A stretch of 62,259 nucleotides of DNA, from the IMG/VR virus record IMGVR_UViG_3300046003_005119, positions 1 through 62,259 of that record. One strand, written 5' to 3'. Positions 1 to 62,259 of this stretch are shown in pieces. The translations under genes were made by a program, and so were the position numbers. The number at the start of each line of letters is the position of its first letter. The stretch's first letter is position 1. Source of the stretch: a virus (lineage: Duplodnaviria > Caudoviricetes). The notes beneath the pieces were generated by a model. That model was given only the letters and a program-made list of their open reading frames with translations. It was not told where the DNA came from and did no database searches.

Positions 1-3
1 GAA

Positions 4-129
4 TCCAGCGAGGTTCCTGCTGAGAATAGTCGTTACAACCCCAGATCGTTCCAGGCTCTGGAATAAAGATCTTGCGCCATTCACCAGCAATATCAGGATC
101 ACGATCTGGAGAAGGCTGCTGCTGCATGT
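4..129. repeat. Terminal direct repeat (assembly overlap of a circular/permuted genome), left copy
   Basis: 126 bp identical to 62134-62259; the first 3 bases of the window do not match. Unit genome length is about 62,130 bp. Confidence 0.95.
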
Positions 130-1270
130 TGGGATCGCCAGCAGATAGACGTCCGTAGCGAACTCCCTTCTGATCTCCCTCCTCGTCCTCTCGTGCGATT
201 TGGTGGAAACTGCAATGGATGCGCCCGTTGATCATGTAACGGCGAATCGAATCAGCGAAGGTGGTCCTGATCTTATTCACCTTGCGAGCTCGAAGAATCG
301 CAGTCGCTACTGGGTGCTTCGCTCCTGACAACAAGGCTTTATCGATCTGAGGCGCTCCTGTCGAAGTTTTCGACAAACGCATACCGATTGCTTCAAGAGC
401 CGGAGCCAATGCTCCAGGCTTCCACACATCACCGAAGTCAATTCTGACACCAGTTTCGTGTTTGATGAATTGCAGAGCCTGACGCTCTTCGGTCTCTGCC
501 CACAGTTCGATCTGTGCTAGACGATCTTGATCGATGAGAACACCGCGCCGCCGCATACGAACCAAACAGGGCAGAACATCAGTCTCCAAATCCCAGATGG
601 AATTCAGACCTCTCTCACCAATTATCTTATCCTGAGCGCGGAGTATCTCAAGCGGAGAAGCACAGTCTTGTTCTGCATACTCACCAACGTATCTCGCCGG
701 AAGTCGCCATAGTCCCTGCTTTGGGTCAAGCCCAAAGGAACGAGCAGCATCCACAAGCATAGTCTCATCCTTGCCCTCGATTCCATAGCGAGCAGCAATG
801 TTCTTAAGACTATACGACATGTGAAGTTCGTAGATGAGCGGATCAGCGATTTGAATGTCACGGAACCTTGCCTCCTGATTCCATTCGAATCCGTCAGAGT
901 AACCGTAGTCCACGTCATAGGACAGGTTCGCTCCTACGTATTCTCCTGTGAAATGCTTGGTCTGATGCCGAAGGTATCCAAGGACGCCTTCGACATCAAG
1001 ATTATCCCCACCCTCGTGTCTGAAAGGGAGATAGTGCTTTGGGCCTCCGTCAATCGCAAAACCCCATCCAACAGTGTATCCATCACGAAGAGCGCCTGGA
1101 CCGAGTTCACGGATCTTAGGATCTCGTGTTTCACAGTCAATCGCGATTCTCTTGGCTCCCTCCCAGTTGGGGAGATCGCTGAGAGACGGAGGGGACCATC
1201 CAGACTTCGGAGTAAAGAACCCAAGCTGAAGAGGCCCTCCTTGATTGGGATTACTTTTCTTCTTTACCAC
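4..1270 (-). CDS. polA: DNA polymerase family A, N-terminal part (3'-5' exonuclease and thumb); continues across the junction into 61340-62257
   Basis: Missing from the ORF track because it runs off the edge. Manual translation from GTG 1270 gives AIDCETRD (ExoI), GANLSYD (ExoII), YAEQD (ExoIII) and YGRLSAGDPNMQQ, in frame with the ORF at the other end. Joined protein is about 686 aa. Confidence 0.9.
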
Positions 1271-1373
1271 GGCTTTCGATCCATTCCTTGAAACGAATTG
1301 CTGGATCCCACTTCGGCGGAAGCAGGATTAGGACTATGACGATTATCATCAATATCCAATTGAGAGTGGTCAT
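1251..1373 (-). CDS. Small membrane protein (40 aa)
   Basis: MTTLNWILMIIVIVLILLPPKWDPAIRFKEW...: one hydrophobic helix; ATG overlaps the upstream stop codon. Confidence 0.55.
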   Translation of the reverse strand: MTTLNWILMIIVIVLILLPPKWDPAIRFKEWIESRGKEEK

Positions 1374-1528
1374 GAGCCATTCTTCCTTTTTATTCTGACC
1401 AGAAGTTTCAAGGACGATACCGCGTTCTCTTCTGTATCACCTTGTCCTTCACAGTTGGAGAACTCACCGCCCAACAGAAGGGCAGTGAATCTTCCAGTGA
1501 AGACGTCTTGATGAAGCGAATATCGCAT
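1370..1528 (-). CDS. Small protein, HicB N-terminal-like (52 aa)
   Basis: MRYSLHQDVFTGRFTALLLGGEFSNCEGQGDTEENAVSSLK; GQGDT-EE-A pattern; coupled to both neighbours. Confidence 0.45.
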   Translation of the reverse strand: MRYSLHQDVFTGRFTALLLGGEFSNCEGQGDTEENAVSSLKLLVRIKRKNGS

Positions 1529-2157
1529 CATCCCTGACCATCATAACCGAATGGAGCAGGATGACCAGTTCCATGGACATCTGTGGGCGTGTTGCTTGCC
1601 GCGCCCTGCCCTACAGCACAAGCAGCGGCCCCATAGGGCAGGGCAGGCGCGGGGCTTGCGGGGCTTGCGGGTGCTAGGGTAGCGCCCAAGGCTTGCGCCC
1701 CTCCAGCGGCCTTCCCAGCGCTCCGGATTAGGGCATCCAACAGCTGAATCGCAAATTCAAGTTGCTCGCGTCGCTGCCAATCAGACAGAATGCAGCAGAA
1801 CTGGTATTCAAGATCGGGTAGGTTGTTCGCCTTCTTGAAGCGAGCGTTCAATTCGTCGATGTTTTCGGGAGCTTCGATGGACAGCGCGTAGACTGCATCG
1901 AAGTTGACGATCATCTTCTGAACGTAGGTTTTCGCCTTCAGCAAGTCCTGAAGGCCGTTCTTCTTCCACCAGCGCGAAACATACTTCGTCGCGCATCCCT
2001 CGAGATAGCCGAGGCCGACATCAATAGCCCAGTCCCAATGCTGATACTCAGCCTGATAGTGTTCTCCACCCTCTTGGGCAACGAACACTGACTTCCGACA
2101 CATGCACATATTCGTGTCGTGGCCACAGGTGTCACAGTTGGTGTTTCCCATGATCAA
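1528..2157 (-). CDS. DUF3310/SaV-like (T7 gp1.7-like) protein with Ala/Pro-rich tail
   Basis: GGEHY...GYLEGCATKYVSRWWKKNGLQDLLKAKTY signature. Confidence 0.75.
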   Translation of the reverse strand: MIMGNTNCDTCGHDTNMCMCRKSVFVAQEGGEHYQAEYQHWDWAIDVGLGYLEGCATKYVSRWWKKNGLQDLLKAKTYVQKMIVNFDAVYALSIEAPENIDELNARFKKANNLPDLEYQFCCILSDWQRREQLEFAIQLLDALIRSAGKAAGGAQALGATLAPASPASPAPALPYGAAACAVGQGAASNTPTDVHGTGHPAPFGYDGQG

Positions 2158-2702
2158 ACTCCCAGATCGGGCAGGAACGCCCAGTCAGAGTTCTTGCATT
2201 CATGGAAGAGATTGAGAATCGGCTCGGGGAACCTTGCAGCGTCCCGCTTGAACCGGTCCTCGATCGCGGTTTGCATCGTGGTCAAGTTCAGGTTGCCAAG
2301 ACGCTTCTGATCTCTGGCATACAGGTAGAGTTCGAGAATATCGAGGCCCTTGAGCCAGAGATGGAGTTCTTCACTCAGACCGATGAAGTGCTGCTCGCCG
2401 AACAGTTCTTGAAGAACATCGAGTTCTTCCAGAACGACAGCTTCGTTGCTGTTGTGATAGACGTGTTTCAACGCCGGAGAAGGAACGTCTCCGATGACAC
2501 GCTCCGGGATATCGTGCTCGACGATCGCCCAGATGAGTTCCTTGGGTGCATCAACCCAAAGAAGGCGCAGCAGAGTCAGCATGTTGAAAGAGTGATGACC
2601 ATTGGAATATTCGCCAATGGTCCTGATAACATGCAGTCTCTGCACGTCAGCAGCTTCGCGCAGAAACTTCACACGCTCTTGATTTGTGAGCAGCTTATAC
2701 AT
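2154..2702 (-). CDS. HD-domain 5'-deoxynucleotidase (YfbR-like)
   Basis: VQRLH, YSNGHHS, EHDIPERVIGDVPSP, LKGLDILE motifs. Confidence 0.8.
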   Translation of the reverse strand: MYKLLTNQERVKFLREAADVQRLHVIRTIGEYSNGHHSFNMLTLLRLLWVDAPKELIWAIVEHDIPERVIGDVPSPALKHVYHNSNEAVVLEELDVLQELFGEQHFIGLSEELHLWLKGLDILELYLYARDQKRLGNLNLTTMQTAIEDRFKRDAARFPEPILNLFHECKNSDWAFLPDLGV

Positions 2703-3671
2703 TCACTTGATCCTCCGGATGATATATTCACGACAGGCTTTCTGCCAGTCAGTTGCGGCGCATTCTCCAATGGCTTTGAGAGCCATCTCGTGATCCTTGG
2801 CTTTGTGCCAGTTCCACGCTCGAAGCATCGGCAGCGCCACTCGCTTGAAGAACTTGTCGCGATAGCCGATGACTTCTCCATGCTGAACAAACATCTCGAG
2901 ATCTGCCATCCAGTCCTCGATCGGACCGTTCACCATCGGATACGGCGAAACTTCGCCGCTTTCGTATTCAGCTGAAGCAATCGGAAGAGACAAGAGACTG
3001 GAGTGCTTCTCGAAGGTCGACATATATGCGTGGAAGTTTGTTGAGATCTGTTCATAGATGCCGACCTCAACACCGATCCACGCCGCGACGACTTCCTGCA
3101 TCATCGAGAAGTGAACAGCGTTCGCACCGTATGCACCCCAGATCATGTCGTTGGAACGGTTGAAGACATACATGTCCAGCCGACCGTCGACGATACGGAA
3201 GTTCACCATCTGGTTGCAAGGAAAGTCCTTGCCTTCACGACCGAGATCAGAAGCAGGGTCCCACATTCCCATCGATACACGACGGTCATCCGGGTTCTCC
3301 TTCAGAAGCATGGCACAAGTCGCCAACTGATCGACACCGAACCACTCGCGCCAGCGATGACCGTAGGCTCCATGGAAGGTGACACCATCATCGCTGTAGT
3401 TCGCGATCGATCCGTTGAATCGACTGATCCACTCAACATCGTTGCGACCAGCAATCATCCAGAGGCCTTCCATAAAGTGGAAGAACGGATTTGCATCCCT
3501 TTCAGGGAAGAACATCACTCGCTCTTTGGGCTTCTTGTAGACTGTAGTCACAGGAGTCCTGAACACCCTGACAGGACCGTTGCGGCTGTCGCGAAGAATG
3601 CCTTCGTCACGAACAGTGTGAAGCCCAAGGAGAAGGGCTTCAGAGACGTTGCGGACAGTGATCACTCTCAT
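2703..3671 (-). CDS. Thymidylate synthase-fold enzyme, probable dUMP hydroxymethylase
   Basis: GAYGHRWR, PDDRR, catalytic PC (DFPCN), RSND..WG...N with Asn at the dUMP-specificity position, NFHAY; neighbours are modification genes. Confidence 0.85.
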   Translation of the reverse strand: MRVITVRNVSEALLLGLHTVRDEGILRDSRNGPVRVFRTPVTTVYKKPKERVMFFPERDANPFFHFMEGLWMIAGRNDVEWISRFNGSIANYSDDGVTFHGAYGHRWREWFGVDQLATCAMLLKENPDDRRVSMGMWDPASDLGREGKDFPCNQMVNFRIVDGRLDMYVFNRSNDMIWGAYGANAVHFSMMQEVVAAWIGVEVGIYEQISTNFHAYMSTFEKHSSLLSLPIASAEYESGEVSPYPMVNGPIEDWMADLEMFVQHGEVIGYRDKFFKRVALPMLRAWNWHKAKDHEMALKAIGECAATDWQKACREYIIRRIK

Positions 3672-4954
3672 TATGCGAGAACTCCAAAGTGGTTGAACAT
3701 GAGATCCGAGTATTTCTCTCGGATGGATGGATCGTCAGTTCCACGAATCGTGTCGATGGAACCGAAGGCGAGATCGATGACTCGCTGAGCGACGATCTCA
3801 CGGTCGAACATCGGCAGAAGCTGAAGCGCAGCCTCGCGATAATTCGCGGCGAGTTGGTGGCTCATTTCGCCAACCTCGAGCACGAGATTCGCGTATTGCT
3901 CCGGATCGATATGACCATCAGGGATATCCCAGTAGTGAACACCAGCCTCGAAGATCGAATCACCCATTCCCATCGGTCTCGCAATGGGAATAGCACCATG
4001 GATCATAGCATCAACGACAACGCGGTTCCAATGACCGCCGACAGCGGCATATTTGCGCGACCAAGAAGGATCGACAAGAGCGCGGGCGCTTCCGAGCATC
4101 TCTTCCACTTTGGGCGTGTTCCAGTAGCCCTCATGAACCATACCATTCTCAAGAGCAACTTCCCAGAAGCGACCGCCCTGACCACGGCTATCAATCGGAT
4201 GGTAATACTCAGGCTTGCACTTGTCCTCGCTCGTCATGTATTGATACTCGATGCCGAGACCTGCGACATGCCGATATTCGTCGTCACGCTTGGGCGGCAT
4301 GTAGGCGATTGCCTCGATCAACTCGTGAGCATGTTTCCACGCCTTGAAGGTCTGCATGTTGACGAAGCCACGCTTGCGTTCTGCCCAAGAAGCGACCTTC
4401 CGCACTGGGTTGAACTGAGGATTCACGACCAGCGCCCGAGGTGTCGTCAGAAAGTTGGCTCCGTTCAGAGCGCAGTCATGAACGCAGGCAATACCAGAAA
4501 GCTGATCTTGGATCGCCAGAATATGCGGCGCTCCTGACTTTACGTTTCCGTCGTGAACGAAAGCAATCTGCTTGATCGATCTCGGCAGATCATACAGATT
4601 GGTCCATTCATGGTTTCCGAGGTTATCCTTGTTTTTGCTCGGAACAGGAACCGTCCAGATGATAAGGTCATAATCGACCATAATCTGTTTCGCGGTTGCC
4701 AGCGCAGCCGATCCCTTGTAGGCAATCCGGTCATTCCGACGGAAGTTCCAGCCCTTGCCTTGGTCGTGTGGGATTCCACTTGGGCCGACGATCCAGTCAC
4801 CAGTCTTGTTTTGTTCGTGAGCCTTAATGGCATAGACGAACTGTTTGAGATGGACTGTGTGTCCAAGATCTTTCAATCCACCGATCAACTGCTCAGTGTG
4901 ATTGATGATTCCACCAAGGTCCATGACCTGATGCAATGCAACGAGAATTCGCAT
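3671..4954 (-). CDS. GT-B fold glycosyltransferase (probable DNA-base glycosyltransferase)
   Basis: MRILVAL...GGI..H...L...L..LGHTV N-terminus; AFVHD; LVDPS...VVVDAMIHGAIPIA C-terminal GT4-like motif. Confidence 0.8.
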   Translation of the reverse strand: MRILVALHQVMDLGGIINHTEQLIGGLKDLGHTVHLKQFVYAIKAHEQNKTGDWIVGPSGIPHDQGKGWNFRRNDRIAYKGSAALATAKQIMVDYDLIIWTVPVPSKNKDNLGNHEWTNLYDLPRSIKQIAFVHDGNVKSGAPHILAIQDQLSGIACVHDCALNGANFLTTPRALVVNPQFNPVRKVASWAERKRGFVNMQTFKAWKHAHELIEAIAYMPPKRDDEYRHVAGLGIEYQYMTSEDKCKPEYYHPIDSRGQGGRFWEVALENGMVHEGYWNTPKVEEMLGSARALVDPSWSRKYAAVGGHWNRVVVDAMIHGAIPIARPMGMGDSIFEAGVHYWDIPDGHIDPEQYANLVLEVGEMSHQLAANYREAALQLLPMFDREIVAQRVIDLAFGSIDTIRGTDDPSIREKYSDLMFNHFGVLA

Positions 4955-4980
4955 GATACCCCCTGTGCTTTACTCGACCT

Positions 4981-5009
4981 ACAATAGCCCGCACGGGGGC
5001 AAAAGACAA
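4981..5009 (-). promoter_or_regulatory. sigma70-like promoter for the glycosyltransferase/TS operon
   Basis: TTGTCT-N17-TATTGT on the minus strand. Confidence 0.55.
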
Positions 5010-5012
5010 CTT

Positions 5013-5201
5013 CTACTTATCTCTGCTTGCACTACTTTTGATTGCGAAGATAAGCATGATTAAAGGTGTGAAGCCTGAGAATAGGAACATAAAGAACGCT
5101 ACACTCAGGCTCAGATGTTTCTTCTTGATATCATACCAGAAGAGACTCAGCATGAACCACATTGACCACCAGACAATGAGCCAGAAGAGCCAGTTAGGCA
5201 T
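5013..5201 (-). CDS. Small two-TM membrane protein
   Basis: MPNWLFWLIVWWSMWF...; start moved to ATG 5201 to avoid a long overlap. Confidence 0.55.
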   Translation of the reverse strand: MPNWLFWLIVWWSMWFMLSLFWYDIKKKHLSLSVAFFMFLFSGFTPLIMLIFAIKSSASRDK

Positions 5202-6084
5202 GATACTTACTTCTGGGTTTCCCCTGACCAAGACGAACTCGTTCATACTTATCGAACTCGCAGAACGCGAATTGGATATCAGTGGGAACAAGTCTCCCGT
5301 CGTGAGTCCACAGCATCTCTTGCCATTCGCCGATCTTCCGAATTATGTCCATGGATCGTTGTTCAGTGAGAGGAGTTGCAGAGTCATCGCCCAAGAGACG
5401 AGCAGCACCACGACGAGCTCCAGGACCGATAGGAGTCCAGCTATCCCAGTCGACGGGATAAGAGAACGTCCCGTCCTTGGAATGCTCGAACGTCTCGTTC
5501 CAGAAACCAGTGTAGGTCGTGTCGAGCAGAACTTCCTTGGTCATGAAACCAGTTCCACCGAAGCCGCCGATCATACGCATCCGATCAGAGACTTCTTCCC
5601 AGCTTTGGGTCTCTTCAGCAATCTTCACGAGTTGCGGTGTCTTCGCGTGAAGATCCTTGAGAAAGTAGTCGACAACCACTTCCTGCTTCGGAGCGGAGAT
5701 ACCTTGGTTTGTGATGACATATGCTCCGGTAAACACTCGTTCGCGCGAAGCCAGACGTGATTCTGCCAAGTCCTTAATGCCATCAAAGTCGAACGTGTCA
5801 TACTGTTGCCATCCGATCGCTTGTGCAAATTCCCAAGTGCCGAAGTATCTGTATAGCGCACAGTTCATGAGGATGGTGCGCTTGTCATCGTTGAAGTTCG
5901 GCCCATAGAAGAGCCGACGAAGCTGATCGCTCGTGCGATCGTGATGTCTCCTCACGTTTGTGAATTTGTAAGTCCGTAGGATCTCGTCATCAGTCCACGG
6001 AAATGAAAAACCCGCCTCCTTCCGGAGGCGGATCTCTTCGCGTTCGTTGAGATAATCGTAGAACGCTTGCGCCCTGAGGCCCAT
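5194..6084 (-). CDS. aGPT-Pplase1 family (5-hmdU DNA kinase helical-domain-like) protein
   Basis: ERE.IR.RKE.G..FPWTDDEILRTYKFTNVRR..DR, FTGAY, GPGARRG, CEFDKYER...G.G.PR motifs of the family. Confidence 0.8.
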   Translation of the reverse strand: MGLRAQAFYDYLNEREEIRLRKEAGFSFPWTDDEILRTYKFTNVRRHHDRTSDQLRRLFYGPNFNDDKRTILMNCALYRYFGTWEFAQAIGWQQYDTFDFDGIKDLAESRLASRERVFTGAYVITNQGISAPKQEVVVDYFLKDLHAKTPQLVKIAEETQSWEEVSDRMRMIGGFGGTGFMTKEVLLDTTYTGFWNETFEHSKDGTFSYPVDWDSWTPIGPGARRGAARLLGDDSATPLTEQRSMDIIRKIGEWQEMLWTHDGRLVPTDIQFAFCEFDKYERVRLGQGKPRSKYHA

Positions 6085-6086
6085 GA

Positions 6087-6872
6087 TTAGGCCGAGGCCA
6101 CGGGTTCAGCCGGAGCAGCGGCTTTCGCCTCAGCTTTGGCTTTCGCTTCGGCTTCCTTGGCAGCTTTCTTCGCAGCCAACTCGGCGTCACGGGCGACCTT
6201 GGCAGCAGCACGTTCGGCGGCCTTGGTTTCCTTCGACAGATCAGGGTCGACCAGATTGTGCTTCTTATACCAAGCAGCGCGCCGCTCAGTATACTCCGCA
6301 TCGGTCGGCTCGGTCACCTTCATGATGCCCTTGTCGGTCCAGTTGTAGACGTCCCACGGCTCGGTGCCATCGGCCTCGATCACGTCGACGATGGTCATGC
6401 CGTCCTTGTAGTTCGCCCAACGGTGAGCGCGACCGTGGTCGGTGCCGTTGTGTTCGCCGATCTTCGAAATGGTCGAGAACATCTTGCGGGTCGGACGCTT
6501 GACCAGTTGCGGCATGGACGATTTCGCGGGCTTGCGTTCTTTGGGTTCCTTCGGAGCCTTGGGTTCCTTCGGAGCCTTGGGAGCTTTCGCAGGCTTGCCA
6601 GCAGCGACGGGAGCACCAGCATCAGCGGCCTCGGCGGCGGAAGTCGACTCGAACCGCTCCAGAGCCTTCCAGGTCTGCTCGACGGCAGCGTCGTGATCTT
6701 TGAAACCGCGAATGCTGGCGACGCCGAGATTGGTCGCGACGAGGTTCCGCAATTCGAGCAGCTTGTCGTCGGCGAGAGCGGCGAGAGCGGCTTGGGTGTA
6801 GGAATTGCCGAGGAAGGCAATGGTCTTATCGGTCATGATTGACTCCATTTCTACGTTTATTGGAAGCGCCAT
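6087..6872 (-). CDS. Hypothetical protein with KAPKEP repeats and Lys/Ala-rich C-terminus
   Basis: Strong codon bias, GGAGG RBS, own promoter; low-complexity basic segments. Confidence 0.75.
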   Translation of the reverse strand: MALPINVEMESIMTDKTIAFLGNSYTQAALAALADDKLLELRNLVATNLGVASIRGFKDHDAAVEQTWKALERFESTSAAEAADAGAPVAAGKPAKAPKAPKEPKAPKEPKERKPAKSSMPQLVKRPTRKMFSTISKIGEHNGTDHGRAHRWANYKDGMTIVDVIEADGTEPWDVYNWTDKGIMKVTEPTDAEYTERRAAWYKKHNLVDPDLSKETKAAERAAAKVARDAELAAKKAAKEAEAKAKAEAKAAAPAEPVASA

Positions 6873-6894
6873 TGCCTCCAGTGCTAGAGCCTAT

Positions 6895-6923
6895 ACATTA
6901 CAACGGTCCAACACTAGAGGCAA
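6895..6923 (-). promoter_or_regulatory. sigma70-like promoter
   Basis: TTGCCT-N17-TAATGT. Confidence 0.55.
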
Positions 6924-6951
6924 CCTTTATTTGTTCAAGACTGACAAATAA

Positions 6952-8793
6952 CTAGTCGGCGCAGGCTCCCGTCTTACGACCATTTTCATCCAAGGCGCAG
7001 GCTCCGCTAAACCCATCTTCTTCCTGCATCGCGACGACTTTCGCTTGCTCCTCGTCGCGAGCTTCGTTTCCATCGACAGCCTTGATCGGCTCATCGTAGT
7101 TTCCAGCGGGACGATAAGTCGTGCATCCCTTGGCTCCGTTCTCCCAAGCCATGCGATACAGATCCTTGAATTCGTCGAACTTGAAGTTCGCTGGAACGTT
7201 GCATGTTTTGGAAACGGCGCTGTCAACATGACGCTGAGCCGTGCAGAGAACTGCGACATGCTCAGCAGCAGTGATGCCGCCATTGGCAACTGTCCGACCG
7301 CGCGTATCGAGATAGGCCACGCCATAGTCAGGAATGATGACAGTCTTCATGCCATCTTTCATGATCACGTTGCGTTTCTGCTCATAGGCGATGACAGGTT
7401 CAATTCCGGACGAGACGTTGTCTGCATAGAGCGAAATCGTTCCGGTCGGAGCAACCGAAGTCAAGTGTGAGTTGCGGATGCCATACTTGCGAATGAGAGC
7501 GATGGTATCTTCTTCGAGACCTTGAACATATTTCGATTTGAGGTATGCTTCCTGATCATAGAGCGGAAAGCTTCCCTTTTCCTTGGCAAGGAGAGCAGAT
7601 GCCTGATAGCACTTGTTCGCGATGAACCCCATCAAGCGATCTTGGAATTCGATGAACTCGGCAGTCCCATAGGGCAGCCCGAGTGCCTCGAGAGCATTGG
7701 CGAGACCAGTCACCCCGAGACCCATTCTCCTCTTCCTTTGGGCTTCCAGCTTCTGCTGAGGCAACGGATAACGGCTCCGATCGATGACGTTGTCCATAGC
7801 ACGAACGACCGGAGGGATATCCTTCGCGAGCAAGTCCCAGTCGAACGACCATTTCCCGTCGGCACCCTTGACGAGATACTTCACCACGTTGAACGAGCCC
7901 AAGAGGCAGGCTCCGTAGGGAGGGAGAGGCTGTTCGCCGCACGGGTTCGTCGCCGCAATCGTCTCGCAGTAATAGAGATTGTTCATGCGATTGATCTGAT
8001 CGATGAACAGAACTCCAGGTTCTGCCCAGTCGTAGGTTCCACGCATGATCATGTCCCAGAGTGCCTGAGCATCAACTTCGCGATAGTTGCGGCCACCGAA
8101 CTTCAGCATGAACGGACGCCCAGTGGAGACGCACTCCATCAGTTCGTCGGTAATGGCGATCGACATGTTGAAACCGCGCAGCGGACGAAGGTGCCACGGA
8201 ATCGAAGCATCGACAACCTGTTTCGCTCGAATGAATTTCTCGATATCAGGATGGTCACAGCGAAGAACCATCATCTGAGCTCCACGGCGATTTCCGGCCG
8301 AGGCCGTTGCACGACACACCATGTCGAAAATGCTGGCGAATGCAAGAGGCCCATCTGTGACTGACTGAACGCCTTTGATCATGTCCCCAGAAGGGCGCAA
8401 CGTAGAGAAATCATAGCCGACGCCGCCACCTTGGCGCATGGTGATAGCGGCCAGCTTCGCCACGTCCATGATACTCTCAGAGTTGAAGTAGCCATTGCCA
8501 CGCTCGATCATGCGCTCTGCTTCTGTCGGTCCATCGGTGAAGCTGTCATGAATCGTCGGCATGACGAAGCAGTTGTAGAGCGTCACGTTCTTGAGCGATC
8601 CTGCTCCGGCCTGAACTCTTCCGGGAGGCATGAATCTTTGATCCATGGTGATCTCACGAAAGTGCATGTAGTGTTCGTGACTGTCCTGAAGAAATCCAGC
8701 GACTCGATTGGTAGCCTCCCTGTGGTTTTCATTTTCACCACGATATTTCTCTGCACCGATTGCATCACAATGAGGATTCTGAGGTCCAGACAT
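6952..8793 (-). CDS. nrdJ: Ribonucleotide reductase, class II (adenosylcobalamin-dependent)
   Basis: NCFV, GGGVGYDFS.LRP, RRGAQM, TNPCGEQPL, APTGTIS, SKTCN; no small subunit gene seen. Start at 8793 or 8814. Confidence 0.85.
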   Translation of the reverse strand: MSGPQNPHCDAIGAEKYRGENENHREATNRVAGFLQDSHEHYMHFREITMDQRFMPPGRVQAGAGSLKNVTLYNCFVMPTIHDSFTDGPTEAERMIERGNGYFNSESIMDVAKLAAITMRQGGGVGYDFSTLRPSGDMIKGVQSVTDGPLAFASIFDMVCRATASAGNRRGAQMMVLRCDHPDIEKFIRAKQVVDASIPWHLRPLRGFNMSIAITDELMECVSTGRPFMLKFGGRNYREVDAQALWDMIMRGTYDWAEPGVLFIDQINRMNNLYYCETIAATNPCGEQPLPPYGACLLGSFNVVKYLVKGADGKWSFDWDLLAKDIPPVVRAMDNVIDRSRYPLPQQKLEAQRKRRMGLGVTGLANALEALGLPYGTAEFIEFQDRLMGFIANKCYQASALLAKEKGSFPLYDQEAYLKSKYVQGLEEDTIALIRKYGIRNSHLTSVAPTGTISLYADNVSSGIEPVIAYEQKRNVIMKDGMKTVIIPDYGVAYLDTRGRTVANGGITAAEHVAVLCTAQRHVDSAVSKTCNVPANFKFDEFKDLYRMAWENGAKGCTTYRPAGNYDEPIKAVDGNEARDEEQAKVVAMQEEDGFSGACALDENGRKTGACAD

Positions 8794-8828
8794 TCGCTTC
8801 TTCTCCTGAAACATGATTCGTGTCCTAT

Positions 8829-10058
8829 CTACATTTTGACGACGGTAACTTCTTCCGCCGCTCTTGTGATCGCTGTATAGAGCCACCGCCATCTGTCTTT
8901 GCGGAAGCAGTAGGATTCGTCTAGGACACAGACTGTGTCCCACTGTGAGCCTTGGGATTTATGAACTGTGAGTCCATAACCGAAGTCGAATTCGTTGGCT
9001 TCACGTTTCTCATACCATCCGAGTTTGTCAGCAGTTCCGAGGAAGTGATGTTCATGAGCTGACACTTCAACCGAGACAATGCTGTCCTCAGGTTGAACTG
9101 ACATGAACACTTTTTGATCCATGACACCAGTCACATCGCTGACGTGGAAAATAGCACCGTTCAACAGACCGAGCTCACTGTTATTTCGCAGGCAGACCAA
9201 GCGATCACCTACGATCGGATATGGGTCGTCGATACCTTTCAGCCTGCGAATCTTGTCATTGGTCGCAAAGCGTGTGACGTTCTTGCCGACCAAGATCTGA
9301 TCGTAAGATAGCGTCTCCTCTGGGTCCATCTTCGTGCCTTTTTCGATGATACGACTGTTGCCGTATGAACCGATGTTCGGCATCTCTTGGTTGCGAACTT
9401 TGGTAGCCAGATGAATAATCGGACTCTCACCTGCTTGACGGTGAATTTCTGTCAGCATCACGTTTGGGCGAACGTTCTCTGTGAAATAGCCAGCGCCACC
9501 GACAGGAGGAAGCTGAGCAGGATCACCCAAGACGAGAACAGGAGTTCCAAACGAAAGAAGGTCTTCGCCCATCCGAGCATCAACCATGGAACACTCATCA
9601 ATGATGACGAGAGCAGCATCTTTGACAACGCTGTCCTCGTTCCGTATGAACATCGGTTGATCAGCGTTCTCCGCTTCTTCCTTGATGTCTTTACGGAGTT
9701 GTCGAACTTTCGGGTGCATTTCGATATCTTCAACACGAGCGTCGATTAGTTCTTTGAGAAGATTGTCGAGTTGCTCCTGCATGACTTTCAATCTCGCGCG
9801 AGACTTGTCTCGGCTATGATAAATCATTGAGTGGATTGTTGCCGCGTTGTCACATCCTTTTGTCTTAAGGACGTGAGCAGCTTTTCCAGTATACGCTCCG
9901 AACAGAACTTCACCATCGATATTCTGTGCGAGATACTGAGCGAGTGTGGTCTTTCCTGTTCCTGCATACCCAAAGAAGTGGAATACCTGCTGATCACCAT
10001 TACGGAACCAGTCGTCTGCCATCAGAAGGGCTGCATCCTGTTGAGGTGAGAATTGCAT
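8829..10058 (-). CDS. RecD/Dda-like SF1B helicase
   Basis: GYAGTGKT, IIDECSMV, GDPAQLPPV, TVHKSQGSQW, YTAITRA. Confidence 0.9.
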   Translation of the reverse strand: MQFSPQQDAALLMADDWFRNGDQQVFHFFGYAGTGKTTLAQYLAQNIDGEVLFGAYTGKAAHVLKTKGCDNAATIHSMIYHSRDKSRARLKVMQEQLDNLLKELIDARVEDIEMHPKVRQLRKDIKEEAENADQPMFIRNEDSVVKDAALVIIDECSMVDARMGEDLLSFGTPVLVLGDPAQLPPVGGAGYFTENVRPNVMLTEIHRQAGESPIIHLATKVRNQEMPNIGSYGNSRIIEKGTKMDPEETLSYDQILVGKNVTRFATNDKIRRLKGIDDPYPIVGDRLVCLRNNSELGLLNGAIFHVSDVTGVMDQKVFMSVQPEDSIVSVEVSAHEHHFLGTADKLGWYEKREANEFDFGYGLTVHKSQGSQWDTVCVLDESYCFRKDRWRWLYTAITRAAEEVTVVKM

Positions 10059-10119
10059 AGTTGCTCCTGAGAATGATAAGGCCGAGGAATTGCTCCTCGG
10101 CCTCGACTTTTGTTCCGTA

Positions 10120-10998
10120 TCAGAACGGAATTTCGTCGTCATCCGCTTTCGCACGTTTGCGTTCCTGCGAAGGATTGGTCGCAGCGCCGAGGTTCTCGTC
10201 AGGACCGCTTCCAGCGACGCTGTTGAAGTCAGGCTTCGCGAGACCCTGTTTGATCATGTCGCGGAACGACTTGGCCTCGTTCAGCAGAGCCATGCCTTCT
10301 TCGTTGGGGTTGATCAACGATTCGCGCCACGTCGCAGCGAACGGTGCAATCCCGTAGACGTAGAAGGTGCCAGAATCGTTCTTCTGCTTGACAGTGCTGA
10401 TCTTGGCGCGGTTCGCGAAGATCGGCGGACGACCCTTCTGGGTGTAGAGGGCAGTCATCCAGTCCTTGTAAGCCTTGATCTTGGCCGACGAGAACGCGAG
10501 GACGCAGTAGGAGTCGATCGAAGTGCCTTCGTCGTTCGTGATCAGACAGTAGACGTAGTGCGTCTCGATCAGATCGTTACCATCCGGCGATTTGAACGGA
10601 AGGCGCTTGCCCTCTGCATCCTTGGGCGGAATACGCGAGCCGCCGTTTTTCTTGATCGCGTTCAACACGATTTCACTGTCAGGCTCGTGACGCCCAACGA
10701 GACCACCACCCTTGGTCCGAGGAATCCATTCGACCCACGACTCTTCCTTCTCGATCGGGATCACCACAAGCGGCTGCTTGAGGATTTCCTTCGTGACCGA
10801 GTTCAACATGTCACCGGCTTTGGCTCCGGCGACGAGTTCTTCGGTCACCTCCGGCGAAAGCGATTGCAGCACGTTGATGAAAGGAATGGAAAGGTCGGCG
10901 ATCTTGGTATCTTCGAAACCTTCATGGCTCATCTCGCCATAGTCGAAGGCAGCACCGACAGCGGAGGTCTTTGCAGTTGTCACATCAGTCTTTGTCAT
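10120..10998 (-). CDS. Probable ssDNA-binding/annealing protein
   Basis: Acidic-aromatic C-terminal tip DDDEIPF; sits in the replication module. Confidence 0.6.
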   Translation of the reverse strand: MTKTDVTTAKTSAVGAAFDYGEMSHEGFEDTKIADLSIPFINVLQSLSPEVTEELVAGAKAGDMLNSVTKEILKQPLVVIPIEKEESWVEWIPRTKGGGLVGRHEPDSEIVLNAIKKNGGSRIPPKDAEGKRLPFKSPDGNDLIETHYVYCLITNDEGTSIDSYCVLAFSSAKIKAYKDWMTALYTQKGRPPIFANRAKISTVKQKNDSGTFYVYGIAPFAATWRESLINPNEEGMALLNEAKSFRDMIKQGLAKPDFNSVAGSGPDENLGAATNPSQERKRAKADDDEIPF

Positions 10999-11064
10999 TT
11001 GATTTCTCTCTGTTTGCTCTATCTTGGTCAGCGACCAACTCACCACAATTCAGGTGACTAATCT

Positions 11065-11141
11065 TGGCGATCCTGGGAGGAATCGAACCCCCGACCCGCC
11101 GCTTAGAAGGCGGCTGCTCTATCCGGCTGAGCTACAGAATC
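11065..11141 (-). tRNA. trnR-UCU: tRNA-Arg(UCU)
   Basis: GATTCTG/CAGGATC acceptor stem, TAGCTCAG..GGATAGAGC D arm, anticodon loop CT-TCT-AA, GGTTCGATTCC T arm, encoded CCA. Confidence 0.95.
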
Positions 11142-11688
11142 ATTCTTTGACCTTGGCAGTTCTCTGTCTGAAGATACCAAAGATATCGACAGGTAGATCT
11201 TCGCCTTCACCAAGGCGTTCCTTGACCCAAGCGACGAGGGTCGCTGGGTGAACCTGATGGTTCTCTTTCAGAACCAACTTCATTTCAGCCATGATCGGAG
11301 CCAGCACCTTCTTGAATGCTTCGGCGCGCTCCATATCATCTTTGCCGAATTCGAATGTCATCTGGCGTTTCACGATGTGACCGAAACCGTGCGAATCCAT
11401 CCATTGGATAGCAGGCACTTTCTTGTCACCAGCAATGCTCGCTCTGATCTCTTCCTTGATCGTCAAGGTGCGACCATCGCCGAGTTCAAACTTTCCGTCG
11501 AGGCCGTCTGTCGCAGCTGGAATGCGAAACTCTGCAATGTCACGACGAAGATTGTTCGCAACTTCAAGTTCTGCTTCGATCCGCTTGACTTCAGCTTCAG
11601 CAGCCAACAGTTCATCGGCAAGAGTCCGAAGAACGATAGTCAGGTTGCTGTCGTTTTCCTTAAAGGAGCCATACGGATCTTCTTCCAT
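11140..11688 (-). CDS. Replication-module hypothetical protein (coiled-coil N-terminus)
   Basis: Clean ORF with promoter; QVHPATLVAWVKE motif typical of this phage module. Confidence 0.7.
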   Translation of the reverse strand: MEEDPYGSFKENDSNLTIVLRTLADELLAAEAEVKRIEAELEVANNLRRDIAEFRIPAATDGLDGKFELGDGRTLTIKEEIRASIAGDKKVPAIQWMDSHGFGHIVKRQMTFEFGKDDMERAEAFKKVLAPIMAEMKLVLKENHQVHPATLVAWVKERLGEGEDLPVDIFGIFRQRTAKVKE

Positions 11689-11718
11689 TGCTATATCCTG
11701 CTAACTCGGTGGACCTAT

Positions 11719-11747
11719 AAAGTAGCAGCAAGCGCCACAAATGACAA
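11719..11747 (-). promoter_or_regulatory. sigma70-like promoter
   Basis: TTGTCA-N17-TACTTT. Confidence 0.55.
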
Positions 11748-11749
11748 GT

Positions 11750-12106
11750 TCAATATATCTTCGCGACGATCTCAGTGTATTCACCATGACGCCCGCTCCA
11801 CTGAAGAAGTTTGACTTCTCCGTTGTTATAGTAGGCTGCGATTGACGTCGCCATCCCAATCAGTCCTGGGTTTCCGATGAGAAGAAGATGATCGTCTTCA
11901 TTGAACCCGCTCAGTTTCTCGTGCATATCGCCCAAGACGAGGTCTGGGTTGAACGGATGAGCAGATGGTGAGAGAAGATACACGATCTTCCCCCACCGAA
12001 GAGCCTTGTCGACAGACGTGAACCGCGGAACAAGTTCCTTGCGAACTTGATCGAATCGCATTTGCTGTTGAACCGCGAACACAGTCATCAGATCCACTCC
12101 TTCCAA
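11750..12106 (-). CDS. Hypothetical protein
   Basis: Fills the gap between genes; likely start MTVFAVQ near 12088. Confidence 0.7.
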   Translation of the reverse strand: MEGVDLMTVFAVQQQMRFDQVRKELVPRFTSVDKALRWGKIVYLLSPSAHPFNPDLVLGDMHEKLSGFNEDDHLLLIGNPGLIGMATSIAAYYNNGEVKLLQWSGRHGEYTEIVAKIY

Positions 12107-13557
12107 GCATCGCCCTGAATGGCCGACGCGATATCTTTCTTATCACGAAGATTCTCGACGATGCGTTCATCAACCGTGTCGTTGCAGACGATGTCGATAT
12201 AGTTCACAGGATGCTCATCCATACCTGCGCGGTGGCAACGATCTTCAGATTGAAGTCTGTCGATCAGACGGAAACTATTCGAATAGTAGACCATCACCTT
12301 CGCTTGGGTTAGGGTCAGTCCAGGACCGCCCTTCGCAGCAGTCCCTACGAACCATTGAGCGTCGCCACGCTGAAACGCCTGCTTGTTTCGTTCAGCCTGA
12401 TCGTCGTCCACAGATCCGTCGTAACGAACAGCCGTCTTTCCCAACAGATCCATGATCTGATCCACGTCATGTCGGAAGCGAGCCCATACAATGCCAGGAG
12501 TGAAAGTTGCGTCACGAATATCCTCCATCACATTCAGTCGAGGGTTCTTCTCGCTGAACATATGAACCGGCTCATCGATACCGAGCGGGACATAGTTGCA
12601 GGCGATCTGCTGATAACGCAGAAGACGAGTGATCGGCAACTCAGCTGTGATGAGATTGTCGCCAATCTCCAACATGAATTCCTCGCGAAGCTGATTGTAA
12701 GCAGCCTTCTGCTCTGGGCTCATATCGAAGTAACGCTTCTGATACAGCTTTGGCGGAAGATCAAGGACATCGTCCTTAAGATAACGATCGGTGATCTCCT
12801 TCAACCACATCTCGAGTTTGTCGAGATTCTGATACTCGATCAACTGATCGTAACCTGGATCATACCCGTGGAGTCTCTGGTGTTCAGATCTCGTCAACCA
12901 GCGACCGAAGTAATTTCTGAATTCAACAGTTCCATGGATGCCCTTATTCTTCCAGAAGAAGTCGTCCAGGAACTTGATCTGTGAGTAAAGGTCGAATGGC
13001 CCAACGGCGACAGGAGTTCCAGTCAAAATTCTCTTGTAGGGTGCATACTTCGAAGAAGCGATAATGGACTTTGTCCGCTTCGCATTCGGCGATTTGATGT
13101 TGTGAGCCTCATCGAGAATATACAGGCATTTCCGTTCCTTGAGGAACTTCCACACCATGTCCTTCCCTTCAGCTGTCATGAAAGCGTTGTAACTGATCAA
13201 CATGACAGCGAGACCTTGATGTCTGAGCAATGCAGACATAGCACGACGATGACCAGCCGTATGTTTCTTCGCTGTGAGAAACACCTGCACCATAGTATCG
13301 ATCGCGAACTCTGCTGGCATATGAGTCGGAATTTCGTCGGTGTTCCAGTTCCGTTCTACACCAGGAGGCGCAACAACAAGAAGACCATCGATGTCTCCGT
13401 TCGCAAATAGGAAACAAGCAGTATCGATGATCGGCTTTGTTTTCGCTGTTCCTTGTTCCCACAAGAGTCCCCACGCTTTGTCATTGACATGGTCCTTCAA
13501 GTGAGCGAGTTGGTGACTGAATGGGTCAACAACGTGAGGGAAATCTTCAATCTTCAT
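12088..13557 (-). CDS. SNF2-like SF2 helicase
   Basis: EQGTAKT, LDEAH, LTGTP, GLTLT, QSEDRCHRAG. Confidence 0.9.
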   Translation of the reverse strand: MKIEDFPHVVDPFSHQLAHLKDHVNDKAWGLLWEQGTAKTKPIIDTACFLFANGDIDGLLVVAPPGVERNWNTDEIPTHMPAEFAIDTMVQVFLTAKKHTAGHRRAMSALLRHQGLAVMLISYNAFMTAEGKDMVWKFLKERKCLYILDEAHNIKSPNAKRTKSIIASSKYAPYKRILTGTPVAVGPFDLYSQIKFLDDFFWKNKGIHGTVEFRNYFGRWLTRSEHQRLHGYDPGYDQLIEYQNLDKLEMWLKEITDRYLKDDVLDLPPKLYQKRYFDMSPEQKAAYNQLREEFMLEIGDNLITAELPITRLLRYQQIACNYVPLGIDEPVHMFSEKNPRLNVMEDIRDATFTPGIVWARFRHDVDQIMDLLGKTAVRYDGSVDDDQAERNKQAFQRGDAQWFVGTAAKGGPGLTLTQAKVMVYYSNSFRLIDRLQSEDRCHRAGMDEHPVNYIDIVCNDTVDERIVENLRDKKDIASAIQGDAWKEWI

Positions 13558-13592
13558 GGGTGCTCCTTTTCTATTGACACGTTAGCAGGCTA

Positions 13593-14078
13593 TTACTCCT
13601 GTGACAATTCGACCCTTGCATAGAAAGAGAATTCTCTTTGCAGCGCTCTTGACGCTCCTTGATAGGCAGCTTCTGCCTCTCCAACTGTGTCGAACAACCC
13701 AAGGAAGATGACCTGACCTTTCCACTGTATGCGAGAATCGAACTTTCCCTGACGAGCATAGACTCCTTTAGGGAAATCTCTGTTCATTCGTGGTCTGCGA
13801 TTCATATTGTTTTGTTCGGGTGTGACTATCCTCAAATTCTCTATAGTTTCATTCTTACGGTTTCCATCTTTGTGATCTAACCACTCATCGCGTTCAGAAG
13901 GGAAGTATCCATGATGCAGAAACCAGACTATGTGGTGAGAGTAGATTCTCTTACCATCAACCCTGATCTGACTTCCAGGACTAACCTTCTGGCCTGATTT
14001 AGCTGGACCTCTATCCTTCTTCCAGAACAACCCACGAGAGTGAACATACTCCAGAAATTCGCTGATGATCTCTGACAT
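13593..14078 (-). CDS. HNH homing endonuclease with AP2-like C-terminal domain
   Basis: DHKDGNRKNETIENLR...NNMN; KGVY...IFLGLFDTVGEAEAAY. Confidence 0.85.
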   Translation of the reverse strand: MSEIISEFLEYVHSRGLFWKKDRGPAKSGQKVSPGSQIRVDGKRIYSHHIVWFLHHGYFPSERDEWLDHKDGNRKNETIENLRIVTPEQNNMNRRPRMNRDFPKGVYARQGKFDSRIQWKGQVIFLGLFDTVGEAEAAYQGASRALQREFSFYARVELSQE

Positions 14079-14330
14079 AACTGACTCTACTTAGTTTATG
14101 TTATGTCAGCCAAGTTAAGGCACTTCTAACCCCTTGTAAACACTTATTTTTCTTTCTCTTTACTTAACTTACATAAGAAACACAACTAGAACTAGGCTAC
14201 AGCTACAGCTCCACGGCCTGCAAACCTTTGGGCAGGTAGTGCCACCTATGTTAGTTAAGGCGGCACTTCTAAGCCATTGTAAACAAACAATTCTCGACGT
14301 GCTTGCTGACTCTACTTGACTCTACTTGCC

Positions 14331-15158
14331 TTAACTACGAACGGCAAATTTGCGGTAGAGAAGCGCCACGACTGCAAGAGCCGCGATGACCATAACCGCT
14401 GCGAGCGCCCATTGGATAGGTCCAGGAGGAGCCATGGAGATACCTGTCAGGACTCCAGGGATTGCTCCGCCAGCGACCTTCAGGACGTTGCCCTCGTCGA
14501 CGACTGCATGTGCTGTGATTGATGTCAGAGTTTCATCCTCCTCCTCAGCCTTACCGAGGAGAGCCTGACGAGGTGCATCTGCTTGGGTTATCGAACCGAT
14601 GAACAGCTTCACACCACGATCAATCACACCATGATCGTTCACAGGCTGAGCTCCGATGACATCTCCCATGACACGGCGTGTCCAGCCTGTTCCGAACGTC
14701 TTGAACGTCTTGAGAGTTTTCATCCAGTTCCAACGCTTCTCACAGAGATCTTTGATCAACTGTTCGATGTTGTTGTGGCCTTGAATTGCAGCGAGGGTCG
14801 CATTGCCGATGACTCCGTCGACTTTCACGCGGAGAAGTTCTTGCAAGAACCTGATCGCACGAGAAGCACCAGAGTTCACAGAGAAATCGTAGACCGCGTA
14901 GTCGAGCCCAGACGGGAGAAGGTCTCCAGCGATCGGGTTCCAGTATTGGGTCTTGTAGATCTCCCAGACCTCTTCATTCGTGATCAACTTCACGCTGCGC
15001 TTGTCGAGACCTTTCCGGACACGATACGCATCATAGGTTCTCTGAATCACTCCACGATTCGTCGCCCCTCCAGGATCTTTCGGGTGATTGACATAGCCAC
15101 CCTCGTGAACGAGAAGCCAGTCAGTCGTGATCTGGAAGTTCTCTTTAGCCATGATCAA
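14331..15158 (-). CDS. Endolysin, GH108 with peptidoglycan-binding domain and C-terminal hydrophobic segment
   Basis: HEGGYVNHPKDPGGATNRGV, DFSVNSG, VDGVIG..TL, FGTGWTRR. Confidence 0.9.
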   Translation of the reverse strand: MIMAKENFQITTDWLLVHEGGYVNHPKDPGGATNRGVIQRTYDAYRVRKGLDKRSVKLITNEEVWEIYKTQYWNPIAGDLLPSGLDYAVYDFSVNSGASRAIRFLQELLRVKVDGVIGNATLAAIQGHNNIEQLIKDLCEKRWNWMKTLKTFKTFGTGWTRRVMGDVIGAQPVNDHGVIDRGVKLFIGSITQADAPRQALLGKAEEEDETLTSITAHAVVDEGNVLKVAGGAIPGVLTGISMAPPGPIQWALAAVMVIAALAVVALLYRKFAVRS

Positions 15159-15673
15159 TCTCCATCATAAGTGTCTAACGTCAGATCCGGAAAGAAGTCA
15201 CGGGTCAGACCGGTATAGATGACTTGAGTCTGGTGCCACAGAGAATGACAACGATGAGTGACTGCCAAACTCACGATCGGACCAAGAGGTTCACTTGGAG
15301 GAGTTAACTCCCACGGACCCCAATGCTGCGCTCCCTTGGGCCTAGCGACGAAGCCACTGTCTCCTTGGATCGGATCAGTTGAAAATCCAATCTTGATGAT
15401 CTTTGCGTTCTTGTCTTCAAATCCACCGCCAGCAAACATCACTATCTCAGTTGGTTCACATTCTCCTCGTATCTTGAGAAGAGCACCTTCTACGAAATAG
15501 CGATTTCCTTCCTGCCAGATTTTTTCAATCTTGAAGGCTCCGACCACTGGGTTCATCAGAACCTCCAGCTTCGGCCCAAGAGTGAACAGGACAACTCCAA
15601 GCATGAAAAAGATGAAATAGATCGCCGCTCTGAGGACGCTTCTCATCATTGAATTCAGAGCTGAGGTTGTCAT
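15155..15673 (-). CDS. Membrane-anchored protein in the lysis cassette
   Basis: One N-terminal TM followed by a soluble domain with two Cys; start MTTSALN. Confidence 0.65.
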   Translation of the reverse strand: MTTSALNSMMRSVLRAAIYFIFFMLGVVLFTLGPKLEVLMNPVVGAFKIEKIWQEGNRYFVEGALLKIRGECEPTEIVMFAGGGFEDKNAKIIKIGFSTDPIQGDSGFVARPKGAQHWGPWELTPPSEPLGPIVSLAVTHRCHSLWHQTQVIYTGLTRDFFPDLTLDTYDGD

Positions 15674-15876
15674 GATTTTCCTGCCTTGATAACAGGCCAG
15701 ATGATTTCGACCCACACAAACGACATCAACGCCATGATAACACCACCTGCGACCATCAGAGCAGCGCGAAGCCGCTTTGATTCTTCTTCTCGTTTCTGAT
15801 CCACATATCCATGGAATTCACTTCTCAATTCCTCGAGTTGATTTTCGAGGATGCGTATTTTCTCATCTTCGGTCAT
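15670..15876 (-). CDS. Putative holin / coiled-coil plus TM protein
   Basis: MTEDEKIRILENQLEEL... with a C-terminal TM; lies between spanins and endolysin. Confidence 0.5.
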   Translation of the reverse strand: MTEDEKIRILENQLEELRSEFHGYVDQKREEESKRLRAALMVAGGVIMALMSFVWVEIIWPVIKAGKS

Positions 15877-16147
15877 CGCTGATCCTATTGTCGCGGTCTC
15901 TATAAAAGTCGACAGTCGCGGCATGGCGCTCAGCACAAGATACCAGTTCACTGCGATCAGTGATCCAGTAAGATTCAACTTCGAGCTGCGTGAGTTCACG
16001 ATTAGGGAGATTCACTGGCCGCTTGCACGGCTGAGTGAACTCCATTGGAGGCTCAGCTAATGTTGGAGCCTCAATTGACCCGATTGATTCGCCGCACCCC
16101 ATCAGAGCTGACAGAAGGACGATCTGCGTTAGGATCAGCTTGGGCAT
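15863..16147 (-). CDS. o-spanin (Rz1-like lipoprotein)
   Basis: Lipobox LSALMG-C, Pro-rich, DR..L..C..RH; overlaps the 3' end of the i-spanin gene. Confidence 0.75.
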   Translation of the reverse strand: MPKLILTQIVLLSALMGCGESIGSIEAPTLAEPPMEFTQPCKRPVNLPNRELTQLEVESYWITDRSELVSCAERHAATVDFYRDRDNRISDDRR

Positions 16148-16406
16148 CCTGCATGAGTATCCGAATTGTTGCATTTCGTTCACTCAGAAGTCTGCGAAGT
16201 TCTGCTTCACTCTCTTTAGCATGTTCGAGAGCGGCTTCATTTGCTGACTGTTGACGTTTGCGTTCTTCTTGAATTTTCACTTCATATCGCTGGACGGTGT
16301 CATCAACGCCGAGCGAGTATCCCCACCAGCCCACGCTGAGGATCAGGACAATAAAGACAACATACGGCAAAAACCTTATCATGACAATCATAAACCTCAC
16401 GGCCAA
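16071..16406 (-). CDS. i-spanin (Rz-like)
   Basis: N-terminal TM, coiled coil, ADPNADRP...GVRRIN tail. Confidence 0.75.
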   Translation of the reverse strand: MAVRFMIVMIRFLPYVVFIVLILSVGWWGYSLGVDDTVQRYEVKIQEERKRQQSANEAALEHAKESEAELRRLLSERNATIRILMQDAQADPNADRPSVSSDGVRRINRVN

Positions 16407-16921
16407 TACTTGTCATTGGCAAAATCCGCAGGGATTTCCACCATATCTTTCAACGTTCTAGCAGCGAAGATATGAGCCGACTCGTTGCTCGCAGCGGCCT
16501 TGCCGAATTCGAACATCGCATGGGCATCCATTTCGATGATCGAGTTATCAGCAGAAATCCACGAGAATGGTTCAATCCCACCATGCCAGTAGAGATCGCC
16601 CTTCTGTGACCCAAGAGAGATGGCGAACCCAGCGAGAGTTGCTGCTCCAGCGATCCTCGCCAGAGATTTCTGATCACAGTCGAATTGGTTCTCGTAGAAC
16701 CAGAATTTTCCGCTCATTCGACTGTCACGTTCACGATTGACATCGTCACTCGTCGGAACTTGTTTGATCTCTACACGAGAGAAAACTCCCTTCGAGAACT
16801 TATCACCGATCGCGACGAGTTCATCCACGTTAGGCCAGAGAGCACACCACTCTGGGACGTTGTCTGAATCGACTTCAATGACGTTGACGACGACACCGTT
16901 CTTGATTTCAGCTTTTCTCAT
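16397..16921 (-). CDS. Tail fibre-associated protein (DUF4376-like)
   Basis: VNRERDSR...WISADN...FAARTLK; follows the fibre gene; start MRKAEIK. Confidence 0.65.
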   Translation of the reverse strand: MRKAEIKNGVVVNVIEVDSDNVPEWCALWPNVDELVAIGDKFSKGVFSRVEIKQVPTSDDVNRERDSRMSGKFWFYENQFDCDQKSLARIAGAATLAGFAISLGSQKGDLYWHGGIEPFSWISADNSIIEMDAHAMFEFGKAAASNESAHIFAARTLKDMVEIPADFANDKYWP

Positions 16922-16923
16922 GA

Positions 16924-17835
16924 TCAGAACTCCAATACCATAATGACGCCAGCTTTTCCAGCACCACCGCCGCCCTTCGATGCACCTGAGCCAGTGCCTC
17001 CGCAACCTCCGCCACCTCCAGCCCCATAAGCCAATGCAGCTTGACCAGTCTGACCAGTCGTCGTGCTAGGCTTTACAGTAGATCCAGCGCCTCCACCCCA
17101 GAACGAACCGCCGCCGTTTCCGTCTTGAGAGTCTTTTGATCCAGGAGTTCCTTCGATTCCAAGAGTTCCAGTGACCGCGTAAGTGACGCCACCACCAGTC
17201 GCAGAACACAAAGAAGCGAGAGAAGTTGTTCCGCCGGTCGATCCCTGAGTTCCTCCTGATGAACCAGAGGATGCTCCGGCTCCACCAGCTCCAATCGTGA
17301 CTGCGCTCGGAGTTCCAGCAGAGATATCGATGACTGTTATAGCAGTTGCGCCACCATCTCCTCCAGGACCATTCGAAGCACCTGTCGAGCCAGTTCCACC
17401 ACCGCGACCCCCACCAGTGCAGATAACAAGAGCCTTGCTGTATCCAGAAGTAGGAGTGTAGGTTCCGGAAGCCGTGAAGATCTGAAGATTCAGACCAGCA
17501 CCGAGAACTGCAATCGCCTGAGCGACACGCAGGGCAGTCATCACTTTTGTGTTCTCAAGCCCCGCCTCCGCTTGGGCTTGGGTAGCGATCGTGAAATTCG
17601 GTTCAAACTTACTGTTGGTCTGATCAACCGTTCCAAGAGTGATCCAAGCCGAATCAGCTTCATTCCGCATCTTCAGAAGATCGCTCGCCGTGTCATACCA
17701 GAGCATATTCGCGAAAGTCGTCGTTGGAGCTGTTGCCCCAGAGTTGGTTGAAACGATAGCTTGAAACAAGGAGTTGAGGTCAGCTCTTGCCGCTGCCGAA
17801 CCTTGGTTCGCGATGTTGTAGTCATGCTGCGCCAT
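16924..17835 (-). CDS. Gly-rich tail fibre protein
   Basis: MAQHDYNIANQ...RADLN anchor domain, FTASGTYTP, Gly-rich C-terminus. Confidence 0.8.
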   Translation of the reverse strand: MAQHDYNIANQGSAAARADLNSLFQAIVSTNSGATAPTTTFANMLWYDTASDLLKMRNEADSAWITLGTVDQTNSKFEPNFTIATQAQAEAGLENTKVMTALRVAQAIAVLGAGLNLQIFTASGTYTPTSGYSKALVICTGGGRGGGTGSTGASNGPGGDGGATAITVIDISAGTPSAVTIGAGGAGASSGSSGGTQGSTGGTTSLASLCSATGGGVTYAVTGTLGIEGTPGSKDSQDGNGGGSFWGGGAGSTVKPSTTTGQTGQAALAYGAGGGGGCGGTGSGASKGGGGAGKAGVIMVLEF

Positions 17836-17844
17836 TTTCTGACC

Positions 17845-20358
17845 TCAATACTGAACTCGGGCGACTAGCCCAGAGATGCTCGGAGTTACGTTATTCGTTT
17901 CGCTTTGAAGTTCGATCTTGAACTTGAACGCTCGACCATAGAAGTCTCCAGCCTTGAATATCTGCCAAGCAGACCAAGTCGGAGTTCCAGCTGGATCTTG
18001 TTCAGTGACGCTGATGTAGGTGATGACATCAGTGTCAGTGAACTGCGCGGCTCCAGTCCAATCGTCCCAGTTTCCTGGAAATGAATCCCAGTTTCCTGGA
18101 ATATCATCCCACAGACCAGCGGCTGTGTCGAGACGAACTACGTTCATGTCGATTCTGGATCTAACTCTTCTGACCGCTCCAGTGTCGATATAGGTCGTGA
18201 ATTCATACTCACCAGTTGAAGGCCCAGAGGAGAATGTCGTCAACCTGAGTTGGCTGGAAGTGACCGACGTATTAGTCTTCGTTCCAGAGAACGTCGGAGA
18301 CTGAGTAGAGGTCAGGTTGTTCGAGAACGTTTCGAGCGCTGCTTCACGAACGACAACCGACGAATAGTTGATCGAAGCGTTTCCAAGTTTGTCATACGCC
18401 TTGATCGTATACGTTCCAGGTCTAGTCGGGACAGTGACCGAACTCGCTGGGCGACTTACTCTCGTCACAGAACCAGTCGAGTTCGCGTATGTGGCACCAG
18501 TCTCTTCAAGAGAGTGACGAATTCTGTAGTGCGATAGATCCAGATCTGAAACAGGATCCCACTCTAGAGAGATCACTCCACCATTCAAGTTCGCTCTGAA
18601 ATTCGAGACATCTTCGGGTGCAGCGATGAGACCGACACTTGCGTAATCGAGATAATACGTCCAGTCACCTTGAACTCCAAAGTGATTGAACGATCTGGCC
18701 CTGAAGTCGTGATCCACGCTATCAGGATTCGGCAATTCATAGATACCGACGTCACCGGTTCCAGCGACTGACCACACAGAATCTGTCGATTTCTTATACT
18801 GAACTTCAACATAATCGATCATACTGGAATCGCTCGCAGTGATCAAGATATAGATGAAGTCAATGATGTTTTCGTTCTGGATTCGCACTTCGCTGCTGAG
18901 CGAAATTCCAACTGGCTCCACATAATACGGATTCGGCAGAGTCGTGTTGTTCATCTCGAACACAGAGCCAGAGACGTCTTGAAACACCTGCTCGGAGATC
19001 TCTCTCAGTGTCAACGGAAACTGAATATCAAGTTCTTCAGTGACGGACATGTTCCACGAGGTGACCTCGAAAGCCTTGGACACCCAACCGAAGCGATCAA
19101 GCGAGAGGCTGATGATATCTCCAACCTGAACCTTCATAGCTTTGAGACCGAAACTCGCAGAGATTGACAGTTGCTCTCTGTTTCTGAAAAGAGCGATCTT
19201 GGCAATTCTCTGTGCAGTCTTCGAGGAATCTGTGAACGGAAGATCATAGTCTGTAGTATTCTCGAGACCATTGTCAGCAGCTAGAAACGCCGCGTCCGTC
19301 ACTCTTGGGTAATCAGTATCCTGCCAATCAGTCTCAGGACCCTTGAAAGTTCCCTTGATGACGTTGAAGTTATCACGCCTGGAATTGCGTGTGGAGATTG
19401 AGAGCTGAGATCTTACATCTCCCTCATCGAATGAAATAGCCGGAGCGACCCACTTGGCAGCTTTCATTCTCCACTTGCCTTGTGAATACCATAGAATTCC
19501 ACCCATGGAAGTCAGCAGGCTCGATAGGATAGACCCAGGAGCGACTGAAGTCAGAAAGGATCCAGAGCAGGTATAGCGGCTTTCAGCAGACACAGTCTCA
19601 TCAGCCACATCAGCAGCGATTGTGACAAGAGCATCATCAATTCGAACAGAAGCTTGTGACAGACCGAAAGGTGCGGTGAGATAATCTCTGATGCAGAGAG
19701 CCGAGTTGTTACTCCACGCAGTCAGACCACTTCTTGGGTCATAGACCTTGCGTCCCTTGATTTTCGCGGAGACAGTCGGAACTCCGTTGGCGAAAGCATT
19801 CTGATCATAAGTGAACCGCGCGTAGACATACGCAATTCCTCTCAACCTATGGTTCGCTGTCCAGAATGCTGACTCAGAAGTGAGATCTGTGTCAGCAGTT
19901 TGTGAGTCAGTCCCAAGATAGGTCTTGATCCGAACTTTACCAGAGTATCTCGCTGGAGAGGTCACGTTTCCAGAACCATCTAGAGTGACTATCTCTTCAT
20001 TGAGATAGATCGCTGTGTAGGAGTCGATCTCATGTCCAGCAAAGCCGATCACTCTGTGAAGAATCTTGTTGTTCGTTCCAGTGCTTTCATCATAGATACG
20101 AACCCCGCCAACTCTCGTTTCACCATAGATGATTTGATGATCAAGACTTGATCCTGATACTCCGCTGATGGTGTATCCACCAGTTGAGTTTGACGGTTTC
20201 GGAGAGAGTGCGTTCAGAGCCGCACCCATAGCAGTCGAAACTAGGAAGTGCGTCAGGAGAGTTCCTGCACCTCCGACGAGAAATCCACCAAGAAGAACTC
20301 CACCCGAGAGCGCGGTTGTTCCTGCAGAAATCGCTCCCATGACTGCTGAAATTGCCAT
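17845..20358 (-). CDS. Tail tip/central fibre protein (J-like, with Fn3-like domains)
   Basis: IIYGETRVGG, HRLRGIAY, KGRKVYDPR, ALCIRDYL. Confidence 0.85.
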   Translation of the reverse strand: MAISAVMGAISAGTTALSGGVLLGGFLVGGAGTLLTHFLVSTAMGAALNALSPKPSNSTGGYTISGVSGSSLDHQIIYGETRVGGVRIYDESTGTNNKILHRVIGFAGHEIDSYTAIYLNEEIVTLDGSGNVTSPARYSGKVRIKTYLGTDSQTADTDLTSESAFWTANHRLRGIAYVYARFTYDQNAFANGVPTVSAKIKGRKVYDPRSGLTAWSNNSALCIRDYLTAPFGLSQASVRIDDALVTIAADVADETVSAESRYTCSGSFLTSVAPGSILSSLLTSMGGILWYSQGKWRMKAAKWVAPAISFDEGDVRSQLSISTRNSRRDNFNVIKGTFKGPETDWQDTDYPRVTDAAFLAADNGLENTTDYDLPFTDSSKTAQRIAKIALFRNREQLSISASFGLKAMKVQVGDIISLSLDRFGWVSKAFEVTSWNMSVTEELDIQFPLTLREISEQVFQDVSGSVFEMNNTTLPNPYYVEPVGISLSSEVRIQNENIIDFIYILITASDSSMIDYVEVQYKKSTDSVWSVAGTGDVGIYELPNPDSVDHDFRARSFNHFGVQGDWTYYLDYASVGLIAAPEDVSNFRANLNGGVISLEWDPVSDLDLSHYRIRHSLEETGATYANSTGSVTRVSRPASSVTVPTRPGTYTIKAYDKLGNASINYSSVVVREAALETFSNNLTSTQSPTFSGTKTNTSVTSSQLRLTTFSSGPSTGEYEFTTYIDTGAVRRVRSRIDMNVVRLDTAAGLWDDIPGNWDSFPGNWDDWTGAAQFTDTDVITYISVTEQDPAGTPTWSAWQIFKAGDFYGRAFKFKIELQSETNNVTPSISGLVARVQY

Positions 20359-20359
20359 A

Positions 20360-20809
20360 TCAGAGTCTCTTCATGAAGGTGTTTTCGACATGATCGAATT
20401 TAAGTCTCTTGAGGAGAGGATCGAACGGAGCGTGAACTTTTGAATTCACGACCATCACTTTCACTCCATCCTCTTTAAGACAAGACTCTGCGAATTTAAT
20501 CAGCTTGCTGGCAACGCTACCACGACGAAAATCTGGATGCAAGTAGATAACATCGTTCACAGCGAAAAGATGCTCTGAATAATGAATGTGCGTTCTGACA
20601 AACAGGACGAAATATCCAACGAGAACAGAGTCGCTTCTCACCGTGAAGATCCTAAGGACACCAGAGTCCTCGAGATTCTTGTAAGCCTGCCAGTCCGGCG
20701 AGAGTTTGATTATATCCTTGTTGAGAGCGATCTCTTCCCAATGAGCCTCAATCAAAGACGAACATTCATCTTTGATATTCACGATGAATTCCTGTTGAAA
20801 GGTCATCAT
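20360..20809 (-). CDS. GNAT-family acetyltransferase
   Basis: LVGY...IYLHPDFRRG.VASKLIKFAE acetyl-CoA motif A. Confidence 0.75.
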   Translation of the reverse strand: MMTFQQEFIVNIKDECSSLIEAHWEEIALNKDIIKLSPDWQAYKNLEDSGVLRIFTVRSDSVLVGYFVLFVRTHIHYSEHLFAVNDVIYLHPDFRRGSVASKLIKFAESCLKEDGVKVMVVNSKVHAPFDPLLKRLKFDHVENTFMKRL

Positions 20810-21360
20810 TTTGCAGACTTTCCAAAGAAGATCTCTTTATCCTGAATATCAGAAATGAAATCAAGACCGAGATCTCCAGGAAACCGAGACTTCTGATCCT
20901 CTGGGGTGAAGCGACGAACGACAGGCCTCTCAAGTCTGATCAGCTCATTCTCCACAGTGACAGTGATGACTGCTGTTTCAAAAGTCTCATTGATGACCAT
21001 CTGATCGAGGAACCCAGAGAAGATCTCAACATAGTCAACGGCAGAATTCGTCACTCCGAAAAAGATCTTGCACTCTCTGCCCTGATACGGCTCAACCAGA
21101 GCCATCGACAGAAACGTCGCTGGGATACCAGTCAGTGTGATCGTCGCTCCCTGAGCGCTCATCTCTGAAGTTTCGGAGATAGCAGATATGGAAATCAACT
21201 CTCCAGCACCGAGATACGTCTTTGCACCGATGACAAGATCTTCATTTCCATTCCACACATACAGAGCTCCAGAGTCCAAACTGAAGTCTATTGCGAAGAA
21301 CGGAAATATGACTTCGTCTGTTAGCGCGGTCGATACCGGAGATGATAACTCTCTGCTCAT
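20806..21360 (-). CDS. Minor tail/hub protein
   Basis: YLGAGEL.SI...E..E; FSGFLDQM; DQKSRFPGD.GLDF; start MSRELS. Confidence 0.7.
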   Translation of the reverse strand: MSRELSSPVSTALTDEVIFPFFAIDFSLDSGALYVWNGNEDLVIGAKTYLGAGELISISAISETSEMSAQGATITLTGIPATFLSMALVEPYQGRECKIFFGVTNSAVDYVEIFSGFLDQMVINETFETAVITVTVENELIRLERPVVRRFTPEDQKSRFPGDLGLDFISDIQDKEIFFGKSAK

Positions 21361-21986
21361 AGAGCCTCCATGCACTCGAAAGTGATTCCATAGATGCTCA
21401 TGCTGTTGATATCCCACTGGGTTAGCGGATCTTTGAGACGGAACTTTCCGACACACCCGCTGACGATGACTGCGTCGTTATCAGCAGGAGAAGATCTCAA
21501 GGTCGGCCAGATATCAAGAGTCACCTGACCAGTTCCATCGGAGTTCGCATCAACGAGAACCTTGTGCAGCTTCGAACCTGAGCCAGTCCCAAGTTGAATA
21601 TAGTCACCAGCCTTCAGATATCCAGTCGCTGAGAGAGGAGCACCATCGATGATGAGGCTGCTCCCAGTTTGAGATGCACCTTTCACCAACGGAGTTCCAG
21701 GAGCAGTTGAAGCCGAACCCTGAGGAGTTGCACAGTTGGGATCAGAAAGCAAGAATGTTCCGACCCTTCCGTTGAGACTCAGAAGGAATGAGATCCAAGG
21801 CTCAGCCTTGTTTCTCAAAAACGGAGAGATCTTGACCGTTGCCTCCCACCTCTTTCCAGGATGAGACACAACCTGCTGGTTGAATCCATACGGAGACATA
21901 CTGAGCGCGTCAGCATTGACAGCCCGCAACGAGATTTCCTCAATCGCGTAGCCAGTAGGGAGAGACAGAGGGTATGAGATTGTCAT
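21357..21986 (-). CDS. Distal tail protein
   Basis: Directly after the tape measure gene; MTISYPLSLP...SPY...QQV...G.RWEA. Confidence 0.7.
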   Translation of the reverse strand: MTISYPLSLPTGYAIEEISLRAVNADALSMSPYGFNQQVVSHPGKRWEATVKISPFLRNKAEPWISFLLSLNGRVGTFLLSDPNCATPQGSASTAPGTPLVKGASQTGSSLIIDGAPLSATGYLKAGDYIQLGTGSGSKLHKVLVDANSDGTGQVTLDIWPTLRSSPADNDAVIVSGCVGKFRLKDPLTQWDINSMSIYGITFECMEAL

Positions 21987-24900
21987 TATCCACCAAACGC
22001 ATTCTTCATCTGTCCACCTCTTCTGCGAGCGTCGATGATTGCGCTCTTGGTCTTATCAACGATAGCCGGAACAGCTTTCATGATCTCAGAACGAATTGCA
22101 GTTACGTCGACGCCAGACCCACTGACATGAATGTCATTGTTCACGATGATAGTGTCGCCACCAGACCCAGAGGCCTGAACTCCAAGCTTCCCGTTCGCAC
22201 CTCTAGTGAGAGGCATGATCGCCTCTGGGCCAGCTTCACCCATGATGCCGAGGCCAGTGTTGGTCTTGAACATAGTCGCTCCGGAAACGACGCCACCATT
22301 GGCGAACTTCCGCAGCTGAGAACCTTGGCTCCAGACACCACCATCAGCTTGTTTAGTGAACGCCCCAGAAATAAGACCAATGAGACCAGTTCCAGTTCCA
22401 GTGGAGGCGTTGAAAGAACCAACCAGCCTCTGCACAACGAGAACTCGATAAAGTTCCTTGATGATCTCGTAAGCCATCTTCTTGAAAGCTTCTCCCATCG
22501 TCTGAGTTCCCTCGACGATTGACATGAAGGCTTCTTCCATGGAAGATTTGATTTTGTCAGAAATCGATTGCATCTGAGCGATTGCTTCTTTCTTCGCGTT
22601 CAGAGCCTCAATCTCCTTAGTGACATTATCGATCTCCAGCTGAGAGTATTTATCACGATCAGCACTCAGTGCAGTCTCAACCTGTCTTTGGGCTTCAGAC
22701 AACCCAAGGAGACGAGTTTCAAGCGCAATCTGTTCGCGGAGTTTCGCGAGAGCATCTTCGGATGCACCACCTCCACCACCTGCTCCATCAGGAAGAAGTG
22801 AATCCTGAAAGTCCTTGAGATCCTTCGCGTCCTTAGCCTTGTTGAAGAGAGCCAGGAAGCCCTCTTTAGCTTTCGCGACGAAGCCACTGTTCGCAAATCT
22901 GCTGAGAGCATTTGAAATGCCAGTTGTGATTCCTCGCAGAGCGCCGAAGGAAGAACTCAAGACAGCCAGTAGCTCTCTTGCTTTATCGATTGCAGGCTGA
23001 ATCATAGCAGCCAACATCTTGATCTTTCCTCCAAGAGTGTCAGTCGCTCCGCCAGCAGCAGCGATGACTCTCTCTAGAGCCTGAACTCTGGACAGCTGGA
23101 TAACCATCTGATCAGAAACGCTTTCAGCGATCTTGAGACTTTTGATAGTCGTCAAGAGATTTTCCATCTCAGTTCTTTGTCTCTGCTTCAGGACCTCGAT
23201 TGAATTTTCTCCGTATATTACAGACAGCCTGAGGATCTCAGCTTTCTCTCTCATCGGAGTGAGAATTTCCATCGCCTTCTGGTATTCAGCATCACTTTCA
23301 GCACGAGTTTGTCCCATGAGCTGAAGTTGCTGTCCCCACGTTCCGACCATGAACTGTCTCAGCTCACGCATTCTGAACATCTGTTCATTCTGACGGATCA
23401 GTTCTTGGACAATCATCTTTTCTTGGTTCAGGGCGAGCTGAGCTTTCATCGCGAGATCTGTGGCAGAAGCTTGAAGGCTCACTATCTCAGATTCAGTCGA
23501 TCCAGACCCAAGACCAGAGGAAGGATCGAACGTATAAGGATTCGCAGCCGCGGACTCTACATTCGCCTGTGCGACGTCTCTGATCGATGCCGCCAGAGCT
23601 CTGTTCTCTGCCGAGAGAGCTTTTGCCGTAGAGAGAGCCTTTGCTCCTCCTCCTGAGGCATACTCAGCCATCGAATCGTTCAGTTGCTCTTGGACTGATT
23701 TCAATTCCTCAGTTGCATCAGTCTGCAAAGACATGTAGAGCTGAACCGCAAGAAGACCAGTCAGAAGAATTCCGATAGGATTCGCCATGATCGTAGCGAA
23801 CAGAGCCATGAATGCGCCACGAACAGCACCAATAGCGACAGCAACTCCAGGAAGGACAGCGCGGAGCCGGACGAACCACCCTAGCGCCGCTGCCTGTGCA
23901 GCCGCTAGGCGCGTGGTTGCAACGGCAAGCCCCGTAGCCTGCGCCGTAGCCTGTGCAGCCGCTAGGCGCGCAGCCTGTGCGGCCTGCGCGCCAAATGCAG
24001 CCTGTGCAGCCCGTGCAGCCGCTAGGCGCGCAGCCTGTGCTGTCTCAACACCCTCAACAATGGAAAGTTTCTGAGAAAGATTGATCAAATTCTGCTTCGC
24101 GATCGCAAGGTTCACGAATTGACCAGTCTGAGCGTTTCTGGCAACGCCATTTCTGATCACATACTGTGACTCGAGAACTTGCTGCTGCAAGAGCAGTTTC
24201 TTCTGGGCGATGAGAGCAAGATTCTGCTGAAGTTCAGCCTGACGACTCGCGTATGCTGCGAGAGTTGTTCTGGTCTCTATGTTAGCTGCGGTTACGACAG
24301 CAGCAGATTTTGCGACGACCGCTGTCCGTATAGCGATCAGCCTCTGCAGAACTTCAGTCTGCTTTATTTGGGCAGCTTTCAATCCTGCAACGTAAGCCAT
24401 GACAGCGTGAATAGCTTTTCCTGCGAATACACCAGCCAGAGTCACGCCGACAGCAGTCGCGGTGACCATGATTCCTTTCAGGTTATCAGCGATACTGATG
24501 ATCGCCATAGAAACCTTTTCAGAGAAACCGGTTGCATCATCGAATGCGTCCAGGAGGGCCAAGAAGGAATCTCGAACAATACCAAGAGACTGGCCAATCG
24601 TCGGAACGAGTTTCGCGAAGTCCTTATCAATTCCAGCGGCAGAGTTTCTGAAAGCTGCGAGGATTTGATCAGCCGTGATCTTTCCTTCAGTTCCAAGCTG
24701 ACGGAGTTCACCACGGGTCACACCGAATTGCTTCGCGATGATGTCCGCAACCAGAGGAAGCTGTTCCAGAATTGAACGAAGTTCATCGCCGCCCAAGCGG
24801 TTTGACGAGATACCTTGCCCAAGCTGAATGAGCGCAGCGTTCGCTTCTCGAGCGTTCGCACCAGATAGAACAGCAGCCTTGCTCACAGACTCAGTAAATC

Positions 24901-25267
24901 TAAGCAACTCTTTCTGCGAGACACCGAGTTCTCTTGCAGACAGAGCCGTTCTGTTATAGATCTCGTTCACGCCTTCGAACGAGGTTCTTGATTTCTTTGC
25001 GATCTCAAACAACTGAGTCTGAACATCTTGCAGGTTCGATGCAGAGATCGTGGTCAGCTTCAACCTGTTTTCATAGTTCGTAAGCAAATCGAGCTGACTG
25101 GTCAACCCTCTCAGCAGACCAGCGCCACCGATGACGAACAACGCACGCTCAAGAAGAAAGATGCTTCGAGTTGCCCTGTTCGCGGCCATGCCAAGTTCGT
25201 CAAGATTTCTCTTGATGACATTCGTTCCGTTTTCACGGAAGATGATATTGACGTGTTCAGTTCCCAT
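21986..25267 (-). CDS. Tape measure protein (1093 aa)
   Basis: QLGQG.....L.GDELRSILEQ tape-measure domain; FANGGVV...MGEAGPEAIMPL C-terminus. Confidence 0.95.
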   Translation of the reverse strand: MGTEHVNIIFRENGTNVIKRNLDELGMAANRATRSIFLLERALFVIGGAGLLRGLTSQLDLLTNYENRLKLTTISASNLQDVQTQLFEIAKKSRTSFEGVNEIYNRTALSARELGVSQKELLRFTESVSKAAVLSGANAREANAALIQLGQGISSNRLGGDELRSILEQLPLVADIIAKQFGVTRGELRQLGTEGKITADQILAAFRNSAAGIDKDFAKLVPTIGQSLGIVRDSFLALLDAFDDATGFSEKVSMAIISIADNLKGIMVTATAVGVTLAGVFAGKAIHAVMAYVAGLKAAQIKQTEVLQRLIAIRTAVVAKSAAVVTAANIETRTTLAAYASRQAELQQNLALIAQKKLLLQQQVLESQYVIRNGVARNAQTGQFVNLAIAKQNLINLSQKLSIVEGVETAQAARLAAARAAQAAFGAQAAQAARLAAAQATAQATGLAVATTRLAAAQAAALGWFVRLRAVLPGVAVAIGAVRGAFMALFATIMANPIGILLTGLLAVQLYMSLQTDATEELKSVQEQLNDSMAEYASGGGAKALSTAKALSAENRALAASIRDVAQANVESAAANPYTFDPSSGLGSGSTESEIVSLQASATDLAMKAQLALNQEKMIVQELIRQNEQMFRMRELRQFMVGTWGQQLQLMGQTRAESDAEYQKAMEILTPMREKAEILRLSVIYGENSIEVLKQRQRTEMENLLTTIKSLKIAESVSDQMVIQLSRVQALERVIAAAGGATDTLGGKIKMLAAMIQPAIDKARELLAVLSSSFGALRGITTGISNALSRFANSGFVAKAKEGFLALFNKAKDAKDLKDFQDSLLPDGAGGGGGASEDALAKLREQIALETRLLGLSEAQRQVETALSADRDKYSQLEIDNVTKEIEALNAKKEAIAQMQSISDKIKSSMEEAFMSIVEGTQTMGEAFKKMAYEIIKELYRVLVVQRLVGSFNASTGTGTGLIGLISGAFTKQADGGVWSQGSQLRKFANGGVVSGATMFKTNTGLGIMGEAGPEAIMPLTRGANGKLGVQASGSGGDTIIVNNDIHVSGSGVDVTAIRSEIMKAVPAIVDKTKSAIIDARRRGGQMKNAFGG

Positions 25268-25752
25268 TACTCACCTTCTTCATCTTGACTTCTGGTGAAG
25301 ACACGAAAGTTCTGAATCACATCATGAACTTCTGACAAAGCGATCTCGATAAATCCAGCTGGAGCCTGACTGGAATATCCGCTATTCAATCTTTCGATGT
25401 AAGGAGCGTTGTTCGCGATATAGACAGCTTTCTTCAGACCGCCTCCTCGCCCAGAGACGCCGCGAACAGTTTCGATTTTCGCAAATCCAGCAGCGATCGC
25501 GGCGTTGGCGTTTCCGCGCTCGCCGAGTCCGAGTTTCTTTCCAGGAGCGTAGGCTTTGATGAATGCAGTCGGAGCAGCACCAACACCAACTCTCCAGTTG
25601 GAACGAGCAACACCTTCATCAACAGGAGTCGCGTAGACGAGAGCCTTCAGCGCTCGCTTAGAAGTCGCTCTCACAACGCGAGTGGCGGCATTCTCGATCT
25701 GAGAACTTTTCTTGAAGATGTTCTGAGAGAACTGAGCGAGAGTTGCCATCAC
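25267..25752 (-). CDS. Neck/tail completion protein (HK97 gp10-like)
   Basis: TPVDEG.ARSNW...N.APYIERLN.GYS.QAPAGF. Confidence 0.75.
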   Translation of the reverse strand: MMATLAQFSQNIFKKSSQIENAATRVVRATSKRALKALVYATPVDEGVARSNWRVGVGAAPTAFIKAYAPGKKLGLGERGNANAAIAAGFAKIETVRGVSGRGGGLKKAVYIANNAPYIERLNSGYSSQAPAGFIEIALSEVHDVIQNFRVFTRSQDEEGE

Positions 25753-26024
25753 TTTTTCTTCTGTGAGAGGTTCAGATAAACACCGTCCATCGCTTTGATA
25801 TGATGGTGCATAGCCTCAGTCTGCTCTTCGTCCAGTTTCTTTCTATCACAGTAGTCTTGGATTGTTCCCCACCATATAGGGCTGACACCCATCCCGACGT
25901 TCCGTGAGTTGATTAGATCCGTGAACCCTATGTAGTATAGTTCAAGGCCGGGAAGAAGACTAGGGGCATTTTGAATTTTCTCAGGAAGAGGCAGGCCGTG
26001 TTTCGCGGCCTGCTCGATGATCAT
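25749..26024 (-). CDS. Tail assembly chaperone extension (gpT-like, reached by -1 frameshift)
   Basis: Frame stays open up to the GGGAAAC site at 26072-26078. Confidence 0.75.
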   Translation of the reverse strand: MIIEQAAKHGLPLPEKIQNAPSLLPGLELYYIGFTDLINSRNVGMGVSPIWWGTIQDYCDRKKLDEEQTEAMHHHIKAMDGVYLNLSQKKK

Positions 26025-26068
26025 GTGTTCTACCGGTCCTTGGACGAGCTGATACTCAAGGACCGCTA

Positions 26069-26506
26069 TCAGTTTCCCGCTTCGGCCTCGAGTTCAGCAC
26101 GACGGAAGTTGGAGATCGAGGTCGCCTGCTGCTGAAGATCAAGGAACAGATTCGGCAGAGCCTTGAGAGTGGACAACACATTGTCTTCGTTGAACGGCAA
26201 GATCGAACCGTCCTTGGATTCGATGCCAGTTTTCCACTTGTCGACGCCATCACGAACTTGCCAGTCCAGGATGATAGTCTTCGCGTAGATGTCCAGCATG
26301 ATAGCGAGCGAACGCTCGTTGCCGAGAGAACCGGCTTCCATAGCCCGACGAACCGGCTTCATCATCTTTTCGGCATATTTCACATACCGAGTGTTTCCCT
26401 GACCTGCGTGGGCAAGGCGAACACGGAAATCACCGTAATCGACGATGACGCCTTTGGATTCCATCTCGGCGTCAGTTTCGAATGTGTCATACATTCCCAT
26501 ATGCAA
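26069..26506 (-). CDS. Tail assembly chaperone (gpG-like)
   Basis: Between tail tube and tape measure genes; ends GCG GGA AAC TGA. Confidence 0.8.
   Translation of the reverse strand: MHMGMYDTFETDAEMESKGVIVDYGDFRVRLAHAGQGNTRYVKYAEKMMKPVRRAMEAGSLGNERSLAIMLDIYAKTIILDWQVRDGVDKWKTGIESKDGSILPFNEDNVLSTLKALPNLFLDLQQQATSISNFRRAELEAEAGN
26072..26078 (-). other. -1 programmed frameshift heptamer G GGA AAC
   Basis: X XXY YYZ directly before the stop; the -1 frame reads KLIAVLEYQLVQGPVEHMIIEQ into the next ORF. Confidence 0.85.
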
Positions 26507-26532
26507 TATCCTTCTGTGTGGAAGACGCAGCT

Positions 26533-28086
26533 TTACGCTGCGTCCGGGAGATAGTTGAAGTAGGTGATCAGAAGCGTGTGATCGAGGTTCTCATCGACAT
26601 CTTCGCCCGAAGCTGCTTCCGTCGTCAGGGGAAGAGTGATAGGCTGATCGATCTCAACATTCAGACGCCCGTCACCGAGCGAAATCAAGGGAAGATCGAA
26701 GACGATGCCAGTGTTGTCCTTCACGACAGACAAGTCGAGCGTGACATCGGAGTTGTCACGAACTGCTTGGGTCGCAGCGACGCTCGCGAAATAAGCAGTC
26801 ATGCTACCCGAAACAGTGAACGTCCCAGCCGTGAGATCGAACGAGCCCAGAACGCCGACAGCCTTGTTCGGAGTCACGTTGTTGTTGATCGTGATGGTTG
26901 CCTCGGTCACGAACGCGAACAGCGCCGCCGGAGCCTCGTCCGTATCGCTCACAACAGAAAGGCGGATACGACCGATATCGCTCGAGGTATTGTATTCGTT
27001 CGCGGCCGGAAATTCGAGAACGCCAGTCTGCTTGGGTCCAGTCGCGCCAGTCCGCTGCTCGTTGTCCGTTGCGATGAACGAAAAATCGACGTTCATCAGA
27101 TCAGACGACGGAACGTTCAGGGTGAACTCGTTGGCGACAGCACCCTTGAGAACTTCAGACTGGATTTCAGCCGGAAGCGCGTCATCAGGAGCGCCGAGTG
27201 TCCGCTCGAGGTTGTAGGTGCGACGAACGATCGAGGAACCAGTTTCGTTCCGGAGAACATCGCCGAAGAACAGGCGAACGGTCAGACCAGTTCCGGTTTC
27301 GTTGACCATCGTCGAGAAGGACTTGTCGAAAGTCAATCTGGTTGCAGTGATGGAACGAATTCTCTTGAACCCGTTGTTCGCAGCAGTCACGAACTTCGTC
27401 CCAGCCGAATCGCCACCAACGAACACCCACTGACCGACGACGAGCCCAAGAGTGGTGAAGTTCAGCGAGGTCGACGTGATTGCAGGGAAGGTTCCGGTTG
27501 CGTCGACGTTGAGATCGGCGGAGGTCCCTTGGAAACCGACCACGTTGATCGATGCACCGGTCGGAGGAGAGGCTTCAGCCGTGAGCAGACCAGTCGCAAC
27601 CTCGACCGAGGTATTCGTGGTGATTGCAGTCACGACGTTCAGCGCGTTGTTCGCAGCATTCGTGAAGCCGATTCCCTTGATCAACGAATTGACGAGAAAG
27701 CCAGCGGTCGCCGCGACTTCGTATTCATCAGGGTTCGTGGTGTCGATGTCGACTGCGGTGACAGCTTGCTTCCCCTTCCGGCGAATATCAGCGAACATGA
27801 CGCCCTGCATCAGATCGGTGAGATTCTGGAACGTCAGGTTGTGGTTGATTCCGCCAGCCGCGTTCAGGTCAGTCGTCACACCCTTGCGGCGCTGGCGAGA
27901 AGGATTGATCGGATTCGGGGAAACAGTAACGATCTCACCGCCGAAATCGCTGTAGCTGTTCGGGTTCAACCGATACCAGACCGGAGTTCCACCAAGTCCA
28001 CCTTCACCAGGAAGCAGGCCGAGCTGAGCTTCTTCAGCATAGGCAAGGCCCGTGATGTTGGAGTCGATCTTTTGAGCGTCTGCCAT
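26533..28086 (-). CDS. Major tail tube protein
   Basis: IDSN.TGL.YAEE...PNSYSDFGG; position; strong codon bias. Confidence 0.85.
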   Translation of the reverse strand: MADAQKIDSNITGLAYAEEAQLGLLPGEGGLGGTPVWYRLNPNSYSDFGGEIVTVSPNPINPSRQRRKGVTTDLNAAGGINHNLTFQNLTDLMQGVMFADIRRKGKQAVTAVDIDTTNPDEYEVAATAGFLVNSLIKGIGFTNAANNALNVVTAITTNTSVEVATGLLTAEASPPTGASINVVGFQGTSADLNVDATGTFPAITSTSLNFTTLGLVVGQWVFVGGDSAGTKFVTAANNGFKRIRSITATRLTFDKSFSTMVNETGTGLTVRLFFGDVLRNETGSSIVRRTYNLERTLGAPDDALPAEIQSEVLKGAVANEFTLNVPSSDLMNVDFSFIATDNEQRTGATGPKQTGVLEFPAANEYNTSSDIGRIRLSVVSDTDEAPAALFAFVTEATITINNNVTPNKAVGVLGSFDLTAGTFTVSGSMTAYFASVAATQAVRDNSDVTLDLSVVKDNTGIVFDLPLISLGDGRLNVEIDQPITLPLTTEAASGEDVDENLDHTLLITYFNYLPDAA

Positions 28087-28098
28087 TTACAGGCCTCC

Positions 28099-28509
28099 TT
28101 ATTTGACCTCGTTGTATTCGAATTCGACGGTCACGTTCAGTTGTTGAAACATTCCATCTTTACCAACTTCCCTGATTGCGACTTTTCTGAACCACACACC
28201 AAGGGGTGAAGACTTACCCTCGAAAGCATCAGTGACTACCTTAGCCAGTTGATAGGATTCTTGCAAGCCATTTCCAATTGGAGTGAAGATCTGAACGATC
28301 AAAACTCCAGTGCGAGCAAACTGTCGATATCCAAGTCCGCCGATAGTTCTTTGGGAACCTCCGGCATGACGAATCACAGAAGCTGCCCAAGCCGTGTTGT
28401 CATCTTCACGCTGTTCACGGACAGACTCGTAGAAGATCATGTGACCTGTAGCCGACCACGCTGTAGTCAGCATGGCCTGGATATCATCGACTGCTTCTTC
28501 GAAAGTCAT
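28099..28509 (-). CDS. Tail terminator
   Basis: G.L.VQIFTP.G.G; upstream of the tube gene. Confidence 0.7.
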   Translation of the reverse strand: MTFEEAVDDIQAMLTTAWSATGHMIFYESVREQREDDNTAWAASVIRHAGGSQRTIGGLGYRQFARTGVLIVQIFTPIGNGLQESYQLAKVVTDAFEGKSSPLGVWFRKVAIREVGKDGMFQQLNVTVEFEYNEVK

Positions 28510-28895
28510 CGACGGACTCCAACAAATGCGAGAACGTTGACGTCAGCGGGGCAGAGAACTTGCAGTCCAAGAATGTTCCAATCAGAGCCATCACGCAGGA
28601 TCGTGAACTGACGAAGATCTGTTTGTCCTTGGTGCAGAATGACAATCTGTTCGCTGAATTGCAGCAGATCAACGAATTCTGTTCCCTGACCCAAGGAGGT
28701 GATGCCAAACTGTCGAACAGTATTCGGAGGAACGAATACCCCATCAGTGACGAACGTCGTCTCGCCAACGACTGGACCCTTCCAAGGCTTGTTCACATCG
28801 GCCGGAGTCTCTGACTTTCGAACGAAAGTGATCGATCTTCCATTCGAAGTTATGAGCCTTGAAGCTGTCGCTGCGAGTTTGGTGTAATCGACCAT
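28506..28895 (-). CDS. Head closure/stopper protein
   Basis: Y..LAATA.RLI...GR; synteny. Confidence 0.65.
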   Translation of the reverse strand: MVDYTKLAATASRLITSNGRSITFVRKSETPADVNKPWKGPVVGETTFVTDGVFVPPNTVRQFGITSLGQGTEFVDLLQFSEQIVILHQGQTDLRQFTILRDGSDWNILGLQVLCPADVNVLAFVGVRR

Positions 28896-29740
28896 TATCT
28901 GGTGACTCCACCAGACCCGATGATCAACTCAGCGAGTAGTTTGTCAGCCTCGGGGAATCGCTTGAACACTTCCCTCACTTGGGTTGAATACACGGTCTCT
29001 TCTTCAATCGGACCGACTTTCTCAAACTTGCGTCTGATGTCCTGACCAGTATCGCTGACGACCGGATCAGGCATGAGACCAGCAGTGATCGCTCTCGAGG
29101 CGTATTCGACAGTCGCCTGACGAAGCTTCTCTGGAATGCCAGTGAGAGCAATTCCAGCTCTAGAGTAAACATAGTCTCTCGGCCACTCAAGCGGCTGCTC
29201 ACCCGAAGAAGGCAGCACGAGCTGAGCATAATCCCAGGAGAGACGAGTTGGACCATCGGTCGAAGTCAGAACCTCGGCCTGCTCTCCAGCAAGTTTATGA
29301 GTGACGATGACAGAGTCTGCGCCAGCAGCCTCAGCGTTCACATCAGGATGAGTTGCGACCGCCGCGAGGAAGTTCGTAATCGTTGCAGTGATGCTCGCCC
29401 CGATTAGAATGTCGTTCGTGACAGAGACCACGTTCTTGAACGTATAAGTCACGGAGCCGATAGTCAAAGTCTGGTTGTTCTGCGGCTGAGAGGCGAACTG
29501 CAAGAAGTTCTCAGCAAAGACATCGAGTTCAAGATACAACTTGATTCCCGAGAAACGAGAACCAAATCTCTTGTCGATATAATCGGTTGCAGCGACCAAA
29601 GCCGCTTCTCTCGCCTGAACTGTAGCCGCGTCCCATGACGTATTTCTCAGGCGACGATGCAGGTATGCGTGAGCATACGACAGACCAGCATACGAATTCG
29701 CGTAGAGAATTCCGGAACCGTCTTCAACGATCAGTGTCAT
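28895..29740 (-). CDS. Head-tail adaptor (DnaT-like family) with internal beta-rich insertion
   Basis: LIVEDGSG...ANSY...ALV.ATDYID; Q.LEWPR; KVGPIEEE. Confidence 0.75.
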   Translation of the reverse strand: MTLIVEDGSGILYANSYAGLSYAHAYLHRRLRNTSWDAATVQAREAALVAATDYIDKRFGSRFSGIKLYLELDVFAENFLQFASQPQNNQTLTIGSVTYTFKNVVSVTNDILIGASITATITNFLAAVATHPDVNAEAAGADSVIVTHKLAGEQAEVLTSTDGPTRLSWDYAQLVLPSSGEQPLEWPRDYVYSRAGIALTGIPEKLRQATVEYASRAITAGLMPDPVVSDTGQDIRRKFEKVGPIEEETVYSTQVREVFKRFPEADKLLAELIIGSGGVTR

Positions 29741-30132
29741 GTAAAGACCCCAGTTGCGATTGAGAACGGCTTGCGGTGTCCATCAAGGAAATGGATTGTG
29801 ACTGTGCCAGCGACTGCCGACTGAGCGACCATTGTGATAGCCCGTTCGAAGAAACCGATTCTCCAAACTTGGTCGGCAACGAGGTTCGGTGTTCCGAGAG
29901 TTCGCCCGCTGTTGGACGAAACGATCAACTGCCCGAGCGAGACAGGAACACTGAAAGAAACTCCAATGTCACCAGACTCTGGCAGAACAAGTTCGTTCGG
30001 AGACGGATTGTTGATGGCGACAGTCCCCATATCGAACGGAGTCTCTGTCAAGGAAAGAAAGCGTCCCTTGCGAGACGCTTCCTTGCGGCGACCTTGCCGG
30101 ATCAGAGACTGTGCAGCTTTACGATCCAGCAT
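29737..30132 (-). CDS. Virion-module hypothetical protein
   Basis: Coupled ORF with GAGG RBS. Confidence 0.65.
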   Translation of the reverse strand: MLDRKAAQSLIRQGRRKEASRKGRFLSLTETPFDMGTVAINNPSPNELVLPESGDIGVSFSVPVSLGQLIVSSNSGRTLGTPNLVADQVWRIGFFERAITMVAQSAVAGTVTIHFLDGHRKPFSIATGVFT

Positions 30133-30138
30133 GACGAT

Positions 30139-30783
30139 TTACCTCGAAGGGTGAATGGGACGCTGAGTCCCCCGTTGGGTTTTCCGAGCCATCGCACGAT
30201 CGATCGCGGCGCGAGGATCCAGTTGTTTCAGATCGATGCCCTTCAGAACAGCATGGGTCAGAGCATGTTTCGCGGCGCGAGTCCGCTGCTGGCTTTCCAG
30301 ATATTCACGGATCGCCTTCTGGTTGTCGATGTCCGGAACTTCGCGCTGAATGCGAACTTTCGTATACATCATCGCCTGACGGACACGCAGCGCCATCTCT
30401 TCGGCGCGTTTGCGATGCTCGATCACAGCCTGCTCTTGGGCTTTCAGCACCTGCATGACATCGTCGAGTTGATCCGACGGAATCTTGGAAAGAGCCATCA
30501 GGAAGGCACTGACTTCCATAGGTTCTTCTGCTGCGATAGCTTCAACGCCGGATCGATCAACTTCCTTGATCTCTTCCATCGGATCAAGTTCAGGATCGAT
30601 CTCGTCCTCGACAATCGGATTTTCACGATTGAACTTCGGCGCCGCGTTGACGATTTCTTGGCGAGTGACAGGATGCCCGAGAAGTTCCTTCACTGCATCG
30701 ATCTTGGGAGCGCCATCGCCGGTCCACTGGTCGTCATCCAGAGTGTCGAGTTTGGAAAGTGCTTCTCGGATATCCATATTCAT
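30139..30783 (-). CDS. Virion-module hypothetical protein
   Basis: LD...DDQWT.DG.PK motif; GGAG RBS. Confidence 0.7.
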   Translation of the reverse strand: MNMDIREALSKLDTLDDDQWTGDGAPKIDAVKELLGHPVTRQEIVNAAPKFNRENPIVEDEIDPELDPMEEIKEVDRSGVEAIAAEEPMEVSAFLMALSKIPSDQLDDVMQVLKAQEQAVIEHRKRAEEMALRVRQAMMYTKVRIQREVPDIDNQKAIREYLESQQRTRAAKHALTHAVLKGIDLKQLDPRAAIDRAMARKTQRGTQRPIHPSR

Positions 30784-30791
30784 CTCCAGGA

Positions 30792-31310
30792 TTAGTCGTC
30801 GAGCATGACGACATAGACGAGTTGCAGGGTGCCGCTCGCCGTGAGGGTGACAGTTGCATCGTCAACGATGTTTGCGGCATCGATGAGAACGTTGAGGTTC
30901 AGTTCCAGCGAACCATCGGTATTGTCGAGGATCGACTGGGTTGCGTTGACAGCGCGAACCGTCGGAGAGACTTCTGCAGTCGCTGCACCAAGAGCACTGG
31001 ACGGGATGATGTTGACATCGGTTCCGTCCAAGGTGACGTCGGCGGTCGCCGTGGTTCCGACCGAGAAGTCGCCATCCCAAGTTGCGGCGAGATCGGCATC
31101 AGCACCGGAGCCAGCGAGACTCAGATACATGACAGCGCCCAAGAGGAGAATGTTCCCTTCGGGCAGATCACCGATAACGGTCGTCCCGAAACCGACAGCC
31201 GTCGAGGTCGCAGTGACGTCGACAGTTTCGCTGATGGTGAAGTTCTGCTTGATGATTTCCTGCCGAGCAGCAGCGCCGCGAGACATGGAACGAGGAAGAC
31301 CTTTTCCCAT
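30792..31310 (-). CDS. Probable capsid decoration/minor head protein
   Basis: Beta-rich; directly after the capsid gene; MGKGLPRS start. Confidence 0.65.
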   Translation of the reverse strand: MGKGLPRSMSRGAAARQEIIKQNFTISETVDVTATSTAVGFGTTVIGDLPEGNILLLGAVMYLSLAGSGADADLAATWDGDFSVGTTATADVTLDGTDVNIIPSSALGAATAEVSPTVRAVNATQSILDNTDGSLELNLNVLIDAANIVDDATVTLTASGTLQLVYVVMLDD

Positions 31311-31332
31311 AATGAACTCCTTCAGGGAAAGG

Positions 31333-31358
31333 GAGGAAGCGGGTTATTCCGCTTCCTC
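31333..31358 (-). terminator. Hairpin after the major capsid gene
   Basis: GAGGAAGCGG/CCGCTTCCTC 10-bp stem; weak U tract. Confidence 0.5.
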
Positions 31359-31373
31359 AGTTCACAGGGAGTC

Positions 31374-32420
31374 TTATGCTTCGCGAGTCACCAGACGGGC
31401 GAACTTGATCATCTTGCGCTCCGGATAGACACGGTTCCAGGAAGTCGCATCATCCAGATCGCTGTTCGCCGGACCACCGTCGGGAACACCAGCCATCACG
31501 AAGGCGTGACCAGCGGGGTGCATGGACCACATGACGCGCGAATACAGCACGTCCTGACCGCCGCCATTGCCGCCTCCGGGCTTGCGATCGACTTCGGTCG
31601 CCACCGGAGGAGAGCCGACGCCGAGCTGAGTCGCGCCGGAGCCGAACAACCAAGTGTCATAGACGGAGCCCGTCCGAGGCAGACCGTCATCAACGATGAC
31701 TTCACGGCCCAAGAAGGTGGGAATCTGGATCTCGCCGCGAGCGTCGGGGATGAAGTCGATCAGGTTGTTTTTCTGCATCCGGTTGTAAACGACCGAGTGG
31801 ACAGCGACAGCAACCAGATCTTCCTGCGAATCGCCCATCGTTTGGGCGGTATCCAGGAAGGCTTCAGCCGAGAAGTTCGTCACACCATCGACGAAGGAAG
31901 CGCCGGAGATGTTGTTCGCATAGTCGCCCGAATCGTTCGCAGCGTTGTCAGCGATGACGCCGTTCCAGGTCGCGATGAAAGCGGTCTGCAGACGACGAAC
32001 CCAATAGGCCGAGACGCGGGAAGCGATCGACTGCATCGGATCAACACCAGCGAGAATCGCAGCGAGGTCGGTGGACGACCACGAGTTGTTCCGGTTGAGG
32101 CGAACAGCGATTTCTTTCAGAGTGCCGGTTTTCAGCGGATTCGGCGGACGAACAACGCCGGAGGGCAGCGAGGCGTCAGCGTCGGCGAACGGAACCGAGG
32201 TATCGGACGAGACGCGATCAGCGTCGTTATCCAGATCGCGGAACGACGGAACTTGGAAGGTCAAGCCACCGCCGCCGAGCAGGGTGTCCAAAGATTCCGA
32301 GCGAGCGAGCAGACCCGACTGAACCAGTCGCGACTTCTCTTCGGTCAGTTGCTGCATATAGGGGGTGAAGATCTCGGGAACGATAACGTCGCTCACCCGA
32401 GTCGCGGGACCTGCGGCCAT
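31374..32420 (-). CDS. Major capsid protein
   Basis: T.VSDVIVPEIF..Y, DPM..IA..V..YW, VIVDDGLP, W.RVY.E.K.I. Confidence 0.9.
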   Translation of the reverse strand: MAAGPATRVSDVIVPEIFTPYMQQLTEEKSRLVQSGLLARSESLDTLLGGGGLTFQVPSFRDLDNDADRVSSDTSVPFADADASLPSGVVRPPNPLKTGTLKEIAVRLNRNNSWSSTDLAAILAGVDPMQSIASRVSAYWVRRLQTAFIATWNGVIADNAANDSGDYANNISGASFVDGVTNFSAEAFLDTAQTMGDSQEDLVAVAVHSVVYNRMQKNNLIDFIPDARGEIQIPTFLGREVIVDDGLPRTGSVYDTWLFGSGATQLGVGSPPVATEVDRKPGGGNGGGQDVLYSRVMWSMHPAGHAFVMAGVPDGGPANSDLDDATSWNRVYPERKMIKFARLVTREA

Positions 32421-32507
32421 GAGATTGTCCTTTCATTGGCGCTTGAGGAAGGTGAGCGAACCCATGTTCGGCTCCAATGTCTGAAGCCAATGGCTCCAAT
32501 GACAATG

Positions 32508-32536
32508 ACCTTACCCTAGCGCCGCAAGAAAGGCAA
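32508..32536 (-). promoter_or_regulatory. sigma70-like promoter for the capsid gene
   Basis: TTGCCT-N17-TAAGGT. Confidence 0.5.
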
Positions 32537-32551
32537 TAGCTGTTTGATATG

Positions 32552-32590
32552 AAAATAGCCCGAGACGCGGGAGGAGGTGCGTCTCGGGCT
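32552..32590 (-). terminator. Intrinsic terminator-like hairpin with CCUCCUCCC loop
   Basis: 12-bp stem 32557-32568/32579-32590 followed by AUUUUC on the minus strand. Confidence 0.7.
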
Positions 32591-32962
32591 TCTCTACCAT
32601 CTAACCTCCCTCACCGGACAGTGAGATCTACGGTCGACATACCAGTTGTCCGTCTGGCTCGGTAGGATGTGAGGGGATGGTCTGCTGCTGACGCCCCTCG
32701 CGCCTCGTTCTGTCACCTCAGACCTTGAACCAATACGATACGGGAATACGTATTGACTTACCTTCATGACGGAAACTGGGGTGAACAGCGCCAGTCACAA
32801 AGTCCCGGTAACTAACTGAATTCCGAACGGCCTCCGGCACTGGGGACGTATATACCGGAGGCCGTTAGACCAGTGGAGCGCGGCGAGGTAGGCTACCAAA
32901 CCATCAAGCCGCGCACCCTTGGCCTTGCTTACACAATGCCCCAAGCGGCACGTCTAAGCAAG
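32552..32962 (-). ncRNA. Putative structured ncRNA (~410 nt)
   Basis: No ORF of 60 aa or more; at least six stems and a possible pseudoknot (see findings). Confidence 0.6.
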
Positions 32963-32963
32963 C

Positions 32964-33794
32964 TCATTTTTTCACGGTCGGGCGGGTCGCACCAACTTTC
33001 GATCCAGCAGCTTTCGCCATAGCCTCGGCGACAGCCATGCCTTTCTCACGAACGACAGCGCCCTGAGCAGTCATGTTCCAGGAATTCGCAGCCCACGGGT
33101 TCGCCTCACCACCGAAGCCACCACCACCGCCTCCGGCACCGCCACCAGCGGAGGCGGGCCACCAGTGAGGACGCTGTTTCTGCATTTCCTTCATGAAGTC
33201 TTTCACGTCGAGACCAGCGGTCAGCCCGTTCACACCAGCCTTGACGATGAACTTGCCGCTCTCGTCGCGCTCGAGATAGCTTTGGGCAATCAGCTCGATA
33301 TCAGCGATCGCGGTCGGAACAACCTTCATCTCGGTCGCCACAGCACGAATTGCATCGCTCATGTCACGACGTTGAAGGCCATTCTTCAGATCGTCGCGCT
33401 CCTGCTTCACGGTCGTCAACTCAGCAGTTGTGTCACGAAGTTGGCGTTCCAACGGAGCCGTCTTCTGAACCAGACGATTCTCGACAATCTGCTGGATCTT
33501 GGTCTCATCGATCTTTCCAGCCGCAGCAGCTTCGAGTTCAGCGACACGATCAAGCGTGGTCAAGACTTCATCAGGCTTCTTGCCCAAAGAAAGCCACGGC
33601 TTCAACGCTTCTTTCGCAGCGGCGTGATCAGCGCGTTCCTTGCGAAGGGCTTCCTGCACGTTGGAGACATCGGACTGAGTTTTCAGCCCATTGATTCCGG
33701 TCAGAACAGCCTTGCCATCTTTCTCCGTGAACAGAGAACGAAAGTTTTCGGGAACTGCCGAGATAGTGTCGTAGGAGAGTTCGAGCGTGTCCAT
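32964..33794 (-). CDS. Capsid scaffolding protein
   Basis: Coiled coil, Gly-rich linker, NPW...SWN.T.QG; between portal and capsid genes. Confidence 0.8.
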   Translation of the reverse strand: MDTLELSYDTISAVPENFRSLFTEKDGKAVLTGINGLKTQSDVSNVQEALRKERADHAAAKEALKPWLSLGKKPDEVLTTLDRVAELEAAAAGKIDETKIQQIVENRLVQKTAPLERQLRDTTAELTTVKQERDDLKNGLQRRDMSDAIRAVATEMKVVPTAIADIELIAQSYLERDESGKFIVKAGVNGLTAGLDVKDFMKEMQKQRPHWWPASAGGGAGGGGGGFGGEANPWAANSWNMTAQGAVVREKGMAVAEAMAKAAGSKVGATRPTVKK

Positions 33795-33818
33795 GCACGT
33801 ATCCTTATATGAGCCAAG

Positions 33819-35330
33819 TCACTTGGCTGATTTTTGTTTCGGTTCCGAAGGCGGATCACCCGATATCGGATTGTCCGGGTCTTTGTTCGGTTGGTCTGGA
33901 GACAAATCGCCGGTCTTTGCCTTGGCGAAGACGAAGTCATCCTCGTCCTCCTTCTTGGCTTCAGCGATTTCTTCTTCGAACGAGCGAGTCGTCATGCGGC
34001 GCTTGCGAGCAAGATCGTGCATGGTTTTCGCGCTGATCGGGAAGCCGAGGTTGCGAGCAGTCGCCATTTCCACCATCGTCTGACCGGTGAGAGGCATCTC
34101 GCCAAATTCTTTGTTCGGTTTGACCTTGACTTCCTCTGGGTTCTCACCCATCCAGATAGCACAGGTCTTCAGGATGCTTTCGAGAGCGAGCGCACCAGTA
34201 TCAACAATCTGGTTCATGTCAGCGGTGCGAGCCGCGACACGGATCCTAAGGCTGTCACCGCTCTCACGTTCACGACTCGTCGTGTCCAGCGTTTGGGCTC
34301 CCATCGAGCCGGCACGGGCTTCAAGACGCTGAAGAGCTTCACGCTGCTCAGAAAGCCCAGTGGAGTTCACGCCGATATATTTCGCATCCGCGCCCATCGG
34401 GAGATCAACTCTCGCTCCGACACCAGTTCTCACCGTATCATCTTCAGCGAAGTTACCGCCGATTGTAACAAACGTGTCTTGACCCTGCATGAACAGATTC
34501 TGACGATAATCTGCTTCGGAGCGATAGATCGTCATGCAGAGGTTGCCGAGATCCAAAAGCGGCGGATCATCAACATCAGAAGTCACATCACACGAGTTGA
34601 TGATGACGAATGGAATATTCTGGAGAGTCTTGCCGCGCCAAGTCGGAGCCTTGAGTTTCGTGGTAGAATACTCGGTATCACCGAACACTCCCTGCACATA
34701 AAGACCACGAGATTCGTTTTCCAACTCGTCACCGATGATAAGAACACGATACTTCTCATCAGTCTCCCAGTTGAAGCCATCCGTCCGCTTGTTCTCAGTC
34801 TCGTCGAGGATGACGAAATTCAGAGTCTGAGGAATGACCTGATCAGAGCGGCCATCGTCCCAGTTGATGATTCTCTCTGCGACATACGTCGTCAGATACG
34901 GCAGATCTTCTCCAGGAGCAGGATTCGTCGGCAGATCAGCCATGAGACCGACTCGCCCAGTGATGAGCTGCTCAGTGTTGATCTTCCGGAGGAGAACTGG
35001 CAGCGGCTCACCCTTCGAACTCCGAATATTCTGCATCGATTTCGGTAGCTCGATGATCGGAGGCTGCGAGTGCATCATGCCGACTGCCATCTGCACAGCT
35101 TCACGCGTGAAGTTCGGAAATCTCGCTCGAACCTTCATGGCATTGTATGCCATCTGACCGACAGCAGTCTCAGACTTGCCGAATCCAGTCGCAATCTGAG
35201 AAGCAGTCGCTGGCAGATAAAGCGCGTTCTTCGACTTCACCTGACGCTCACCTCGATAAGCGTCACGCATGAGCGTCCAATCAGAATTGGTCGCCGAGAA
35301 CTGAGGATGTTTTGAGCTGAGAGTTACCAT
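33819..35330 (-). CDS. Portal protein (DUF4055-like)
   Basis: HPQ.....W..MRD...GE..VK....YLP, IPFV, PPLLDL; follows terminase. Confidence 0.85.
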   Translation of the reverse strand: MVTLSSKHPQFSATNSDWTLMRDAYRGERQVKSKNALYLPATASQIATGFGKSETAVGQMAYNAMKVRARFPNFTREAVQMAVGMMHSQPPIIELPKSMQNIRSSKGEPLPVLLRKINTEQLITGRVGLMADLPTNPAPGEDLPYLTTYVAERIINWDDGRSDQVIPQTLNFVILDETENKRTDGFNWETDEKYRVLIIGDELENESRGLYVQGVFGDTEYSTTKLKAPTWRGKTLQNIPFVIINSCDVTSDVDDPPLLDLGNLCMTIYRSEADYRQNLFMQGQDTFVTIGGNFAEDDTVRTGVGARVDLPMGADAKYIGVNSTGLSEQREALQRLEARAGSMGAQTLDTTSRERESGDSLRIRVAARTADMNQIVDTGALALESILKTCAIWMGENPEEVKVKPNKEFGEMPLTGQTMVEMATARNLGFPISAKTMHDLARKRRMTTRSFEEEIAEAKKEDEDDFVFAKAKTGDLSPDQPNKDPDNPISGDPPSEPKQKSAK

Positions 35331-35366
35331 GCCAGCAGAATTGCATATTCTGCTGGCTCTGACAAA

Positions 35367-36905
35367 TCAATAATGTCCAGAAGTTGAGCCAGTTCCGCCC
35401 ATATTCGAGATATGACGAACGAAATATCTCGTTTCGTCAGCGATGTGATCTTCGGCATCCGTGTTCACGTCGTCCTGATCTTTCTCATCTCTGGGCAAAA
35501 CTGGCACCGTTTCGATGAATGACAGACATTCGTCGAAGATGAACATTCCAGGCTGTTCACGAGGATACATGAGAAGGACATCCTCTTTAGTCGGATGTTT
35601 TCTCATCGTCGGATGAGCATTTTTCAGCCTCTGACGCATCTGGTTCCAGCCTGTCACACGCGATCCAGGACGTTTATCAGCCGGAGCCCACTGAATTCCA
35701 GGATACTTGTTTCCATCATCCAATCTGACTTTGACTTTCATGTCTGTCGCGATGCAGTTGCCGTTCTCAGCGGCGAAAATCTGCGAGTCAGCGACTCCGC
35801 CCTTCACTCGACACCAGTCTTCACCTGGAATTCTCCAGTTCCACGCCAGCTCTTTCTCGACAATTCCAGCCGCGATGTCAGTCGCGAGCATTCGGAGACC
35901 CTCGTTGGGCTTTCCTGTCGAGCCATACCATTCTTTCACACGGAAAGAGTCTCCCTTGATCGTCGAGCGCCATGATCCATCACGAAGCTGAACGTCTTCT
36001 CCATTCGAAATGGCCCACCAGCCCACAGAGAAAGGCTTCGATTCTCCCCAGTCGAAGGAGCGGATGATACGCCAATTCAACGGTATCTCAAAGTTTGAGA
36101 TTACATTAAATCGAGGTTCCCATACATCGTCGAACATACCGCCAGCGACGATGTCCCATGACCCTTCGAGCCATGCTTTCTTCTCCGCCGCGTTTCTCGC
36201 TGACGCTGCAATCTTCTGTTTGTATTCAGGATCGGCCTCGAGCAGAGCCGTGTTCTCGTCGATATGCGAGTGGATGCTCAGGCGAGGAGGCTCGGAGTTC
36301 CCTTCTTCATCTTTCAGATCGCGACGGACGATCATGTTCATGCTGTTGGGCTTGAACCTGTGTTTCACCCAGTTGTGACCGGGACCATATGGGTTCGTCG
36401 TCGCGCGAACCATACGAGGCATTCCCTTTGTCGACGAACGACAACACGAGAACATCCTCTTGTAGCCCTCATCATTCGCCCAGTTGCACAACTCTTCCCA
36501 ACCAATCCAGGGATATTCGTGACCGTGATAGTTCCAATAGTCGTCAGCTTTCATGAACTGGCGAAGCAGAAGCTGTTCTCCTCCAGGAAACGTCCAGACA
36601 TGCTCGGAGTTGTTGAATTTCGCTTCCGGCCAGATCTGAGGGATCCACTTTTTCGTTTTCGAGATAATATCCGTCAATTGTTTATACGTTTGACGGAATA
36701 GAATTCCCTTCCAGCCAGCCCCGTATCCCTTTCCGACGTGCATACAGAAGCTCATAATCAATGAGTCTGTCTTGCCGCCTCCGCGAGTTCCTTCGAACAA
36801 GACTTCGAAGATTGGGTGAGCTGCGAGGAAGGCCTCTTGGCTTCCTCGCATGGGTCGCCAAATCACGTTCTTGGGGAATTGCATACTCATTTCAGCACAT
36901 ACCAT
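35367..36905 (-). CDS. terL: Terminase large subunit
   Basis: GTRGGGKT, WEEL, TTNPYGPGH.WVK, RSFDWG, EDHIADE.RY. Start probably 36887 or 36881. Confidence 0.95.
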   Translation of the reverse strand: MVCAEMSMQFPKNVIWRPMRGSQEAFLAAHPIFEVLFEGTRGGGKTDSLIMSFCMHVGKGYGAGWKGILFRQTYKQLTDIISKTKKWIPQIWPEAKFNNSEHVWTFPGGEQLLLRQFMKADDYWNYHGHEYPWIGWEELCNWANDEGYKRMFSCCRSSTKGMPRMVRATTNPYGPGHNWVKHRFKPNSMNMIVRRDLKDEEGNSEPPRLSIHSHIDENTALLEADPEYKQKIAASARNAAEKKAWLEGSWDIVAGGMFDDVWEPRFNVISNFEIPLNWRIIRSFDWGESKPFSVGWWAISNGEDVQLRDGSWRSTIKGDSFRVKEWYGSTGKPNEGLRMLATDIAAGIVEKELAWNWRIPGEDWCRVKGGVADSQIFAAENGNCIATDMKVKVRLDDGNKYPGIQWAPADKRPGSRVTGWNQMRQRLKNAHPTMRKHPTKEDVLLMYPREQPGMFIFDECLSFIETVPVLPRDEKDQDDVNTDAEDHIADETRYFVRHISNMGGTGSTSGHY

Positions 36906-37246
36906 CCATCAAAGGTCGACAGCCCAAGACGAGAGGGATGAGGATCATGAACGATCGTTCCGGAAGAGCGACACCATACTACAGCATGACGTATTCCGCG
37001 TGGAGAGACTCCAGCACGAATTACGAAATCTGGCCAATGTGGTTTCGCTCTGGGATAATAGTCGAGGTTCTTCGAAGTTCTTTGTTCCAGAACGTCAAAG
37101 AACTCGTGATTCCAGCCACCACCTTCTGCGATCGGATGCGGAAGATCGATATCCTCTCCGAGCAGAGTGTAGACACACGCTCTCATGCAGTCCCCGTATT
37201 GACCTCTCTCGTGGTCAGACAATACTTGCTGATCGAATGTCTTCAT
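36887..37246 (-). CDS. Hypothetical protein with papain-like Cys-His-Asp pattern
   Basis: GDCMRAC...HAVVW...VHDPHP. Confidence 0.65.
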   Translation of the reverse strand: MKTFDQQVLSDHERGQYGDCMRACVYTLLGEDIDLPHPIAEGGGWNHEFFDVLEQRTSKNLDYYPRAKPHWPDFVIRAGVSPRGIRHAVVWCRSSGTIVHDPHPSRLGLSTFDGWYVLK

Positions 37247-37572
37247 GATATCTGCAACCTCGCTTGAAGGACTGTGATCTCATGTCTCGTGAGATTACAC
37301 CCGCGTTCGATTCGATAGGTGCTCAGCCTCAGACCACGAATTTGTTCGAGCCATCCCGATTCCGTTTCTATGAAGCGGAATCGCGTTCCATCTTTGAACC
37401 GACCTCGGCGCGTTCCTAACTGCAGATCGGAGAATTCGTCTTGATTACGAATTCTCCAATCCACTATTCCTCCTACAGGAATCACGATCAGAAGATCATA
37501 CATATATTCTACCTCCGGTCGGAGCCGACACACATAGTGTCTATATGAACCCAGAAGGACACGCGGGCGCAC
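37243..37572 (-). CDS. Hypothetical protein
   Basis: ORF coupled to the downstream gene; start uncertain. Confidence 0.45.
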   Translation of the reverse strand: MRPRVLLGSYRHYVCRLRPEVEYMYDLLIVIPVGGIVDWRIRNQDEFSDLQLGTRRGRFKDGTRFRFIETESGWLEQIRGLRLSTYRIERGCNLTRHEITVLQARLQIS

Positions 37573-37752
37573 CGTGGATCACGAAAATTCAGTTACACTC
37601 ATTCTCGCTGCTCACGCAAGTGCAGCTTCTCATGAGTCTCGTGAGGCTCGTCGATTCGTTTCGAATTTTGGTTTCTTGTTTCTCGGTTCTTGATCTTCGT
37701 AGGATTTCGAATGATGTGGGTGAAGGGGCGGGGAACGGGACCGCCAGCCATA

Positions 37753-37820
37753 CGCCCCACGCGCAAGCCGTGCGTGGGGCGGGGTGGTAGCGGTTGCCTG
37801 CCCCGCAACGGGGGCAGGCG
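37753..37820 (-). terminator. Two GC-rich hairpins downstream of the Ala-rich gene
   Basis: CGCCCCACGC/GCGTGGGGCG and GCCTGCCCC/GGGGCAGGC stems. Confidence 0.55.
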
Positions 37821-37832
37821 GTTGCTTTGGCG

Positions 37833-38315
37833 CTATGCCTTGGCAGGCGCAGGCGCGGGCGCGGCAGCGGTTGCCACAGGCGCGGCAGCGGCAGCGGCAG
37901 CGGTTGCCACAGGCACAAGCCAAGCCTGCGCGGCGGCCCATTGCGGCATGTTGTGGCGCTGCCAGCCCCCATTTGGCGGGGCAAGCGTGGGGCTTGCGGC
38001 TGCACTGGCCACCAGCGCGGCGCGGTATTGCGCCAAGGTAAAGCCGTTGGGCTGCACCTTGGCAAGCGCCTGTGCCACTTGGCAGGCAAAAGCGCGGTGG
38101 CCACGCTGCCCCACAGGCCAGCCAGCGCTTGCGGCTGCACTGTAGGGCATATAGGTGTAAAGTGCCGCGCCAATGGCCACAGCAACGGGCGCGGCGGTTG
38201 CGGTTGCAACGGGCGCGGCGGGCGCGGGCGCGGTTGCGGTTGCGGTTGCAACGGGCGCGGGGGCAGTAGCCTTGCCAGCGGTTGCGGTTGCGGTGTTTTT
38301 GTTAGCTTGTGCCAT
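37833..38315 (-). CDS. Ala/Thr/Pro-rich protein with no Asp or Glu (160 aa)
   Basis: Preceded by the AGGCTACCA leader and a promoter, followed by hairpins; lies wholly inside the GA/TC-free island. Confidence 0.7.
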   Translation of the reverse strand: MAQANKNTATATAGKATAPAPVATATATAPAPAAPVATATAAPVAVAIGAALYTYMPYSAAASAGWPVGQRGHRAFACQVAQALAKVQPNGFTLAQYRAALVASAAASPTLAPPNGGWQRHNMPQWAAAQAWLVPVATAAAAAAAPVATAAAPAPAPAKA

Positions 38316-38369
38316 TGTGGTAGCCTTTGGTTACAGGGTAGCAGCACCATTGCCGCTATGCCCTGCCCC

Positions 38370-38399
38370 TATATAGCGCCATAGCGCGGCAAAAGCCAA
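38370..38399 (-). promoter_or_regulatory. Promoter of the Ala-rich gene
   Basis: TTGGCT-N18-TATATA. Confidence 0.5.
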
Positions 38400-38524
38400 G
38401 TAACATGTTGTTACAGATTGTAACAATTTGTTACCGGAAATGCAGTAACGTTTTGTTGCAGGCTGTAACAATTTGTTACCGGAAATGCAGTAACGTTTTG
38501 TTACAGCCTGTAACAATTTGTTAC
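38400..38524. repeat. Array of six GTAAC-N5-GTTAC palindromes (45-bp tandem period)
   Basis: Boxes start at 38400, 38420, 38445 (one mismatch), 38465, 38490, 38510. Confidence 0.9.
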
Positions 38525-38693
38525 CGGAGACGAGAGACCGAACGAGAGACCTACCGACGAAGATGAAGATGACGAGTGAGATCTCCTCTGTCGGTTCTGT
38601 CGTATCGGTTCATGACTGTCGGTTCGATGATGAAGAAGATGATGAGTGTCGAGCCCAAGAAGAAAGAGCCTCAATCGGCTCTTTCTTGTCGGT

Positions 38694-38882
38694 TCAGTCG
38701 TAGACGAACGACTCGAGGTAAGTGTCAATCACATCGCCATCTTTCGAAACGAACTCTGTCACCTCATACCCGTGGTGGTTCACATTAGTCCGCTTCGTGA
38801 GACCCTCTATCTCTGCTGGGACAGAGCGATAGATCGTGACATGACCTCGCCGATTGGTGCGAATATACATCTTATCGCTCAT
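38694..38882 (-). CDS. Small early protein
   Basis: ATGA-coupled to the upstream ORF; GGAGG RBS. Confidence 0.6.
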   Translation of the reverse strand: MSDKMYIRTNRRGHVTIYRSVPAEIEGLTKRTNVNHHGYEVTEFVSKDGDVIDTYLESFVYD

Positions 38883-39088
38883 GCCCGACCCTCCGCACGA
38901 ATGGCCTGACGCACGGCCAGCGGCGTCTCAACGCCGTGGGCGAAGGCGGGGCGGCAGACTTGGATGACGCCGCCGCACTGTGAAAAGCGACGAGTCAACG
39001 CGAAGATCTGACGCTGGAGCGACTGACGGTCGTCGGCCAGACGACCAGTGAACTCTGCGCGCTCTTTATTCCAAGGATTGATCTGCAT
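38879..39088 (-). CDS. Small early protein
   Basis: AGGCTACCAAATG leader. Confidence 0.65.
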   Translation of the reverse strand: MQINPWNKERAEFTGRLADDRQSLQRQIFALTRRFSQCGGVIQVCRPAFAHGVETPLAVRQAIRAEGRA

Positions 39089-39286
39089 TTGGTAGCCTTT
39101 CGGTTTGGGTTAAGTTGCCGTAAGACCATGTTATTACACAGAAATTTAAGAAGCAACTCATTTATATCCAATCCTCCGGACTCATATCGGAAGAGGCTCC
39201 CGATGAAGAAGATGAAGAAGATGAAGATGACGAGTCTCTCATCCAGATCTTCTTCATCATCTTCATCTTCTGTATGCTCTCAGACA

Positions 39287-39316
39287 ACAGAAGAGGTGGA
39301 ATTCCACCTCTTCTGT
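39287..39316. repeat. Perfect 30-bp palindrome / terminator-like hairpin
   Basis: ACAGAAGAGGTGGAA-TTCCACCTCTTCTGT. Confidence 0.8.
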
Positions 39317-39325
39317 CGGCCCTTT

Positions 39326-39592
39326 CTACGAGGTCAGGACGATATCGGCGAGATACGACAGACCGTCGCAGATATCTTGGGTGGTAAAGATTTCGGCGCC
39401 GCTGACGGTGTGTGCGATGACCAAGCCGTTCTCCATGATGAACAACTGGCCCGAGACTTCGTAGCCTTCTTCAAAGTGACGCAGCCACACCATGGATTCG
39501 TCGATGATTTCAAAACGAACTTCGGGGATGACCTCATCACAGTGAAACTTGATGTCGGCGATTTCGGCGGGGGTGAACTTGCGATTGAGCAT
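39326..39592 (-). CDS. Small acidic early protein
   Basis: Leader motif before ATG 39592 (MLNRKFTPAEIADI). Confidence 0.65.
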   Translation of the reverse strand: MLNRKFTPAEIADIKFHCDEVIPEVRFEIIDESMVWLRHFEEGYEVSGQLFIMENGLVIAHTVSGAEIFTTQDICDGLSYLADIVLTS

Positions 39593-39749
39593 AGCTGGTA
39601 GCCTTTCTTGGGTTGCCTTGCCCTTACAGTATAGCCCAAAGAGGGTGGAGAGTGTAGCACTATGAATCGTGGTCTTCGTGGCCGGAAGATGATGAAGATC
39701 TCGTCGGAAGAGGCCGACGAGCATAGAGAAATCCCTATGCTCTGTCGGT

Positions 39750-39965
39750 TCAGGCTAGCGCCCCTGCAACTGCTTTTTCAAAGGCTTCCAGCTTTTCCAC
39801 CACTTCGACCATGTTCGTGCATGTCGGGCTCATGGTCATCTCGATCGTCCCCCAAAAGTTCATCAACTTCCGCGTGGGGTGGTGGTATTGCGCCACAAAT
39901 TCTTCTTCCGGATCCTGCCCTTCGCGGTAGTAAAGCAGGTAATCGCCAGTGTCTTTCGTCAGCAT
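39750..39965 (-). CDS. Small early protein
   Basis: Own promoter and leader motif. Confidence 0.65.
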   Translation of the reverse strand: MLTKDTGDYLLYYREGQDPEEEFVAQYHHPTRKLMNFWGTIEMTMSPTCTNMVEVVEKLEAFEKAVAGALA

Positions 39966-40000
39966 TTGGTAGCCCTTTCATTTGGTAGCCTTGCCCTTAC

Positions 40001-40029
40001 AGTATGGCAGTTAGAAATCTGAGAAGCAA
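40001..40029 (-). promoter_or_regulatory. Early sigma70-like promoter (copy 1)
   Basis: TTGCTT-N17-CATACT; same sequence at 40413-40441. Confidence 0.75.
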
Positions 40030-40068
40030 TTCATATATGTCCAGTCTTCTTCATCTATATGAGATACC

Positions 40069-40103
40069 GATGAAGATGAAGATGAAGATGAAGATGAAGA
40101 TGA
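40069..40103 (+). repeat. (GATGAA)n intergenic microsatellite
   Basis: Five full units plus GATGA; related tracts in neighbouring spacers. Confidence 0.85.
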
Positions 40104-40144
40104 TTCCATCGGAGGAGGCCGACGAGTCCCCACACTCTGTCGGC

Positions 40145-40378
40145 TCACTCGGCTCTTAGAATGAGCTTCATGAGCTCATACAGATCGTCACAGAACGTAA
40201 CGAACCCGAGCTCGCTGATATAGATATGCTGCTCTCCGCTGATGTAGCCGACGTCTCCCATATCTGTGAAGACTTTGTTATCCTCTGTATCAGCGATACC
40301 GTTACCGAGTGTGCAGATATACATGGAGATGTCCTCCAGTTCTGCTTCGGTGAAGTCACGCGGCTCATAGATTTTCAT
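40145..40378 (-). CDS. Small acidic early protein
   Basis: Own promoter and leader motif. Confidence 0.65.
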   Translation of the reverse strand: MKIYEPRDFTEAELEDISMYICTLGNGIADTEDNKVFTDMGDVGYISGEQHIYISELGFVTFCDDLYELMKLILRAE

Positions 40379-40412
40379 TTGGTAGCCCTTTCATTGGTAG
40401 CCTTGTCCTTAC

Positions 40413-40441
40413 AGTATGGCAGTTAGAAATCTGAGAAGCAA
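40413..40441 (-). promoter_or_regulatory. Early sigma70-like promoter (copy 2)
   Basis: TTGCTT-N17-CATACT. Confidence 0.75.
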
Positions 40442-40603
40442 GTCATGTATGTCAGGTCTTCTTCTCTCTCGTCCCGTTCTTCTTCATCATCTTCTATATC
40501 AGAAATCGAGGATGAAGATGATGAAGAAGATGAAGATAAAGAAGATCGCCATACCTGTGAAGATACGGCGATCGACTGACTCTGTCGGTTCAGTTCTGTC
40601 GGT

Positions 40604-41293
40604 TCAGAAGGGATCGTCGTCCTCTGTCGGCTCGTTGGAGAGCCCAAGAGGAGTAGGAGTGACATCCTTCGCTTGAGAGAATCGCTTCTCCCAATCATCG
40701 ATACTCGTCATTTCAGCTGGAGCGACGAGAACACCGCCAGAGTGATTGACAGCGATTTCCTGCTTGTCACGGTATCCGGCGTCGTGCTTCTTCAATTCAA
40801 GTTCGATCAGTCGTATCGGGTAGACTGTCTCTCTGGAGACGAGGCCTCCATTGCGATCGAAACTCTCCTTGACTGTCCCGTTGAAGACGAGGTCTTGATG
40901 GTGACCGATCAGTTTGTCCTTGTATGCAGTTTCGGCGAGAAGCATCGCTTCAGCGAAGTCTTCATCTTCCTCCAACGCTTTCCGGACTGTCTGAGGTGAG
41001 ACACCGGCGGCTGCTGCGCTCTCTCCCATCCGTCCCCATTTCATGAATTCGTTGAGGAATCGGCCCTTCGCAGCTTCGTCAAAACGATTGCGAGCCATGC
41101 GAACGACTGTCCGCCATTCACCGGTTTCGGGATCCTGTATATCCATCGCCTCGACCCTCGATCTACGAGACAACAGAGAGCGAGGAGCCTGACGAGCGCG
41201 GAAAGCATCATCATCATATCGGTCTCTGTAGGACTTCGGGTCTTCATCGTCGCTCATAATTATCTCTCCATCTATCCGCGTCAACTTGATCAA
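40604..41293 (-). CDS. terS: Probable terminase small subunit
   Basis: HTH FL......G....SAAAAGVS.QTV......DEDF.EA; C-terminal N.SGGVLVAP. Likely start 41257. Promoter TTGCTA-N17-TAAACT at 41311-41339. Confidence 0.65.
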   Translation of the reverse strand: MIKLTRIDGEIIMSDDEDPKSYRDRYDDDAFRARQAPRSLLSRRSRVEAMDIQDPETGEWRTVVRMARNRFDEAAKGRFLNEFMKWGRMGESAAAAGVSPQTVRKALEEDEDFAEAMLLAETAYKDKLIGHHQDLVFNGTVKESFDRNGGLVSRETVYPIRLIELELKKHDAGYRDKQEIAVNHSGGVLVAPAEMTSIDDWEKRFSQAKDVTPTPLGLSNEPTEDDDPF

Positions 41294-41680
41294 GGAGATC
41301 GCTCCAGCAGAGTTTATCCCAAAGGGCGCGCAATAGCAATCTTCATTTCGGCGGAGCCACAGTTCTACCTCTTGGAAGTTGAGTCACTTTTTCAAAGTTG
41401 AGTCACACTGATTTCGCTGAACCTGTTGTTTTTGCTGTATATTCCCTTTCTTTTTTAGAATAAATAGAATAAAGAAGTATAACTTAACTACTTCCCTCCA
41501 GCCTCAGCCAAGCGCCTGCCTTGGGCCGTGGGACGTGTAACTTAAAGCCCCTTGAGTCACGTCTTACCTAAATAAGGATGTAAAATATCTGTCTCCTCAT
41601 CACAAATATCCCTTGTCACACAACCACTTAGCCTTATAGAGTGTTGACTCAGTCTTACTCAACTTATAGAGGAGAAACCC

Positions 41681-42349
41681 ATGCTCTTGAACAAACATCA
41701 ACCAGTTCGCCCTCGCATTCATCCAGAGCTGAACTACCCTCTTCGGTATCGCACATTCCCTGACATCGGTAGAACTCGACCAATTCAGTTCACAGATCAG
41801 CGCAGCATGATAGCCCAAGCGAGAATGTATCGCTTCGTTCGCAGCGGGACGATGGAGAATGGTATTTCAATCGCTGATATGCACGATCATCTGTTTTATG
41901 ATCAACCGAAGATCAGTAAGAAGCTGATGGGACAGCTCATTGTTCAGACGGTCACATACAATCCAAGGCTGTTGCTCGGTATCACAAAACTGAACGATCG
42001 TAACAGAGTGATATATCGGTTCAACAATCTACTGGAGTTCCAGTATGGTCTTGAGTGGATGATCTGCACATGGCTCAGGAAATTTTTGAATGACACCGCT
42101 GCACCCGGAGCGCGTGTTGTTTCTGGGCCGAACATGATGTCCGAACAGCTGGATCAGCTGGCGAATTGTCCAGAGTCTGAATATATCGATGTATATGAGG
42201 AAATGATCTGGCTCTTTTCGATGGACGAGCCGGACTGGAGAAGTATCACTTCTGGGCTGATAGAAGAGATACCGATGCAGACGGAACGGGCCGTTCCGAT
42301 CAAACAGAAAGGCCCGATTCCAAAGTCGCTAGTGCCTCACAGCAGGTGA
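41681..42349 (+). CDS. Hypothetical protein; the only credible plus-strand gene
   Basis: 222 aa, GAGGAG RBS, fills a gap with no long minus-strand ORF. Confidence 0.75.
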   Translation: MLLNKHQPVRPRIHPELNYPLRYRTFPDIGRTRPIQFTDQRSMIAQARMYRFVRSGTMENGISIADMHDHLFYDQPKISKKLMGQLIVQTVTYNPRLLLGITKLNDRNRVIYRFNNLLEFQYGLEWMICTWLRKFLNDTAAPGARVVSGPNMMSEQLDQLANCPESEYIDVYEEMIWLFSMDEPDWRSITSGLIEEIPMQTERAVPIKQKGPIPKSLVPHSR

Positions 42350-42544
42350 TACACCCTTGCTCGCCTTAACGAACTCGGCATTGGCGACCAGGATCTCCGA
42401 CACGAGAGTCGTGATCTTGGTCGCACAATAGGACGCAGCGATCGAATCGCCGGTGCTGAGCTCGAGGATATGCTGTTGGAATCTCAACGCCAGCTGAGAT
42501 TCCAGCATCTCAATCTTCGCCTTTGCGACACAGATCTCACACAT
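42329..42544 (-). CDS. Hypothetical protein
   Basis: Start MCEICVAK, overlapping the upstream stop. Confidence 0.5.
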   Translation of the reverse strand: MCEICVAKAKIEMLESQLALRFQQHILELSTGDSIAASYCATKITTLVSEILVANAEFVKASKGVSPAVRH

Positions 42545-42848
42545 CACGAAGCGCCTCGGCGAGGATATCGCCAAGACTGAAAGTTTCACTTTCGATCTTG
42601 TTGATAAACACGACGCCATCGGATTCGACATAGCGATCGTCGATCTCGTAGGCCAGATTGTGATCCAACCCAGTCGCGTCGTAGATCTGATCCCAGATCT
42701 CGTTGTTCCTGTCGTCGGCGTCCTTACTCAGAGCATCGACGCGAGACTGGAACTCACGCTGAAGAGCCTCGCACTTCAGCTTGTGATCTTCGACGTTCTG
42801 AGCGGCCTGACGGGCCAGTTCGAGAACTTCAGGGGATGTTGACATCAT
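42537..42848 (-). CDS. Hypothetical coiled-coil protein
   Basis: ATGA-coupled; AAGGA RBS. Confidence 0.6.
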   Translation of the reverse strand: MMSTSPEVLELARQAAQNVEDHKLKCEALQREFQSRVDALSKDADDRNNEIWDQIYDATGLDHNLAYEIDDRYVESDGVVFINKIESETFSLGDILAEALRDV

Positions 42849-43129
42849 GCTGCTTTTTCCTTTGTTGCTGTGACAAGAACACGGACCTCTTGCCAATTTT
42901 CAATCCAAACCTGAACGATCTCATACCGACGATCGTGGCGGTTCGGTCCGTTGAACTGCCAGCCGTTCTTCAGCTCATTCGCAACTTCGAGCTGAGATTC
43001 GGCGGAGTGCATGTCCTTGGGCGTCCTCACGCTGTGATACTTCGATCCAGCGGTGATCGTGTTCAGCAGGTAACGACGCCCGTTGGTGCGAACTTCCCAG
43101 AGCTCAGTGTGTTTGATTCGACGTGTCAT
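42845..43129 (-). CDS. Hypothetical protein
   Basis: GGAG RBS; coupled. Confidence 0.55.
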   Translation of the reverse strand: MTRRIKHTELWEVRTNGRRYLLNTITAGSKYHSVRTPKDMHSAESQLEVANELKNGWQFNGPNRHDRRYEIVQVWIENWQEVRVLVTATKEKAA

Positions 43130-43311
43130 ATTTGATCTCCATGCCATTCTTCGAGTTTCTTCACGAACGAACGCTCGTTCGGGGTGAGGTCATCACAGCG
43201 ACGCTTGCTGCGGACGTATGCACGAACCTCTTCACGCATACGTTCTTCATTCATGAACTTGGCCTGAAGACCAAGCATCGATCCTGCCCAAAGAGGGTGA
43301 TCAATGTTCAT
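43126..43311 (-). CDS. Hypothetical protein
   Basis: GGAGGAG RBS before MNIDHPLW. Confidence 0.55.
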   Translation of the reverse strand: MNIDHPLWAGSMLGLQAKFMNEERMREEVRAYVRSKRRCDDLTPNERSFVKKLEEWHGDQI

Positions 43312-43642
43312 TCGCGAACTCCTCCTGCCAACGAACAACGTTCGGGTCCGAGCCATTCACGGTTCCATGCAGCTCATCATAGCGAGACTGCGCTTCCCAG
43401 TCCGGTTGCGACGCGACATACGCCGAGTCTGCACAAGCCTTGTCGAACCGGACAACGGCCTCGGCATAGTCGGCGCAGTCGAAGTAATCGTCTTCCCACC
43501 CATCGGGATCGGTGTTGAGAGCGACGACTGACAGGCTCCCGTCGAAGCACATCACCATCCCAACATGGTCTCCAATCTGCATCACCCCAACTGGGCAGGT
43601 GAACGCGCGCTCAACGCGACGCTTCATACGCTTTTCGTTCAT
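43301..43642 (-). CDS. Early hypothetical protein
   Basis: GGAGGCTACCATG leader and promoter. Confidence 0.65.
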   Translation of the reverse strand: MNEKRMKRRVERAFTCPVGVMQIGDHVGMVMCFDGSLSVVALNTDPDGWEDDYFDCADYAEAVVRFDKACADSAYVASQPDWEAQSRYDELHGTVNGSDPNVVRWQEEFANEH

Positions 43643-43668
43643 GGTAGCCTCCATACGCTTCTGATACC

Positions 43669-43697
43669 AGTATGGTCCCAGAAGCGTATAATGACAA
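43669..43697 (-). promoter_or_regulatory. Early promoter
   Basis: TTGTCA-N17-CATACT. Confidence 0.75.
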
Positions 43698-43713
43698 GTT
43701 CTACTTGTCTAGG

Positions 43714-44316
43714 TCAGATTGGACCTTTGTCCATCGCTTCGAGCATATCAGACTTTCTCTTCAGATCGTATAGACCTTGAAGCATGAACACGACGGTGTT
43801 CTTCTGATCACGACAGTCCTGCAGAGCGTGATGCGTCGTCTCGCTCGTGGGTGCGTCCTTCATCAGACCGAGTCTCTGCATCAAACGCTTCAGAGTTCGC
43901 ATATCCATATCGTCACGGAACGTTGGAAACTGGAAGATTTCCGGTCCCATCGATTCAGCCAGCGACCGCATGATGACAGCATCAAACGACGGAGAGTTCG
44001 ACCAGACATCGCCGACGCCATGTTCTCCCATCATTCGAGCAATTTCACTGAAGACTGTTCCAGTTGTCACAATCTCCTGAGGCCCACGAGCCCAAGAGGA
44101 AACCTCCTGCTCTTTCCAGAACTGAACAGTGGAGGAATCGATGGTCCGTCCGCGAAGGATCTGTGGAAGAATATCGAGATGGAGCAGCTTCTCTTCCAAG
44201 ACTTTTCCGTCGTCTCCGAAGAGCGGGTCGTTGAAGGCCAGGAGGCCGACTTGAAACACGACAGCCGATGGACGAATGTCCAGTGTTTCGATGTCAATCA
44301 TAAGATGGTTCGCCAT
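43714..44316 (-). CDS. DEDDh 3'-5' exonuclease (Rv2179c-like)
   Basis: LMIDIETL, WSNSPSFD..I, D.RT, HHALQDC. Confidence 0.8.
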   Translation of the reverse strand: MANHLMIDIETLDIRPSAVVFQVGLLAFNDPLFGDDGKVLEEKLLHLDILPQILRGRTIDSSTVQFWKEQEVSSWARGPQEIVTTGTVFSEIARMMGEHGVGDVWSNSPSFDAVIMRSLAESMGPEIFQFPTFRDDMDMRTLKRLMQRLGLMKDAPTSETTHHALQDCRDQKNTVVFMLQGLYDLKRKSDMLEAMDKGPI

Positions 44317-44449
44317 ATCTTTTGTGTGCCTTTGGTTATGGGGGCAAGCGGCCCCTGTTTTGAGACCCCAACGGGGCCGTCAGAAGGCCGCTGGAGGGGC
44401 GTTGACTATGCCCCCGCTAGGGTGGTAGCCTAGCGGGTGCAAAGGGCCG

Positions 44450-44593
44450 TCAGAAGGCCGCTTTTAGCATCTCGACTGGCGTGATGCAGGCAGGGTTTTC
44501 CCAGGAATCACAACCCATCACGATGTTCATCAAAATGAATGTGATCAGCATGGTCATAAGCACGATTGCGAGAATCATCAGAAGATGTTTCAT
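44450..44593 (-). CDS. Small membrane protein
   Basis: Leader motif; TM then GC.SW..P.C; promoter TTGTTT-N17-TATACT at 44621-44649. Confidence 0.6.
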   Translation of the reverse strand: MKHLLMILAIVLMTMLITFILMNIVMGCDSWENPACITPVEMLKAAF

Positions 44594-44651
44594 GGTAGCC
44601 TCCATAGGTTTCAGAAGGCCAGTATAGCACTCAGAAGTCAAAGAAACAAAC

Positions 44652-44951
44652 TCAGCCTGTCGCCTTTTCCCAGTGCTCATAGTTGAACATCTCAGGGATA
44701 TAGTTCTCAAGGATGAGAATCGTCTCAACTCGCTGGTGCTTCCCTCTGTCTGGGCGAAACAGGACGCCGACGCTCAACTTCAGTTCACCCTCCATGAGAG
44801 GTTGAGAGAGCTTCGCTCCTGGGATATGGTCACCGAGGTCAGGGCCGACATAGATTCCCATGCACCTGAAAGGCTTGTGCCACTCAGGAGGATTGGGATT
44901 CCAGAAACCGACTCGCAATCCGCTTGTCACTCTCATTGCTTTTGGACCCAT
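44652..44951 (-). CDS. Hypothetical protein
   Basis: ORF in the operon; GAGG RBS. Confidence 0.5.
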   Translation of the reverse strand: MGPKAMRVTSGLRVGFWNPNPPEWHKPFRCMGIYVGPDLGDHIPGAKLSQPLMEGELKLSVGVLFRPDRGKHQRVETILILENYIPEMFNYEHWEKATG

Positions 44952-45463
44952 GATGGTGCGCCTCTTCTTGTCCAGGTCGCGGGTCGCTTGTCAGTCTTCC
45001 ATCTCGCCAACAGATATTCTTGGTAGGATACTGGAACAGGAAGCCATGTGAAGTCAAGACCGAGACCATCGTTTCTCGCCGAATTTTGAAATGGTAACAG
45101 ATCGCCAGACGGGAGACAATCATAGAATCTGTGGATATACTGGGTTCGAACGCTGCTGCTGTGAAAGGAGTCGAAGCGATAGGTCCATTCGTGTCCTAGG
45201 GCATAGGAATGTTTGATAGTCCAGTAGAAGTTGCGTTTCGAACCACGAACCCAGACAGCGCAGGGATGATTTGCGTGTGTGAGTTTGCAAATCATGCCTT
45301 CACCGACGTGATCATCGATAGGATCAATGAAGTATCCGTTCCAATGAAAATGCAGAGCAGATGACAGAAGCTGGTTCGTCTCCATCAGCATCTTGCCGAG
45401 CCTCTTATCGTCAAGAGCCTCGGCGCACTCCTTTGGGCATGTCGACGTGATGAACAGGTTCAT
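44933..45463 (-). CDS. Pyrimidine-dimer DNA glycosylase-like (endonuclease V family) protein
   Basis: MNLFIT..CP..CA..LDDKRL.KML.E..QLLS; HANHPC.VW; W..R..P.W. Confidence 0.75.
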   Translation of the reverse strand: MNLFITSTCPKECAEALDDKRLGKMLMETNQLLSSALHFHWNGYFIDPIDDHVGEGMICKLTHANHPCAVWVRGSKRNFYWTIKHSYALGHEWTYRFDSFHSSSVRTQYIHRFYDCLPSGDLLPFQNSARNDGLGLDFTWLPVPVSYQEYLLARWKTDKRPATWTRRGAPSWVQKQ

Positions 45464-45466
45464 GAT

Positions 45467-45937
45467 CTATCTCCGATATTTCGTTATTTGAGGTTCGGCA
45501 AATGGATTCTTGCCTGCACCCATCTTGGTCGGCTTGATGTAGCTTGACTCATCCATCTTGGTCGGCCAGATGTAGTGTGACTCATCCCAAGACGAGAGAA
45601 GCTTGAAGTAATCTTTTTTACTCTCAAGCGTTTCTGTCACACGCTTCTCGATCGAAGAGTAATCGATTTCCGTCATCTTGAGAGGTGGACCAGAATACCT
45701 CATCCATTTAGCCACATCTATCATGTGAGATAGTAGTCCATCATAGCCGTGTTCGATAGGATCGATAATGGTGATGCGAGTCAACTTCTCGGCGGGACGA
45801 TAGTAGTCCTTGATGTCTTGGCGCAACTGAGCAAGAAACTCGGCGACCTGCTCCTCAGTCGCCGAGTCCACATCAATCGCGGGCCTGCACTTGAGAAGCC
45901 ACGCGCCGACGCTGTCTGATTTCCGCCTGTATGACAC
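45467..45937 (-). CDS. Hypothetical protein
   Basis: Contains a duplicated PTKM segment. Confidence 0.55.
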   Translation of the reverse strand: MSYRRKSDSVGAWLLKCRPAIDVDSATEEQVAEFLAQLRQDIKDYYRPAEKLTRITIIDPIEHGYDGLLSHMIDVAKWMRYSGPPLKMTEIDYSSIEKRVTETLESKKDYFKLLSSWDESHYIWPTKMDESSYIKPTKMGAGKNPFAEPQITKYRR

Positions 45938-46100
45938 GCTCTGCCTCCTTCGCTTTCATCTTGATGACACTCGTTCTTTCTGGATGAAACCAACGAGAAT
46001 CTGTGGTATCAAGAGCATATTGAACAACGCTCTTGGCGAACTTCGCAGTGACGTTCTTGTCGAACGTCACCTCAACGATCACTCTGTGAGCGCGTCTCAT
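45873..46100 (-). CDS. Hypothetical protein
   Basis: TGATG coupling; overlaps the next ORF. Confidence 0.45.
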   Translation of the reverse strand: MRRAHRVIVEVTFDKNVTAKFAKSVVQYALDTTDSRWFHPERTSVIKMKAKEAERVIQAEIRQRRRVASQVQARD

Positions 46101-46318
46101 CACTTGACTCGCCAGATGCGAGCTCCACCGTCGACGTTGCGAGCGGTGAATTTCCAGCAGTTCTTCTTCCGCCAATGAGCAGCGGAGTTCGTGAGCTGAT
46201 CGCTGGTCTTTCCTTCTTCGAAGAAGGAATCGCCAACCTCCATGGCGGCGAACGGATACTTCACCGTTCGGCTGTATCCCTCGGGCAGAGGGACATCTTT
46301 TTCAATCTCAATTGCCAT
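46100..46318 (-). CDS. Small phage protein
   Basis: IEKDVPLP....KYPF..MEVGDSFF...RIWR, a pattern common in phage proteins. Confidence 0.7.
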   Translation of the reverse strand: MAIEIEKDVPLPEGYSRTVKYPFAAMEVGDSFFEEGKTSDQLTNSAAHWRKKNCWKFTARNVDGGARIWRVK

Positions 46319-46487
46319 TTCTGAATCCTTCCATTGAGTCCTGCAACGATTCGCAGGCTTTGTCGTAGATCTGGTGAGCGTCGCCACCAAATATCGCGAA
46401 GAACATGTCCGATGACATGATCAGCACTTCGTCTTCGAGCTTGACCTCAACTCTCTGAAGAGTCTCATCTTCAAAGAGGAGTTTCAT
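46308..46487 (-). CDS. Hypothetical protein
   Basis: Start MKLLFEDE; start uncertain. Confidence 0.45.
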   Translation of the reverse strand: MKLLFEDETLQRVEVKLEDEVLIMSSDMFFAIFGGDAHQIYDKACESLQDSMEGFRNGN

Positions 46488-46521
46488 GCTCAGGAATTCT
46501 TCGAGCGTCGCATGTCTGGTG

Positions 46522-46827
46522 CTATATGTGAAGGTCGACACTTGATCCCTCCCACGCTTCACGCTTATCGGGCCAAGTGGAAAGAATGTATTCAACAGTC
46601 TTTCCGCGCAGCTTTCTTTCCCAGTTGCGAGCTTCATCGAGGAACAGATTGAAGTGTTCATCGTTCTCGAGGAAATCAGCACAGGCGAGGTTCACCAGCG
46701 CCTTAAGAGACGAGCCATGAGCGACAGAAACTCGGTATAGCCGAATTTCGGCCGCGCTCGGCATTGGAAAGCCCAAGTTGGTGCGAGCGAAAATCGCTGA
46801 CCACACGATGAGATCAGGCTTGTCCAT
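46522..46827 (-). CDS. Hypothetical protein
   Basis: GGAGA RBS before MDKPDL. Confidence 0.55.
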   Translation of the reverse strand: MDKPDLIVWSAIFARTNLGFPMPSAAEIRLYRVSVAHGSSLKALVNLACADFLENDEHFNLFLDEARNWERKLRGKTVEYILSTWPDKREAWEGSSVDLHI

Positions 46828-47017
46828 TGTAGTCTCCAACGATCGTGGCTCCACGATTTCGAACGTTGTGATTCGCGCAGATATCGCACATGCGATACGG
46901 CTCGGGATCGCGAGTTTTCACGATCTTGGCCGCAGGTCGATTGCATGGAATGTAGAAGTTGTGAGAAGCAGGGCTCGCTTCTTCACAACAGTGAGGCTTG
47001 GCTTTCAGATCCATCAC
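46814..47017 (-). CDS. Small Cys/His-rich protein
   Basis: C..C motifs; coupled. Confidence 0.55.
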   Translation of the reverse strand: MMDLKAKPHCCEEASPASHNFYIPCNRPAAKIVKTRDPEPYRMCDICANHNVRNRGATIVGDYNGQA

Positions 47018-47226
47018 AGCCCTTGCTCCTCAACCTGCTTGGCGGTCAAGATGGTGTAGACACCATCGCAGCGAACGACCCAGTCTCCGGGGCCACCAAG
47101 GACATCACCGATCGTGATGCCTTCTTCATCCCCGTCCCATTCCTGGGTGCATTCATGGAGGAACTCGACCATCTCCTCGCTGGGCATCTCATCACGCTGC
47201 GGGATTTGGAACTTGACAATGGTCAT
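47014..47226 (-). CDS. Small acidic protein
   Basis: GGAGG RBS; PGDWVV motif. Confidence 0.6.
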   Translation of the reverse strand: MTIVKFQIPQRDEMPSEEMVEFLHECTQEWDGDEEGITIGDVLGGPGDWVVRCDGVYTILTAKQVEEQGL

Positions 47227-47381
47227 TTGCGACCTCCATCAATCGCAACCAAGCCACAGCGACCGACTTCGATGCCGATATACTGAAGCTCAGATTCTGC
47301 GCTCTTCATGGTGCAGCTATACATATCATAGCAGACCATATCCCACAGATCCTTGAACTTTCCTCTGAAATAGAACTTCAT
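47223..47381 (-). CDS. Small early protein (52 aa)
   Basis: GGAGGCTACCATG leader; MKFYFRGKFKDLW; ATGA-coupled downstream. Confidence 0.55.
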   Translation of the reverse strand: MKFYFRGKFKDLWDMVCYDMYSCTMKSAESELQYIGIEVGRCGLVAIDGGRK

Positions 47382-47406
47382 GGTAGCCTCCTTGCTTTAC
47401 CCTACC

Positions 47407-47435
47407 AGTATGCCTCCGGAGGGCGCGGATGACAA
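47407..47435 (-). promoter_or_regulatory. Early promoter
   Basis: TTGTCA-N17-CATACT. Confidence 0.75.
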
Positions 47436-47447
47436 GTTCTAGTTGTC

Positions 47448-47699
47448 CTATTTCACCAACCAGAGTTCAAAGCCTAGAGCCTGGATCAGTGTCAGCATCG
47501 TGGTATGACGAGGCCACTTTGTTCGTCCGCTACGAATGGAGAACAGCGTCGATTTGTGAACGCCGATCCTGTTGGCGAGTCGCTCGATATCCTCTTGGGC
47601 ATAGAGGGCATCTCGCAAGGCGTCCATCAACGCCTCGCGATCAGAAACCCTGACGGCCCGCTTCTCCTTGTTCAGGACAAATTGGACGATGTTTGTCAT
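47448..47699 (-). CDS. XRE-like HTH protein
   Basis: IERLANRIGVHKSTL.SI.SG.T..P...T...L..ALG. Confidence 0.75.
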   Translation of the reverse strand: MTNIVQFVLNKEKRAVRVSDREALMDALRDALYAQEDIERLANRIGVHKSTLFSIRSGRTKWPRHTTMLTLIQALGFELWLVK

Positions 47700-47935
47700 C
47701 CCTCCACCTTGTGCAATTCGCCAGCAGCGTTGCGGACATACTTCTGGCCGAGGCCCAGACCGAGTTTGCCGTATCCGTTCATCTTGAAGGACTTCTCAGT
47801 CATGGTTGCCCAAGGACCGAGGCGACCGTTATATCCCTTGGTCGCGGCGTCGTAGACAGCTTCACCCTCTTTCTGGGTGAAGGTATCGCCAAAGTCGTCT
47901 TGGGTATACTTCTCGGCGCTCAGGTAACGAGTCAT
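47696..47935 (-). CDS. Small phage protein
   Basis: YDA.T......GPWA.M......G.GKLG.GLGQKY. Confidence 0.65.
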   Translation of the reverse strand: MTRYLSAEKYTQDDFGDTFTQKEGEAVYDAATKGYNGRLGPWATMTEKSFKMNGYGKLGLGLGQKYVRNAAGELHKVEG

Positions 47936-48144
47936 TTCTCAACCTCTTTTGTAAGGATTTTCAGTGCTTCAGGGCCAGCGTGTTTCTTGCAGAGATACCT
48001 CCCGCTGATGAAGTATCTCGCGCTCCACTTGCATTGACGATCGCGTTCGGGTGTATCGTTGGCATAGTTCGACTGCCTGATCGCCTCACACTGTGGGAGG
48101 TCAGGAGCCACCGAAGGCACATAGAGAACGCGAAAGTCGGTCAC
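47932..48144 (-). CDS. Small protein, possible Zn-binding (C, C, C..H)
   Basis: GTGA/ATGA-coupled ORF. Confidence 0.55.
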   Translation of the reverse strand: MTDFRVLYVPSVAPDLPQCEAIRQSNYANDTPERDRQCKWSARYFISGRYLCKKHAGPEALKILTKEVEK

Positions 48145-48380
48145 GACTTCTGCCCTCCACTGACGATTTCATCGAACATCTGTTGCAGGTCGTCAAGGGC
48201 AATCTGCAACTGCCCCCGCTTATACTTCTTCCCAGTGATTTCACCAGCCTTGCGAAGCATGTTGGTCGGGGTGTATGAGCGATTGACCGTGAAGCCGGTT
48301 TTGAGATAGAACTTGATCGCTCCTTTGATTGCCACAAGAACGAAGCTATCGACTTCAGCTTTGCCAGTGAATGTTGTCAT
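48141..48380 (-). CDS. Early hypothetical protein
   Basis: Leader motif and promoter. Confidence 0.65.
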   Translation of the reverse strand: MTTFTGKAEVDSFVLVAIKGAIKFYLKTGFTVNRSYTPTNMLRKAGEITGKKYKRGQLQIALDDLQQMFDEIVSGGQKS

Positions 48381-48405
48381 GGTAGCCTCCTGGGTTTACT
48401 AGACC

Positions 48406-48434
48406 AGTATGCGCTCTGACGTCTGAGATGACAA
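48406..48434 (-). promoter_or_regulatory. Early promoter
   Basis: TTGTCA-N17-CATACT. Confidence 0.75.
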
Positions 48435-48444
48435 ACTAAACGTA

Positions 48445-48657
48445 TCAGCTCAGGAAGGCAACTTGTCCAAGATCTATCTTATCCAGAACAGGTCTGCGCT
48501 CCATCGCATGAAGAGCATATGTATGTGCTGAGACGATATTCAAGTTCTCATCGAGGCCGAGCATCGGGCATGAAGTTGCGTTCACAGCGAGAACAAGCCA
48601 ATACCGAGTTGGCTTGCCTCCCTGAGCGGCGTAGAGATTCCCAGGCTCGACTTTCAT
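48445..48657 (-). CDS. Hypothetical protein
   Basis: ATGA-coupled. Confidence 0.55.
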   Translation of the reverse strand: MKVEPGNLYAAQGGKPTRYWLVLAVNATSCPMLGLDENLNIVSAHTYALHAMERRPVLDKIDLGQVAFLS

Positions 48658-49589
48658 CCGAACATCCTGTTGATAACTTCGATGAGATACGAAGTGTCGA
48701 CGAGTTCCGGGTTCTCTTTGTTCTTGGCACGTTCAAGCACCTGCGAGAAGTAGGCAGCATCGACGCCGGTGAGTTGTTCTTCCAAAATCTTAAAACTTGT
48801 GAGATCAAGTTTTGAGATTTGCAAACACATCTTCAACGTCTGCCCTGCATTGATCTGCCAGCCGCGCAGAATGAACTTCTTCATGCGGAAGACTGAGCAG
48901 ACCGGATACAGAGATCCGTTGTAAACCAAGGTCTTGGACATCAGCGACTCGAGAGCGTCTTGACGGAGAACGACGCCGCCCTCGAAGGTCCAGTAGTTCA
49001 TGCAATGCACGAAGTCGAAGTTCTCGTGGATAGCATCAACTGGCCCGAAGAAGCGCAGAATGACCTGAACGTCGTCGCTGAGAGTGATTGCATTCGATGA
49101 CAAGAACACCGGTCGATAGGCTGGACGTTCCTGTTCAGGATCGCTCGTCCGGTCTTGGTCGAACGAATCCTCGACATATTGACCAGCCTTCTCCTCATCA
49201 GGAACGGATTCAAAATACTTGTAGTCCTGCTCTTGCTCTTCACCTGCGATGCCGGCAGACTGGATTTTGATACGGACGCGATCTCGGCCGATAGTATCCG
49301 TCAATTCCTCGACCATCATCTCGTAAGGAATCCCGCCGTTCTTGTGCCGCTGTGCGATGAGGAACTGGTTCAGGTAATGATGAGCCAGAGCCAACGTCGT
49401 CTCCTTGGTCTTGAAGTAGACGTCGTAATCATTGACCTTTTCGCCCAAAAGCATGGAGGCGATGCAGCCGCCAGTGACAATGACATCACGCTTCGCAGCG
49501 GCCTGCATTTCCTCGGGCAGACTGGCGAGCCACTTGTTCATCTTCGAAGCGATGACCAAGTTGATATTCCGTTTCCTCATTCCCATCAT
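48654..49589 (-). CDS. Pol-beta-fold nucleotidyltransferase-like protein
   Basis: VTGGCIAS.......NDYDVYF (GG..DxD) and FDFVHC. Confidence 0.65.
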   Translation of the reverse strand: MMGMRKRNINLVIASKMNKWLASLPEEMQAAAKRDVIVTGGCIASMLLGEKVNDYDVYFKTKETTLALAHHYLNQFLIAQRHKNGGIPYEMMVEELTDTIGRDRVRIKIQSAGIAGEEQEQDYKYFESVPDEEKAGQYVEDSFDQDRTSDPEQERPAYRPVFLSSNAITLSDDVQVILRFFGPVDAIHENFDFVHCMNYWTFEGGVVLRQDALESLMSKTLVYNGSLYPVCSVFRMKKFILRGWQINAGQTLKMCLQISKLDLTSFKILEEQLTGVDAAYFSQVLERAKNKENPELVDTSYLIEVINRMFG

Positions 49590-49889
49590 TTGTTCTCCAG
49601 ATTGTGAAACGCAATTCTGAAAGGACCAAAAGCCAGAACCAGCTTTCCCGGCTTAGATCTGGTCACGCCAAATCTCCAAGACAATGGAGCGAGGCCAATC
49701 ATAATAAGTGGATTCATTTTTCAGGTGTCCTCTTCATTGTTACGACGACTTGCAGGTCGTCACGATATAGAGCGTTGTAGTGTAGGCGACAGAGTCTGAC
49801 ACCGTCAATCTCTGTCGTCGCTTTTTGCTGGCACCTCTGCAAAGCTGGAATCTTGCAGAAGTGCTGAACTTTGAGGATCGCACAGCAGA

Positions 49890-50102
49890 TCACTTCTTCC
49901 ACTCCTCTGGAATAGGTTCAATCCAATGTGGCTTATGGTGACTTGCCATCTTCCACTCCTTTCCATCAGGATGCCAGTAGAACCAATGTTCTCCAGCAAC
50001 ACCGATGTCCTTTCTCTTGTAGAAGCCCATCACGTTGTGATCGCCGATGTAATGGGTCGCACCATCAGGAGCATCTACGACGACTGGAACGGTGAGTTTC
50101 AT
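49890..50102 (-). CDS. Small phage protein
   Basis: APDGATHY motif. Confidence 0.6.
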   Translation of the reverse strand: MKLTVPVVVDAPDGATHYIGDHNVMGFYKRKDIGVAGEHWFYWHPDGKEWKMASHHKPHWIEPIPEEWKK

Positions 50103-50290
50103 TCGCAGACATCCTTCTTTTCAGACTTCCAGCCAGTTGCAATAACGACGACAGCGATAGGCCAAGCCAGAAATGCGACCGGATACTTGACAGAAGGTTC
50201 TGATCGTCGGCAGCCTGAGTCAAGACCTATTGAATAGCCCCAGAGCATGGAGGCCCCACAAATCCAGACCCAGAGAAGCCTGCTCATCAT
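50099..50290 (-). CDS. Small membrane protein
   Basis: Two hydrophobic segments. Confidence 0.5.
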   Translation of the reverse strand: MMSRLLWVWICGASMLWGYSIGLDSGCRRSEPSVKYPVAFLAWPIAVVVIATGWKSEKKDVCE

Positions 50291-50306
50291 CCGCGTCCTT
50301 TCAGCA

Positions 50307-50522
50307 TCATTTCATATCACAGCTCTTGAACCGTCCGTCGAAGAACTGCTCGCTTGGGCGAATCCACACAGGGCCGCTTCCATCATACGATTGGTAGACA
50401 ACCATCGGTTTCAAGCTGTTCTCGAACAGCCCATGATGGAGGATCTTGTAGTGACCTCCAGTCTTGGTGTGAACCCACACGCTCGCGGGTTTTTCGTGGG
50501 ACGACGGGTCTTTGATGGTCAT
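50307..50522 (-). CDS. DUF1653-like protein
   Basis: H.K.GG.Y......E.....MVVYQ......W.RP...F.DGRF. Confidence 0.7.
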   Translation of the reverse strand: MTIKDPSSHEKPASVWVHTKTGGHYKILHHGLFENSLKPMVVYQSYDGSGPVWIRPSEQFFDGRFKSCDMK

Positions 50523-50779
50523 TCGACAAACTCCTGTTCTGTGAATATCCCAATCTGTCCGTTGGAATATTTCGTTCTCCACTGACCCCAAGGGTCTTGA
50601 AACGCATCTGGATGGTGTTCCCGATGCAATTCTGCTTTCTCCATCGTGGGAAACTTGGCCTCTGTGTAGAGTTTCTTCGCCCAAGTGCGACCTTCGCAGT
50701 CGCCTATGTATCCCATACGGAATACATAGACAATGCGGTAAGTCCGGAGTTCGTAGCCATTCTCGTCGAGACGTTTCAT
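50519..50779 (-). CDS. Hypothetical protein
   Basis: ATGA-coupled; AGGAG RBS. Confidence 0.55.
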   Translation of the reverse strand: MKRLDENGYELRTYRIVYVFRMGYIGDCEGRTWAKKLYTEAKFPTMEKAELHREHHPDAFQDPWGQWRTKYSNGQIGIFTEQEFVE

Positions 50780-51921
50780 GGCAACTCCTTCACCAGTTGG
50801 AAAATCTTGTCGAACAGGAACTGCTGAAGTCCCAAGCTCTTGTCAGTGTATCCCATAGTCTTGTGAACCCACTCCTCATAGAGGGTCGACGACAGCCAGT
50901 CGACGCCTTTGGCGAGGCAGGTGCGGGCGATGTAGATTTCGCCATCCTCGACGCAGCCTTCGACGCCGATGCCGAGAAACTCCACAACTCGAACTTCTTC
51001 AAGTTTCAGGTTGCAGTTCAGCTTGTGAAGTGGTCTCAGTGCTGTCTCCAAGGTGAAAACCTCAGCGACGGACAAGATTGCAGCCTCACGAACCACAACT
51101 TCTTTGCGCTTGTTCTTGAGCAGATTCTTGGTGTTGCTGTTCAGCCTCGCATTGTCCTTGACAAGTTCGACCGCATCCAGCATCTCTTCGGAAGGATCGT
51201 AGCAGTCCGAAAAGTCGAAGCTGCTCTCGTATCCGTCCCATTCAGGATCAACGATCTTGCGGCAGAACTCAGGATCGGCGATCTTCGGCAAGCGACAGCC
51301 TGCCTTATAGTTCGCGTCATACACGGAGGCCAGCGTCCGATCCTCGGTCAGAACCATCGGCATGGTGTAGTTCAGCGTGAAGCGCATCGGCTTTGGCAGA
51401 TCAGCCACGCGGACGCCGCGATAGTAGAGGTGACTGGACTGGCCGCGATGAACTTCAAGGCCGTCGACAGTCCACGCGGGATCAGTCTGCAGAAAGATCT
51501 GGCTGCGATTGTCGAACGCCAGTTCGATCTCTTCGCCGGTAATCGCCCAGACAGTGTCACACTCATTGGGCGTCCGAGCAATGCGCCCCATCTCGTCGAT
51601 GCAGTTGGAGTGCAACTCACGATAAGCCTGCCAGACGACCCAGTTCTTGCCGAGATCGGTCGTGAAGGCGAGCTGCTCGTCTTCCATATAGACCATATCG
51701 AATTCTTTGCCGCGAATGGTCTTCCTACGAGTGGTGAACTCGATGTTCGAAGTCCCCTGATGCAGGACGACACGATGCCCAGTGCGGAGCAGGGTCGCGA
51801 TTGCGAACTTCAGTCCGGTGCCAAAGTAGCCAATCGGGTTCTCGTTGTCTTTCACGGAAACACCCATCGTCCGAATGACGTCGAGGTCCATGTGACCGTT
51901 GTTGCTGAAATAGATGGTCAC
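50776..51921 (-). CDS. GHKL/HATPase-domain protein
   Basis: G.S.K......IGYFGTGLK and RELHSNCIDE. Confidence 0.7.
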   Translation of the reverse strand: MTIYFSNNGHMDLDVIRTMGVSVKDNENPIGYFGTGLKFAIATLLRTGHRVVLHQGTSNIEFTTRRKTIRGKEFDMVYMEDEQLAFTTDLGKNWVVWQAYRELHSNCIDEMGRIARTPNECDTVWAITGEEIELAFDNRSQIFLQTDPAWTVDGLEVHRGQSSHLYYRGVRVADLPKPMRFTLNYTMPMVLTEDRTLASVYDANYKAGCRLPKIADPEFCRKIVDPEWDGYESSFDFSDCYDPSEEMLDAVELVKDNARLNSNTKNLLKNKRKEVVVREAAILSVAEVFTLETALRPLHKLNCNLKLEEVRVVEFLGIGVEGCVEDGEIYIARTCLAKGVDWLSSTLYEEWVHKTMGYTDKSLGLQQFLFDKIFQLVKELP

Positions 51922-52109
51922 CCGAAAATCTCCTTCTGCTCAGCTTCTGTCATACCAGTCAGTATGAACTCGCGTTCTGTGGGCGTCAGATTCGGGAACG
52001 CATCCTGCACGAATGCACCTTTCTCGAACGCAGAAATCTGTTCATCAGTGATGTCCAGTTCCATCTCGTTGACCTGTCCGGTCAGACGATTCAGTTGCTT
52101 AACAATCAT
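51918..52109 (-). CDS. Small phage protein
   Basis: Leader motif; QDAFPNL...EREFI.TG.T. Confidence 0.65.
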   Translation of the reverse strand: MIVKQLNRLTGQVNEMELDITDEQISAFEKGAFVQDAFPNLTPTEREFILTGMTEAEQKEIFG

Positions 52110-52175
52110 TTCGGTAGCCTCCATGGTATAACCTGTTTATACAGGCTACACCATAGAGGCTCAGAGCGACAAGTT

Positions 52176-52763
52176 CTACTTGTCATCTCCGAATGTCAAC
52201 TTTTCAGCCTGGACACGCAGCCATTTCGACTTGTTCTCCTTGGGCGACCGAACCTTCGTATCGACGTCTTGCACCCGCCACATGAGGCCCGAGTTGACCT
52301 CGATCAGGACATCATCCTTGTTGACCTGACCCTTCTCGGCGATGACGTGCATGTTGTTCGATTCGCCACGAACATGGTTGCCCAGAAGGATCAGGCTGAT
52401 CGTGTAGGGCAGGACGAGTTCGATCGCCTCTTGTGGAAACGCTTCGACTTTGCCGCCCTCACCCTTCATTTCCAGGACAGCTTGTCCGGCCGAGTTCGTC
52501 GCAATCTTGATGCCGAAGCGCGGAGTTTCTTCTTTGGTCTGGTAGAGATCGCTCATAGTTGGTGCCTCCTCAGGCTCTGACTGTGTTTCGTGAAATAGAA
52601 CATGATCGCTGGCAGGTCGCCACTTCCGCCAGTGACTTTCATCACTTCCAGCATAGGAGTAACTGGAAAGATATTCGCATCTGATCTTATCACCAGAGAC
52701 TTGTCTCACAATCTGTGGTGATTTTCCTGTCTTTAGTCGGACGATGTCACCGACCTTGAACAT
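52176..52763 (-). CDS. Hypothetical protein with YodC/DUF2158-like N-terminus
   Basis: MFKVGDIVRLKTG; AGGAG RBS. Confidence 0.6.
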   Translation of the reverse strand: MFKVGDIVRLKTGKSPQIVRQVSGDKIRCEYLSSYSYAGSDESHWRKWRPASDHVLFHETQSEPEEAPTMSDLYQTKEETPRFGIKIATNSAGQAVLEMKGEGGKVEAFPQEAIELVLPYTISLILLGNHVRGESNNMHVIAEKGQVNKDDVLIEVNSGLMWRVQDVDTKVRSPKENKSKWLRVQAEKLTFGDDK

Positions 52764-52935
52764 AGCTTGGTCTCCTTTTCGGCCGGATCGACATTTCGAA
52801 TAGATGACAAGTTGTCTCTAGGTTCAACTTGTCCAGAGCCGTCATCGCCTCCTGACAATCATTCCAAGAGTCAGCTTCGGCCAGATTGTATCCGGCTCCA
52901 TTGACCCAAATGAGAAGGACAATGACCTCTTTCAT
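52747..52935 (-). CDS. Small hypothetical protein
   Basis: ATGA-coupled MKEVIVLLIWV. Confidence 0.5.
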   Translation of the reverse strand: MKEVIVLLIWVNGAGYNLAEADSWNDCQEAMTALDKLNLETTCHLFEMSIRPKRRPSYVQGR

Positions 52936-53402
52936 TTGTCTCTCAACTCCCACAGAAGGTTCAAGGTCGACACGACCATGTTATACATCTCTGGGCTGTT
53001 GTAGACACGATTTGCCCCAGAAGGATGTGGAATCACAGTGAACAGACCGTGATGTTCCCACGTCGGATGATCGAAGAATTGACAGAACTCATACTTAGTC
53101 CTGTCAATCTCGAAAGCCTCTGCGACGGCAGGCCCAAGAAGAACAACACGCTTTCCACGCAGAAGCGGTCGCAGGTTCTGTGCCGCCTTGATATTGTAGG
53201 CTGGAGAAAACCCGTCAGGATCGTAATACGGGCTCAGGTTCACGCAATCAAAGTGCTCGCGAAAAGCTGCCTCTGTAACTCCCATCATCTTGATGAGTCG
53301 GTCGCCAGAACTTCCCGGACGGACGGGAAGGATCAGTCCCTCATCCTCGTAGCGGGACGGTTGCTGGCCGATGAATACAATGTTCGACACGTTGCTCTCC
53401 AA
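52932..53402 (-). CDS. Uracil-DNA glycosylase-like superfamily protein
   Basis: VFIGQQP, SG.RL, VVLLG..VA, IPHPSG.NR.YN. Confidence 0.75.
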   Translation of the reverse strand: MESNVSNIVFIGQQPSRYEDEGLILPVRPGSSGDRLIKMMGVTEAAFREHFDCVNLSPYYDPDGFSPAYNIKAAQNLRPLLRGKRVVLLGPAVAEAFEIDRTKYEFCQFFDHPTWEHHGLFTVIPHPSGANRVYNSPEMYNMVVSTLNLLWELRDK

Positions 53403-53451
53403 CTGGGTTTATTGCTTAGTATGGCTCCGAGAGGCCTCGGAGAAAAGCAAA

Positions 53452-53838
53452 TTAAATCCAGTCCTTCGGATTGTGTTCCCAGTCAACGTATCGCACTCGG
53501 CCATTCCTAGCAGTATAGCGTAGAGCGATGTATTCAGGTTCGAAATGCGGTCCATCGTTTTCGCCGAATTCGGCCGGACCGACGTTGAAATTCTCTGGTC
53601 GAACGTGAACAACTTTCAGTCTGAACTGCCCGCGCCAGATCATCTCGTTTACTCGAAAATCTTGACGAAGTTCCATATGAAAATCATTATCCATCCTCAA
53701 CATTCGATGAAAGTAATGCGATGTCTCGAGGTAACTTTCAGGATGGTTCTGATAGAAATCAGGTTTCCTCACTGCCTGATGCCACAGAGTGTCCGCTATC
53801 CTATAGAGTTGCGGAGGATCTTTCACGATCTTTGACAT
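53452..53838 (-). CDS. Hypothetical protein
   Basis: GGAG RBS before MSKIVKD. Confidence 0.5.
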   Translation of the reverse strand: MSKIVKDPPQLYRIADTLWHQAVRKPDFYQNHPESYLETSHYFHRMLRMDNDFHMELRQDFRVNEMIWRGQFRLKVVHVRPENFNVGPAEFGENDGPHFEPEYIALRYTARNGRVRYVDWEHNPKDWI

Positions 53839-54067
53839 ATTCGCTCCATATAAAGACGCCGAACCATTCGGTCCCGTCCTCGATATCCAGTGTTTCTCTG
53901 TTATTAGAGATCCATTCATAGAACCTCGGATCTCTAATCCATTCATATCTTATTACGATTCTTGTTCCACGAGATCGTATGAAGTCTGCCCATTTGTCTC
54001 TCGCTGGGATAGGAACCCTCGATCCCATCGCTTTGAACAGCTTCTCTCGAAGAATATCATGGTTCAT
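53801..54067 (-). CDS. Hypothetical protein
   Basis: ORF in the operon. Confidence 0.5.
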   Translation of the reverse strand: MNHDILREKLFKAMGSRVPIPARDKWADFIRSRGTRIVIRYEWIRDPRFYEWISNNRETLDIEDGTEWFGVFIWSEYVKDRERSSATL

Positions 54068-54245
54068 CGAAACGGCTCACTAACTGCTTGAACCACTTTA
54101 CAGCGAACTCTTTATCATTATTTGCAACCACAGAAAGCAAGAATTCCACATCAGCCCTGTCGATCACAATCTTCTGCGAACGATATCCGCTTGGAAGCTT
54201 TCCGACAGTTCGCCCGACCCCGTTCTTATCGATTGAGATCATCAA
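54057..54245 (-). CDS. Hypothetical protein
   Basis: Coupled to the ligase stop codon. Confidence 0.5.
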   Translation of the reverse strand: MMISIDKNGVGRTVGKLPSGYRSQKIVIDRADVEFLLSVVANNDKEFAVKWFKQLVSRFDEP

Positions 54246-55213
54246 AACAACTCCATCTGTTTGGGTGGATCCATATCGTCAGAGTCTCGAAACCCAACGA
54301 AGGCAGTGAACCTCGGTCGATCCTTGATGCCTCCGGTAAAGAATTTGAACTTCATGGTCTTACCGATCATCTCTTCGCGTCGGTTCCAGAAGTCGATTCG
54401 CATTGTGTCATCTAGCCCGCCGCCAACAGAAGTCTCGAAAGGCTTGCCCCAGAGCCGCTGGTCGAGCGAGTCCTCCTCTGGGAAGACACCTTCACCAGTG
54501 AACGCGCCGAGAACTCCTTGTGGAATGAGATTCTCTTGGTGTCCAGAACGCTCTGTTCTACCGAGCAGATTCGTGGTCGCTTCGTTCTGGTTCGACATCA
54601 ACTCTTTGTAGCCTGTGATTCTTGCTTCGGTCACGACCCAACGACCATCCTTGACCTTGATCAACTGTCCCTCAGTCGGAGTTCCTCTGCCGAATTTGTA
54701 ATATCCATGAGGCGAGCGCAGCATGATTCCTTCATGCCCAAGGGAGATCTGTTCATCGCGATACTCGTAGACGTCTTTCATGGTCCACAGAAGTTTGGTC
54801 TCCAGCACTGTGAAGCGGCCTTTGCCATCTCCATCCATTTTGGAGAAGTCGAGTTCTTCGAGTTGACGAAGACGTTCTTCATATGGATCTACAGAATCCC
54901 ATATATCGAACACGTAGAAGTGGAGATCTTCGTCCGGCTTCCCGAAGGACATAACTGACGAGTCAGTTCTGTTGTAGCAGTTCGGGGCGGTAGGATCTCC
55001 ACAGATCATCTCATAGTCCAGTCCTTCAAGGAACTGTTTATTGTGAGCGATAATGCTCTGCACTTGGGTTGACCGGACTGGCTTGAGGCTGCGAGTCTTC
55101 GCATAACCCTGATGAGTGAAACCACGAATTCCATCGAGTTTCAGCTGTCCATACATCGGAAGAAGCCTCTCTATGTGCTTCTCAACGAATTTGCCTGCGA
55201 GCATCGGTTGCAA
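54242..55213 (-). CDS. ATP-dependent DNA ligase
   Basis: PMLA, KLDGIR (motif I), FYVFD, EGIMLR, IKVK, PRF..F.GFR. Confidence 0.9.
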   Translation of the reverse strand: MQPMLAGKFVEKHIERLLPMYGQLKLDGIRGFTHQGYAKTRSLKPVRSTQVQSIIAHNKQFLEGLDYEMICGDPTAPNCYNRTDSSVMSFGKPDEDLHFYVFDIWDSVDPYEERLRQLEELDFSKMDGDGKGRFTVLETKLLWTMKDVYEYRDEQISLGHEGIMLRSPHGYYKFGRGTPTEGQLIKVKDGRWVVTEARITGYKELMSNQNEATTNLLGRTERSGHQENLIPQGVLGAFTGEGVFPEEDSLDQRLWGKPFETSVGGGLDDTMRIDFWNRREEMIGKTMKFKFFTGGIKDRPRFTAFVGFRDSDDMDPPKQMELF

Positions 55214-55232
55214 GGGTCACCCTCCATATATG

Positions 55233-55261
55233 AAAAGAAGGGTGACCATAAGTCACCCTTC
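55233..55261 (-). terminator. Intrinsic terminator
   Basis: GAAGGGTGAC/GTCACCCTTC stem with a U tract on the minus strand. Confidence 0.65.
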
Positions 55262-55275
55262 TGTCGTTCAAACCG

Positions 55276-55509
55276 TCACGAATTACTGCACGAGTTATCG
55301 CGCTCGCACTCGGCGATCGGCGAGGGGTTCTTGCACGTCGGATTGTTCCAGTAGAGGATGGTCGTGCCATCAGCCGACATGATCGGCGTGAACTGCGTGA
55401 TGTCGCAGTTTGCGGAGGCAGCGCCCGCCGGAGCATCGGCCATCGCAGGAACGGTGAACGTGAGGGCCATCAGAACAAAAGTCATAAAGATCGAGAACAG
55501 AAGTTTCAT
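55276..55509 (-). CDS. Small secreted protein with four Cys
   Basis: Signal peptide ending AMA-D; GGAGA RBS. Confidence 0.65.
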   Translation of the reverse strand: MKLLFSIFMTFVLMALTFTVPAMADAPAGAASANCDITQFTPIMSADGTTILYWNNPTCKNPSPIAECERDNSCSNS

Positions 55510-55766
55510 CGGTAGTCTCCTTGTTTATGCACCTGACCCAAGTGCGGGGATAGCGACAGCGGTTGTCCTTTTCGCACCTTCTCGATACGAAACCGAACAT
55601 CGCTGTATTCCATCTCTTTGGGCTTATCGACCCAAGAGTAGCCGAATGGCTCACCAGATATCGAGCATAGAACAGCCACGAAATCATGAGTGCCAGAGTG
55701 AGCGCGTTCGAACGCAACCCTCTTATTGACACCTGCTCTGGTGAGAAATATCTGTTTCAAGATCAC
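55506..55766 (-). CDS. Hypothetical protein
   Basis: Coupled at both ends. Confidence 0.5.
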   Translation of the reverse strand: MILKQIFLTRAGVNKRVAFERAHSGTHDFVAVLCSISGEPFGYSWVDKPKEMEYSDVRFRIEKVRKGQPLSLSPHLGQVHKQGDYR

Positions 55767-56098
55767 GACTGCACCGCCTTAGCCGCTGCGAGGGCGGCGA
55801 GGTCGGCGGGATCATATGTGGCGGCGAAAATGTCGGGCTTGCACGGGTAGAACTCGCCCTTAACGCCTTTGATGATGTAGTCGCCAATGTTGGCATTCAT
55901 CGCGCCTTCAAGCGTGTAGATTTTAAGCCCCTCGCGCTGGACCAAATCTTCATACTTCTCCCACATCATCCCCGCGTGGTTTGTGCGAGTGTCTGGCGGT
56001 CCATCTGTGAAGCAGATCACATCGCGGAGGTTGTCGCCTGTCCATTGGATAGCGTCAATGACGACAGGTTTCTTGCGGTAGCGTTTCGGTGCGGTCAT
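55763..56098 (-). CDS. Widespread phage protein (PGDYG-like family)
   Basis: YRKKPVVI.AIQW.G...TLEG.M.A..GDYIIKGVKGEFYPCKPDIF..TY. Confidence 0.8.
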   Translation of the reverse strand: MTAPKRYRKKPVVIDAIQWTGDNLRDVICFTDGPPDTRTNHAGMMWEKYEDLVQREGLKIYTLEGAMNANIGDYIIKGVKGEFYPCKPDIFAATYDPADLAALAAAKAVQS

Positions 56099-56331
56099 TT
56101 CTTTTCTCCGATCAGGGCGCGGCGTATATCCAGCAATACATCAGACGCGGTGCAGTTCCGGCCTGCGTGATATTCTGCAATTCTCTCCGCCTCTCTCAGC
56201 GCTGCCTCACGGATCGCGGAGGGGTCGATGGCGGGGATAGCGCGCAGTTTGACGATAGCCTCCTCTGGGTCAATCGTCCAATCAGTGTATATTTTCAGCG
56301 CGGTGTCGCGCGAAATCAGGTCAGCCATCAC
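56095..56331 (-). CDS. Hypothetical protein
   Basis: DLISR..A...AIREAALREA phage motif. Confidence 0.6.
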   Translation of the reverse strand: MMADLISRDTALKIYTDWTIDPEEAIVKLRAIPAIDPSAIREAALREAERIAEYHAGRNCTASDVLLDIRRALIGEKK

Positions 56332-56558
56332 GCGACACCATAAATGATGTTGAGAATAGTCTTCGAATCGATGATCGTCTGACAGATCTTCCGGCGATCA
56401 ACCATCGCCTGACCGAGTTGCATCGCAGCATCGATCTTCGGCCCAGTGACGCCAGAAGTCTTCTGCTCACGATATTTCTCGAGATGTTTGGTGCAGATCT
56501 CGATAATTTCCAACTCGAGCTCTGCCTTTGCAATCAGATCACCAATACTGCTCTTCAT
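56328..56558 (-). CDS. Early hypothetical protein
   Basis: Leader motif and promoter. Confidence 0.65.
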   Translation of the reverse strand: MKSSIGDLIAKAELELEIIEICTKHLEKYREQKTSGVTGPKIDAAMQLGQAMVDRRKICQTIIDSKTILNIIYGVA

Positions 56559-56583
56559 GGTAGCCTCCTTAGCTGCTTTATAC

Positions 56584-56612
56584 AGTATGCGCTCTGATAA
56601 AGCCTATGACAA
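56584..56612 (-). promoter_or_regulatory. Early promoter
   Basis: TTGTCA-N17-CATACT. Confidence 0.75.
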
Positions 56613-56614
56613 AT

Positions 56615-58993
56615 TCAAAATGGGTCTTCAGGTTGGTCAAGATCGAGTTGAACAGGATCTTGCCAATCGATATGTCCGTAGATCTTCGACCAAGACTCTC
56701 TGCAAGAATCTAATGTTCCAAAATCATAGAAATACGCTCTCCGAGCAACCCTATGAACCATCCCTCTATCGTCCTGCTCTTCGACTGTGATCCTTCTTTG
56801 AGTTTTGCCGATATGAGGGCAAACTCGTGAAAGAAAGCGGCCGAGGGCAGTTTCATTTCCGCGGCGTGAGAACTTCCACTTCTCAGCATACATCGTGAAA
56901 TCGTGAGTCACGGCGTCGCAGGGAATATCTCTCTGCCATTGGGCATCCTGATCCAGAATTCTCCCGTTCTGGAGTTTACGGAACCACCATTCTTCATCGA
57001 TGCCCATGGAAAGCAGCTTCTGCTCCTGAAGCGCCGAGGTGTCAGGGACATCGCGAACTTCGAAGCCTTTCAGGTCAATGGTCTGGAGATGGTAGAGAAG
57101 GGCTTCGAAGCCTCCGTTCTCCATTTGTTCAATCAGAGCCTTGAAGAACTTCTTGTCCTGCTTATTCTTCTCTCCCATGTCCAGCATGAAGTAACGACGT
57201 TCGTCTCCAGTAGCACGAATGACATGAGGGTCATTCGCGGCCATGATCAGGTGAACGAAGTTCGGGTAGGGTTCGGTGTCGACTCCTTTGGCTTCGATTG
57301 GGATACTGTCTTCTGTGACGAGCATCTTGAGGACAGATTCGTGTCTTTTGTCGCCAGCGAAGAAAGCCTCGTCGGCGAAAAGTAGGATGACGTCCCGTAG
57401 GTGAGCGTTGAAGTTCCCAACAAGGTGCGACGGATTCGCGACATGAAGATGGTGTCTCCCAAATAGTCTGCCGAACATGGTGGCGAAAAGGGACTTACCA
57501 GTTCCCTTCCCACCTCGAAGAACGATAGCAACTTCTCCAGGAGAAGCAGGGTTCTGAACTGCCCTCGCCATCCATTTGATGAGATAGTCATAGTAGGCTG
57601 TATTTCCTGAACACACGTTGTTCAGGATATGTGCGAGATACAGTGAGCAATCTCCAGGAACTGGTTCAACATTGAAGCCTCTCCACAGATTGTAAACTCC
57701 TGGCTGATCTCCCTGAGGCATGAACTTCATCGTATCGAACTGCCTCCTCATCTTGTGGTTGATCCAATACTTTCCAAGAGGAACCATAATCGGCAAACCT
57801 TTGTCGGTCGTGCCAACTTGGATCATGATGTTTGAATAACGATTACGCAGATCTTCAAAGGATGAGAGAGTAATTCTCGTCCTGTGCAGGATATCATCCG
57901 TGATCTCTTCAATCACGCGACATTTCCCACCGATGTTTCCAATGATTGCGTGACGATCGTTCATCATTGTGAGGTTCGGATCCTCACAATACTCTTTCGC
58001 TCGCTTAATCTGTCTCCGACAATATCTGTCTGCTCCACCCTTCAGTTCGATGACCGACGATGAAATGCCCCAGTCAGGATCGGTCAAAAGAGCGTAGATC
58101 ACATGATCAGGAACGTTGCAGCGGACCAGAGAACAAACGCAATCGAACACCCAAGCAGAGCGGGAGTTATCGTCCTTCTTGGGCTGATCAGGGTGCATCC
58201 CTTGGGCAACAATCACCTTCACTCGATCTGGCACGTTCCACTGATCAAGTTCTGATAGATCTTGTATCTTCTCGACGTTTCCTGGAATATCGACAGTGAC
58301 ACCGTATTCACCACCGTCGCGAGAAGGTCCAGCGGTCTGGACAGCCTGAGCTTTCTTGAACTCCGACAACTCGTAGCTGTTCGTTGTGAATTGCAAGAGA
58401 ACAGCAAGTTCCTCGACTCGACCTTTCTTGCGTTTCTTTGCGTCAGGAACATTGATCGATCCAGGAAGTCGCATGATTCGATCGACGTTGTGACAGTGGT
58501 CACCACCAAAGATCTGCTCGAGGCGTTTGTTGTAGAGTTCGAAATCCTCGGCGAGTTTTGTATCACCATCGATCTTCACCGGAGTCTTCAGACGCCAGAA
58601 CGCCTGATATCCGCCGCCAGAGAATATGATACAGGTTGGATTAGGTAGACCCTTCGGCAAACGATCTGTCAACATGCCCAAGGCGCGAGCACGTTCTTCC
58701 TGAAGGTCCTGACCATCTGCGGGGTCGATATCAATATGCAGCCACTCAGCGGAAGCGATATCTTCTTTGTTCGCCTTACTCGTGAGGTTGCCCTTCACAG
58801 AGTTGACATGGAAATAGATATTCCGATCGCCGTTGTATTTCTCGATCCAGGAGTAAGCCTCTTTCTCCTGTTTGCTCGAGAACGTAGTTGTCGTGATGCC
58901 TTTCCGATCGGTGCTTATGCTCGTGAGAACCCACGGTCCGTTTGGATTCCACTTTTTGAGGAACTCTACTGAACGCTTGCTGTCACCCTGCAT
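56615..58993 (-). CDS. Primase-helicase (RepB-like AEP primase plus SF3-type NTPase)
   Basis: HIDID, SGGGYQAFW, RIMRLPG; GGKGTGKS, FADE, ERRY. Confidence 0.9.
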   Translation of the reverse strand: MQGDSKRSVEFLKKWNPNGPWVLTSISTDRKGITTTTFSSKQEKEAYSWIEKYNGDRNIYFHVNSVKGNLTSKANKEDIASAEWLHIDIDPADGQDLQEERARALGMLTDRLPKGLPNPTCIIFSGGGYQAFWRLKTPVKIDGDTKLAEDFELYNKRLEQIFGGDHCHNVDRIMRLPGSINVPDAKKRKKGRVEELAVLLQFTTNSYELSEFKKAQAVQTAGPSRDGGEYGVTVDIPGNVEKIQDLSELDQWNVPDRVKVIVAQGMHPDQPKKDDNSRSAWVFDCVCSLVRCNVPDHVIYALLTDPDWGISSSVIELKGGADRYCRRQIKRAKEYCEDPNLTMMNDRHAIIGNIGGKCRVIEEITDDILHRTRITLSSFEDLRNRYSNIMIQVGTTDKGLPIMVPLGKYWINHKMRRQFDTMKFMPQGDQPGVYNLWRGFNVEPVPGDCSLYLAHILNNVCSGNTAYYDYLIKWMARAVQNPASPGEVAIVLRGGKGTGKSLFATMFGRLFGRHHLHVANPSHLVGNFNAHLRDVILLFADEAFFAGDKRHESVLKMLVTEDSIPIEAKGVDTEPYPNFVHLIMAANDPHVIRATGDERRYFMLDMGEKNKQDKKFFKALIEQMENGGFEALLYHLQTIDLKGFEVRDVPDTSALQEQKLLSMGIDEEWWFRKLQNGRILDQDAQWQRDIPCDAVTHDFTMYAEKWKFSRRGNETALGRFLSRVCPHIGKTQRRITVEEQDDRGMVHRVARRAYFYDFGTLDSCRESWSKIYGHIDWQDPVQLDLDQPEDPF

Positions 58994-59195
58994 ATCTGCT
59001 CCAATACTCTACGAGAGTTTTATGAGGAGCCTTGCCCTGTTCCATCATGCTGAACCAGAATCTGCTGACTCCGAGTTCTTCAGCGCATTCCCTCTGTGTT
59101 TTTCCGAGGCGTCGACGGATCAGAAAGCAGGCCTCAGTTTCTGATAGTTCAACATCAGTTTCAGCAAACTCTGTGGGGTTGCTGATTCTCTCCAT
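58983..59195 (-). CDS. XRE-family HTH protein (start uncertain, may extend upstream)
   Basis: RRRLGKTQRECAEELGVSR.W.S.MEQG. Confidence 0.7.
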   Translation of the reverse strand: MERISNPTEFAETDVELSETEACFLIRRRLGKTQRECAEELGVSRFWFSMMEQGKAPHKTLVEYWSRYAG

Positions 59196-59230
59196 GTCGA
59201 TCGACAAACCCTGACGTCTGCGTAGAATCG

Positions 59231-59650
59231 TTACCCTTTCGATCGCTGTGAGATGTAGTCCAGAAGTCTCTGCCTCTCCAGACCGTTCGCCATGTAGAGT
59301 TCCGCTTCCGCCATCATTTCCGGACGCGTCATCAGTCCCCACCTGTTTTTGATCCACAGGCCGTCGAAGAAGAACCATGAACGAGAAACCTTCGCCGCCA
59401 CCATCGCCAGCCCGCCCGCTCTGCTCCGACGATATAGCCAGACTCCCTGCTCTTTCGTCAGCGGGTGTTTGAACCTGACTGGGTTCTGATCCGCTCCCTT
59501 GGGCCAAGCATCGAGGTTCTTGCATTCGAACCATCCTCCAATAAAATTCACGTCAGGAATACCGAGGCCTGTCATGGGGCTTTCGATACAGACAGCGTCC
59601 AGTGTCGCTAACGCAGACACCAGAACGCTCTTCATACTAGCCTCTGACAT
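59231..59650 (-). CDS. PD-(D/E)XK nuclease (resolvase/VRR-NUC-like)
   Basis: MSE...GIPD......WFECK...T.EQ..W..R....GG. Confidence 0.75.
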   Translation of the reverse strand: MSEASMKSVLVSALATLDAVCIESPMTGLGIPDVNFIGGWFECKNLDAWPKGADQNPVRFKHPLTKEQGVWLYRRSRAGGLAMVAAKVSRSWFFFDGLWIKNRWGLMTRPEMMAEAELYMANGLERQRLLDYISQRSKG

Positions 59651-60338
59651 AGAGGCCTGTGCTGATCTTCTGGAAGGTGTTCAGCTTGGGCTTCTTCACA
59701 TGAGTGAAACCCTGCTCGATCAGGGAATCGTCAATCATGTTCATGCTTTCTTCCCAGTCAGGCCGGTGAAAGTGGAACTCGATAGCGATCGTCTCAACGC
59801 TATCAGGCAGATGATCCCAGTTCAGTGAATACTCGCCTCCCTCGCAGTCGCACTTGATGAACTGAACTCCTGTCCGCAGGAGTTCCTGGAAATGGATAAC
59901 AGGAACTTCCACGGAGGCGCGGCCCTTGAACGGTTCAACCGAATTCGTAGCAGAGAACGTCTTGCCCAAGTAAAGAGGGATGCACAAGTCCGGGAAATCG
60001 TGGTCGACGACAGCGGCCATGTGAAGTTCAGTATCACCACGAATGTTCTTCCGAAGAACCTCCTCTGCTCGCGGATCAGGTTCGACGGAGATAATGCTGT
60101 CAGGCGGATAGTTCCGGCAGATGAACACGTTGAAAAAGCCGCAATGAGCCCCAAAGTCCAGGACACGTTTTCCCTTGGCTCGCTCGGCGACTTTTCCATA
60201 GTCACGCTTCTGCTCGGTGAAGACATACGGGTCTCCAGCACCAAGATAGTAGACTTGGTGAACGTCATGATATTGCATGGTGATGTCCTGAATTTGCAGT
60301 TGGCTTTTTACCATAGCGGCCAGAGGTGGCCGAGACAA
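59637..60338 (-). CDS. FkbM-family SAM-dependent methyltransferase
   Basis: VLDFGAHCG, VEP, AAV, IKCDCEGGEY, IEFH. Confidence 0.85.
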   Translation of the reverse strand: MSRPPLAAMVKSQLQIQDITMQYHDVHQVYYLGAGDPYVFTEQKRDYGKVAERAKGKRVLDFGAHCGFFNVFICRNYPPDSIISVEPDPRAEEVLRKNIRGDTELHMAAVVDHDFPDLCIPLYLGKTFSATNSVEPFKGRASVEVPVIHFQELLRTGVQFIKCDCEGGEYSLNWDHLPDSVETIAIEFHFHRPDWEESMNMIDDSLIEQGFTHVKKPKLNTFQKISTGLYVRG

Positions 60339-60341
60339 TGG

Positions 60342-60791
60342 TTAGTTTTCTAGAAAGTTCACAGAAACTTCAGCTTCAGAGAACATGTCCGCGGCTGTGA
60401 TCATTCCAGGCCAGCGAGTAATCATATCTGGAGCGACTTTGTGAGTGAACACCTGAGTGATTCCGGCATGAATGATCTGCGCCGCACATCTCTCGCAAGG
60501 ATGGTGCGTCACATACATCACAGCGTTCTTGAAGTTCGACGAATCGAAGTTCGACAAGGCATGTTGCTCTGCATGGATCACTCTTGGGTATTTCCATTCG
60601 CGATTCTTCAGCATCTCGATCGTGTGAGGAATACGATCAGGAACATGGTTGTATCCCCACGACACAATCTTTCCTTCTGAGGCGATCACGGCACCGACTT
60701 TTGTCGATGGATCATGACTCATCGATGAGTGCGCCCAAGCAATACGCATGAGCATGAGATGATGTTCACACATGCTGGTGACTCCCGTCAT
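60342..60791 (-). CDS. dCMP deaminase
   Basis: S.DPSTKVGAVI, GYN, HAEQ, PCERC. Confidence 0.9.
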   Translation of the reverse strand: MTGVTSMCEHHLMLMRIAWAHSSMSHDPSTKVGAVIASEGKIVSWGYNHVPDRIPHTIEMLKNREWKYPRVIHAEQHALSNFDSSNFKNAVMYVTHHPCERCAAQIIHAGITQVFTHKVAPDMITRWPGMITAADMFSEAEVSVNFLEN

Positions 60792-61086
60792 CTGCCAGAG
60801 TCCACGTTCTGGCTTCGTTAATGTCCATTTTCTCTTGGACGAGTTCCATCAGATCGAAGCCGAGGTTCTCAGCGATCTGAAGCATGAAGATTGTGACATC
60901 TGCTGCTTCCATAGCACAGATCTTCGCACTCTCAGCACCGCTGAGATTTTGCAAAGAGCTGAGCAGTTCGCTCATCTCCTTGTTGCCACGAATAGCGATC
61001 GGCAGCGGCCCGTGATACCCGAAGGTCTTTCGAGCCCAGACCACGATAGTCTTCTGTGTCCACTTCATTTGTAGTTGTCCTTCCAA
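60766..61086 (-). CDS. MazG-like dNTP pyrophosphohydrolase
   Basis: W...TFG, E..EL, EAADV.I, KM.IN..R.W. Confidence 0.75.
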   Translation of the reverse strand: MEGQLQMKWTQKTIVVWARKTFGYHGPLPIAIRGNKEMSELLSSLQNLSGAESAKICAMEAADVTIFMLQIAENLGFDLMELVQEKMDINEARTWTLADDGSHQHV

Positions 61087-61343
61087 GGTTTGAACGTGAC
61101 TTGTTGACGATAGTGCCAGACTGCTTGACTGGATACTTCAATCGGAACTTCTGGCTCTTCTCTGACACCATGATCACGCTTATGTATCCGACTGTATGAT
61201 CTGTTCATGTTTATCTTGAATTTATGTCTGGTGCTTTCTCGTTCCATGCGATACATATATTCAAGATACACTGTCTCACGAATGATCGTGAATACATATG
61301 TTCTCTTGATGAGATCAGACTCGTGGACATCTATCTCCATCAT
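61065..61343 (-). CDS. Hypothetical protein
   Basis: ATGA-coupled to the polymerase stop codon. Confidence 0.55.
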   Translation of the reverse strand: MMEIDVHESDLIKRTYVFTIIRETVYLEYMYRMERESTRHKFKINMNRSYSRIHKRDHGVREEPEVPIEVSSQAVWHYRQQVTFKPWKDNYK

Positions 61344-62257
61344 ACTTTCTTAACCTCTCCCCATGAAGGACCACACTCAGTGTCGACTTTGAAAGGAACC
61401 CAAGGAGAGCAGCGCGTGAGAACACAATCTCTCATGATGTCGCCCGCTTCTTTGGCCTCTTTAGTCGACGCAAAGGAACCATCCATCTCGTCGTGGACTT
61501 GAAGCTGGATATAGTGACCAGCACGATCAAGTTCGACAAGAGCCAGCTTGGTCTGATCTGCAGATGAACCCTGAATGATTCGGTTCAGGGCTTTGTGGGT
61601 GTAGTCATAAGTTCCGTCGTCTTTACGCTCGAAATTCAGCTGACGACCAAGGACAGTGCGAACAAACCCGTTCTGCTCAGCTCGTTCTGTAGCTTTGGAA
61701 GCGAGCAATCCAACGTATGGAACTTCTGTGTTGAAGTTATCAAGAATTTCTTGACCTTCTTCTCCAGCCATCTCCTTGATGTAGCCTTTTCCACTCTCCA
61801 TCTTGTATCGCATGGCTTCATGACGATTCTCGAAATATTCTATGACTCGGCGCTGGCCCCATCCAGAGATATGCGCCCAGCGAGTTGGCTTGCCAATGTC
61901 GTGACAGAGTTTCGCGCCGCCTTCACCATAGCACAATCCGAGGAAGATGTTCTTGGAGTAACCTCGATTCACCTTGAAGTTCGGCGACTTCTCGGCCAGC
62001 CAAGCATCGACCTTTGCGTCACCATGAATGAGACGCGTCATCATCTCGTGGTTGTCGGTTGACGGATCGTTCTGATATCGCAGAGCAGCATCTCTCGCCT
62101 TGGGCAAATCCATCACGGCTGCGAAGTGTGTCGTCCAGCGAGGTTCCTGCTGAGAATAGTCGTTACAACCCCAGATCGTTCCAGGCTCTGGAATAAAGAT
62201 CTTGCGCCATTCACCAGCAATATCAGGATCACGATCTGGAGAAGGCTGCTGCTGCAT
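61340..62257 (-). CDS. polA: DNA polymerase family A, C-terminal polymerase domain
   Basis: Motif A DYSQQEPR, motif B RGYSKNIFLGLCYG, IQGSSAD, motif C QVHDE. Confidence 0.95.
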   Translation of the reverse strand: MQQQPSPDRDPDIAGEWRKIFIPEPGTIWGCNDYSQQEPRWTTHFAAVMDLPKARDAALRYQNDPSTDNHEMMTRLIHGDAKVDAWLAEKSPNFKVNRGYSKNIFLGLCYGEGGAKLCHDIGKPTRWAHISGWGQRRVIEYFENRHEAMRYKMESGKGYIKEMAGEEGQEILDNFNTEVPYVGLLASKATERAEQNGFVRTVLGRQLNFERKDDGTYDYTHKALNRIIQGSSADQTKLALVELDRAGHYIQLQVHDEMDGSFASTKEAKEAGDIMRDCVLTRCSPWVPFKVDTECGPSWGEVKKV

Positions 62258-62259
62258 GT
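62134..62259. repeat. Terminal direct repeat, right copy
   Basis: Identical to 4-129; lies inside the polymerase ORF. Confidence 0.95.

Follow-up and report, generated by a model that had tools for sequence, protein, structure and literature searches.

A GA/TC-free run in the linker codons of an uncultured phage DUF3310 gene: probable DNA-level constraint and a possible window free of thymidine hypermodification

The stretch of DNA analysed here (the window) is a whole virus record of 62,259 bases, and inside the gene of a DUF3310 protein it holds a run of 122 nucleotides from which the dinucleotide GA and its complement TC are completely absent. Selection very probably acts on this run at the level of the DNA, and the best reading of the sequence, one to which we give slightly more credence than doubt, is that the run would be a selected window free of TC-specific thymidine hypermodification. 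The run and the gene that contains it are as follows.

1581 to 1702, strand-symmetric: GA/TC-free island of 122 nt, 72% G+C, encoding the linker of the DUF3310 protein (minus strand)
1528 to 2157, minus strand: predicted DUF3310 or gp1.7-like nucleotide-kinase homologue of 209 aa (Pfam PF11753, PHROG, AlphaFold2)
1543 to 1554, minus strand: codons of PFGY, residues 202-205, invariant in 13 of 13 aligned sequences

The family A DNA polymerase gene is split across the two ends of the record, which is therefore a circularly permuted assembly, and by codon statistics 75 of the 76 gene calls lie on the minus strand. Public runs that contain the sequence are metagenomes of lake, freshwater and groundwater. 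The closest cultured relatives are distant (60-80% DNA identity, and in short pieces only); they are M6/YuA-like Pseudomonas phages and phages of Bordetella, Stenotrophomonas and Rhizobium. A Pfam scan that covered about 34 of the roughly 80 window proteins recognised a dCMP deaminase, a UDG-like protein, a DNA ligase, a primase-helicase and a ribonucleotide reductase, and the record further carries an SNF2 helicase, an HNH endonuclease, an endolysin and two Pam3-like proteins. AGA, a codon that itself contains GA, makes up 22% of the phage's arginine codons and is read by its one tRNA.

11065 to 11141, minus strand: tRNA-Arg, anticodon TCT, the only tRNA of the phage

The sequence-only reading that drew attention to this region had stated that no GA or TC occurs from 1581 to 1702, and this is confirmed: the run is bounded by a TC at 1580-1581 and another at 1702-1703, with zero sites between them, in a record whose GA/TC density of 0.177 per base amounts to one site per 5.6 bases. 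GA (observed/expected 1.465) and TC (1.375) are the most over-used dinucleotides genome-wide, TA is depleted (0.44), and the GA/TC ratio outside the islands is 1.44. The record contains nine GA/TC-free runs of at least 40 nt (677, 170, 122, 58, 49, 46, 45, 45 and 44 nt). Under a Markov null (60 simulations each at order 1, 3 and 5) such runs appear about 0.5 times per simulation and at most twice, and the longest run averages 39-40 nt with a maximum of 53. The run-length distribution, which was to be compared with such a null, is therefore not fitted by it; the 122-nt run lies beyond every simulation, and those of 677, 170 and 122 nt are three extreme outliers. When the ten strand-symmetric dinucleotide classes are compared, only GA/TC is far over expectation (677 nt against about 48), the longest runs of the other nine being no more than about 1.6 times the expected length.

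The product of 1528-2157 is predicted, from its matches to PF11753 (25.8 bits against a curated cut-off of 24, residues 50-80), to phrog_5839 (E 1e-27) and to 'nucleotide kinase' PHROGs (E 2e-12 and weaker), to be a homologue of the gp1.7-like nucleotide kinase, and its gene is placed between an HD-domain gene and the polymerase gene, as in phage M6. It begins with an N-terminal CxxC...CxC segment, continues as a helical domain to about residue 155 and a linker at residues 153-202, and ends in the C-terminal PFGY. An AlphaFold2 model from 13 sequences is confident for the helical domain to about residue 155 and falls below pLDDT 50 at 153-202, where the linker is predicted to be disordered. 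The island encodes GAQALGATLAPASPASPAPALPYGAAACAVGQGAASNTPT, approximately residues 153-192 of the 209-aa ORF, which bears out the view that a tail has been appended after the recognisable domain. The T7 gp1.7-type and other DUF3310 proteins of cultured phages share the N-terminal domain match and the 'nucleotide kinase' PHROG label, but in contrast to the tailed protein of the window they give no full-length match: they align to residues 21-144 only, and none of 106 records covers 80% of the query. Homologues in cultured phages, to take up a check that the sequence-only reading had suggested, do lack the tail. Three parts of the protein are peculiar to this uncultured freshwater clade: an additional helical region, the linker free of acidic residues, and the PFGY end. 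Seventy of the 120 listed database homologues have FGY near the C-terminus; the longest Asp/Glu-free stretch in those 70 has a median length of 43 aa and lies directly upstream of FGY in 54 of them. The linker has no Asp or Glu and is rich in Ala, Pro, Gly and Thr, a low-complexity makeup that was measured in the 70 homologues.

A protein segment of this kind might be nothing but an ordinary Ala/Pro/Gly-rich flexible linker, with the absence of GA/TC following from its composition, from rare codons or from chance. The predicted disorder, the lack of Asp and Glu and the acid-free linkers of the database homologues would all agree with this, and poly-Ala is automatically GA/TC-free. When the island peptide is held fixed and its codons are resampled synonymously, however, the mean is 9.3 GA/TC sites and none of 20,000 recodings is GA/TC-free. 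Even if only codons without an internal GA/TC are allowed, the codon junctions still expect 4.8 sites, and the probability of finding none is 0.003 in the window; eight relatives, put to this junction-only test, yield P values from 5e-5 to 0.1, so that avoidance beyond codon choice is seen in nine of nine loci. This avoidance at the junctions also leads us to reject a rare-codon cluster or other translation-level cause. Other acid-free Ala/Gly/Pro-rich segments of the same genome have an ordinary GA/TC density of 0.09-0.21 per base, and the idea that all low-complexity linkers are GA/TC-free is rejected by them. Amino-acid composition is, by the resampling, the other segments and the junction test alike, insufficient for the nucleotide pattern; the ordinary-linker explanation is refuted by these three results and retains next to no probability.

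The codons of the island depart from the habits of the genome, whose usage leans to GA/TC codons (ATC 0.68, TTC 0.78, GTC 0.43, GGA 0.35, and TCN 0.76 of Ser). The codons chosen instead are AGC, CCC, CTA and GGG, and the serine codons in the listed tail islands, a count that leaves out the L004 and L010 rows, are AGC in 17 of 17 cases against a background AGY share of 0.25-0.34. On the sense strand GA and TC are each avoided in nine of nine loci; the feature is thus strand-symmetric, as expected for duplex DNA.

Nineteen related loci (L001-L019) were found in viral contigs. L001-L015 represent about 11 distinct lineages, with L007/L008/L015, L002/L003 and L006/L012 counting as one each, and in 14 of these 15 loci the tail position holds the longest GA/TC-free run of the 7-13-kb locus. 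Tail runs measure 82-144 nt in 12 of the 15; L004 and L011 have short runs only (43-49 nt), which are not significant alone. The ORF of L010 has an early stop inside the GC-rich stretch, past which non-coding DNA is still poor in GA/TC. The four high-GC relatives L016-L019 have neither the tail nor such a run, and no island for any dinucleotide was found in them. Relatives that have the tail keep it GA/TC-free; a tail written in GA/TC-containing codons, the outcome by which the sequence-only reading would have been refuted, is not what they show. The linker peptides and their DNA are barely alignable among relatives, varying in both length and sequence, and are GA/TC-free nonetheless; thus the conserved thing is the avoidance and not the sequence. 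Apart from the codons of a semi-conserved peptide, G.AGG..Q..S.ST, the linker islands of the relatives have no DNA motif in common.

The same comparison bears on the possibility that the island is a mutational product, in which replication slippage gave rise to a GC-rich, low-complexity linker and a mutation bias that locally erases the motif removed GA/TC with no selection for a DNA function. The linker does contain short repeats (the codons of ASP-ASP, GCAAGCCCC, are present twice), its length and sequence vary among relatives, all the islands of the genome are Ala-rich, and the island in the tape-measure gene described below is confined to one lineage. Against this origin, GA/TC-freeness has been kept across about 11 lineages whose linker DNA can barely be aligned, and one third of the single substitutions possible in the island would create a GA/TC site, whereas at least 16 island substitutions between close pairs have created none. 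Run X3 holds a variant strain of about 96% identity; among its listed differences at least eight fall within 1581-1702 and leave the set of GA/TC sites unchanged, the list being short of 85 further differences over 1000-3000. The genome elsewhere favours GA/TC at synonymous and junction positions, so that a genome-wide bias would be in the opposite direction, and decay of TC to CC is rejected since CC/GG is not enriched in the islands (observed/expected 0.86). We consider a purely mutational origin quite improbable.

Several further features of the record show how GA/TC is distributed outside the DUF3310 gene.

23874 to 24043, no strand: GA/TC-free island of 170 nt inside the tape-measure gene (21986-25267, minus strand)
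37740 to 38416, no strand: largest GA/TC-free island, 677 nt, a complete cassette of promoter-like word, orf160 and terminator-like hairpins
37833 to 38315, minus strand: orf160, 160 codons without Asp or Glu, with Ala/Thr/Pro-rich tails and a winged-helix-like core
38399 to 38533, no strand: 45-nt repeat in three tandem copies carrying GTAAC/GTTAC inverted motifs; lies upstream of orf160 and is almost free of GA/TC
38526 to 40900, no strand: GA/TC-hyperdense zone reaching 0.30 per base, adjoining the free cassette on its upstream side, with (GAAGAT)n tracts

The promoter-like word of the cassette, TTGGCTTTTGCC, is conserved upstream of orf160 relatives, and the layout of the 677-bp island recurs in eight of the nine close TerL relatives with enough upstream flank, the run of the ninth being cut by the start of its contig. 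The hyperdense zone has the densest GA/TC in the genome, and the switch from hyperdense to free DNA, together with a homologous gene, is found in six relatives (L020, L023, L024, L026, L028 and L029). The orf160 family comprises 97 database clusters, 55 of them without any Asp or Glu; over the family the two together account for 1.0% of residues. Neither tblastn nor a profile search of six-frame ORFs found an acid-containing twin of orf160 elsewhere in the window. An AF2 model of an orf160 relative has a pLDDT of 81.8; matches of the orf160-family model to winged-helix proteins are middling (VIA-align, Z 4-6), a BFVD fold search matched one relative, and Foldseek against the PDB gave no match at E ≤0.001 for this model or for DUF3310. 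The winged-helix resemblance of the predicted core is accordingly presented as a lead and not as a result.

The 122-nt and 677-nt islands had been linked by words that they share, and the words GGGGCTTGCGG and GCAGGCGCGGG are indeed real; their sharing is not significant, however, and is compositional, since an 11-mer in common with the 677-bp island is also found in 35% of 122-mers of matched composition. We therefore reject the shared words as homology between the islands. Weaker depleted patches at 14.2 and 44.3 kb had also been pointed out, and these exist (runs of 58, 46 and 44 nt, in stretches without a called gene), but such windows do not form a regular repeated set around the genome: three are large. 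The notion of a repeated set fails for the tape-measure island as well. A search by exact peptide words yielded one weak locus related to the tape-measure gene, and a genome search yielded five full-length relatives; the island is absent in three of the five (G001, G002 and G003) and weak in the other two (43+42 nt in G004, 74+39 nt in G005). It is lineage-specific and not conserved, and thus not every island needs a conserved function. Away from the islands GA/TC is favoured in all codon phases, and at codon junctions GA occurs 1459 times against 1010 expected and TC 1232 times against 764 (z about 24 each, the expectation being that of synonymous codons shuffled within genes). These patterns show that the GA/TC step is read on duplex DNA, that it is wanted almost everywhere, and that it is kept out of a few sharply bounded stretches.

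The island sits about 310-430 bp upstream of the DNA-polymerase start codon. Over 1300-2200 there is one sigma-70-like promoter match, no more than in shuffled sequences (mean 0.8), and it falls outside the island at 1540-1567; the word TTGGCTTTTGCC has no match in 1581-1702. A strong hairpin is present at 1603-1644 (arms GCCCTGCCC and GGGCAGGGC), and it bears on the proposal that the constraint lies in RNA, such that the mRNA and an antisense transcript must lack GA/UC or must form a hairpin, for example in escape from an endoribonuclease or in ribosome pausing. The hairpin is shared by the window, L001, L005 and L007, with fold z-scores of -4.0 in L001 and -2.2 in L005, and to that extent is in keeping with such a role. 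It is missing in L002/3, L004, L006/12, L009, L011, L013 and L014, and the z-scores are -0.1 and +0.2 in the window, +1.35 in L013 and 0.0 in L014; with presence in four lineages, absence elsewhere and mixed z-scores, a conserved RNA or DNA hairpin is rejected. In addition, GA and UC are both missing on the sense strand and no single cleavage specificity explains both, the 677-bp island also spans promoter DNA that is not transcribed, and Rfam 15 over the whole record gives a single match, the tRNA at 11068-11141, and none inside 1581-1702. A constraint on RNA is for these reasons very improbable. The sequence-only reading had looked for the role of the island in a processive step, namely ejection, packaging, topoisomerase loading or recombination; nothing points to any of these, and no motif, promoter or conserved structure was found at the island.

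The other half of that proposal, that the island is an unmodified window, fared better and is a reasonable inference from the presence of a kinase, the over-use of GA/TC at codon junctions and published enzyme specificities. Besides the dCMP deaminase and the UDG-like gene named above, the record contains the following genes that bear, or may bear, on thymine modification.

2703 to 3671, minus strand: thymidylate-synthase homologue, candidate dUMP hydroxymethylase (PF00303, E 4e-20; phrog_5131, E 9e-123)
3671 to 4954, minus strand: GT1-like protein, between the thymidylate-synthase homologue and the kinase (PF00534, 21.6 bits, below the cut-off of 26.4)
5194 to 6084, minus strand: 5-hmdU DNA kinase (HMUDK_hel; PF18723, E 1.8e-36)

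The kinase match of 123.7 bits is over the curated cut-off, none of 14 control genomes matches, and a 5-hmdU DNA kinase is over the cut-off in all five full-length relatives. The thymidylate-synthase homologue is assigned with the restriction that dUMP hydroxymethylase and methylase are not separable here by sequence alone. The GT1-like protein, which has no PHROG match, may be the transferase of this pathway; Pfam recognised no amino-acid:DNA transferase among the roughly 34 of 80 proteins scanned. Hypermodifying phages (M6, ViI, phiW-14 and SH-Ab 15599) share with the window the 5-hmdU DNA kinase, the thymidylate-synthase homologue, a family A DNA polymerase and DUF3310 next to polA. According to PMC6449724, the resistant restriction sites of M6, ViI and phiW-14 hold TG/TC, and specificity of the kinase for TS has been proposed; modification in SH-Ab 15599 is described in PMC13458397 as mainly at TG and less at TC. 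In the published hypermodifying phages only part of the thymines is modified, in a TG/TC context, and what the two papers describe is modified sites, not stretches purged of sites (PMC6449724, PMC13458397).

In the clade of the window the implied context differs from these cases in being TC alone, CA/TG having an observed/expected ratio of 1.0-1.2; TC is strongly over-used, yet islands of 120-1000 bp hold none. We take TC to be the modified context because the kinase is present and because dinucleotide specificity has been published, and TC-specific hypermodification is probably the reason for the selection. The step could instead be read by something else, such as a host or phage nuclease, a defence system or a DNA-binding protein, with the island marking where that reader must not act. 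The statistics show that the dinucleotide matters on duplex DNA and do not show why, which leaves room for such a reader, as does the lack of a recognised transferase partner in the Pfam scan. Phage M6 points the same way: it has the kinase, but its first 50 kb contain no dinucleotide-free island for any dinucleotide and its GA/TC observed/expected ratio is only 1.2; thus islands are not a general trait of kinase-bearing phages. On the other hand, the genome-wide over-use of GA/TC (junction z about 24) means that the step is beneficial nearly everywhere, which fits a protective mark better than a nuclease target, and the kinase co-occurs with islands in five of five full-length relatives. The published thymine modifications are also dinucleotide-specific (PMC6449724, PMC13458397, PMC13229309), and the last of these papers reports that the phage T-dioxygenase 5mYOX97 prefers NTC. 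A different reader of GA/TC is, on balance, unlikely.

Phage enzymes specific for this same step are known from other chemistries. They include 5mYOX97 (NTC; PMC13229309) and the DpdA of phage iggy, which is reported to have a strict GA motif (PMC10484667); the former is an Fe/2OG dioxygenase (PMC13229309) and the latter a deazaguanine transglycosylase (PMC10484667), and both are unlike the kinase route. Neither family was found among the approximately 34 of 80 window proteins scanned with Pfam. The avoidance of restriction sites and other short motifs is likewise selection on a short DNA word independent of coding. It is classically genome-wide and partial, however, whereas GA/TC is over-used across this genome and missing only from patches with sharp bounds; the genome-wide under-representation expected of restriction-site avoidance is not what the record shows (observed/expected 1.44 outside the islands). 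Vertebrate unmethylated CpG islands, too, locally evade a DNA mark that is directed at a dinucleotide throughout the genome; in them the dinucleotide itself is retained and shielded from the enzyme. The phage islands differ in that escape would be by deleting the target from the sequence, and the organisms and chemistry are unrelated. A search of the main texts of the full-text literature found no account of such islands.

If TC-specific hypermodification is indeed what is avoided, the phage would replace thymine by 5-hydroxymethyluracil and would decorate a part of it after replication by means of the 5-hmdU DNA kinase, the thymines decorated in this clade being, to judge from composition, those before C. 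With the genome saturated with TC/GA, a stretch without TC on either strand would stay plain DNA. Such a patch would have been placed in the one part of the DUF3310 gene able to carry it, the putatively disordered linker before PFGY, which can be written with codons that lack GA/TC (Ala, Pro, Gly, Thr, Gln and AGC-Ser). The patch might then act as an access window for a candidate protein or process unable to work on decorated DNA; given DNA-level selection and TC-specific hypermodification, we hold the arguments for and against this last step to be evenly balanced. A more far-reaching proposal, which is tentative and fairly unlikely as a whole, is that the clade writes a map of 'decorated' and 'plain' DNA into its sequence by filling the genome with TC and removing it from selected windows, and that the linker window is a cis-acting access site for which the linker was recruited as host. 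Just upstream of polA, such a site might for instance serve to load or wrap a factor of replication or DNA topology. Were that so, a design at the DNA level would dictate the protein alphabet, with no Asp or Glu in the linker or in the winged-helix-like protein.

Should the favoured reading of a window free of TC-specific hypermodification be true, the sequence of an uncultured phage would suffice to tell in which context its DNA is hypermodified, and also where plain DNA is needed. It would be a rare clean case of a duplex-DNA constraint overriding protein coding, one that keeps Asp, Glu and many frequently used codons out of a conserved linker and, elsewhere, out of one entire gene. Motif-free windows would predict where hypermodified phage DNA can still be reached by restriction enzymes, Cas nucleases, PCR and sequencing chemistry, and they would point to cis-acting sites that are invisible to annotation by protein homology.

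The large terminase gene and the candidate small terminase gene of this phage are separated by 3.7 kb, and this interval contains the region of highest GA/TC density in the genome, a set of repeats and the 677-nt GA/TC-free cassette with the orf160 gene. The features of this region are as follows.

35367-36905, minus strand, large terminase gene
38399-38533, upstream of orf160, a 45-nt unit present in three tandem copies and containing GTAAC/GTTAC inverted motifs
38526-40900, hyperdense GA/TC zone (genome maximum, 0.30 per base)
40604-41293, minus strand, candidate small terminase gene (phrog_4044)

The hyperdense zone contains (GAAGAT)n and low-complexity open reading frames that are poly-Ser or acidic. 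It immediately adjoins the GA/TC-free cassette, and the same hyperdense/free pairing is found in six relatives. Tandem repeats at the corresponding place in relatives differ from those of the window; for example, L024 has about five copies of a unit of about 40 nt, and L026 has (GGGGGCC)7.

The small conserved proteins of the orf160 family are encoded in the window at 37833-38315 (minus strand) and in the metagenomic relatives L020, L023, L024, L026, L028 and L029. GA/TC is absent throughout their coding sequence, and Asp and Glu are therefore missing from the proteins; among the family's 97 database clusters, D/E is zero in 55. Members have tails rich in Ala, Lys and Pro, and a weak Z hints that the modelled core might be winged-helix-like. 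We found no match to the family in Pfam, PHROG or cultured phages. Five of these relatives (all but L023) also carry, downstream of the orf160 homologue and after the first hairpin, a tiny second gene that is free of GA/TC and whose product is a hydrophobic peptide of about 32 aa; no such open reading frame is present at the matching place in the window.

At the DUF3310 locus, the gene at 1528-2157 (minus strand) had been entered in the protein collection as a 186-aa product (P0098) that starts 23 codons later; the 209-aa reading has an N-terminal CxxC...CxC segment that is conserved in six relatives (L001-L004, L006 and L009). The upper edge of the GA/TC-free linker island in this gene carries one arm (1696-1714) of a 19-nt exact inverted repeat, CGCCCCTCCAGCGGCCTTC, whose partner (44383-44401) lies in a GC-rich patch at 44.3-44.45 kb where no gene was called. 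By our own estimate, chance alone would give about 0.01-0.03 pairs of this kind. The gap between the 5-hmdU DNA kinase gene and the GT1-like gene (4955-5193) is poor in GA/TC (0.092 in 4956-5075), and the promoter-like word TTGGCTTTTGCC occurs in it with one mismatch at 4998-5009 (minus strand).

The record has a single tRNA gene. It corresponds to AGA, a codon that contains GA and accounts for 22% of the Arg codons in the phage.

11065-11141, minus strand, tRNA-Arg, anticodon TCT

Across the whole window, GA/TC enrichment varies with the flanking bases: observed/expected ratios are 1.4-1.8 for ATC, TTC, TCA, TCG, TCT, GAA, GAT, CGA, AGA and TGA, and only 1.0-1.15 for TCC/GGA, CTC and GTC/GAC. 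The word under preference may thus extend beyond the dinucleotide, to about WTCD, although every TC is excluded from the islands.

Follow-up and report, generated by a model that had tools for sequence, protein, structure and literature searches.

A GA/TC-free island in the tape measure gene of a phage predicted to hypermodify thymidine

Why should a gene in which GA or TC occurs once per 5–6 bases contain a long run with neither? The window analysed here is the whole 62,259-bp stretch of a metagenome-derived phage genome (G000). A sequence-only reading of this window had pointed to 170 bp without GA or TC inside a GA/TC-rich gene, and direct counting bears this out. The run is exact at 23874–24043, with the preceding GA ending at 23874 and the following TC starting at 24043. 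Outside it, the gene holds 574 GA/TC in 3,112 bp (density 0.184), and its second-longest free run is only 21 bp. The features discussed below are collected in Table 1.

Table 1. Positions of the GA/TC-free islands and of associated features in the window.
Feature	Position	Strand	Remarks
Third GA/TC-free island	1581..1702	.	122 bp, 72% G+C
Thymidylate synthase homologue, candidate dUMP hydroxymethylase	2703..3671	-	Thymidylat_synt 4.3e-20
5-hmdU DNA kinase homologue	5194..6084	-	Pfam HMUDK_hel, 1.8e-36
tRNA-Arg(TCT)	11065..11141	-	reads GA-containing codon AGA, 22% of Arg codons
Tape measure protein gene	21986..25267	-	1093 aa; Pfam TMP_3 at residues 55-244
Hydrophobic segment after island	23723..23872	-	residues 466-515; some positions invariant in six relatives
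GA/TC-free island, tape measure gene	23874..24043	.	170 bp, 71% G+C, encodes residues 409-465
Three exact 16-mer copies	23898-23913, 23955-23970, 24015-24030	+	within longer repeats of 22-33 nt
18-codon duplication within island	23948..24001	-	G000 only, gap in five aligned relatives; coordinates derived from alignment
SIVEGVE conserved peptide motif	24044..24064	-	island's N-terminal-side boundary in this genome, G003 and G001
Largest GA/TC-free island	37740..38416	.	677 bp, 68% G+C
ORF160, conserved phage protein without Asp or Glu	37833..38315	-	wholly inside 677-bp island
dCMP deaminase homologue (dUMP supply)	60342..60791	-	5.9e-20

Extent, composition and chance expectation of the island

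Across the genome the tape measure run ranks second in length, after the 677-bp run and ahead of the 122-bp run. The fourth-longest GA/TC-free run is 58 bp, with an expected maximum of ∼53 bp, and an outlier of this kind is absent for the remaining nine dinucleotide classes in this genome. The peptide encoded by the island is 51% alanine (29 of 57 residues), and the 16-mer GCAGCCGCTAGGCGCG occurs in the island three times where 0.04 copies would be expected. The earlier description of the island as repeat-built and lacking acidic residues is thus accurate, with neither Asp nor Glu among the 57 residues.

The gene is identified as that of a tape measure protein, as judged from its predicted TMP_3 domain, its length, its place in the tail module and its hydrophobic segments. 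The TMP_3 profile match (E = 6.4e-55) scores 186 bits against a curated cut-off of 41. Small open reading frames lie upstream (25267–25752 and 25749–26024) and a Phage-tail_3 protein downstream (17845–20358). The tblastn matches of the gene carry tape measure annotation, and they comprise only distant relatives (34% cover).

Given the island peptide, two estimates of genome codon usage put the probability of finding no GA/TC at 2.6e-7 and 7.2e-7; the codon usage of the tape measure gene itself gives 1.2e-8, and uniform codons give 7e-5. With repeated DNA counted once it is 9e-5. When the codons of 66 genes were resampled with the peptides preserved (n = 300), the longest free run was 90 bp and 0/300 resampled genomes reached 170 bp. 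The sequence-only reading had itself named peptide-preserving shuffles as a check, in case these should often prove GA/TC-free. They do not, and an explanation by Ala-richness therefore fails. Neither chance nor Ala-richness accounts for the absence of GA/TC from the island. Moreover, GA and TC are both missing, and this strand symmetry fits a constraint on double-stranded DNA. A signal at the DNA level, as first proposed, is therefore supported, since the resampling and the per-lineage probabilities given below exclude a by-product of the peptide.

The other two islands are equally hard to ascribe to their peptides: the probability of no GA/TC is 2e-19 for ORF160, which has GA/TC-free flanks of 93 and 101 bp, and 1.7e-6 for the third island, which lies in the gene of a DUF3310 protein (1528–2157, minus strand) and specifies its low-complexity C-terminal tail. 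Comparison of the three islands by blastn-short revealed no DNA similarity beyond 10–21-nt compositional matches, and a common origin was rejected on this ground. ORF160 has no Pfam or PHROG family and no phage tblastn match, and a profile search against the PDB gave a best E of 0.87. Its protein-atlas matches are viral hypothetical proteins only (scores ≤0.83), and Foldseek comparison of its AlphaFold2 model (mean pLDDT 58) with the PDB gave no match at E ≤0.001.

The island in related genomes

Close relatives were sought in 50,697 phage records with the tape measure gene as megablast query, by tblastn and by IMG/VR scans. The megablast search returned no match, and an IMG/VR scan with the single protein gave one weak locus; scans with alignments recovered relatives. 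In the resulting alignment of six genomes, the GA/TC-free run measures 170 bp in G000, 139 bp in G003 and 124 bp in G001, and in all three it spans from just past SIVEGVE to just short of the hydrophobic segment. In the more distant G004, G005 and G002 an Ala-rich peptide of this kind is kept at the same place, with 12–15 GA/TC per 135 bp. The sequence-only reading had proposed such an alignment to see whether the segment is an insertion, and it is not: it is a homologous Ala-rich segment that has been recoded, together with an 18-codon duplication. The accompanying idea of a length-tolerant protein segment gains support, both from this duplication and from one independent assembly that has 79 letters where 100 stand. 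The island occupies a part of the protein that is tolerant of change in composition and in length.

Runs of at least 85 bp at codons ∼398–450 were found in 4 of the 41 IMG/VR loci and 11 of the 25 metagenome loci analysed. For 12 lineages, the probability of no GA/TC with own-gene codon usage ranges from 1.4e-3 to 4e-10 per lineage. The islands of relatives are without long repeats, the longest being 10–16 nt. Synonymous turnover is also evident, as identical residues share a codon in 0.27–0.39 of cases inside the island, a fraction not above that of the flanks. As judged from these sequence comparisons, the constraint on the island acts on the dinucleotide and not on a particular sequence. 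The island can be dispensed with: G007 shows the GA/TC signature, at a rho of 1.41 (p = 2e-5), yet has no island anywhere, and the tape-measure island is absent from six further genomes (G002, G004, G005, G006, G008 and G009).

The island is also present in contigs of three other studies. Assembly X2 is identical to this genome over 23795–23999, assembly X3 carries a length variant in the segment, and assembly X4 covers 23783–24399 with 15 substitutions and no indel. Seven of the X4 substitutions fall inside the island and none creates GA/TC, where only 17–22% would be expected to do so (P ∼0.27, not significant). Bins left uncovered in X2–X4 carry no weight as evidence.

TC/GA as the putative context of modification

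The step that is missing from the island is over-used in the genome as a whole, GA at 1.47 times and TC at 1.37 times its expected frequency. Six-base palindromes that contain GA/TC occur as often as expected (observed/expected 1.00, 16 palindromes), whereas those without are halved (0.50, 40 palindromes; p = 1.5e-6). For this split in the present genome, none of the 10 classes but GA/TC is significant, and GA/TC was the single best of the 10 dinucleotide classes in 9 of the 16 genomes tested. GTAC is absent altogether (0 against 89 expected). Phage YuA was used as a positive control and the split gave CA/TG (p = 3e-6), which matches the TG activity published for the M6-type kinase (PMC6449724).

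The window also encodes homologues of a 5-hmdU DNA kinase, a thymidylate synthase and a dCMP deaminase. The kinase is present in 4 of the 5 relatives' records (G001–G004), and the Thymidylat_synt profile match is of a kind that does not distinguish hydroxymethylase from methylase. A search for the pathway transferase (aGPT-Pplase or amino-acid:DNA transferase) found no Pfam or PHROG family for the ORFs at 6087–6872 and 3671–4954, where the sole signal was a weak, sub-threshold Glycos_transf_1 match. Published accounts of 5-hmdU-derived thymidine hypermodification describe a partial modification with a preference for TG and/or TC (PMC6449724, PMC13458397, PMC8989533, PMC5889632). This preference, the kinase pathway and the restriction of palindrome avoidance to sites without GA/TC together make GA/TC the very probable context of DNA modification in this phage. 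On the strength of sequence statistics and of the literature on other phages, the T of TC would be the modified base, and the island would be unmodified in the virion.

Two other systems were considered and rejected. Pseudomonas phage iggy carries dPreQ0, a 7-deazaguanine, at a strict GA motif (PMC10484667). That system shares the dinucleotide but needs the DpdA transglycosylase, and no PF01702 (TGT-family) match was found in this genome by a search that was positive in 14/14 control genomes. Likewise, a diversity-generating retroelement target was discarded, as the genome has no PF00078 (reverse transcriptase) match.

Readings of the island and relation to known systems

The account that we favour, and judge reasonably probable, is that the phage's own TC-directed thymidine hypermodification has a gap at the 170-bp run and that selection maintains this gap. 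Thymine would be replaced via the 5-hydroxymethyl-dU route, and the DNA kinase pathway would hypermodify the T of 5'-TC-3' (GA on the opposite strand). In a few places, including the Ala-rich tape measure segment, codons and residues would be chosen so that TC/GA is absent on both strands, and such stretches would remain ordinary, adduct-free, G+C-rich DNA after replication. With low confidence, the gap may be supposed to give access for a DNA transaction hindered by the bulky adduct, such as strand exchange/recombination or protein binding. Counting against a maintained gap are the unprotected palindromes inside the island (GCGCGC three times, CTAG four times), which would be a cost.

It is unlikely, although several observations are in keeping with it, that the run is a historical by-product of recombination or slippage, in which a GA/TC-free seed was amplified or converted into a hinge for tail-module exchange that is low in complexity and prone to repeats, with no present use. 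This genome has exact 22–33-nt repeats and the extra 18 codons, X3 is a length variant, and in many relatives the longest free run, though short (24–86 bp), lies at the same Ala-rich spot. Moreover, the tape measure protein is a chimera: it is 51–61% identical to relatives in its N-terminal portion, and from residue 530 onwards it shows 16–18% identity to all of them. DNA similarity to G003 ends at position 23926, inside the island. However, a chimeric junction is known in a single case. Zero GA/TC is kept in some dozen lineages whose peptides have diverged and which have no long repeats, each at the low probability given above, and the three islands of this genome are without mutual DNA similarity. 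No GA/TC-poor donor genome was seen among the loci (densities 0.112–0.186), and with synonymous turnover as observed, drift without selection would soon restore GA/TC in a genome favouring such steps. Service as a recombination hinge is a possible function of the island, there being one junction near it.

A constraint on RNA, by which the transcript must avoid GA and UC in order, for example, to escape a sequence-specific endoribonuclease or to be free of Shine-Dalgarno-like GGAG, is very unlikely. The 677-bp island, being one gene with untranslated flanks, does resemble a transcription unit, and every island is on the sense strand of transcribed genes. But a 170-nt patch in the middle of a 3.3-kb, GA/UC-rich mRNA would protect nothing, and two unrelated words would have to be avoided where one strand-symmetric DNA step covers both. 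The fold of the island RNA is not special (z = -1.07), the consensus fold of the short-island family reaches only -5.8 kcal/mol, and the palindrome signature indicates DNA.

That the run is a lucky extreme of composition, an Ala/Gln/Arg/Leu-rich coil in G+C-rich codons with few GA/TC, is highly improbable. The peptide composition would favour this, as would the repeats, which cut the number of independent codons; indeed, the homologous segment of relatives without the island has a GA/TC density of 0.089–0.111, below their gene average of 0.141–0.156. Against it stand the probability with repeats collapsed, the resampled genomes and the GA/TC held at this place by relatives with a similar peptide. 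Codon choice is also abnormal for the genome, with CTA in 4 of the 5 Leu codons against 6% genome-wide and TTT replacing TTC. An assembly or base-calling artefact at modified bases is barely conceivable: the sequence is metagenome-derived and hypermodified phage DNA is hard to sequence (PMC4177049), but the island is reproduced by the contigs of three other studies, the reading frame is open, many relatives assembled independently show the same trait and TC/GA reads normally across the remaining genome.

The G+C content of the island is close to the genome G+C plus the GA/TC fraction, and for this reason a mutational origin, with the T of each TC changed to C or G, was considered. It was set aside as it conflicts with the genome-wide TC/GA excess.

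To return to the maintained gap, we infer that the island is used for something. A role as a landing pad, as originally suggested, finds no support in a shared motif, a promoter-like site, a special RNA fold or extra synonymous conservation. Among 20 islands, the best 7-mer occurred in 14 (null maximum 13) and the best 8-mer in 10 (null 9), and no motif is claimed because much of this excess comes from homologous islands through common descent. No promoter-like site was detected in 23500–24400 or 37500–38700, and a TTGGCT-18-TATATA element spotted by eye upstream of ORF160 was rejected by the criteria of the promoter tool. The single Rfam match in the genome is a tRNA at 11068–11141.

More tentatively, and as less likely than not, it may be proposed that a freshwater/marine clade of thymidine-hypermodifying siphophages encodes a map of modification-free windows by omitting TC/GA, in which the tape measure segment would be a conserved station, the ORF160 cassette and a few short stations would be included and the windows could be entry points for DNA transactions. 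If so, an adduct-coated chromosome would be bare at these windows alone, and a virus would carry an epigenetic pattern encoded in its sequence. The windows might then serve in tail-module recombination, in protein docking (possibly of the basic ORF160 protein) or in expression and survival under an attack on modified DNA.

The enzyme logic predicted here, a thymidylate synthase homologue plus a 5-hmdU DNA kinase, is that of thymidine hypermodification in Pseudomonas phage M6, Salmonella ViI, Delftia PhiW-14 and Acinetobacter SH-Ab 15599. The large terminase is 55–57% identical to those of YuA-type phages. Under the same palindrome test, the context suggested for this phage is TC alone, as against TG for YuA; and, unlike this genome, YuA, RDJL3 and phage Simon are free of comparable islands, whichever dinucleotide is considered. 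The published reports on 5-hmdU systems describe modification positions and not conserved target-free stretches (PMC6449724, PMC13458397, PMC8989533, PMC5889632), and one of them, from 2018, calls the sequence rules of partial, context-specific phage thymidine hypermodification unknown (PMC5889632); TG/TC preferences are given by later papers. A full-text literature search found no description of target-free islands, its scope being the text of the articles. Splitting palindrome avoidance by dinucleotide may offer a purely computational read-out of the modified context: it retrieves TG in YuA, and for this clade its prediction is TC.

Palindrome avoidance in phages removes specific 4–8-bp sites genome-wide. 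Restriction-site avoidance of this sort likewise reflects selection on short DNA words, and the present genome does avoid 6-bp palindromes without GA/TC (0.50, as above). In contrast, the 2-bp step considered here is over-used genome-wide and fully removed from a few local stretches. Selection would enrich the target step throughout the genome yet erase it from conserved stretches, even in an essential structural gene, at a cost in the choice of residues and codons. Vertebrate CpG islands keep their target dinucleotide and are shielded from the enzyme. The likeness is one of analogy only, both being local escapes from dinucleotide-directed modification, and the phage islands would escape by being without the target. 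Islands of 85–700 bp could serve as test objects for the limits that hypermodified DNA sets on recombination, protein binding, transcription and packaging.

Tail length scales with the length of the tape measure protein. Tape measure proteins with internal repeats and tolerance of length change are a further parallel, the present one being a TMP_3 protein of the tail module with an internal duplication and a length variant; here the feature of note is in the DNA and not in the protein.

The tape measure gene island and its codon choice

The genome (62,259 bp) is ~98% complete by the CheckV estimate, and the ends of the record cut the DNA polymerase gene. The 1093-residue product of the ORF that harbours the island carries a TMP_3 domain, and the ORF is therefore identified as the tape measure gene (see the table of features). 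The sequence-only reading had described a 170 bp stretch of this gene without GA or TC, and a direct count across it gave zero of either. The remainder of the gene contains 574 GA/TC steps in 3,112 bp, with a second-longest free run of 21 bp. The 16-mer quoted in that reading is present as three exact copies, located inside repeats of 22-33 nt, and the encoded residues (409-465) are indeed alanine-rich (29 of 57) and devoid of Asp and Glu. Across the genome the longest GA/TC-free runs are 677, 170 and 122 bp, followed by one of 58 bp, the longest expected being ~53 bp; no outlier free runs were found in the genome for other dinucleotide classes. GA (1.47x expectation) and TC (1.37x) are the most over-used steps in the genome. 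The G+C content of the island is 71%, compared with 52% for the genome.

Coordinates of the islands and associated features
Feature	Position	Strand	Description
Tape measure gene	21986-25267	minus	1093 aa; Pfam TMP_3, E = 6.4e-55
Tape-measure island	23874-24043		170 bp, GA/TC-free
Largest island	37740-38416		677 bp; contains ORF160, flanked by 93 and 101 bp
ORF160	37833-38315	minus	160 aa
Third island	1581-1702		122 bp; encodes low-complexity tail of DUF3310 protein
45-bp tandem repeat	38399-38528		2.9 units, 91% matches; GTTACA/TGTAAC inverted repeats
Large terminase gene	35367-36905
Small terminase gene	40604-41293		YuA gp50 match, E = 2.6e-9
Tail-tip module	~16375 to 23700		includes C-terminal half of tape measure protein (21986-23700)
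tRNA-Arg(TCT)	11065-11141		sole tRNA gene in the window

The run could have been a by-product of alanine-richness, as the sequence-only reading allowed, if shuffles that preserve the peptide were often free of GA and TC. The peptide was held fixed, synonymous codons were drawn and the probability of no GA/TC was computed. This was 2.6e-7 using the codon usage of 34 minus-strand genes and 7.2e-7 using a both-strand set (gene sets built with a crude longest-ORF caller), 1.2e-8 using the tape measure gene itself, 7e-5 using uniform codons, and 9e-5 when repeated DNA was counted once. Moreover, the longest run in any of 300 peptide-preserving resamplings of 66 genes was 90 bp. Alanine-richness alone therefore does not account for the run. 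The codon choice is also foreign to the genome, with CTA in four of five Leu positions (6% genome-wide), TTT instead of TTC for Phe, and GGG in two of three Gly positions. The single tRNA of the window reads AGA, a GA-containing codon that makes up 22% of Arg codons.

An assembly artefact is very unlikely to explain the island, because the region also appears in contigs assembled from three runs of other studies. One contig (X2) is identical over 23795-23999, another (X4) has 15 substitutions and no indels across 23783-24399, and the third (X3) has a length variant within the island, in which 79 letters replace 100. Seven of the X4 substitutions fall within the island and none of them created a GA or TC; with 17-22% per change expected, this is not significant (P ~0.27).

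Conservation of the missing step in related phages

Relatives were reached via the gene in the largest island, and five IMG/VR records were fetched whole (G001-G005). Over the first ~500 residues, the tape measure proteins of these five share 45-61% identity with that of the present genome (G000). In the six-genome alignment, the island is the segment running from a conserved SIVEGVE motif to a conserved hydrophobic segment, and every aligned relative has an Ala-rich segment at this position. The island is thus not an insertion, a possibility that the sequence-only reading had left to alignment, and the G000 copy carries a duplication giving 18 additional codons over the aligned relatives. GA/TC-free runs occupy the same position in G003 (139 bp) and G001 (124 bp), and the homologous 135 bp in G004, G005 and G002 contain 12-15 GA/TC steps, Glu codons included. 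Comparison of these segments therefore shows that Ala-richness is common to all six genomes, whereas the GA/TC purge belongs to one sub-clade.

A profile scan of IMG/VR returned 63 loci, and the 41 whose match reached the island region were analysed. Four have runs of at least 85 bp at codons ~397-443 (L042, which is G003; L043; L044, which is G001; and L059), and three have runs of 60-74 bp at the island position (L058, L067 and L069). A metagenome scan gave 39 loci; 11 of the 25 analysed have runs of 85-128 bp at this position (L131, L134-L139, L145, L149, L163 and L165), some of them being one phage repeated. L131-L133 lie on one 197,896 bp metagenome contig with three tape-measure matches of equal score and identity, 64.8 kb apart, which looks like a concatemer in which one phage genome was assembled three times.

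For 12 lineages, with the peptide fixed and own-gene codon usage, the probability of no GA/TC ranges from 1.4e-3 to 4e-10, values that are not fully independent because the relatives are akin to one another. The island peptides differ widely across these lineages, and since TC is absent, island Ser is never a TCN codon. Only 0.27-0.39 of identical residues inside the island use an identical codon, and the flanks are no lower. No long repeats were found in the relatives' islands, where the longest are 10-16 nt. The conserved item is the missing GA/TC step rather than any sequence: at one structural-gene site, one dinucleotide has been removed strand-symmetrically through codon choice, and this is conserved over large divergence.

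The probable modified context and possible uses of the island

Among the genes of G000 are ones for a thymidylate synthase homologue, a dCMP deaminase and a 5-hydroxymethyl-dU (5-hmdU) DNA kinase (1.8e-36). The large terminase shares 55-57% identity with its counterparts in YuA-type phages. The kinase was found in four of the five relatives, the fifth record being a 59% fragment. By homology, these enzymes place the phage with the 5-hmdU hypermodifiers; the kinase is the clear match, and the thymidylate synthase homologue is a candidate dUMP hydroxymethylase. Family searches for a transferase in two neighbouring ORFs (6087-6872 and 3671-4954) gave only a sub-threshold Glycos_transf_1 match. 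A DpdA gene, which would give GA-directed guanine modification, was not found in the genome. Two papers describe conversion of 5-hmdU as occurring 'in sequence-specific contexts' (PMC8989533, PMC5889632). Two others point to TG or TC from resistant restriction sites (PMC6449724) and to an adduct mainly at TG in phage SH-Ab 15599 (PMC13458397).

As a separate line of evidence, palindromes of 6 bp were divided by dinucleotide content, for each of ten classes, in 16 genomes. In G000, those containing GA/TC occur at the expected frequency (obs/exp 1.00, 16 sites) and those without at half of it (0.50, 40 sites; p = 1.5e-6). GA/TC is the only class with a signal in nine genomes (G000, G001 and G003-G009). 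Phages RDJL3 and Simon, together with G002 and G010-G012, show other or weak signals. In phage YuA the test gives CA/TG as the protected context (0.74 vs 0.36, p = 3e-6), in agreement with the activity on TG that has been reported for the M6-type kinase; YuA palindromes with GA/TC are strongly avoided (0.24). In phages with the purge, statistics other than the islands mark the purged dinucleotide as the protected context, and TC/GA is very probably the modified context in the G000 phage. The palindrome test may be a general predictor of modification context.

Several other short words are unevenly used. GTAC is missing from the window (89 expected) and from G002, G003, G005 and G006, and CTAG is halved (40 vs 74 expected), with four of the 40 inside the 170 bp island. 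The E. coli Chi sequence, GCTGGTGG, has six copies (1966, 16323, 17282, 33142, 36015 and 38009; ~2 expected for an 8-mer), each of them on the minus strand, which is the gene-sense strand. In relatives the number is 8-13, and the bias to one strand is the same.

After replication, the kinase pathway would decorate the T of every TC, and stretches lacking TC would escape; the island, having none, would be left as plain G+C-rich DNA. If such DNA has a use, the preferred candidate is that it gives access to strand exchange or some other DNA transaction. In G000 the tape measure protein is a chimera: its identity with relatives is 51-61% ahead of the island and 16-18% from residue 530 onward, and DNA similarity between G000 and G003 breaks off at 23926, within the island, in a single case. 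The tail-tip module is unrelated to those of the closest relatives (16-18% identity), a pattern that resembles the exchange of a module with one of its ends close to the island. Second in preference, the island may dock a protein unable to read adduct-bearing DNA; no sequence motif supporting docking was found at the islands. That the island has no present use ranks third. Three observations speak against the island being essential: the GA/TC signature is present in G007 without any island, the tape-measure island is missing from six relatives of the GA/TC type, and unprotected palindromes occur inside the 170 bp island. The new element is a conserved target-free island, here in an essential gene; a full-text literature search of main texts found no published description of one.

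ORF160 and the other islands

The ORF160 protein, encoded in the largest island, is a genuine protein with 59 relatives in the databases, the closest 36 being 68-87% identical in the central domain. It contains no Asp or Glu, and these residues are nearly missing from the family. The probability of no GA/TC given its peptide is 2e-19. Of the 12 IMG/VR loci that encode a homologue, nine have a GA/TC-free run of at least 90 bp that overlaps or abuts it (exceptions L013, L014 and L015). Among the whole records, the longest run contains or overlaps the homologue in G000, G001, G003, G004, G006, G008 and G009; in G002 the homologue is in a 90 bp run, and in G005 it is in no long run. Searches with ORF160 yielded no family, fold or function.

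The 45-bp repeat, with one GA per unit, is directly upstream of ORF160, where two gene blocks diverge. Between the two terminase genes lie 3.7 kb that hold the ORF160 island and several small ORFs on the plus strand; in YuA the two genes adjoin.

Islands placed like the third island are present in G001-G004, and similar intergenic islands of 115-145 bp with shared ends in G001-G005. These short islands form a family with common ends (e.g. L038:6202-6317, L041:15675-15791 and L034:8728-8873), the 3' end being close to CCAACACGTCCACAG, with a ribosome-binding-like site next in some copies. No consensus RNA fold was found for this family.

In every genome from G000 to G005, island G+C approximates the genome G+C plus the genome GA/TC fraction (in G000, 0.52 + 0.18 = 0.69 predicted, 0.68-0.72 seen). 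G011 (L123), a distant relative without the GA/TC palindrome signature, has a 2.5 kb stretch (~6800-9400) of 67% G+C with no ORF > 150 aa, in which TAG/CTAG is abundant and GA/TC scarce (124 per 2,801 bp).

Follow-up and report, generated by a model that had tools for sequence, protein, structure and literature searches.

A modular, structured 3' tail behind the scaffold gene of an uncultured freshwater phage, with a candidate antisense loop directed at early-gene starts

What is encoded in the 543 nt that separate the head scaffolding protein gene from the major head protein gene of this phage, and does this stretch give rise to one large folded RNA? The window analysed here is the whole of an IMG/VR virus record of 62,259 bp (98%, complete-looking), in which the minus strand carries essentially all long ORFs. 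It originates from an uncultured ~62-kb freshwater siphovirus-like phage, and near-identical sequence was found in DNA runs of lake, groundwater and freshwater metagenomes. The gap is flanked on the minus strand by the genes for the terminase large subunit (35367-36905), the portal (33819-35330) and the head scaffolding protein (32964..33794; phrog_206, E 3.7e-37) on one side and by the gene for the major head protein (31374..32420; phrog_247, E 6.7e-99) on the other. By capsid DNA, the nearest named phages, with 65-68% identity, are PhiJL001 and the NP1/YuA-like phages of Pseudomonas and Stenotrophomonas. Capsid relatives found in genome bins are located on short or phage-sized contigs, which are assigned to various phyla. 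A preliminary description had presented the gap as a single structured non-coding RNA of ~410 nt, containing an H-type pseudoknot and serving as a late, 3'UTR-derived regulatory or structural RNA.

With regard to its placement, the region has the position expected of a 3'UTR-derived regulatory RNA. The stop codon of the scaffold gene is at 32964-32966 and the tail of that gene, which is the subject of this study, occupies 32548-32963, directly downstream and on the same minus strand, ending at the terminator of the gene. The order of features given in the preliminary description, from the scaffold stop codon to a terminator and then to a capsid promoter, is correct because the genes are on the minus strand. 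A generic scan revealed no minus-strand promoter-like site within the tail. ARAGORN identified no tRNA or tmRNA in the gap, and a search of the whole window against Rfam at gathering level placed no family there. At E-value level, the gap and the corresponding gap of a relative (L021) gave sub-threshold ar14, CcsR1, mraW and miRNA-type matches only. The region is not a member of a described riboswitch, ribozyme, tRNA-like or tmRNA family. Elsewhere in the window, a tRNA-Arg at 11065-11141 is the sole RNA call at the ARAGORN/Rfam level. At the thresholds applied, none of the six small ORFs of the gap matched a family of PHROG or Pfam (the best value, 0.027 against Pfam, is far below the cut-off), and a translated small ORF, named in the preliminary description as an outcome that would speak against an RNA, has no family support. 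With the gap as query, blastn returned nothing at E <= 1 from phage and plasmid records, and among 80 capsid-related loci it matched the capsid leader alone.

The fold of the gap was examined as a whole and by parts. All seven stem pairs proposed previously are present, including 32826-37/32855-66 (12 bp, 100%), 32608-14/32669-75, 32731-37/32749-55, 32924-34/32952-62 and the 12-bp core 32557-68/32579-90, and the two hexamers of the putative pseudoknot, CACTGG and CCAGTG, were both found in their places. The minus-strand RNA of 32545-32963 showed an MFE of -181.3 kcal/mol, compared with -149.9 +/- 5.9 kcal/mol for 100 shuffles (z -5.35, 0/100 as good), and the plus strand of the same interval gave a z of -4.11. 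This signal is carried by four hairpins, designated H1, H2, H3 and the terminator, each of which beats its shuffles when folded alone. The stems 32731-37/32749-55, 32608-14/32669-75 and 32615-20/32647-52 are in parts of the single sequence that have chance stability, because they fall in the middle piece M (z -1.38) and in the 5' part of module E (z -1.31). The proposal of one structured RNA of ~410 nt was not borne out by comparison with other sequences: a near-identical natural variant exists without 155 nt of the region, module E is present in 2 of the 80 related loci, and the gaps of close relatives measure 150-273 nt. The stem 32608-14/32669-75 crosses the boundary of M and is therefore no part of an ancestral fold. 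The H-type pseudoknot is likewise at chance level, with 2631 of 20000 shuffled loops (13%) matching equally well, and relatives have no sequence equivalent of H3, the hairpin on which it was built.

The 80 related loci come from a capsid-based scan of IMG/VR, and 75 of them allowed the placement of both genes. In 68 of these 75 relatives the gap between the two genes measures 78-273 nt and in the other seven 332-1347 nt, and it is 150-273 nt long in the closest ones (capsid identity 79-87%). The gaps of the relatives follow a common plan, which begins with a CUUG-starting hairpin at the stop codon, a second hairpin, a long GC-rich hairpin and a U/A-rich stretch, and continues with a conserved -35/-10 pair of the type TTGCAA-N17-TATGGT; the leader behind it has one or two conserved hairpins of small size, and AAAGGA precedes the ATG. 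Both ends of the gap in the window conform to this plan, with ~270 extra nt between them. At the capsid end, a promoter-like site lies at 32508..32536 on the minus strand, with a -35 element TTGCCT (32531-32536), a 17-nt spacer and a -10 element TAAGGT (32508-32513). This site was not flagged by the generic scan and was read from the sequence; in a 6-sequence alignment, T428 T429 G430 C431 and T451 A452 T456 are invariant. The capsid 5' leader that follows (32421..32507, minus strand) contains a conserved small hairpin at ~32455-32475 and the ribosome-binding site AAAGGA at 32428-32433. It was matched by nhmmer in L024, L019 and L013, and by blastn at 85% in L024.

At the scaffold end, H1 (32924..32962, minus strand; MFE -20.7, z -4.62) is the first hairpin, right behind the stop codon, and its CUUG start is conserved, with C2 T3 T4 G5 invariant in six aligned relatives. 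H3 (32826..32866, minus strand; MFE -28.2, z -5.60) is a GC-rich hairpin of 12-15 bp located at the site of the scaffold terminator hairpin of the relatives, here without a U tract. This third hairpin of the relatives emerges from RNAalifold, and 7 of its 11 predicted pairs show compensatory changes. One record, G002, has H1, H2 and the terminator right behind the scaffold gene, followed by ~2.4 kb of extra ORFs before the capsid leader; the H1-H2-terminator block therefore belongs to the 3' end of the scaffold gene. H1, H2 and a terminator hairpin form an ancestral core travelling with the scaffold gene. Searches with nhmmer, module by module over ~390 fetched loci, gave no match for H1-H3, M or E.

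The middle piece M (32666..32820, minus strand) is a 155-nt insertion/deletion polymorphism with little structure of its own (z -1.38, 22/200 shuffles as good), and no relative of it was found by nhmmer in the ~390 fetched loci. The polymorphism rests on a single low-depth contig, obtained from the contigs of four DNA runs: this contig of run X4 (179 nt, depth 3.6, from another study) connects 32665 with 32821 across one intervening base. Contigs of run X3, from a further study, are identical to the window over part of M. Run X2 contributed no contig to the stretch, and the contigs of X3, X4 and X7 leave parts of it uncovered. The X4 junction reproduces precisely the layout of L021, in which the third hairpin runs straight into CUACCGAGCC, and H3 in the M-less variant adjoins E as the corresponding hairpin does in L021. 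Two of the small ORFs of the gap are broken in this variant.

Module E comprises 118 nt, from 32665 down to 32548, and aligns with L021 and L022. Its 5' domain (32593..32665, minus strand), common to these two loci, is predicted to form a three-way junction closed by CUACC/GGUAG. This domain is not exceptionally stable in the present sequence alone (z -1.31, 17/200 shuffles as good). All comparison of E involves two independent sequences only, and between these two the RNAalifold consensus of the 5' domain has seven compensatory pairs, against a maximum of five in 1000 column shuffles, with a consensus energy z of -4.56 under the same shuffles. An invariant CGGACA and an invariant GUCC are found in two hairpin loops of the predicted fold and could make a loop-loop contact; the previously listed stem 32615-20/32647-52 is recast as this possible contact. 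A riboswitch-like reading of E, suggested by the combination of a three-way junction and a terminator, was considered and rejected because the junctions are of 0-3 nt, no family matches and the promoter comes after the terminator.

The 3' part of E is the terminator hairpin (32548..32592, minus strand), which has a perfect 12-bp stem (32579-32590 / 32557-32568), a 10-nt loop ACCUCCUCCC and then the tract UAUUUUCAU. With an MFE of -24.9 kcal/mol and a z of -7.91, this GC-rich stem-loop directly followed by a U-rich tract has the form of an intrinsic (Rho-independent) terminator, and the tail appears to end in a strong hairpin of this kind. It was missed by a generic terminator scan because the loop limit of that scan is 8. 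In L021, 5 of 11 positions of the terminator stem differ, all of them compensated, and the nine-letter loop word CCUCCUCCC is intact. The only occurrence of this word in the window is at 32569-32577, and none of the other hairpins of the tail has it in its loop. E is an accessory element: L021 and L022, which carry it, have 83% capsid identity to the window, and the closer relatives L004, L024 and L013 are without it. Five pattern scans of viral contigs gave, after screening, no further copy among the matches listed, and a profile of E run over everything fetched recovered L021, L022 and duplicates only. Pattern scans of genome contigs and of metagenome contigs found no copy, the metagenome set being incomplete to the point of missing the source of L021 itself.

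On comparative grounds, the modules are separable, M as an indel between near-identical strains and E as an accessory cassette common to one other lineage. Compensatory changes across relatives, which the preliminary description had proposed to look for, were obtained for at least H2 (described below), the third hairpin and module E. The observation made in the preliminary description is confirmed. Its interpretation is partly supported by the sequence evidence: the reading as a 3' untranslated tail of the scaffold gene, with a strong terminator-like end, probably holds, and the reading as a single folded unit does not. The region is best viewed as a structured 3' tail consisting of a chain of swappable modules, and parts of it are under structural selection.

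The most informative of these parts is H2 (32867..32925, minus strand; z -3.04), whose apical loop includes UGGUAGCC at 32891-32898. The loop word, UGGUAG(C/U)C, was found upstream of the capsid gene in 17 of 81 gaps, in 11 distinct versions, and three more copies of H2 are located elsewhere in the records G001 and G002. The word is apical in 14/14 copies and the arms differ between copies. When each 5' arm was combined with the 3' arms of other copies, the mean energy changed from -16.6 kcal/mol for own arms to -14.2 kcal/mol for swapped ones, and 104 of 20000 permutations were as good as the real combination, which indicates that the arms covary. This arm-swap test was used instead of flank shuffles: with arms rich in G and in C, shuffled flanks frequently match the real ones in pairing and make a weak control. 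A covariance model of H2, built on an ungapped alignment in which shifted stems are not registered, detected no additional copy, whether in the window, in eight relatives that are more distant or in the capsid-gene loci L001 (PhiJL001) and L002 (JG012).

The H2 loop is of particular interest for its complement. Its reverse complement, AGGCUACCA, is present in 12 copies on the mRNA strand of the phage, mostly 0-4 nt before start codons of the early region. The shorter word GGCTACC has 16 copies on the mRNA strand of the window, compared with an expectation of 1-3.3 under Markov orders 1-3 (3.3 under the third order), and a single copy on the other strand, which is H2 itself; it is one of the six most over-represented 7-mers of the mRNA strand. 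Longer complements of the loop are also repeated, with 12 copies of the 9-mer, 4-5 of 10-mers and two of the 11-mer AGGCUACCAAA. Twelve of the 16 GGCTACC sites lie 0-4 nt before the ATG of an ORF of 47-160 codons; this count was made on ORFs of at least 45 codons, and the background is 11.8% for a wider window of 0-12 nt. The genes concerned are typically the first behind promoter-like sites of the form TTGTCA-N17-CATACT and belong to the early/replication arm with ligase, primase and DNA polymerase, "early" and "late" being used here on the basis of gene content and promoter-like sites only.

The word is also present at the start of a 160-aa Ala/Pro/Thr-rich gene that heads the packaging operon, in 7/7 records covering this gene. 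It forms the spacer before the ATG in two of these records and codons 2-3 in the other five, which looks like a constraint at the nucleotide level. In the related record G001, one start region is complementary to the H2 loop of the window over 14 nt, and the H2 loop of G001 can form 12 pairs, including 2 G-U pairs, with three start regions GGCUACCAUGUC of its own genome. By sequence, H2 has what is expected of an antisense element, namely contiguous complementarity to start regions and a loop predicted to be single-stranded. The 9-mer is frequent only in the present phage (12 copies); G001 has three and G002 has one. In eight other records the 9-mer is present 0-1 times; seven of these are more distant genomes that lack H2, and the eighth is G011, in which the H2 region is truncated. 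H2 itself is conserved more widely than this. The flanks of the loop match their own genome no better than they match other genomes, and in a duplex-energy scan many unrelated places score at least as well as the start sites.

These features suggest that the tail would have two functions. Its terminator and stable hairpins would end the scaffold transcript and shield it from 3' exonucleases, so that the dosages of scaffold and capsid would be uncoupled. The tail, or fragments cut from it, would accumulate late and offer two single-stranded loops to ribosome-binding regions. The H2 loop UGGUAGCCU would pair with AGGCUACCA, which covers the end of the Shine-Dalgarno sequence and the spacer, at the first genes behind early promoters and at the first gene of the packaging operon, and the terminator loop CCUCCUCCC would pair with Shine-Dalgarno sequences of the GGAGG type. 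Such pairing would block initiation and help to shut off early genes once the structural genes are on. That the tail terminates and stabilises the scaffold transcript while presenting the H2 loop and the anti-Shine-Dalgarno loop of E to early starts, thereby aiding late shut-off, is the reading that we favour, and we would place it slightly short of an even chance. A stricter formulation, in which the antisense loop of H2 in the late mRNA and the accessory anti-Shine-Dalgarno terminator loop of E constitute an RNA-only timer silencing early genes at head assembly, is put forward tentatively and we consider it rather doubtful.

The main rival is a passive interpretation of the tail, which on balance we hold to be unlikely. 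According to it, the hairpins are terminators or attenuators, stabilisers of the 3' end or insulators separating the scaffold transcription unit from that of the capsid, and H2 is a binding or processing site without any role in trans; its protein partner could be an autoregulator or an RNase, or an antitermination factor as at a nut-like site. Several results fit this explanation, as only the discrete hairpins exceed shuffles and modules are gained and lost between close relatives. The unspecific duplex scan and the retention of H2 in genomes where the target word is scarce point the same way. In G001, H2-like hairpins are present at two other operon junctions, in runs of hairpins next to terminator-like stems, and these fit a protein-binding or processing site equally well. 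On the other hand, the conserved part of H2 is its loop, which is the exact reverse complement of an over-represented 7-mer, and the 14-nt match to the start region of a relative is improbable if the two are unrelated.

A second alternative concerns E, which, by capture or by convergence, might be a cuckoo-type small RNA with anti-Shine-Dalgarno action (similar to ar14, NfeR1 and the CcsR RNAs), acting mainly on host mRNAs, with the rest of the tail being incidental. The loop and closing bases of the terminator fit the ar14 consensus and the L021 copy matches CcsR1; the loop word is kept where the stem has changed at 5/11 positions, and the patchy distribution of E resembles that of a moron-type cassette. 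The scores are nevertheless far under the gathering thresholds. The terminator of the window reached 33.6 bits with ar14 (RF02344; E 1.4e-4), compared with a gathering value of 58.8, and the L021 copy reached 28.2 bits with CcsR1 (RF02791; E 5.4e-5), compared with 65.3, and 20.0 with ar14. Neither sequence is thus assigned to a family by Rfam, and the sub-threshold matches are explained by the terminator hairpin with its CCUCCUCCC loop. The cuckoo family is described as a run of two to four neighbouring hairpins that all carry the CCUCCUCCC motif in their loops and are joined by linkers of up to 10 nt, and it is reported from alphaproteobacteria only (PMC4615179). The terminator hairpin, with its 12-bp stem and 10-nt loop in 34 nt, falls within the geometry of a single cuckoo module (hairpin of 24-50 nt, loop of 9-27 nt, helix of at least 6 bp). 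E, which has a single motif hairpin, falls outside this definition. It is like one cuckoo module and is not a family member. No copy of E was found in the scans of genome and metagenome contigs, and the generic scan showed no promoter of its own. We regard a cuckoo-type origin as improbable.

The likeness to the cuckoo RNAs (ar14, CcsR1; NfeR1, CcsR1-4) is still instructive. They share with E an anti-Shine-Dalgarno loop word, CCUCCUCCC, at the 3' end of the transcript, and in both cases the stems vary and the loop word is kept. In contrast to them, E has one motif hairpin and Rfam scores of about half the gathering values, is preceded by an unrelated domain predicted as a three-way junction, and is borne by a phage, behind a scaffold gene, whose host is not known to be an alphaproteobacterium. 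A literature search found no publication joining the nine-letter motif with phage.

It is very unlikely that the signal resides at the DNA level, with the word as an operator at early leaders that is inverted after the scaffold gene, or that the tail hides a small protein gene. A double-stranded DNA-binding protein would see the same duplex in either orientation, and operator-like palindromes are present elsewhere in the genome. Against an operator, the H2 word is in a loop between covarying arms, which points to the single-stranded form, and in the early genes the word lies behind the promoter-like sites, with the Shine-Dalgarno sequence on one side of it and the ATG on the other. As for a small protein, the ORFs of the gap have neither family matches nor a Shine-Dalgarno context conserved with L021, and two of them are broken in the M-less variant. 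Least probable is the single ~410-nt structured non-coding RNA with an H-type pseudoknot, which is largely refuted: the overall z of -5.35 and the existence of all listed stems are outweighed by a natural variant lacking 155 nt, relatives (78-273 nt) that share parts only, a stem spanning the indel boundary, a pseudoknot equalled by 13% of shuffled loops and the lack of an Rfam family at threshold level.

What is new here is a loop word maintained in 14 copies of H2 with differing stems and antisense to AGGCUACCA. Should H2 pair with the early start cassette, it would represent a simple RNA timer operating across a clade of uncultured freshwater phages. Tailed phages are not known to have such a regulatory layer, which would be built of swappable RNA "morons", and the scaffold-capsid junction would be a hot spot at which non-coding RNA cassettes such as E and M come and go, in addition to protein morons. 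Even if the tail is passive, the picture of this region is corrected from one large folded RNA to separable hairpins around a terminator.

Among known systems, the small RNAs derived from 3'UTRs provide a positional parallel. CcsR derives from the tail of RSP_6037 and CisR from the tail of prtV (PMC8034643, PMC13250501). The candidate regulator of the present phage would likewise use the terminator of the upstream gene and sit directly after its stop codon. In the phage, the RNA species, its 5' end and any processing site are putative.

In phages, the c4 RNA of P1/P7, the sar RNA of P22 and the CI RNA of P4 are antisense regulators of ribosome-binding sites. They resemble the proposed system in that a loop of a phage RNA is directed against translation-initiation regions of the same phage, with several targets per regulator. 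In the present case, however, the antisense word would be part of the 3' tail of a late structural mRNA and not the product of a dedicated small gene, it is not transcribed opposite its target, and the proposed targets are a dozen early leaders. The mapping of RNA regulators in lytic phages is only beginning, and what is known about the timed silencing of early genes by tailed phages concerns mainly proteins. In T4, RegB and RegA shut off early mRNAs at their Shine-Dalgarno regions, and the common element would be a late inactivation of early starts that have a short word in common. T4 relies on proteins for this purpose, whereas the tail described here would employ an RNA loop.

The junction between the scaffold and capsid genes is a hot spot for insertions. 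In G002 (locus L370, 7180-9950), a related phage record carrying H2, the second hairpin of the scaffold 3' tail, an insert of about 2.4 kb with about four ORFs separates this tail, organized as H1-H2-terminator, from the capsid leader. The junction gaps of three further loci (L047, L052 and L073) are likewise wide, ranging from 738 to 1347 nt. On the capsid side, the capsid 5' leader of the window contains a small GCGAACAUGGGUUCGC-type hairpin (32455-32475, minus strand). Hairpins of this type are kept in the capsid 5' leaders of many relatives, directly upstream of the ribosome-binding site.

The word GGCTACC, the reverse complement of the H2 loop word, also belongs to near-identical promoter-leader cassettes at the gene starts 43642, 44593, 47381, 48380 and 56558 (minus strand), which precede small ORFs of the early/replication arm. 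Each cassette comprises TTGTCA-N17-CATACT, a leader of about 25 nt, and GGAGG followed by the seven-letter word and ATG, with TATACT replacing CATACT at 44593. Two neighbouring small genes exhibit a tandem-doubled start region (39965-39996 and 40378-40408, minus strand), with the pattern word-AAAUG-AAAGG-word-AAAUG. The same word is located in the loop of a 9-bp hairpin at 44415-44445 (minus strand), with no start codon nearby, and this hairpin might engage H2 in a loop-loop contact.

Four GTAACA-N3/4-TGTTAC-type palindromes (38395-38480, minus strand) are situated upstream of ORF 37833-38315, which encodes 160 amino acids, is rich in Ala, Pro and Thr, and heads the terminase/portal/scaffold block. 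Their arrangement resembles an array of operators recognized by a phage regulator. The window also carries a phage-borne tRNA-Arg with the anticodon TCT (11065-11141, minus strand). The 7-mer CTTGGGC is present in 26 copies on the mRNA strand of the whole window, 5.4 times the third-order Markov expectation.

With regard to similar hairpins elsewhere, two H2-like hairpins were identified at other operon junctions of the related record G001 (L367, 526-573, and L368, 9387-9434, both minus strand), each 3' of a stop codon and inside a run of hairpins. Finally, an unrelated IMG/VR contig (L104, 2126-2186, minus strand) contains two adjacent hairpins, each displaying in its loop the nine-letter C-rich word of the E terminator hairpin, a motif of the cuckoo RNA family, whose members have two to four such hairpins. 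Judging from its sequence, this pair makes up a putative cuckoo-like RNA with two hairpins, carried by a viral contig.

Follow-up and report, generated by a model that had tools for sequence, protein, structure and literature searches.

A terminator-like hairpin with a conserved anti-Shine-Dalgarno loop in the scaffold-capsid gap of an uncultured siphophage

The non-coding gap between the scaffold and major capsid genes of the phage analysed here holds, on the minus strand, a 12-bp terminator-like 3' hairpin (HpC) that is directly followed by a U-rich tail and that carries the anti-Shine-Dalgarno (anti-SD) motif CCUCCUCCC in its loop. The hairpin and tail, their position, and the conservation of the loop over a stem that changes by compensatory exchanges are direct observations. 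We propose that HpC may be a terminator or 3' hairpin with a selected anti-SD seed loop that would work like one module of the cuckoo RNAs, a reading which, from the sequence comparisons below, we hold to be evenly poised between right and wrong.

The window, by which we mean the whole stretch of DNA that was analysed (62,259 nt), is the whole IMG/VR virus record IMGVR_UViG_3300046003_005119 (62,259 bp; completeness estimate 98%). The genes of this siphophage lie nearly all on the minus strand of the 62-kb record, and their PHROG matches follow the usual siphophage order of terminase, portal, scaffold, major capsid and then tail genes; the phage also carries a tRNA-Arg(TCT) gene (window 11065-11141, minus strand). 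The scaffold-capsid gap is 543 nt long and non-coding, and HpC, inside it and just upstream of the capsid promoter-like site, closes its non-coding stretch. Both promoter-like sites of the gap, P_s and P_mcp, were assigned by eye, and a consensus promoter scan of the window called neither; at the position of P_s the relatives have TTGTCA/TTGCAA-17-TAnnnT. Small hairpins in the capsid 5'UTR (window 32456-32472, minus strand) are kept across relatives (GCGAACATGGGTTCGC-type, GATGACGTGACGTCATC in relatives). The genes, promoter-like sites and terminal hairpin are as follows.

35367-36905: terminase gene (PHROG match).
33819-35330: portal gene (PHROG match).
32964..33794, minus strand: head scaffolding gene, upstream neighbour of the hairpin region (phrog_206, E = 3.7e-37).
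32931..32963, minus strand: TTGCTT-17-CATTGT, the promoter-like site P_s, which immediately follows the scaffold stop codon (by eye; position conserved in relatives).
32557..32590, minus strand: HpC, 12-bp terminator-like 3' hairpin with loop ACCUCCUCCC (sequence and fold; sub-threshold ar14 match over 32553-32631).
32547..32556, minus strand: U-rich tail AUUUUCAUAU, directly 3' of HpC (sequence).
32507..32539, minus strand: promoter-like site P_mcp, TTGCCT-17-TAAGGT, about 10 nt past the HpC tail and upstream of the capsid 5'UTR (by eye, from relatives).
31374..32420, minus strand: major capsid gene, downstream neighbour of the hairpin region (phrog_247, E = 6.7e-99).

Read on the minus strand, HpC consists of the arm AGCCCGAGACGC (32590-32579), the loop ACCUCCUCCC (32578-32569) and the arm GCGUCUCGGGCU (32568-32557), with the anti-SD motif at 32577-32569. 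Nine of its 12 pairs are G-C, and the hairpin alone folds at -23.9 kcal/mol. In its 81-nt context the energy is -33.4 kcal/mol (z = -4.29), and none of 200 shuffles folds equally well. The first-pass annotation had described a minus-strand 12-bp hairpin with an anti-SD loop, and the sequence read and the fold agree that it is real. The motif itself is the universal anti-SD sequence and resembles the universal 3' end of 16S rRNA. HpC is not listed by a strict terminator scan that admits loops of up to 8 nt and asks for at least 5 T in an 8-nt tail window, because its loop is longer than 8 nt and its tail, with 4 consecutive U, has fewer than 5 T in such a window. Another terminator-like hairpin of the phage, at 55262-55236, is followed by a similar tail, TTTTCATAT. 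On the plus strand, GGGAGGAGG was considered as an SD sequence; a start codon at usable spacing is absent and the site is buried inside the hairpin, and this reading was rejected.

The 9-mer by itself is within chance expectation in the window, with one copy against 0.54 expected and at least one copy in 39 of 100 shuffles. Its placement is what is unusual: among the 36 strong minus-strand hairpins of the window, a CCUCC-type loop occurs in HpC alone, and from the 9-mer count and this number of hairpins we roughly estimate that the motif would fall exactly in a strong-hairpin loop about 1e-3 times or less per window.

We compared the region upstream of the capsid gene among capsid relatives (80 of 122 stretches from viral contigs and 80 of 139 from metagenome contigs), which gave 148 usable upstream regions including the window's own, 104 of them distinct. 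Close relatives, with capsid identity of at least 79%, share one gap layout as read by eye: the scaffold stop, TTGTCA/TTGCAA-17-TAnnnT, a hairpin with the loop (G)GU(G/A/U)UGGUAGCC, a GC-rich terminator hairpin, TTGCAA-17-TAnnnT, a conserved 5'UTR, and the capsid gene. In most of them this GC hairpin and its T-rich tail occupy the stretch from 170 to 125 nt ahead of the capsid ATG. The apex of this terminator differs by lineage, being UUGAGC..GCUC in most and elsewhere ACGCAGCA, ACCCCACC, GAAA or CAAA. In most of these terminators the outer stem differs around an unchanged inner apex, CCGG-UUGAGC-N-GCUC-CCGG (for example in L085, -171..-138, and in L007, -164..-134, counted from the capsid ATG), and it seems that this apex can be exchanged as a cassette.

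Among the 104 distinct upstream regions, CCUCCUCCC stands in a terminator loop only in the window and in L020/L021, two contigs of one lineage that are identical in this region. Between the window and L020, all 11 shared stem pairs of the terminal hairpin form in both sequences and 7 of them are changed on both sides, with a stem identity of 8/22 nt and a loop motif identity of 9/9, as counted on a centre-anchored ungapped alignment in a single comparison of two independent lineages (a MAFFT alignment of the three hairpins was mis-registered). A loop kept at 9/9 on a stem kept at 8/22, with 7 compensatory pairs, does not look like a random terminator loop. Closer strains show no informative variation in the hairpin; of the DNA runs X2-X5 that were compared with the window, X2 yielded no matching contig, one contig of X4 spans 32456-32606 with 0 differences, and the one informative difference was an indel outside the hairpin, in a contig of X3. 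In the capsid tree the window and L020/L021 were grouped in 0 of 200 bootstrap trees, and the well-supported branches are compatible with one origin of the module to which HpC belongs.

This contrast bears on a first alternative, namely that HpC is an ordinary intrinsic terminator or a 3'-end protecting hairpin whose loop has no pairing role and is shared by descent or by chance. The relatives do have terminators at the equivalent position, with many apices, the 9-mer count is within chance, and no extended target of the loop was found at a phage ribosome-binding site (RBS). Neutral descent, however, should have altered the loop as well as the stem. The first-pass annotation had taken a loop that varies among relatives on a kept stem as the mark of an ordinary terminator, and the true homologue in L020 presents the reverse. 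The position and the varied apices in relatives uphold the terminator reading, and the one homologue that has the same loop speaks against a loop without a role; we consider the plain-terminator alternative doubtful, at a probability clearly short of even.

HpC is the 3' part of a 115-nt module that recurs in L020/L021. The parts of this module and the elements upstream of it, all on the minus strand, are given below.

32875..32917, minus strand: HP1 hairpin, loop UUUGGUAGCCU (32900-32887), antisense to AGGCUACCA(AA) gene leaders (complementarity and folds).
32826..32866, minus strand: HP2, 15-bp hairpin GGCCUCCGG...CCGGAGGCC (compared by eye with GCGCCTCCGG...CCGGAGGCGC of the relatives L085/L086).
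32666..32820, minus strand: strain-variable insert of 155 nt between HP2 and the module (one X3 contig is without it).
32551..32665, minus strand: 115-nt module made of P1, HpA, HpB, the purine tract, HpC and the first six tail bases (matching module in L020/L021 at 2263-2377).
32665-32661 with 32598-32594, minus strand: P1 helix, CUACC with GGUAG, part of the 115-nt module.
32641..32658, minus strand: HpA, GCCAG/CUGGU stem with CGGACA in the loop (two pairs changed on both sides relative to L020).
32609..32626, minus strand: HpB, stem UCUCAC/GUGAGG, loop UGUCCG (the loop is invariant, and three stem pairs differ from L020 on both sides).
32605..32612, minus strand: purine tract GAGGGAGG, containing GGGAGG, which could pair with its complement CCUCCC in the HpC loop.

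The loops of HpA and HpB, CGGACA and UGUCCG, are complementary to each other; both are 6 nt long and invariant, on stems that are compensatorily changed, and they may form a kissing-loop contact. The structure that we propose for the module has four helices, P1, HpA, HpB and the contact between the two loops. Its 21 pairs all form in both the window and L020, 5 of them changed on both sides, compared with 22-41.5% in slid controls, the structure having been derived from the same two sequences on which the pairing was tested. The 5' end of the module falls on an indel breakpoint. In one contig of a near-identical strain (X3), 32665 is followed after a single letter by 32821, so that the 155 nt separating HP2 from the module vary between strains. 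The insert showed no similarity to the other sequences gathered in the analysis. An ORF of 57 aa at 32594-32767 was rejected as a gene, having no PHROG match and spanning this insert. By our own reading, HP2 would correspond to the terminator stem of the relatives; in the window it has no U tail. The window and L020/L021 thus keep the older terminator stem without its U tail and then have the 115-nt module.

Searches for further copies of the module gave L020/L021 as the only true ones. A pattern for its 5' block matched two loci in viral contigs, the contig of L021 and a second one (L083) that by eye is coding-like sequence and was taken as a chance match. In the contigs of 185,579 species genomes the same pattern matched 74 loci, none of them real (0/74); one that had been flagged is part of an open frame spanning 274 codons or more. 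A pattern for the 3' half matched the L020 and L021 contigs only among viral contigs, and in the contigs of the 185,579 species genomes it matched three loci, none with a hairpin around the motif (0/3 real). With blastn against GenBank phages, the module gave matches only at E = 4, within coding genes.

The purine tract raises the alternative of an action in cis, by which the CCUCCC loop would pair with GGGAGG (32610-32605) in a pseudoknot or switch and so adjust termination and read-through into the capsid gene, or would mask the SD-like site beside an AUG (32599-32597). A 6-nt complement of the loop is indeed kept about 10-14 nt upstream of the hairpin in both lineages while the tract sequences differ: in the window GGGAGG lies 14 nt upstream of the hairpin, and L020 has GAGGAG at the position of the purine tract, which could pair with CUCCUC. 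The two tracts are, however, homologous and so not independent, tract-loop covariation is absent, and by our own reading the frames that follow the tract cross the motif in different phases in each lineage, without a conserved mini-ORF. For the same reason, and because the stem evolves by compensatory pairs, a small ORF starting at this AUG after GGGAGG was rejected as an explanation of the conserved motif, the L020 frames crossing it in other phases. We regard an action in cis as improbable.

In order to look at possible partners of the anti-SD loop in trans, we turn to complementary sites in the phage itself. On the sense strand there are 76 sites complementary to the HpC loop over at least 6 nt, 15 over at least 7 nt and 3 over at least 8 nt; none of these last three is at a start codon or RBS, and by eye all are inside coding sequence. 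The GGAGGCUACCAUG leaders, present in five exact copies, form only 5 bp with the loop (CCUCC:GGAGG). The earlier suggestion that the loop could target the GGAGGCUACCAUG leaders is not supported by these counts, the pairing being of 5 bp only and no site of at least 8 nt being found at a phage RBS.

The leaders have a longer complement elsewhere in the gap, in the loop of HP1. The coding strand has 16 copies of GGCUACC, at least 13 of them by eye between an SD sequence and a start codon, and a single copy of its complement, which lies in the HP1 loop. There are 20 sites complementary to this loop over at least 8 nt; 16 are of the AGGCUACCA type (8-11 nt), and at least 13 of those are on leaders between SD and start, for example GGAGGCUACCAUG and AAAGGGCUACCAAAUG. 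Such leaders are found at 43640, 44591, 47379, 48378 and 56556 (minus strand) and at about 38300-40400. Of 24 distinct upstream regions of close relatives, 17 contain GGUAGCC in the sense orientation and none (0/24) has it in antisense. When 15 HP1 regions were folded as single sequences, most of the folds had GGUAGCC within the apical portion of a stem-loop, and RNAalifold on the same 15 regions gave no useful consensus, the loop lengths differing. In two relatives (L014, L017) the HP1 loop is extended to ...GGUAGCCUCC(C), covering the SD sequence too. HP1 is a candidate anti-leader sRNA, and since its complementarity to the leaders is longer, the anti-leader role would be better served by HP1 than by the CCUCCUCCC loop. 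HP1 and HpC may lie on one transcript.

Some further observations concern the leaders themselves. Five exact GGAGGCTACCATG leaders (43640-43760, 44591-44710, 47379-47500, 48378-48500 and 56556-56680, minus strand) stand about 20-25 nt downstream of a promoter-like cassette, TTGTCAT-N16-CATACTGG, with one copy more divergent, and look like early-type promoter-leader units. At window 52116-52161 (minus strand) a 21-bp hairpin in which AGCCUCUAUGGUGUAGCCUGU is paired with ACAGGUUAUACCAUGGAGGCU buries an GGAGGCUACC leader just before the AUG, an arrangement that resembles leader masking in cis. At about 38300-40400 (minus strand) doubled leaders, such as ...GGCTACCAAATGAAAGGGCTACCAAATG..., twice follow CATACTGTAAGG; they may reflect tiny upstream ORFs or a duplication of leader units.

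Taken together with HP1, the scaffold-capsid gap could encode a multi-seed regulatory RNA, with an anti-leader seed in HP1 and an anti-SD module at its end, that shuts down leader-bearing early-type genes. The HP1 loop (G)GU(G/A/U)UGGUAGCC would act as antisense to the GGAGGCUACCAUG/AAAGGGCUACCAAAUG leaders, which some 14-16 phage genes share; the 115-nt module, present in two lineages and possibly moved horizontally, would contribute kissing-type loops and, in its last hairpin, an anti-SD loop of cuckoo type, its cuckoo-like seed having evolved, or been captured, in the phage; and both seeds would act as a timing switch on translation. We put this wider model forward as speculative and think it unlikely to hold in full. 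If true, it would join an anti-SD seed to a second element antisense to the phage's own leaders and would provide a concrete model of RNA-based translation timing in an uncultured freshwater siphophage group.

The narrower reading that we prefer, an anti-SD seed loop on a terminal hairpin, can be laid out as follows. The 115-nt module would have been added downstream of an older terminator in two phage lineages, and HpC would be the intrinsic-terminator-type 3' stem-loop that closes the scaffold-capsid non-coding region. Transcription would reach HpC either by starting at P_s or by read-through, and would probably terminate there. The CCUCCUCCC loop would be under sequence selection, most likely as an anti-SD seed, and the 3' end of the RNA would pair with GGAGG-type RBSs of mRNAs, from the phage or from its host, and keep the 30S subunit from binding, like the ar14 module. 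If true, a type of regulator described until now from chromosomes and plasmids of alphaproteobacteria would here be carried by a phage, in a version with one module, and our literature search for a phage-borne cuckoo-type case found none. If the loop has no seed function, HpC would be an ordinary terminator with an eye-catching loop.

The first-pass annotation had also read the loop as a sign of an alphaproteobacterial host. The nearest cultured relative, Alphaproteobacteria phage PhiJL001 (Mesyanzhinovviridae), does have an alphaproteobacterial host (63.8% capsid identity). The next ones, at 57-59% capsid identity, are phages of Pseudomonas, Xanthomonas, Variovorax and Sphingomonas, and the capsid relatives found in genomes (10 loci) have mixed MAG labels, Gammaproteobacteria and others. 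The motif is uninformative on the host because it is the universal anti-SD sequence, and with such mixed relatives and labels the data are neutral, neither for nor against an alphaproteobacterial host.

As to the cuckoo family itself, the family description defines a cuckoo RNA by 2-4 adjacent hairpins with CCUCCUCCC in each loop, and gives a module geometry of a 24-50 nt hairpin with a motif-bearing loop of 9-27 nt (Reinkensmeier & Giegerich 2015, PMC4615179). Members of the family come from replicons of Rhizobiales or Rhodobacterales. The modules have a fixed loop and variable stems among homologues (PMC4615179; PMC10746234), and in ar14/NfeR1 the CCUCCUCCC motifs silence mRNAs by pairing with translation-initiation regions, the three motifs being redundant and each sufficient (PMC10746234). 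In the CcsR-type locus (CIN1 neighbourhood), a small upstream DUF1127 gene (ccaF1) is co-transcribed with the sRNAs (PMC8034643).

With its 34-nt hairpin and 10-nt loop ACCUCCUCCC, HpC lies within the module geometry, and between the window and L020, two lineages only, it shows the invariant loop on a variable stem; it is a good match, in sequence terms, to a single cuckoo module. The motif count in the whole 62,259-nt record is one, compared with the 2-4 hairpins of the family, HpA and HpB having CGGACA and UGUCCG in their loops instead. An Rfam scan of the whole window at gathering thresholds returned tRNA only. In a permissive scan of 32000-33400 (1.4 kb), ar14 reached 33.6 bits, below its gathering score of 58.8, with E = 3.6e-4 for a search of that length. 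The third (3') hairpin of ar14 accounts for almost the whole alignment, and its consensus ...GcACCUCCUCCCgCG... is a near base-for-base match to HpC. CcsR1 (RF02791) was not reported in the window at E <= 10, and the L020 hairpin aligns to it at 28.2 bits against a gathering score of 65.3. The covariance-model check that had been proposed for cuckoo/CcsR thus went against family membership, with ar14 below its gathering score. A six-frame search of the record for DUF1127 (PF06568) gave 0 matches at E <= 1.

Because there is one motif, the scores are below gathering and the DUF1127 gene is absent, HpC is not a member of the cuckoo/ar14/CcsR family. What stands of the original cuckoo claim is the match to a single module and the loop that L020 keeps while its stem is changed; what falls is membership. 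The related alternative, that HpC is a true family member (ar14/CcsR) captured from an alphaproteobacterial host, would draw on the identical loop motif, a hairpin size within the family rules and the alphaproteobacterial host of PhiJL001. It is set against the single motif with unrelated neighbouring loops, the low scores in both the window (33.6 versus 58.8 bits) and L020 (28.2 versus 65.3), the missing DUF1127 gene, and the 185,579 species genomes in which no true copy of the module was found (0/74 and 0/3 real), and we regard it as highly improbable. The exact 14-mer GCACCTCCTCCCGC has at least 116 matches in IMG/VR and, among the matches listed, 8 are in a hairpin with a stem of at least 6 bp. 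Two of these eight have a second motif and look like two-motif ar14-like RNAs, L310:219-328 (plus strand) with 50.0 bits and L279:251-357 (minus strand) with 37.9 bits on ar14, both below the gathering score of 58.8.

Compared with Rho-independent terminators before a phage capsid promoter, HpC shares the GC-rich stem, the U-rich tail and a position conserved in relatives, and differs by its long (10 nt), sequence-conserved loop, its short tail (4 U) and its being uncalled by the scan. The P1/P7 c4 RNA and the P4 CI RNA are phage antisense RNAs that mask ribosome-binding sites. The RNA proposed here would resemble them in being a phage small RNA with short seeds against RBS regions of the phage's own mRNAs; its seeds would be the HP1 loop (9-11 nt to leaders) and a generic anti-SD loop. 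The C-rich (UCCC) loops of staphylococcal RNAIII are likewise C-rich loop seeds against SD regions (PMC4615179), but sequence, organism and architecture are unrelated to those of HpC. The closest comparison is to the cuckoo family (alpha-r14 = NfeR1/SmelC397, RF02344; CcsR1-4/RSs0680a-d, RF02791). Unlike these RNAs, which have 2-4 motif hairpins, HpC has one, and the hairpins before it carry unrelated, mutually complementary loops; it is phage-borne, lies between structural genes without a DUF1127 gene, is below the Rfam gathering scores, and may belong to a longer non-coding transcript of about 375 nt (estimated from the part coordinates). It shares with the family the identical motif, the 10-nt loop and the 34-nt GC-rich hairpin, with the ar14 consensus the position as last hairpin before a U-rich tail, and, with the family as described (PMC4615179; PMC10746234), a fixed loop on stems that vary between homologues.
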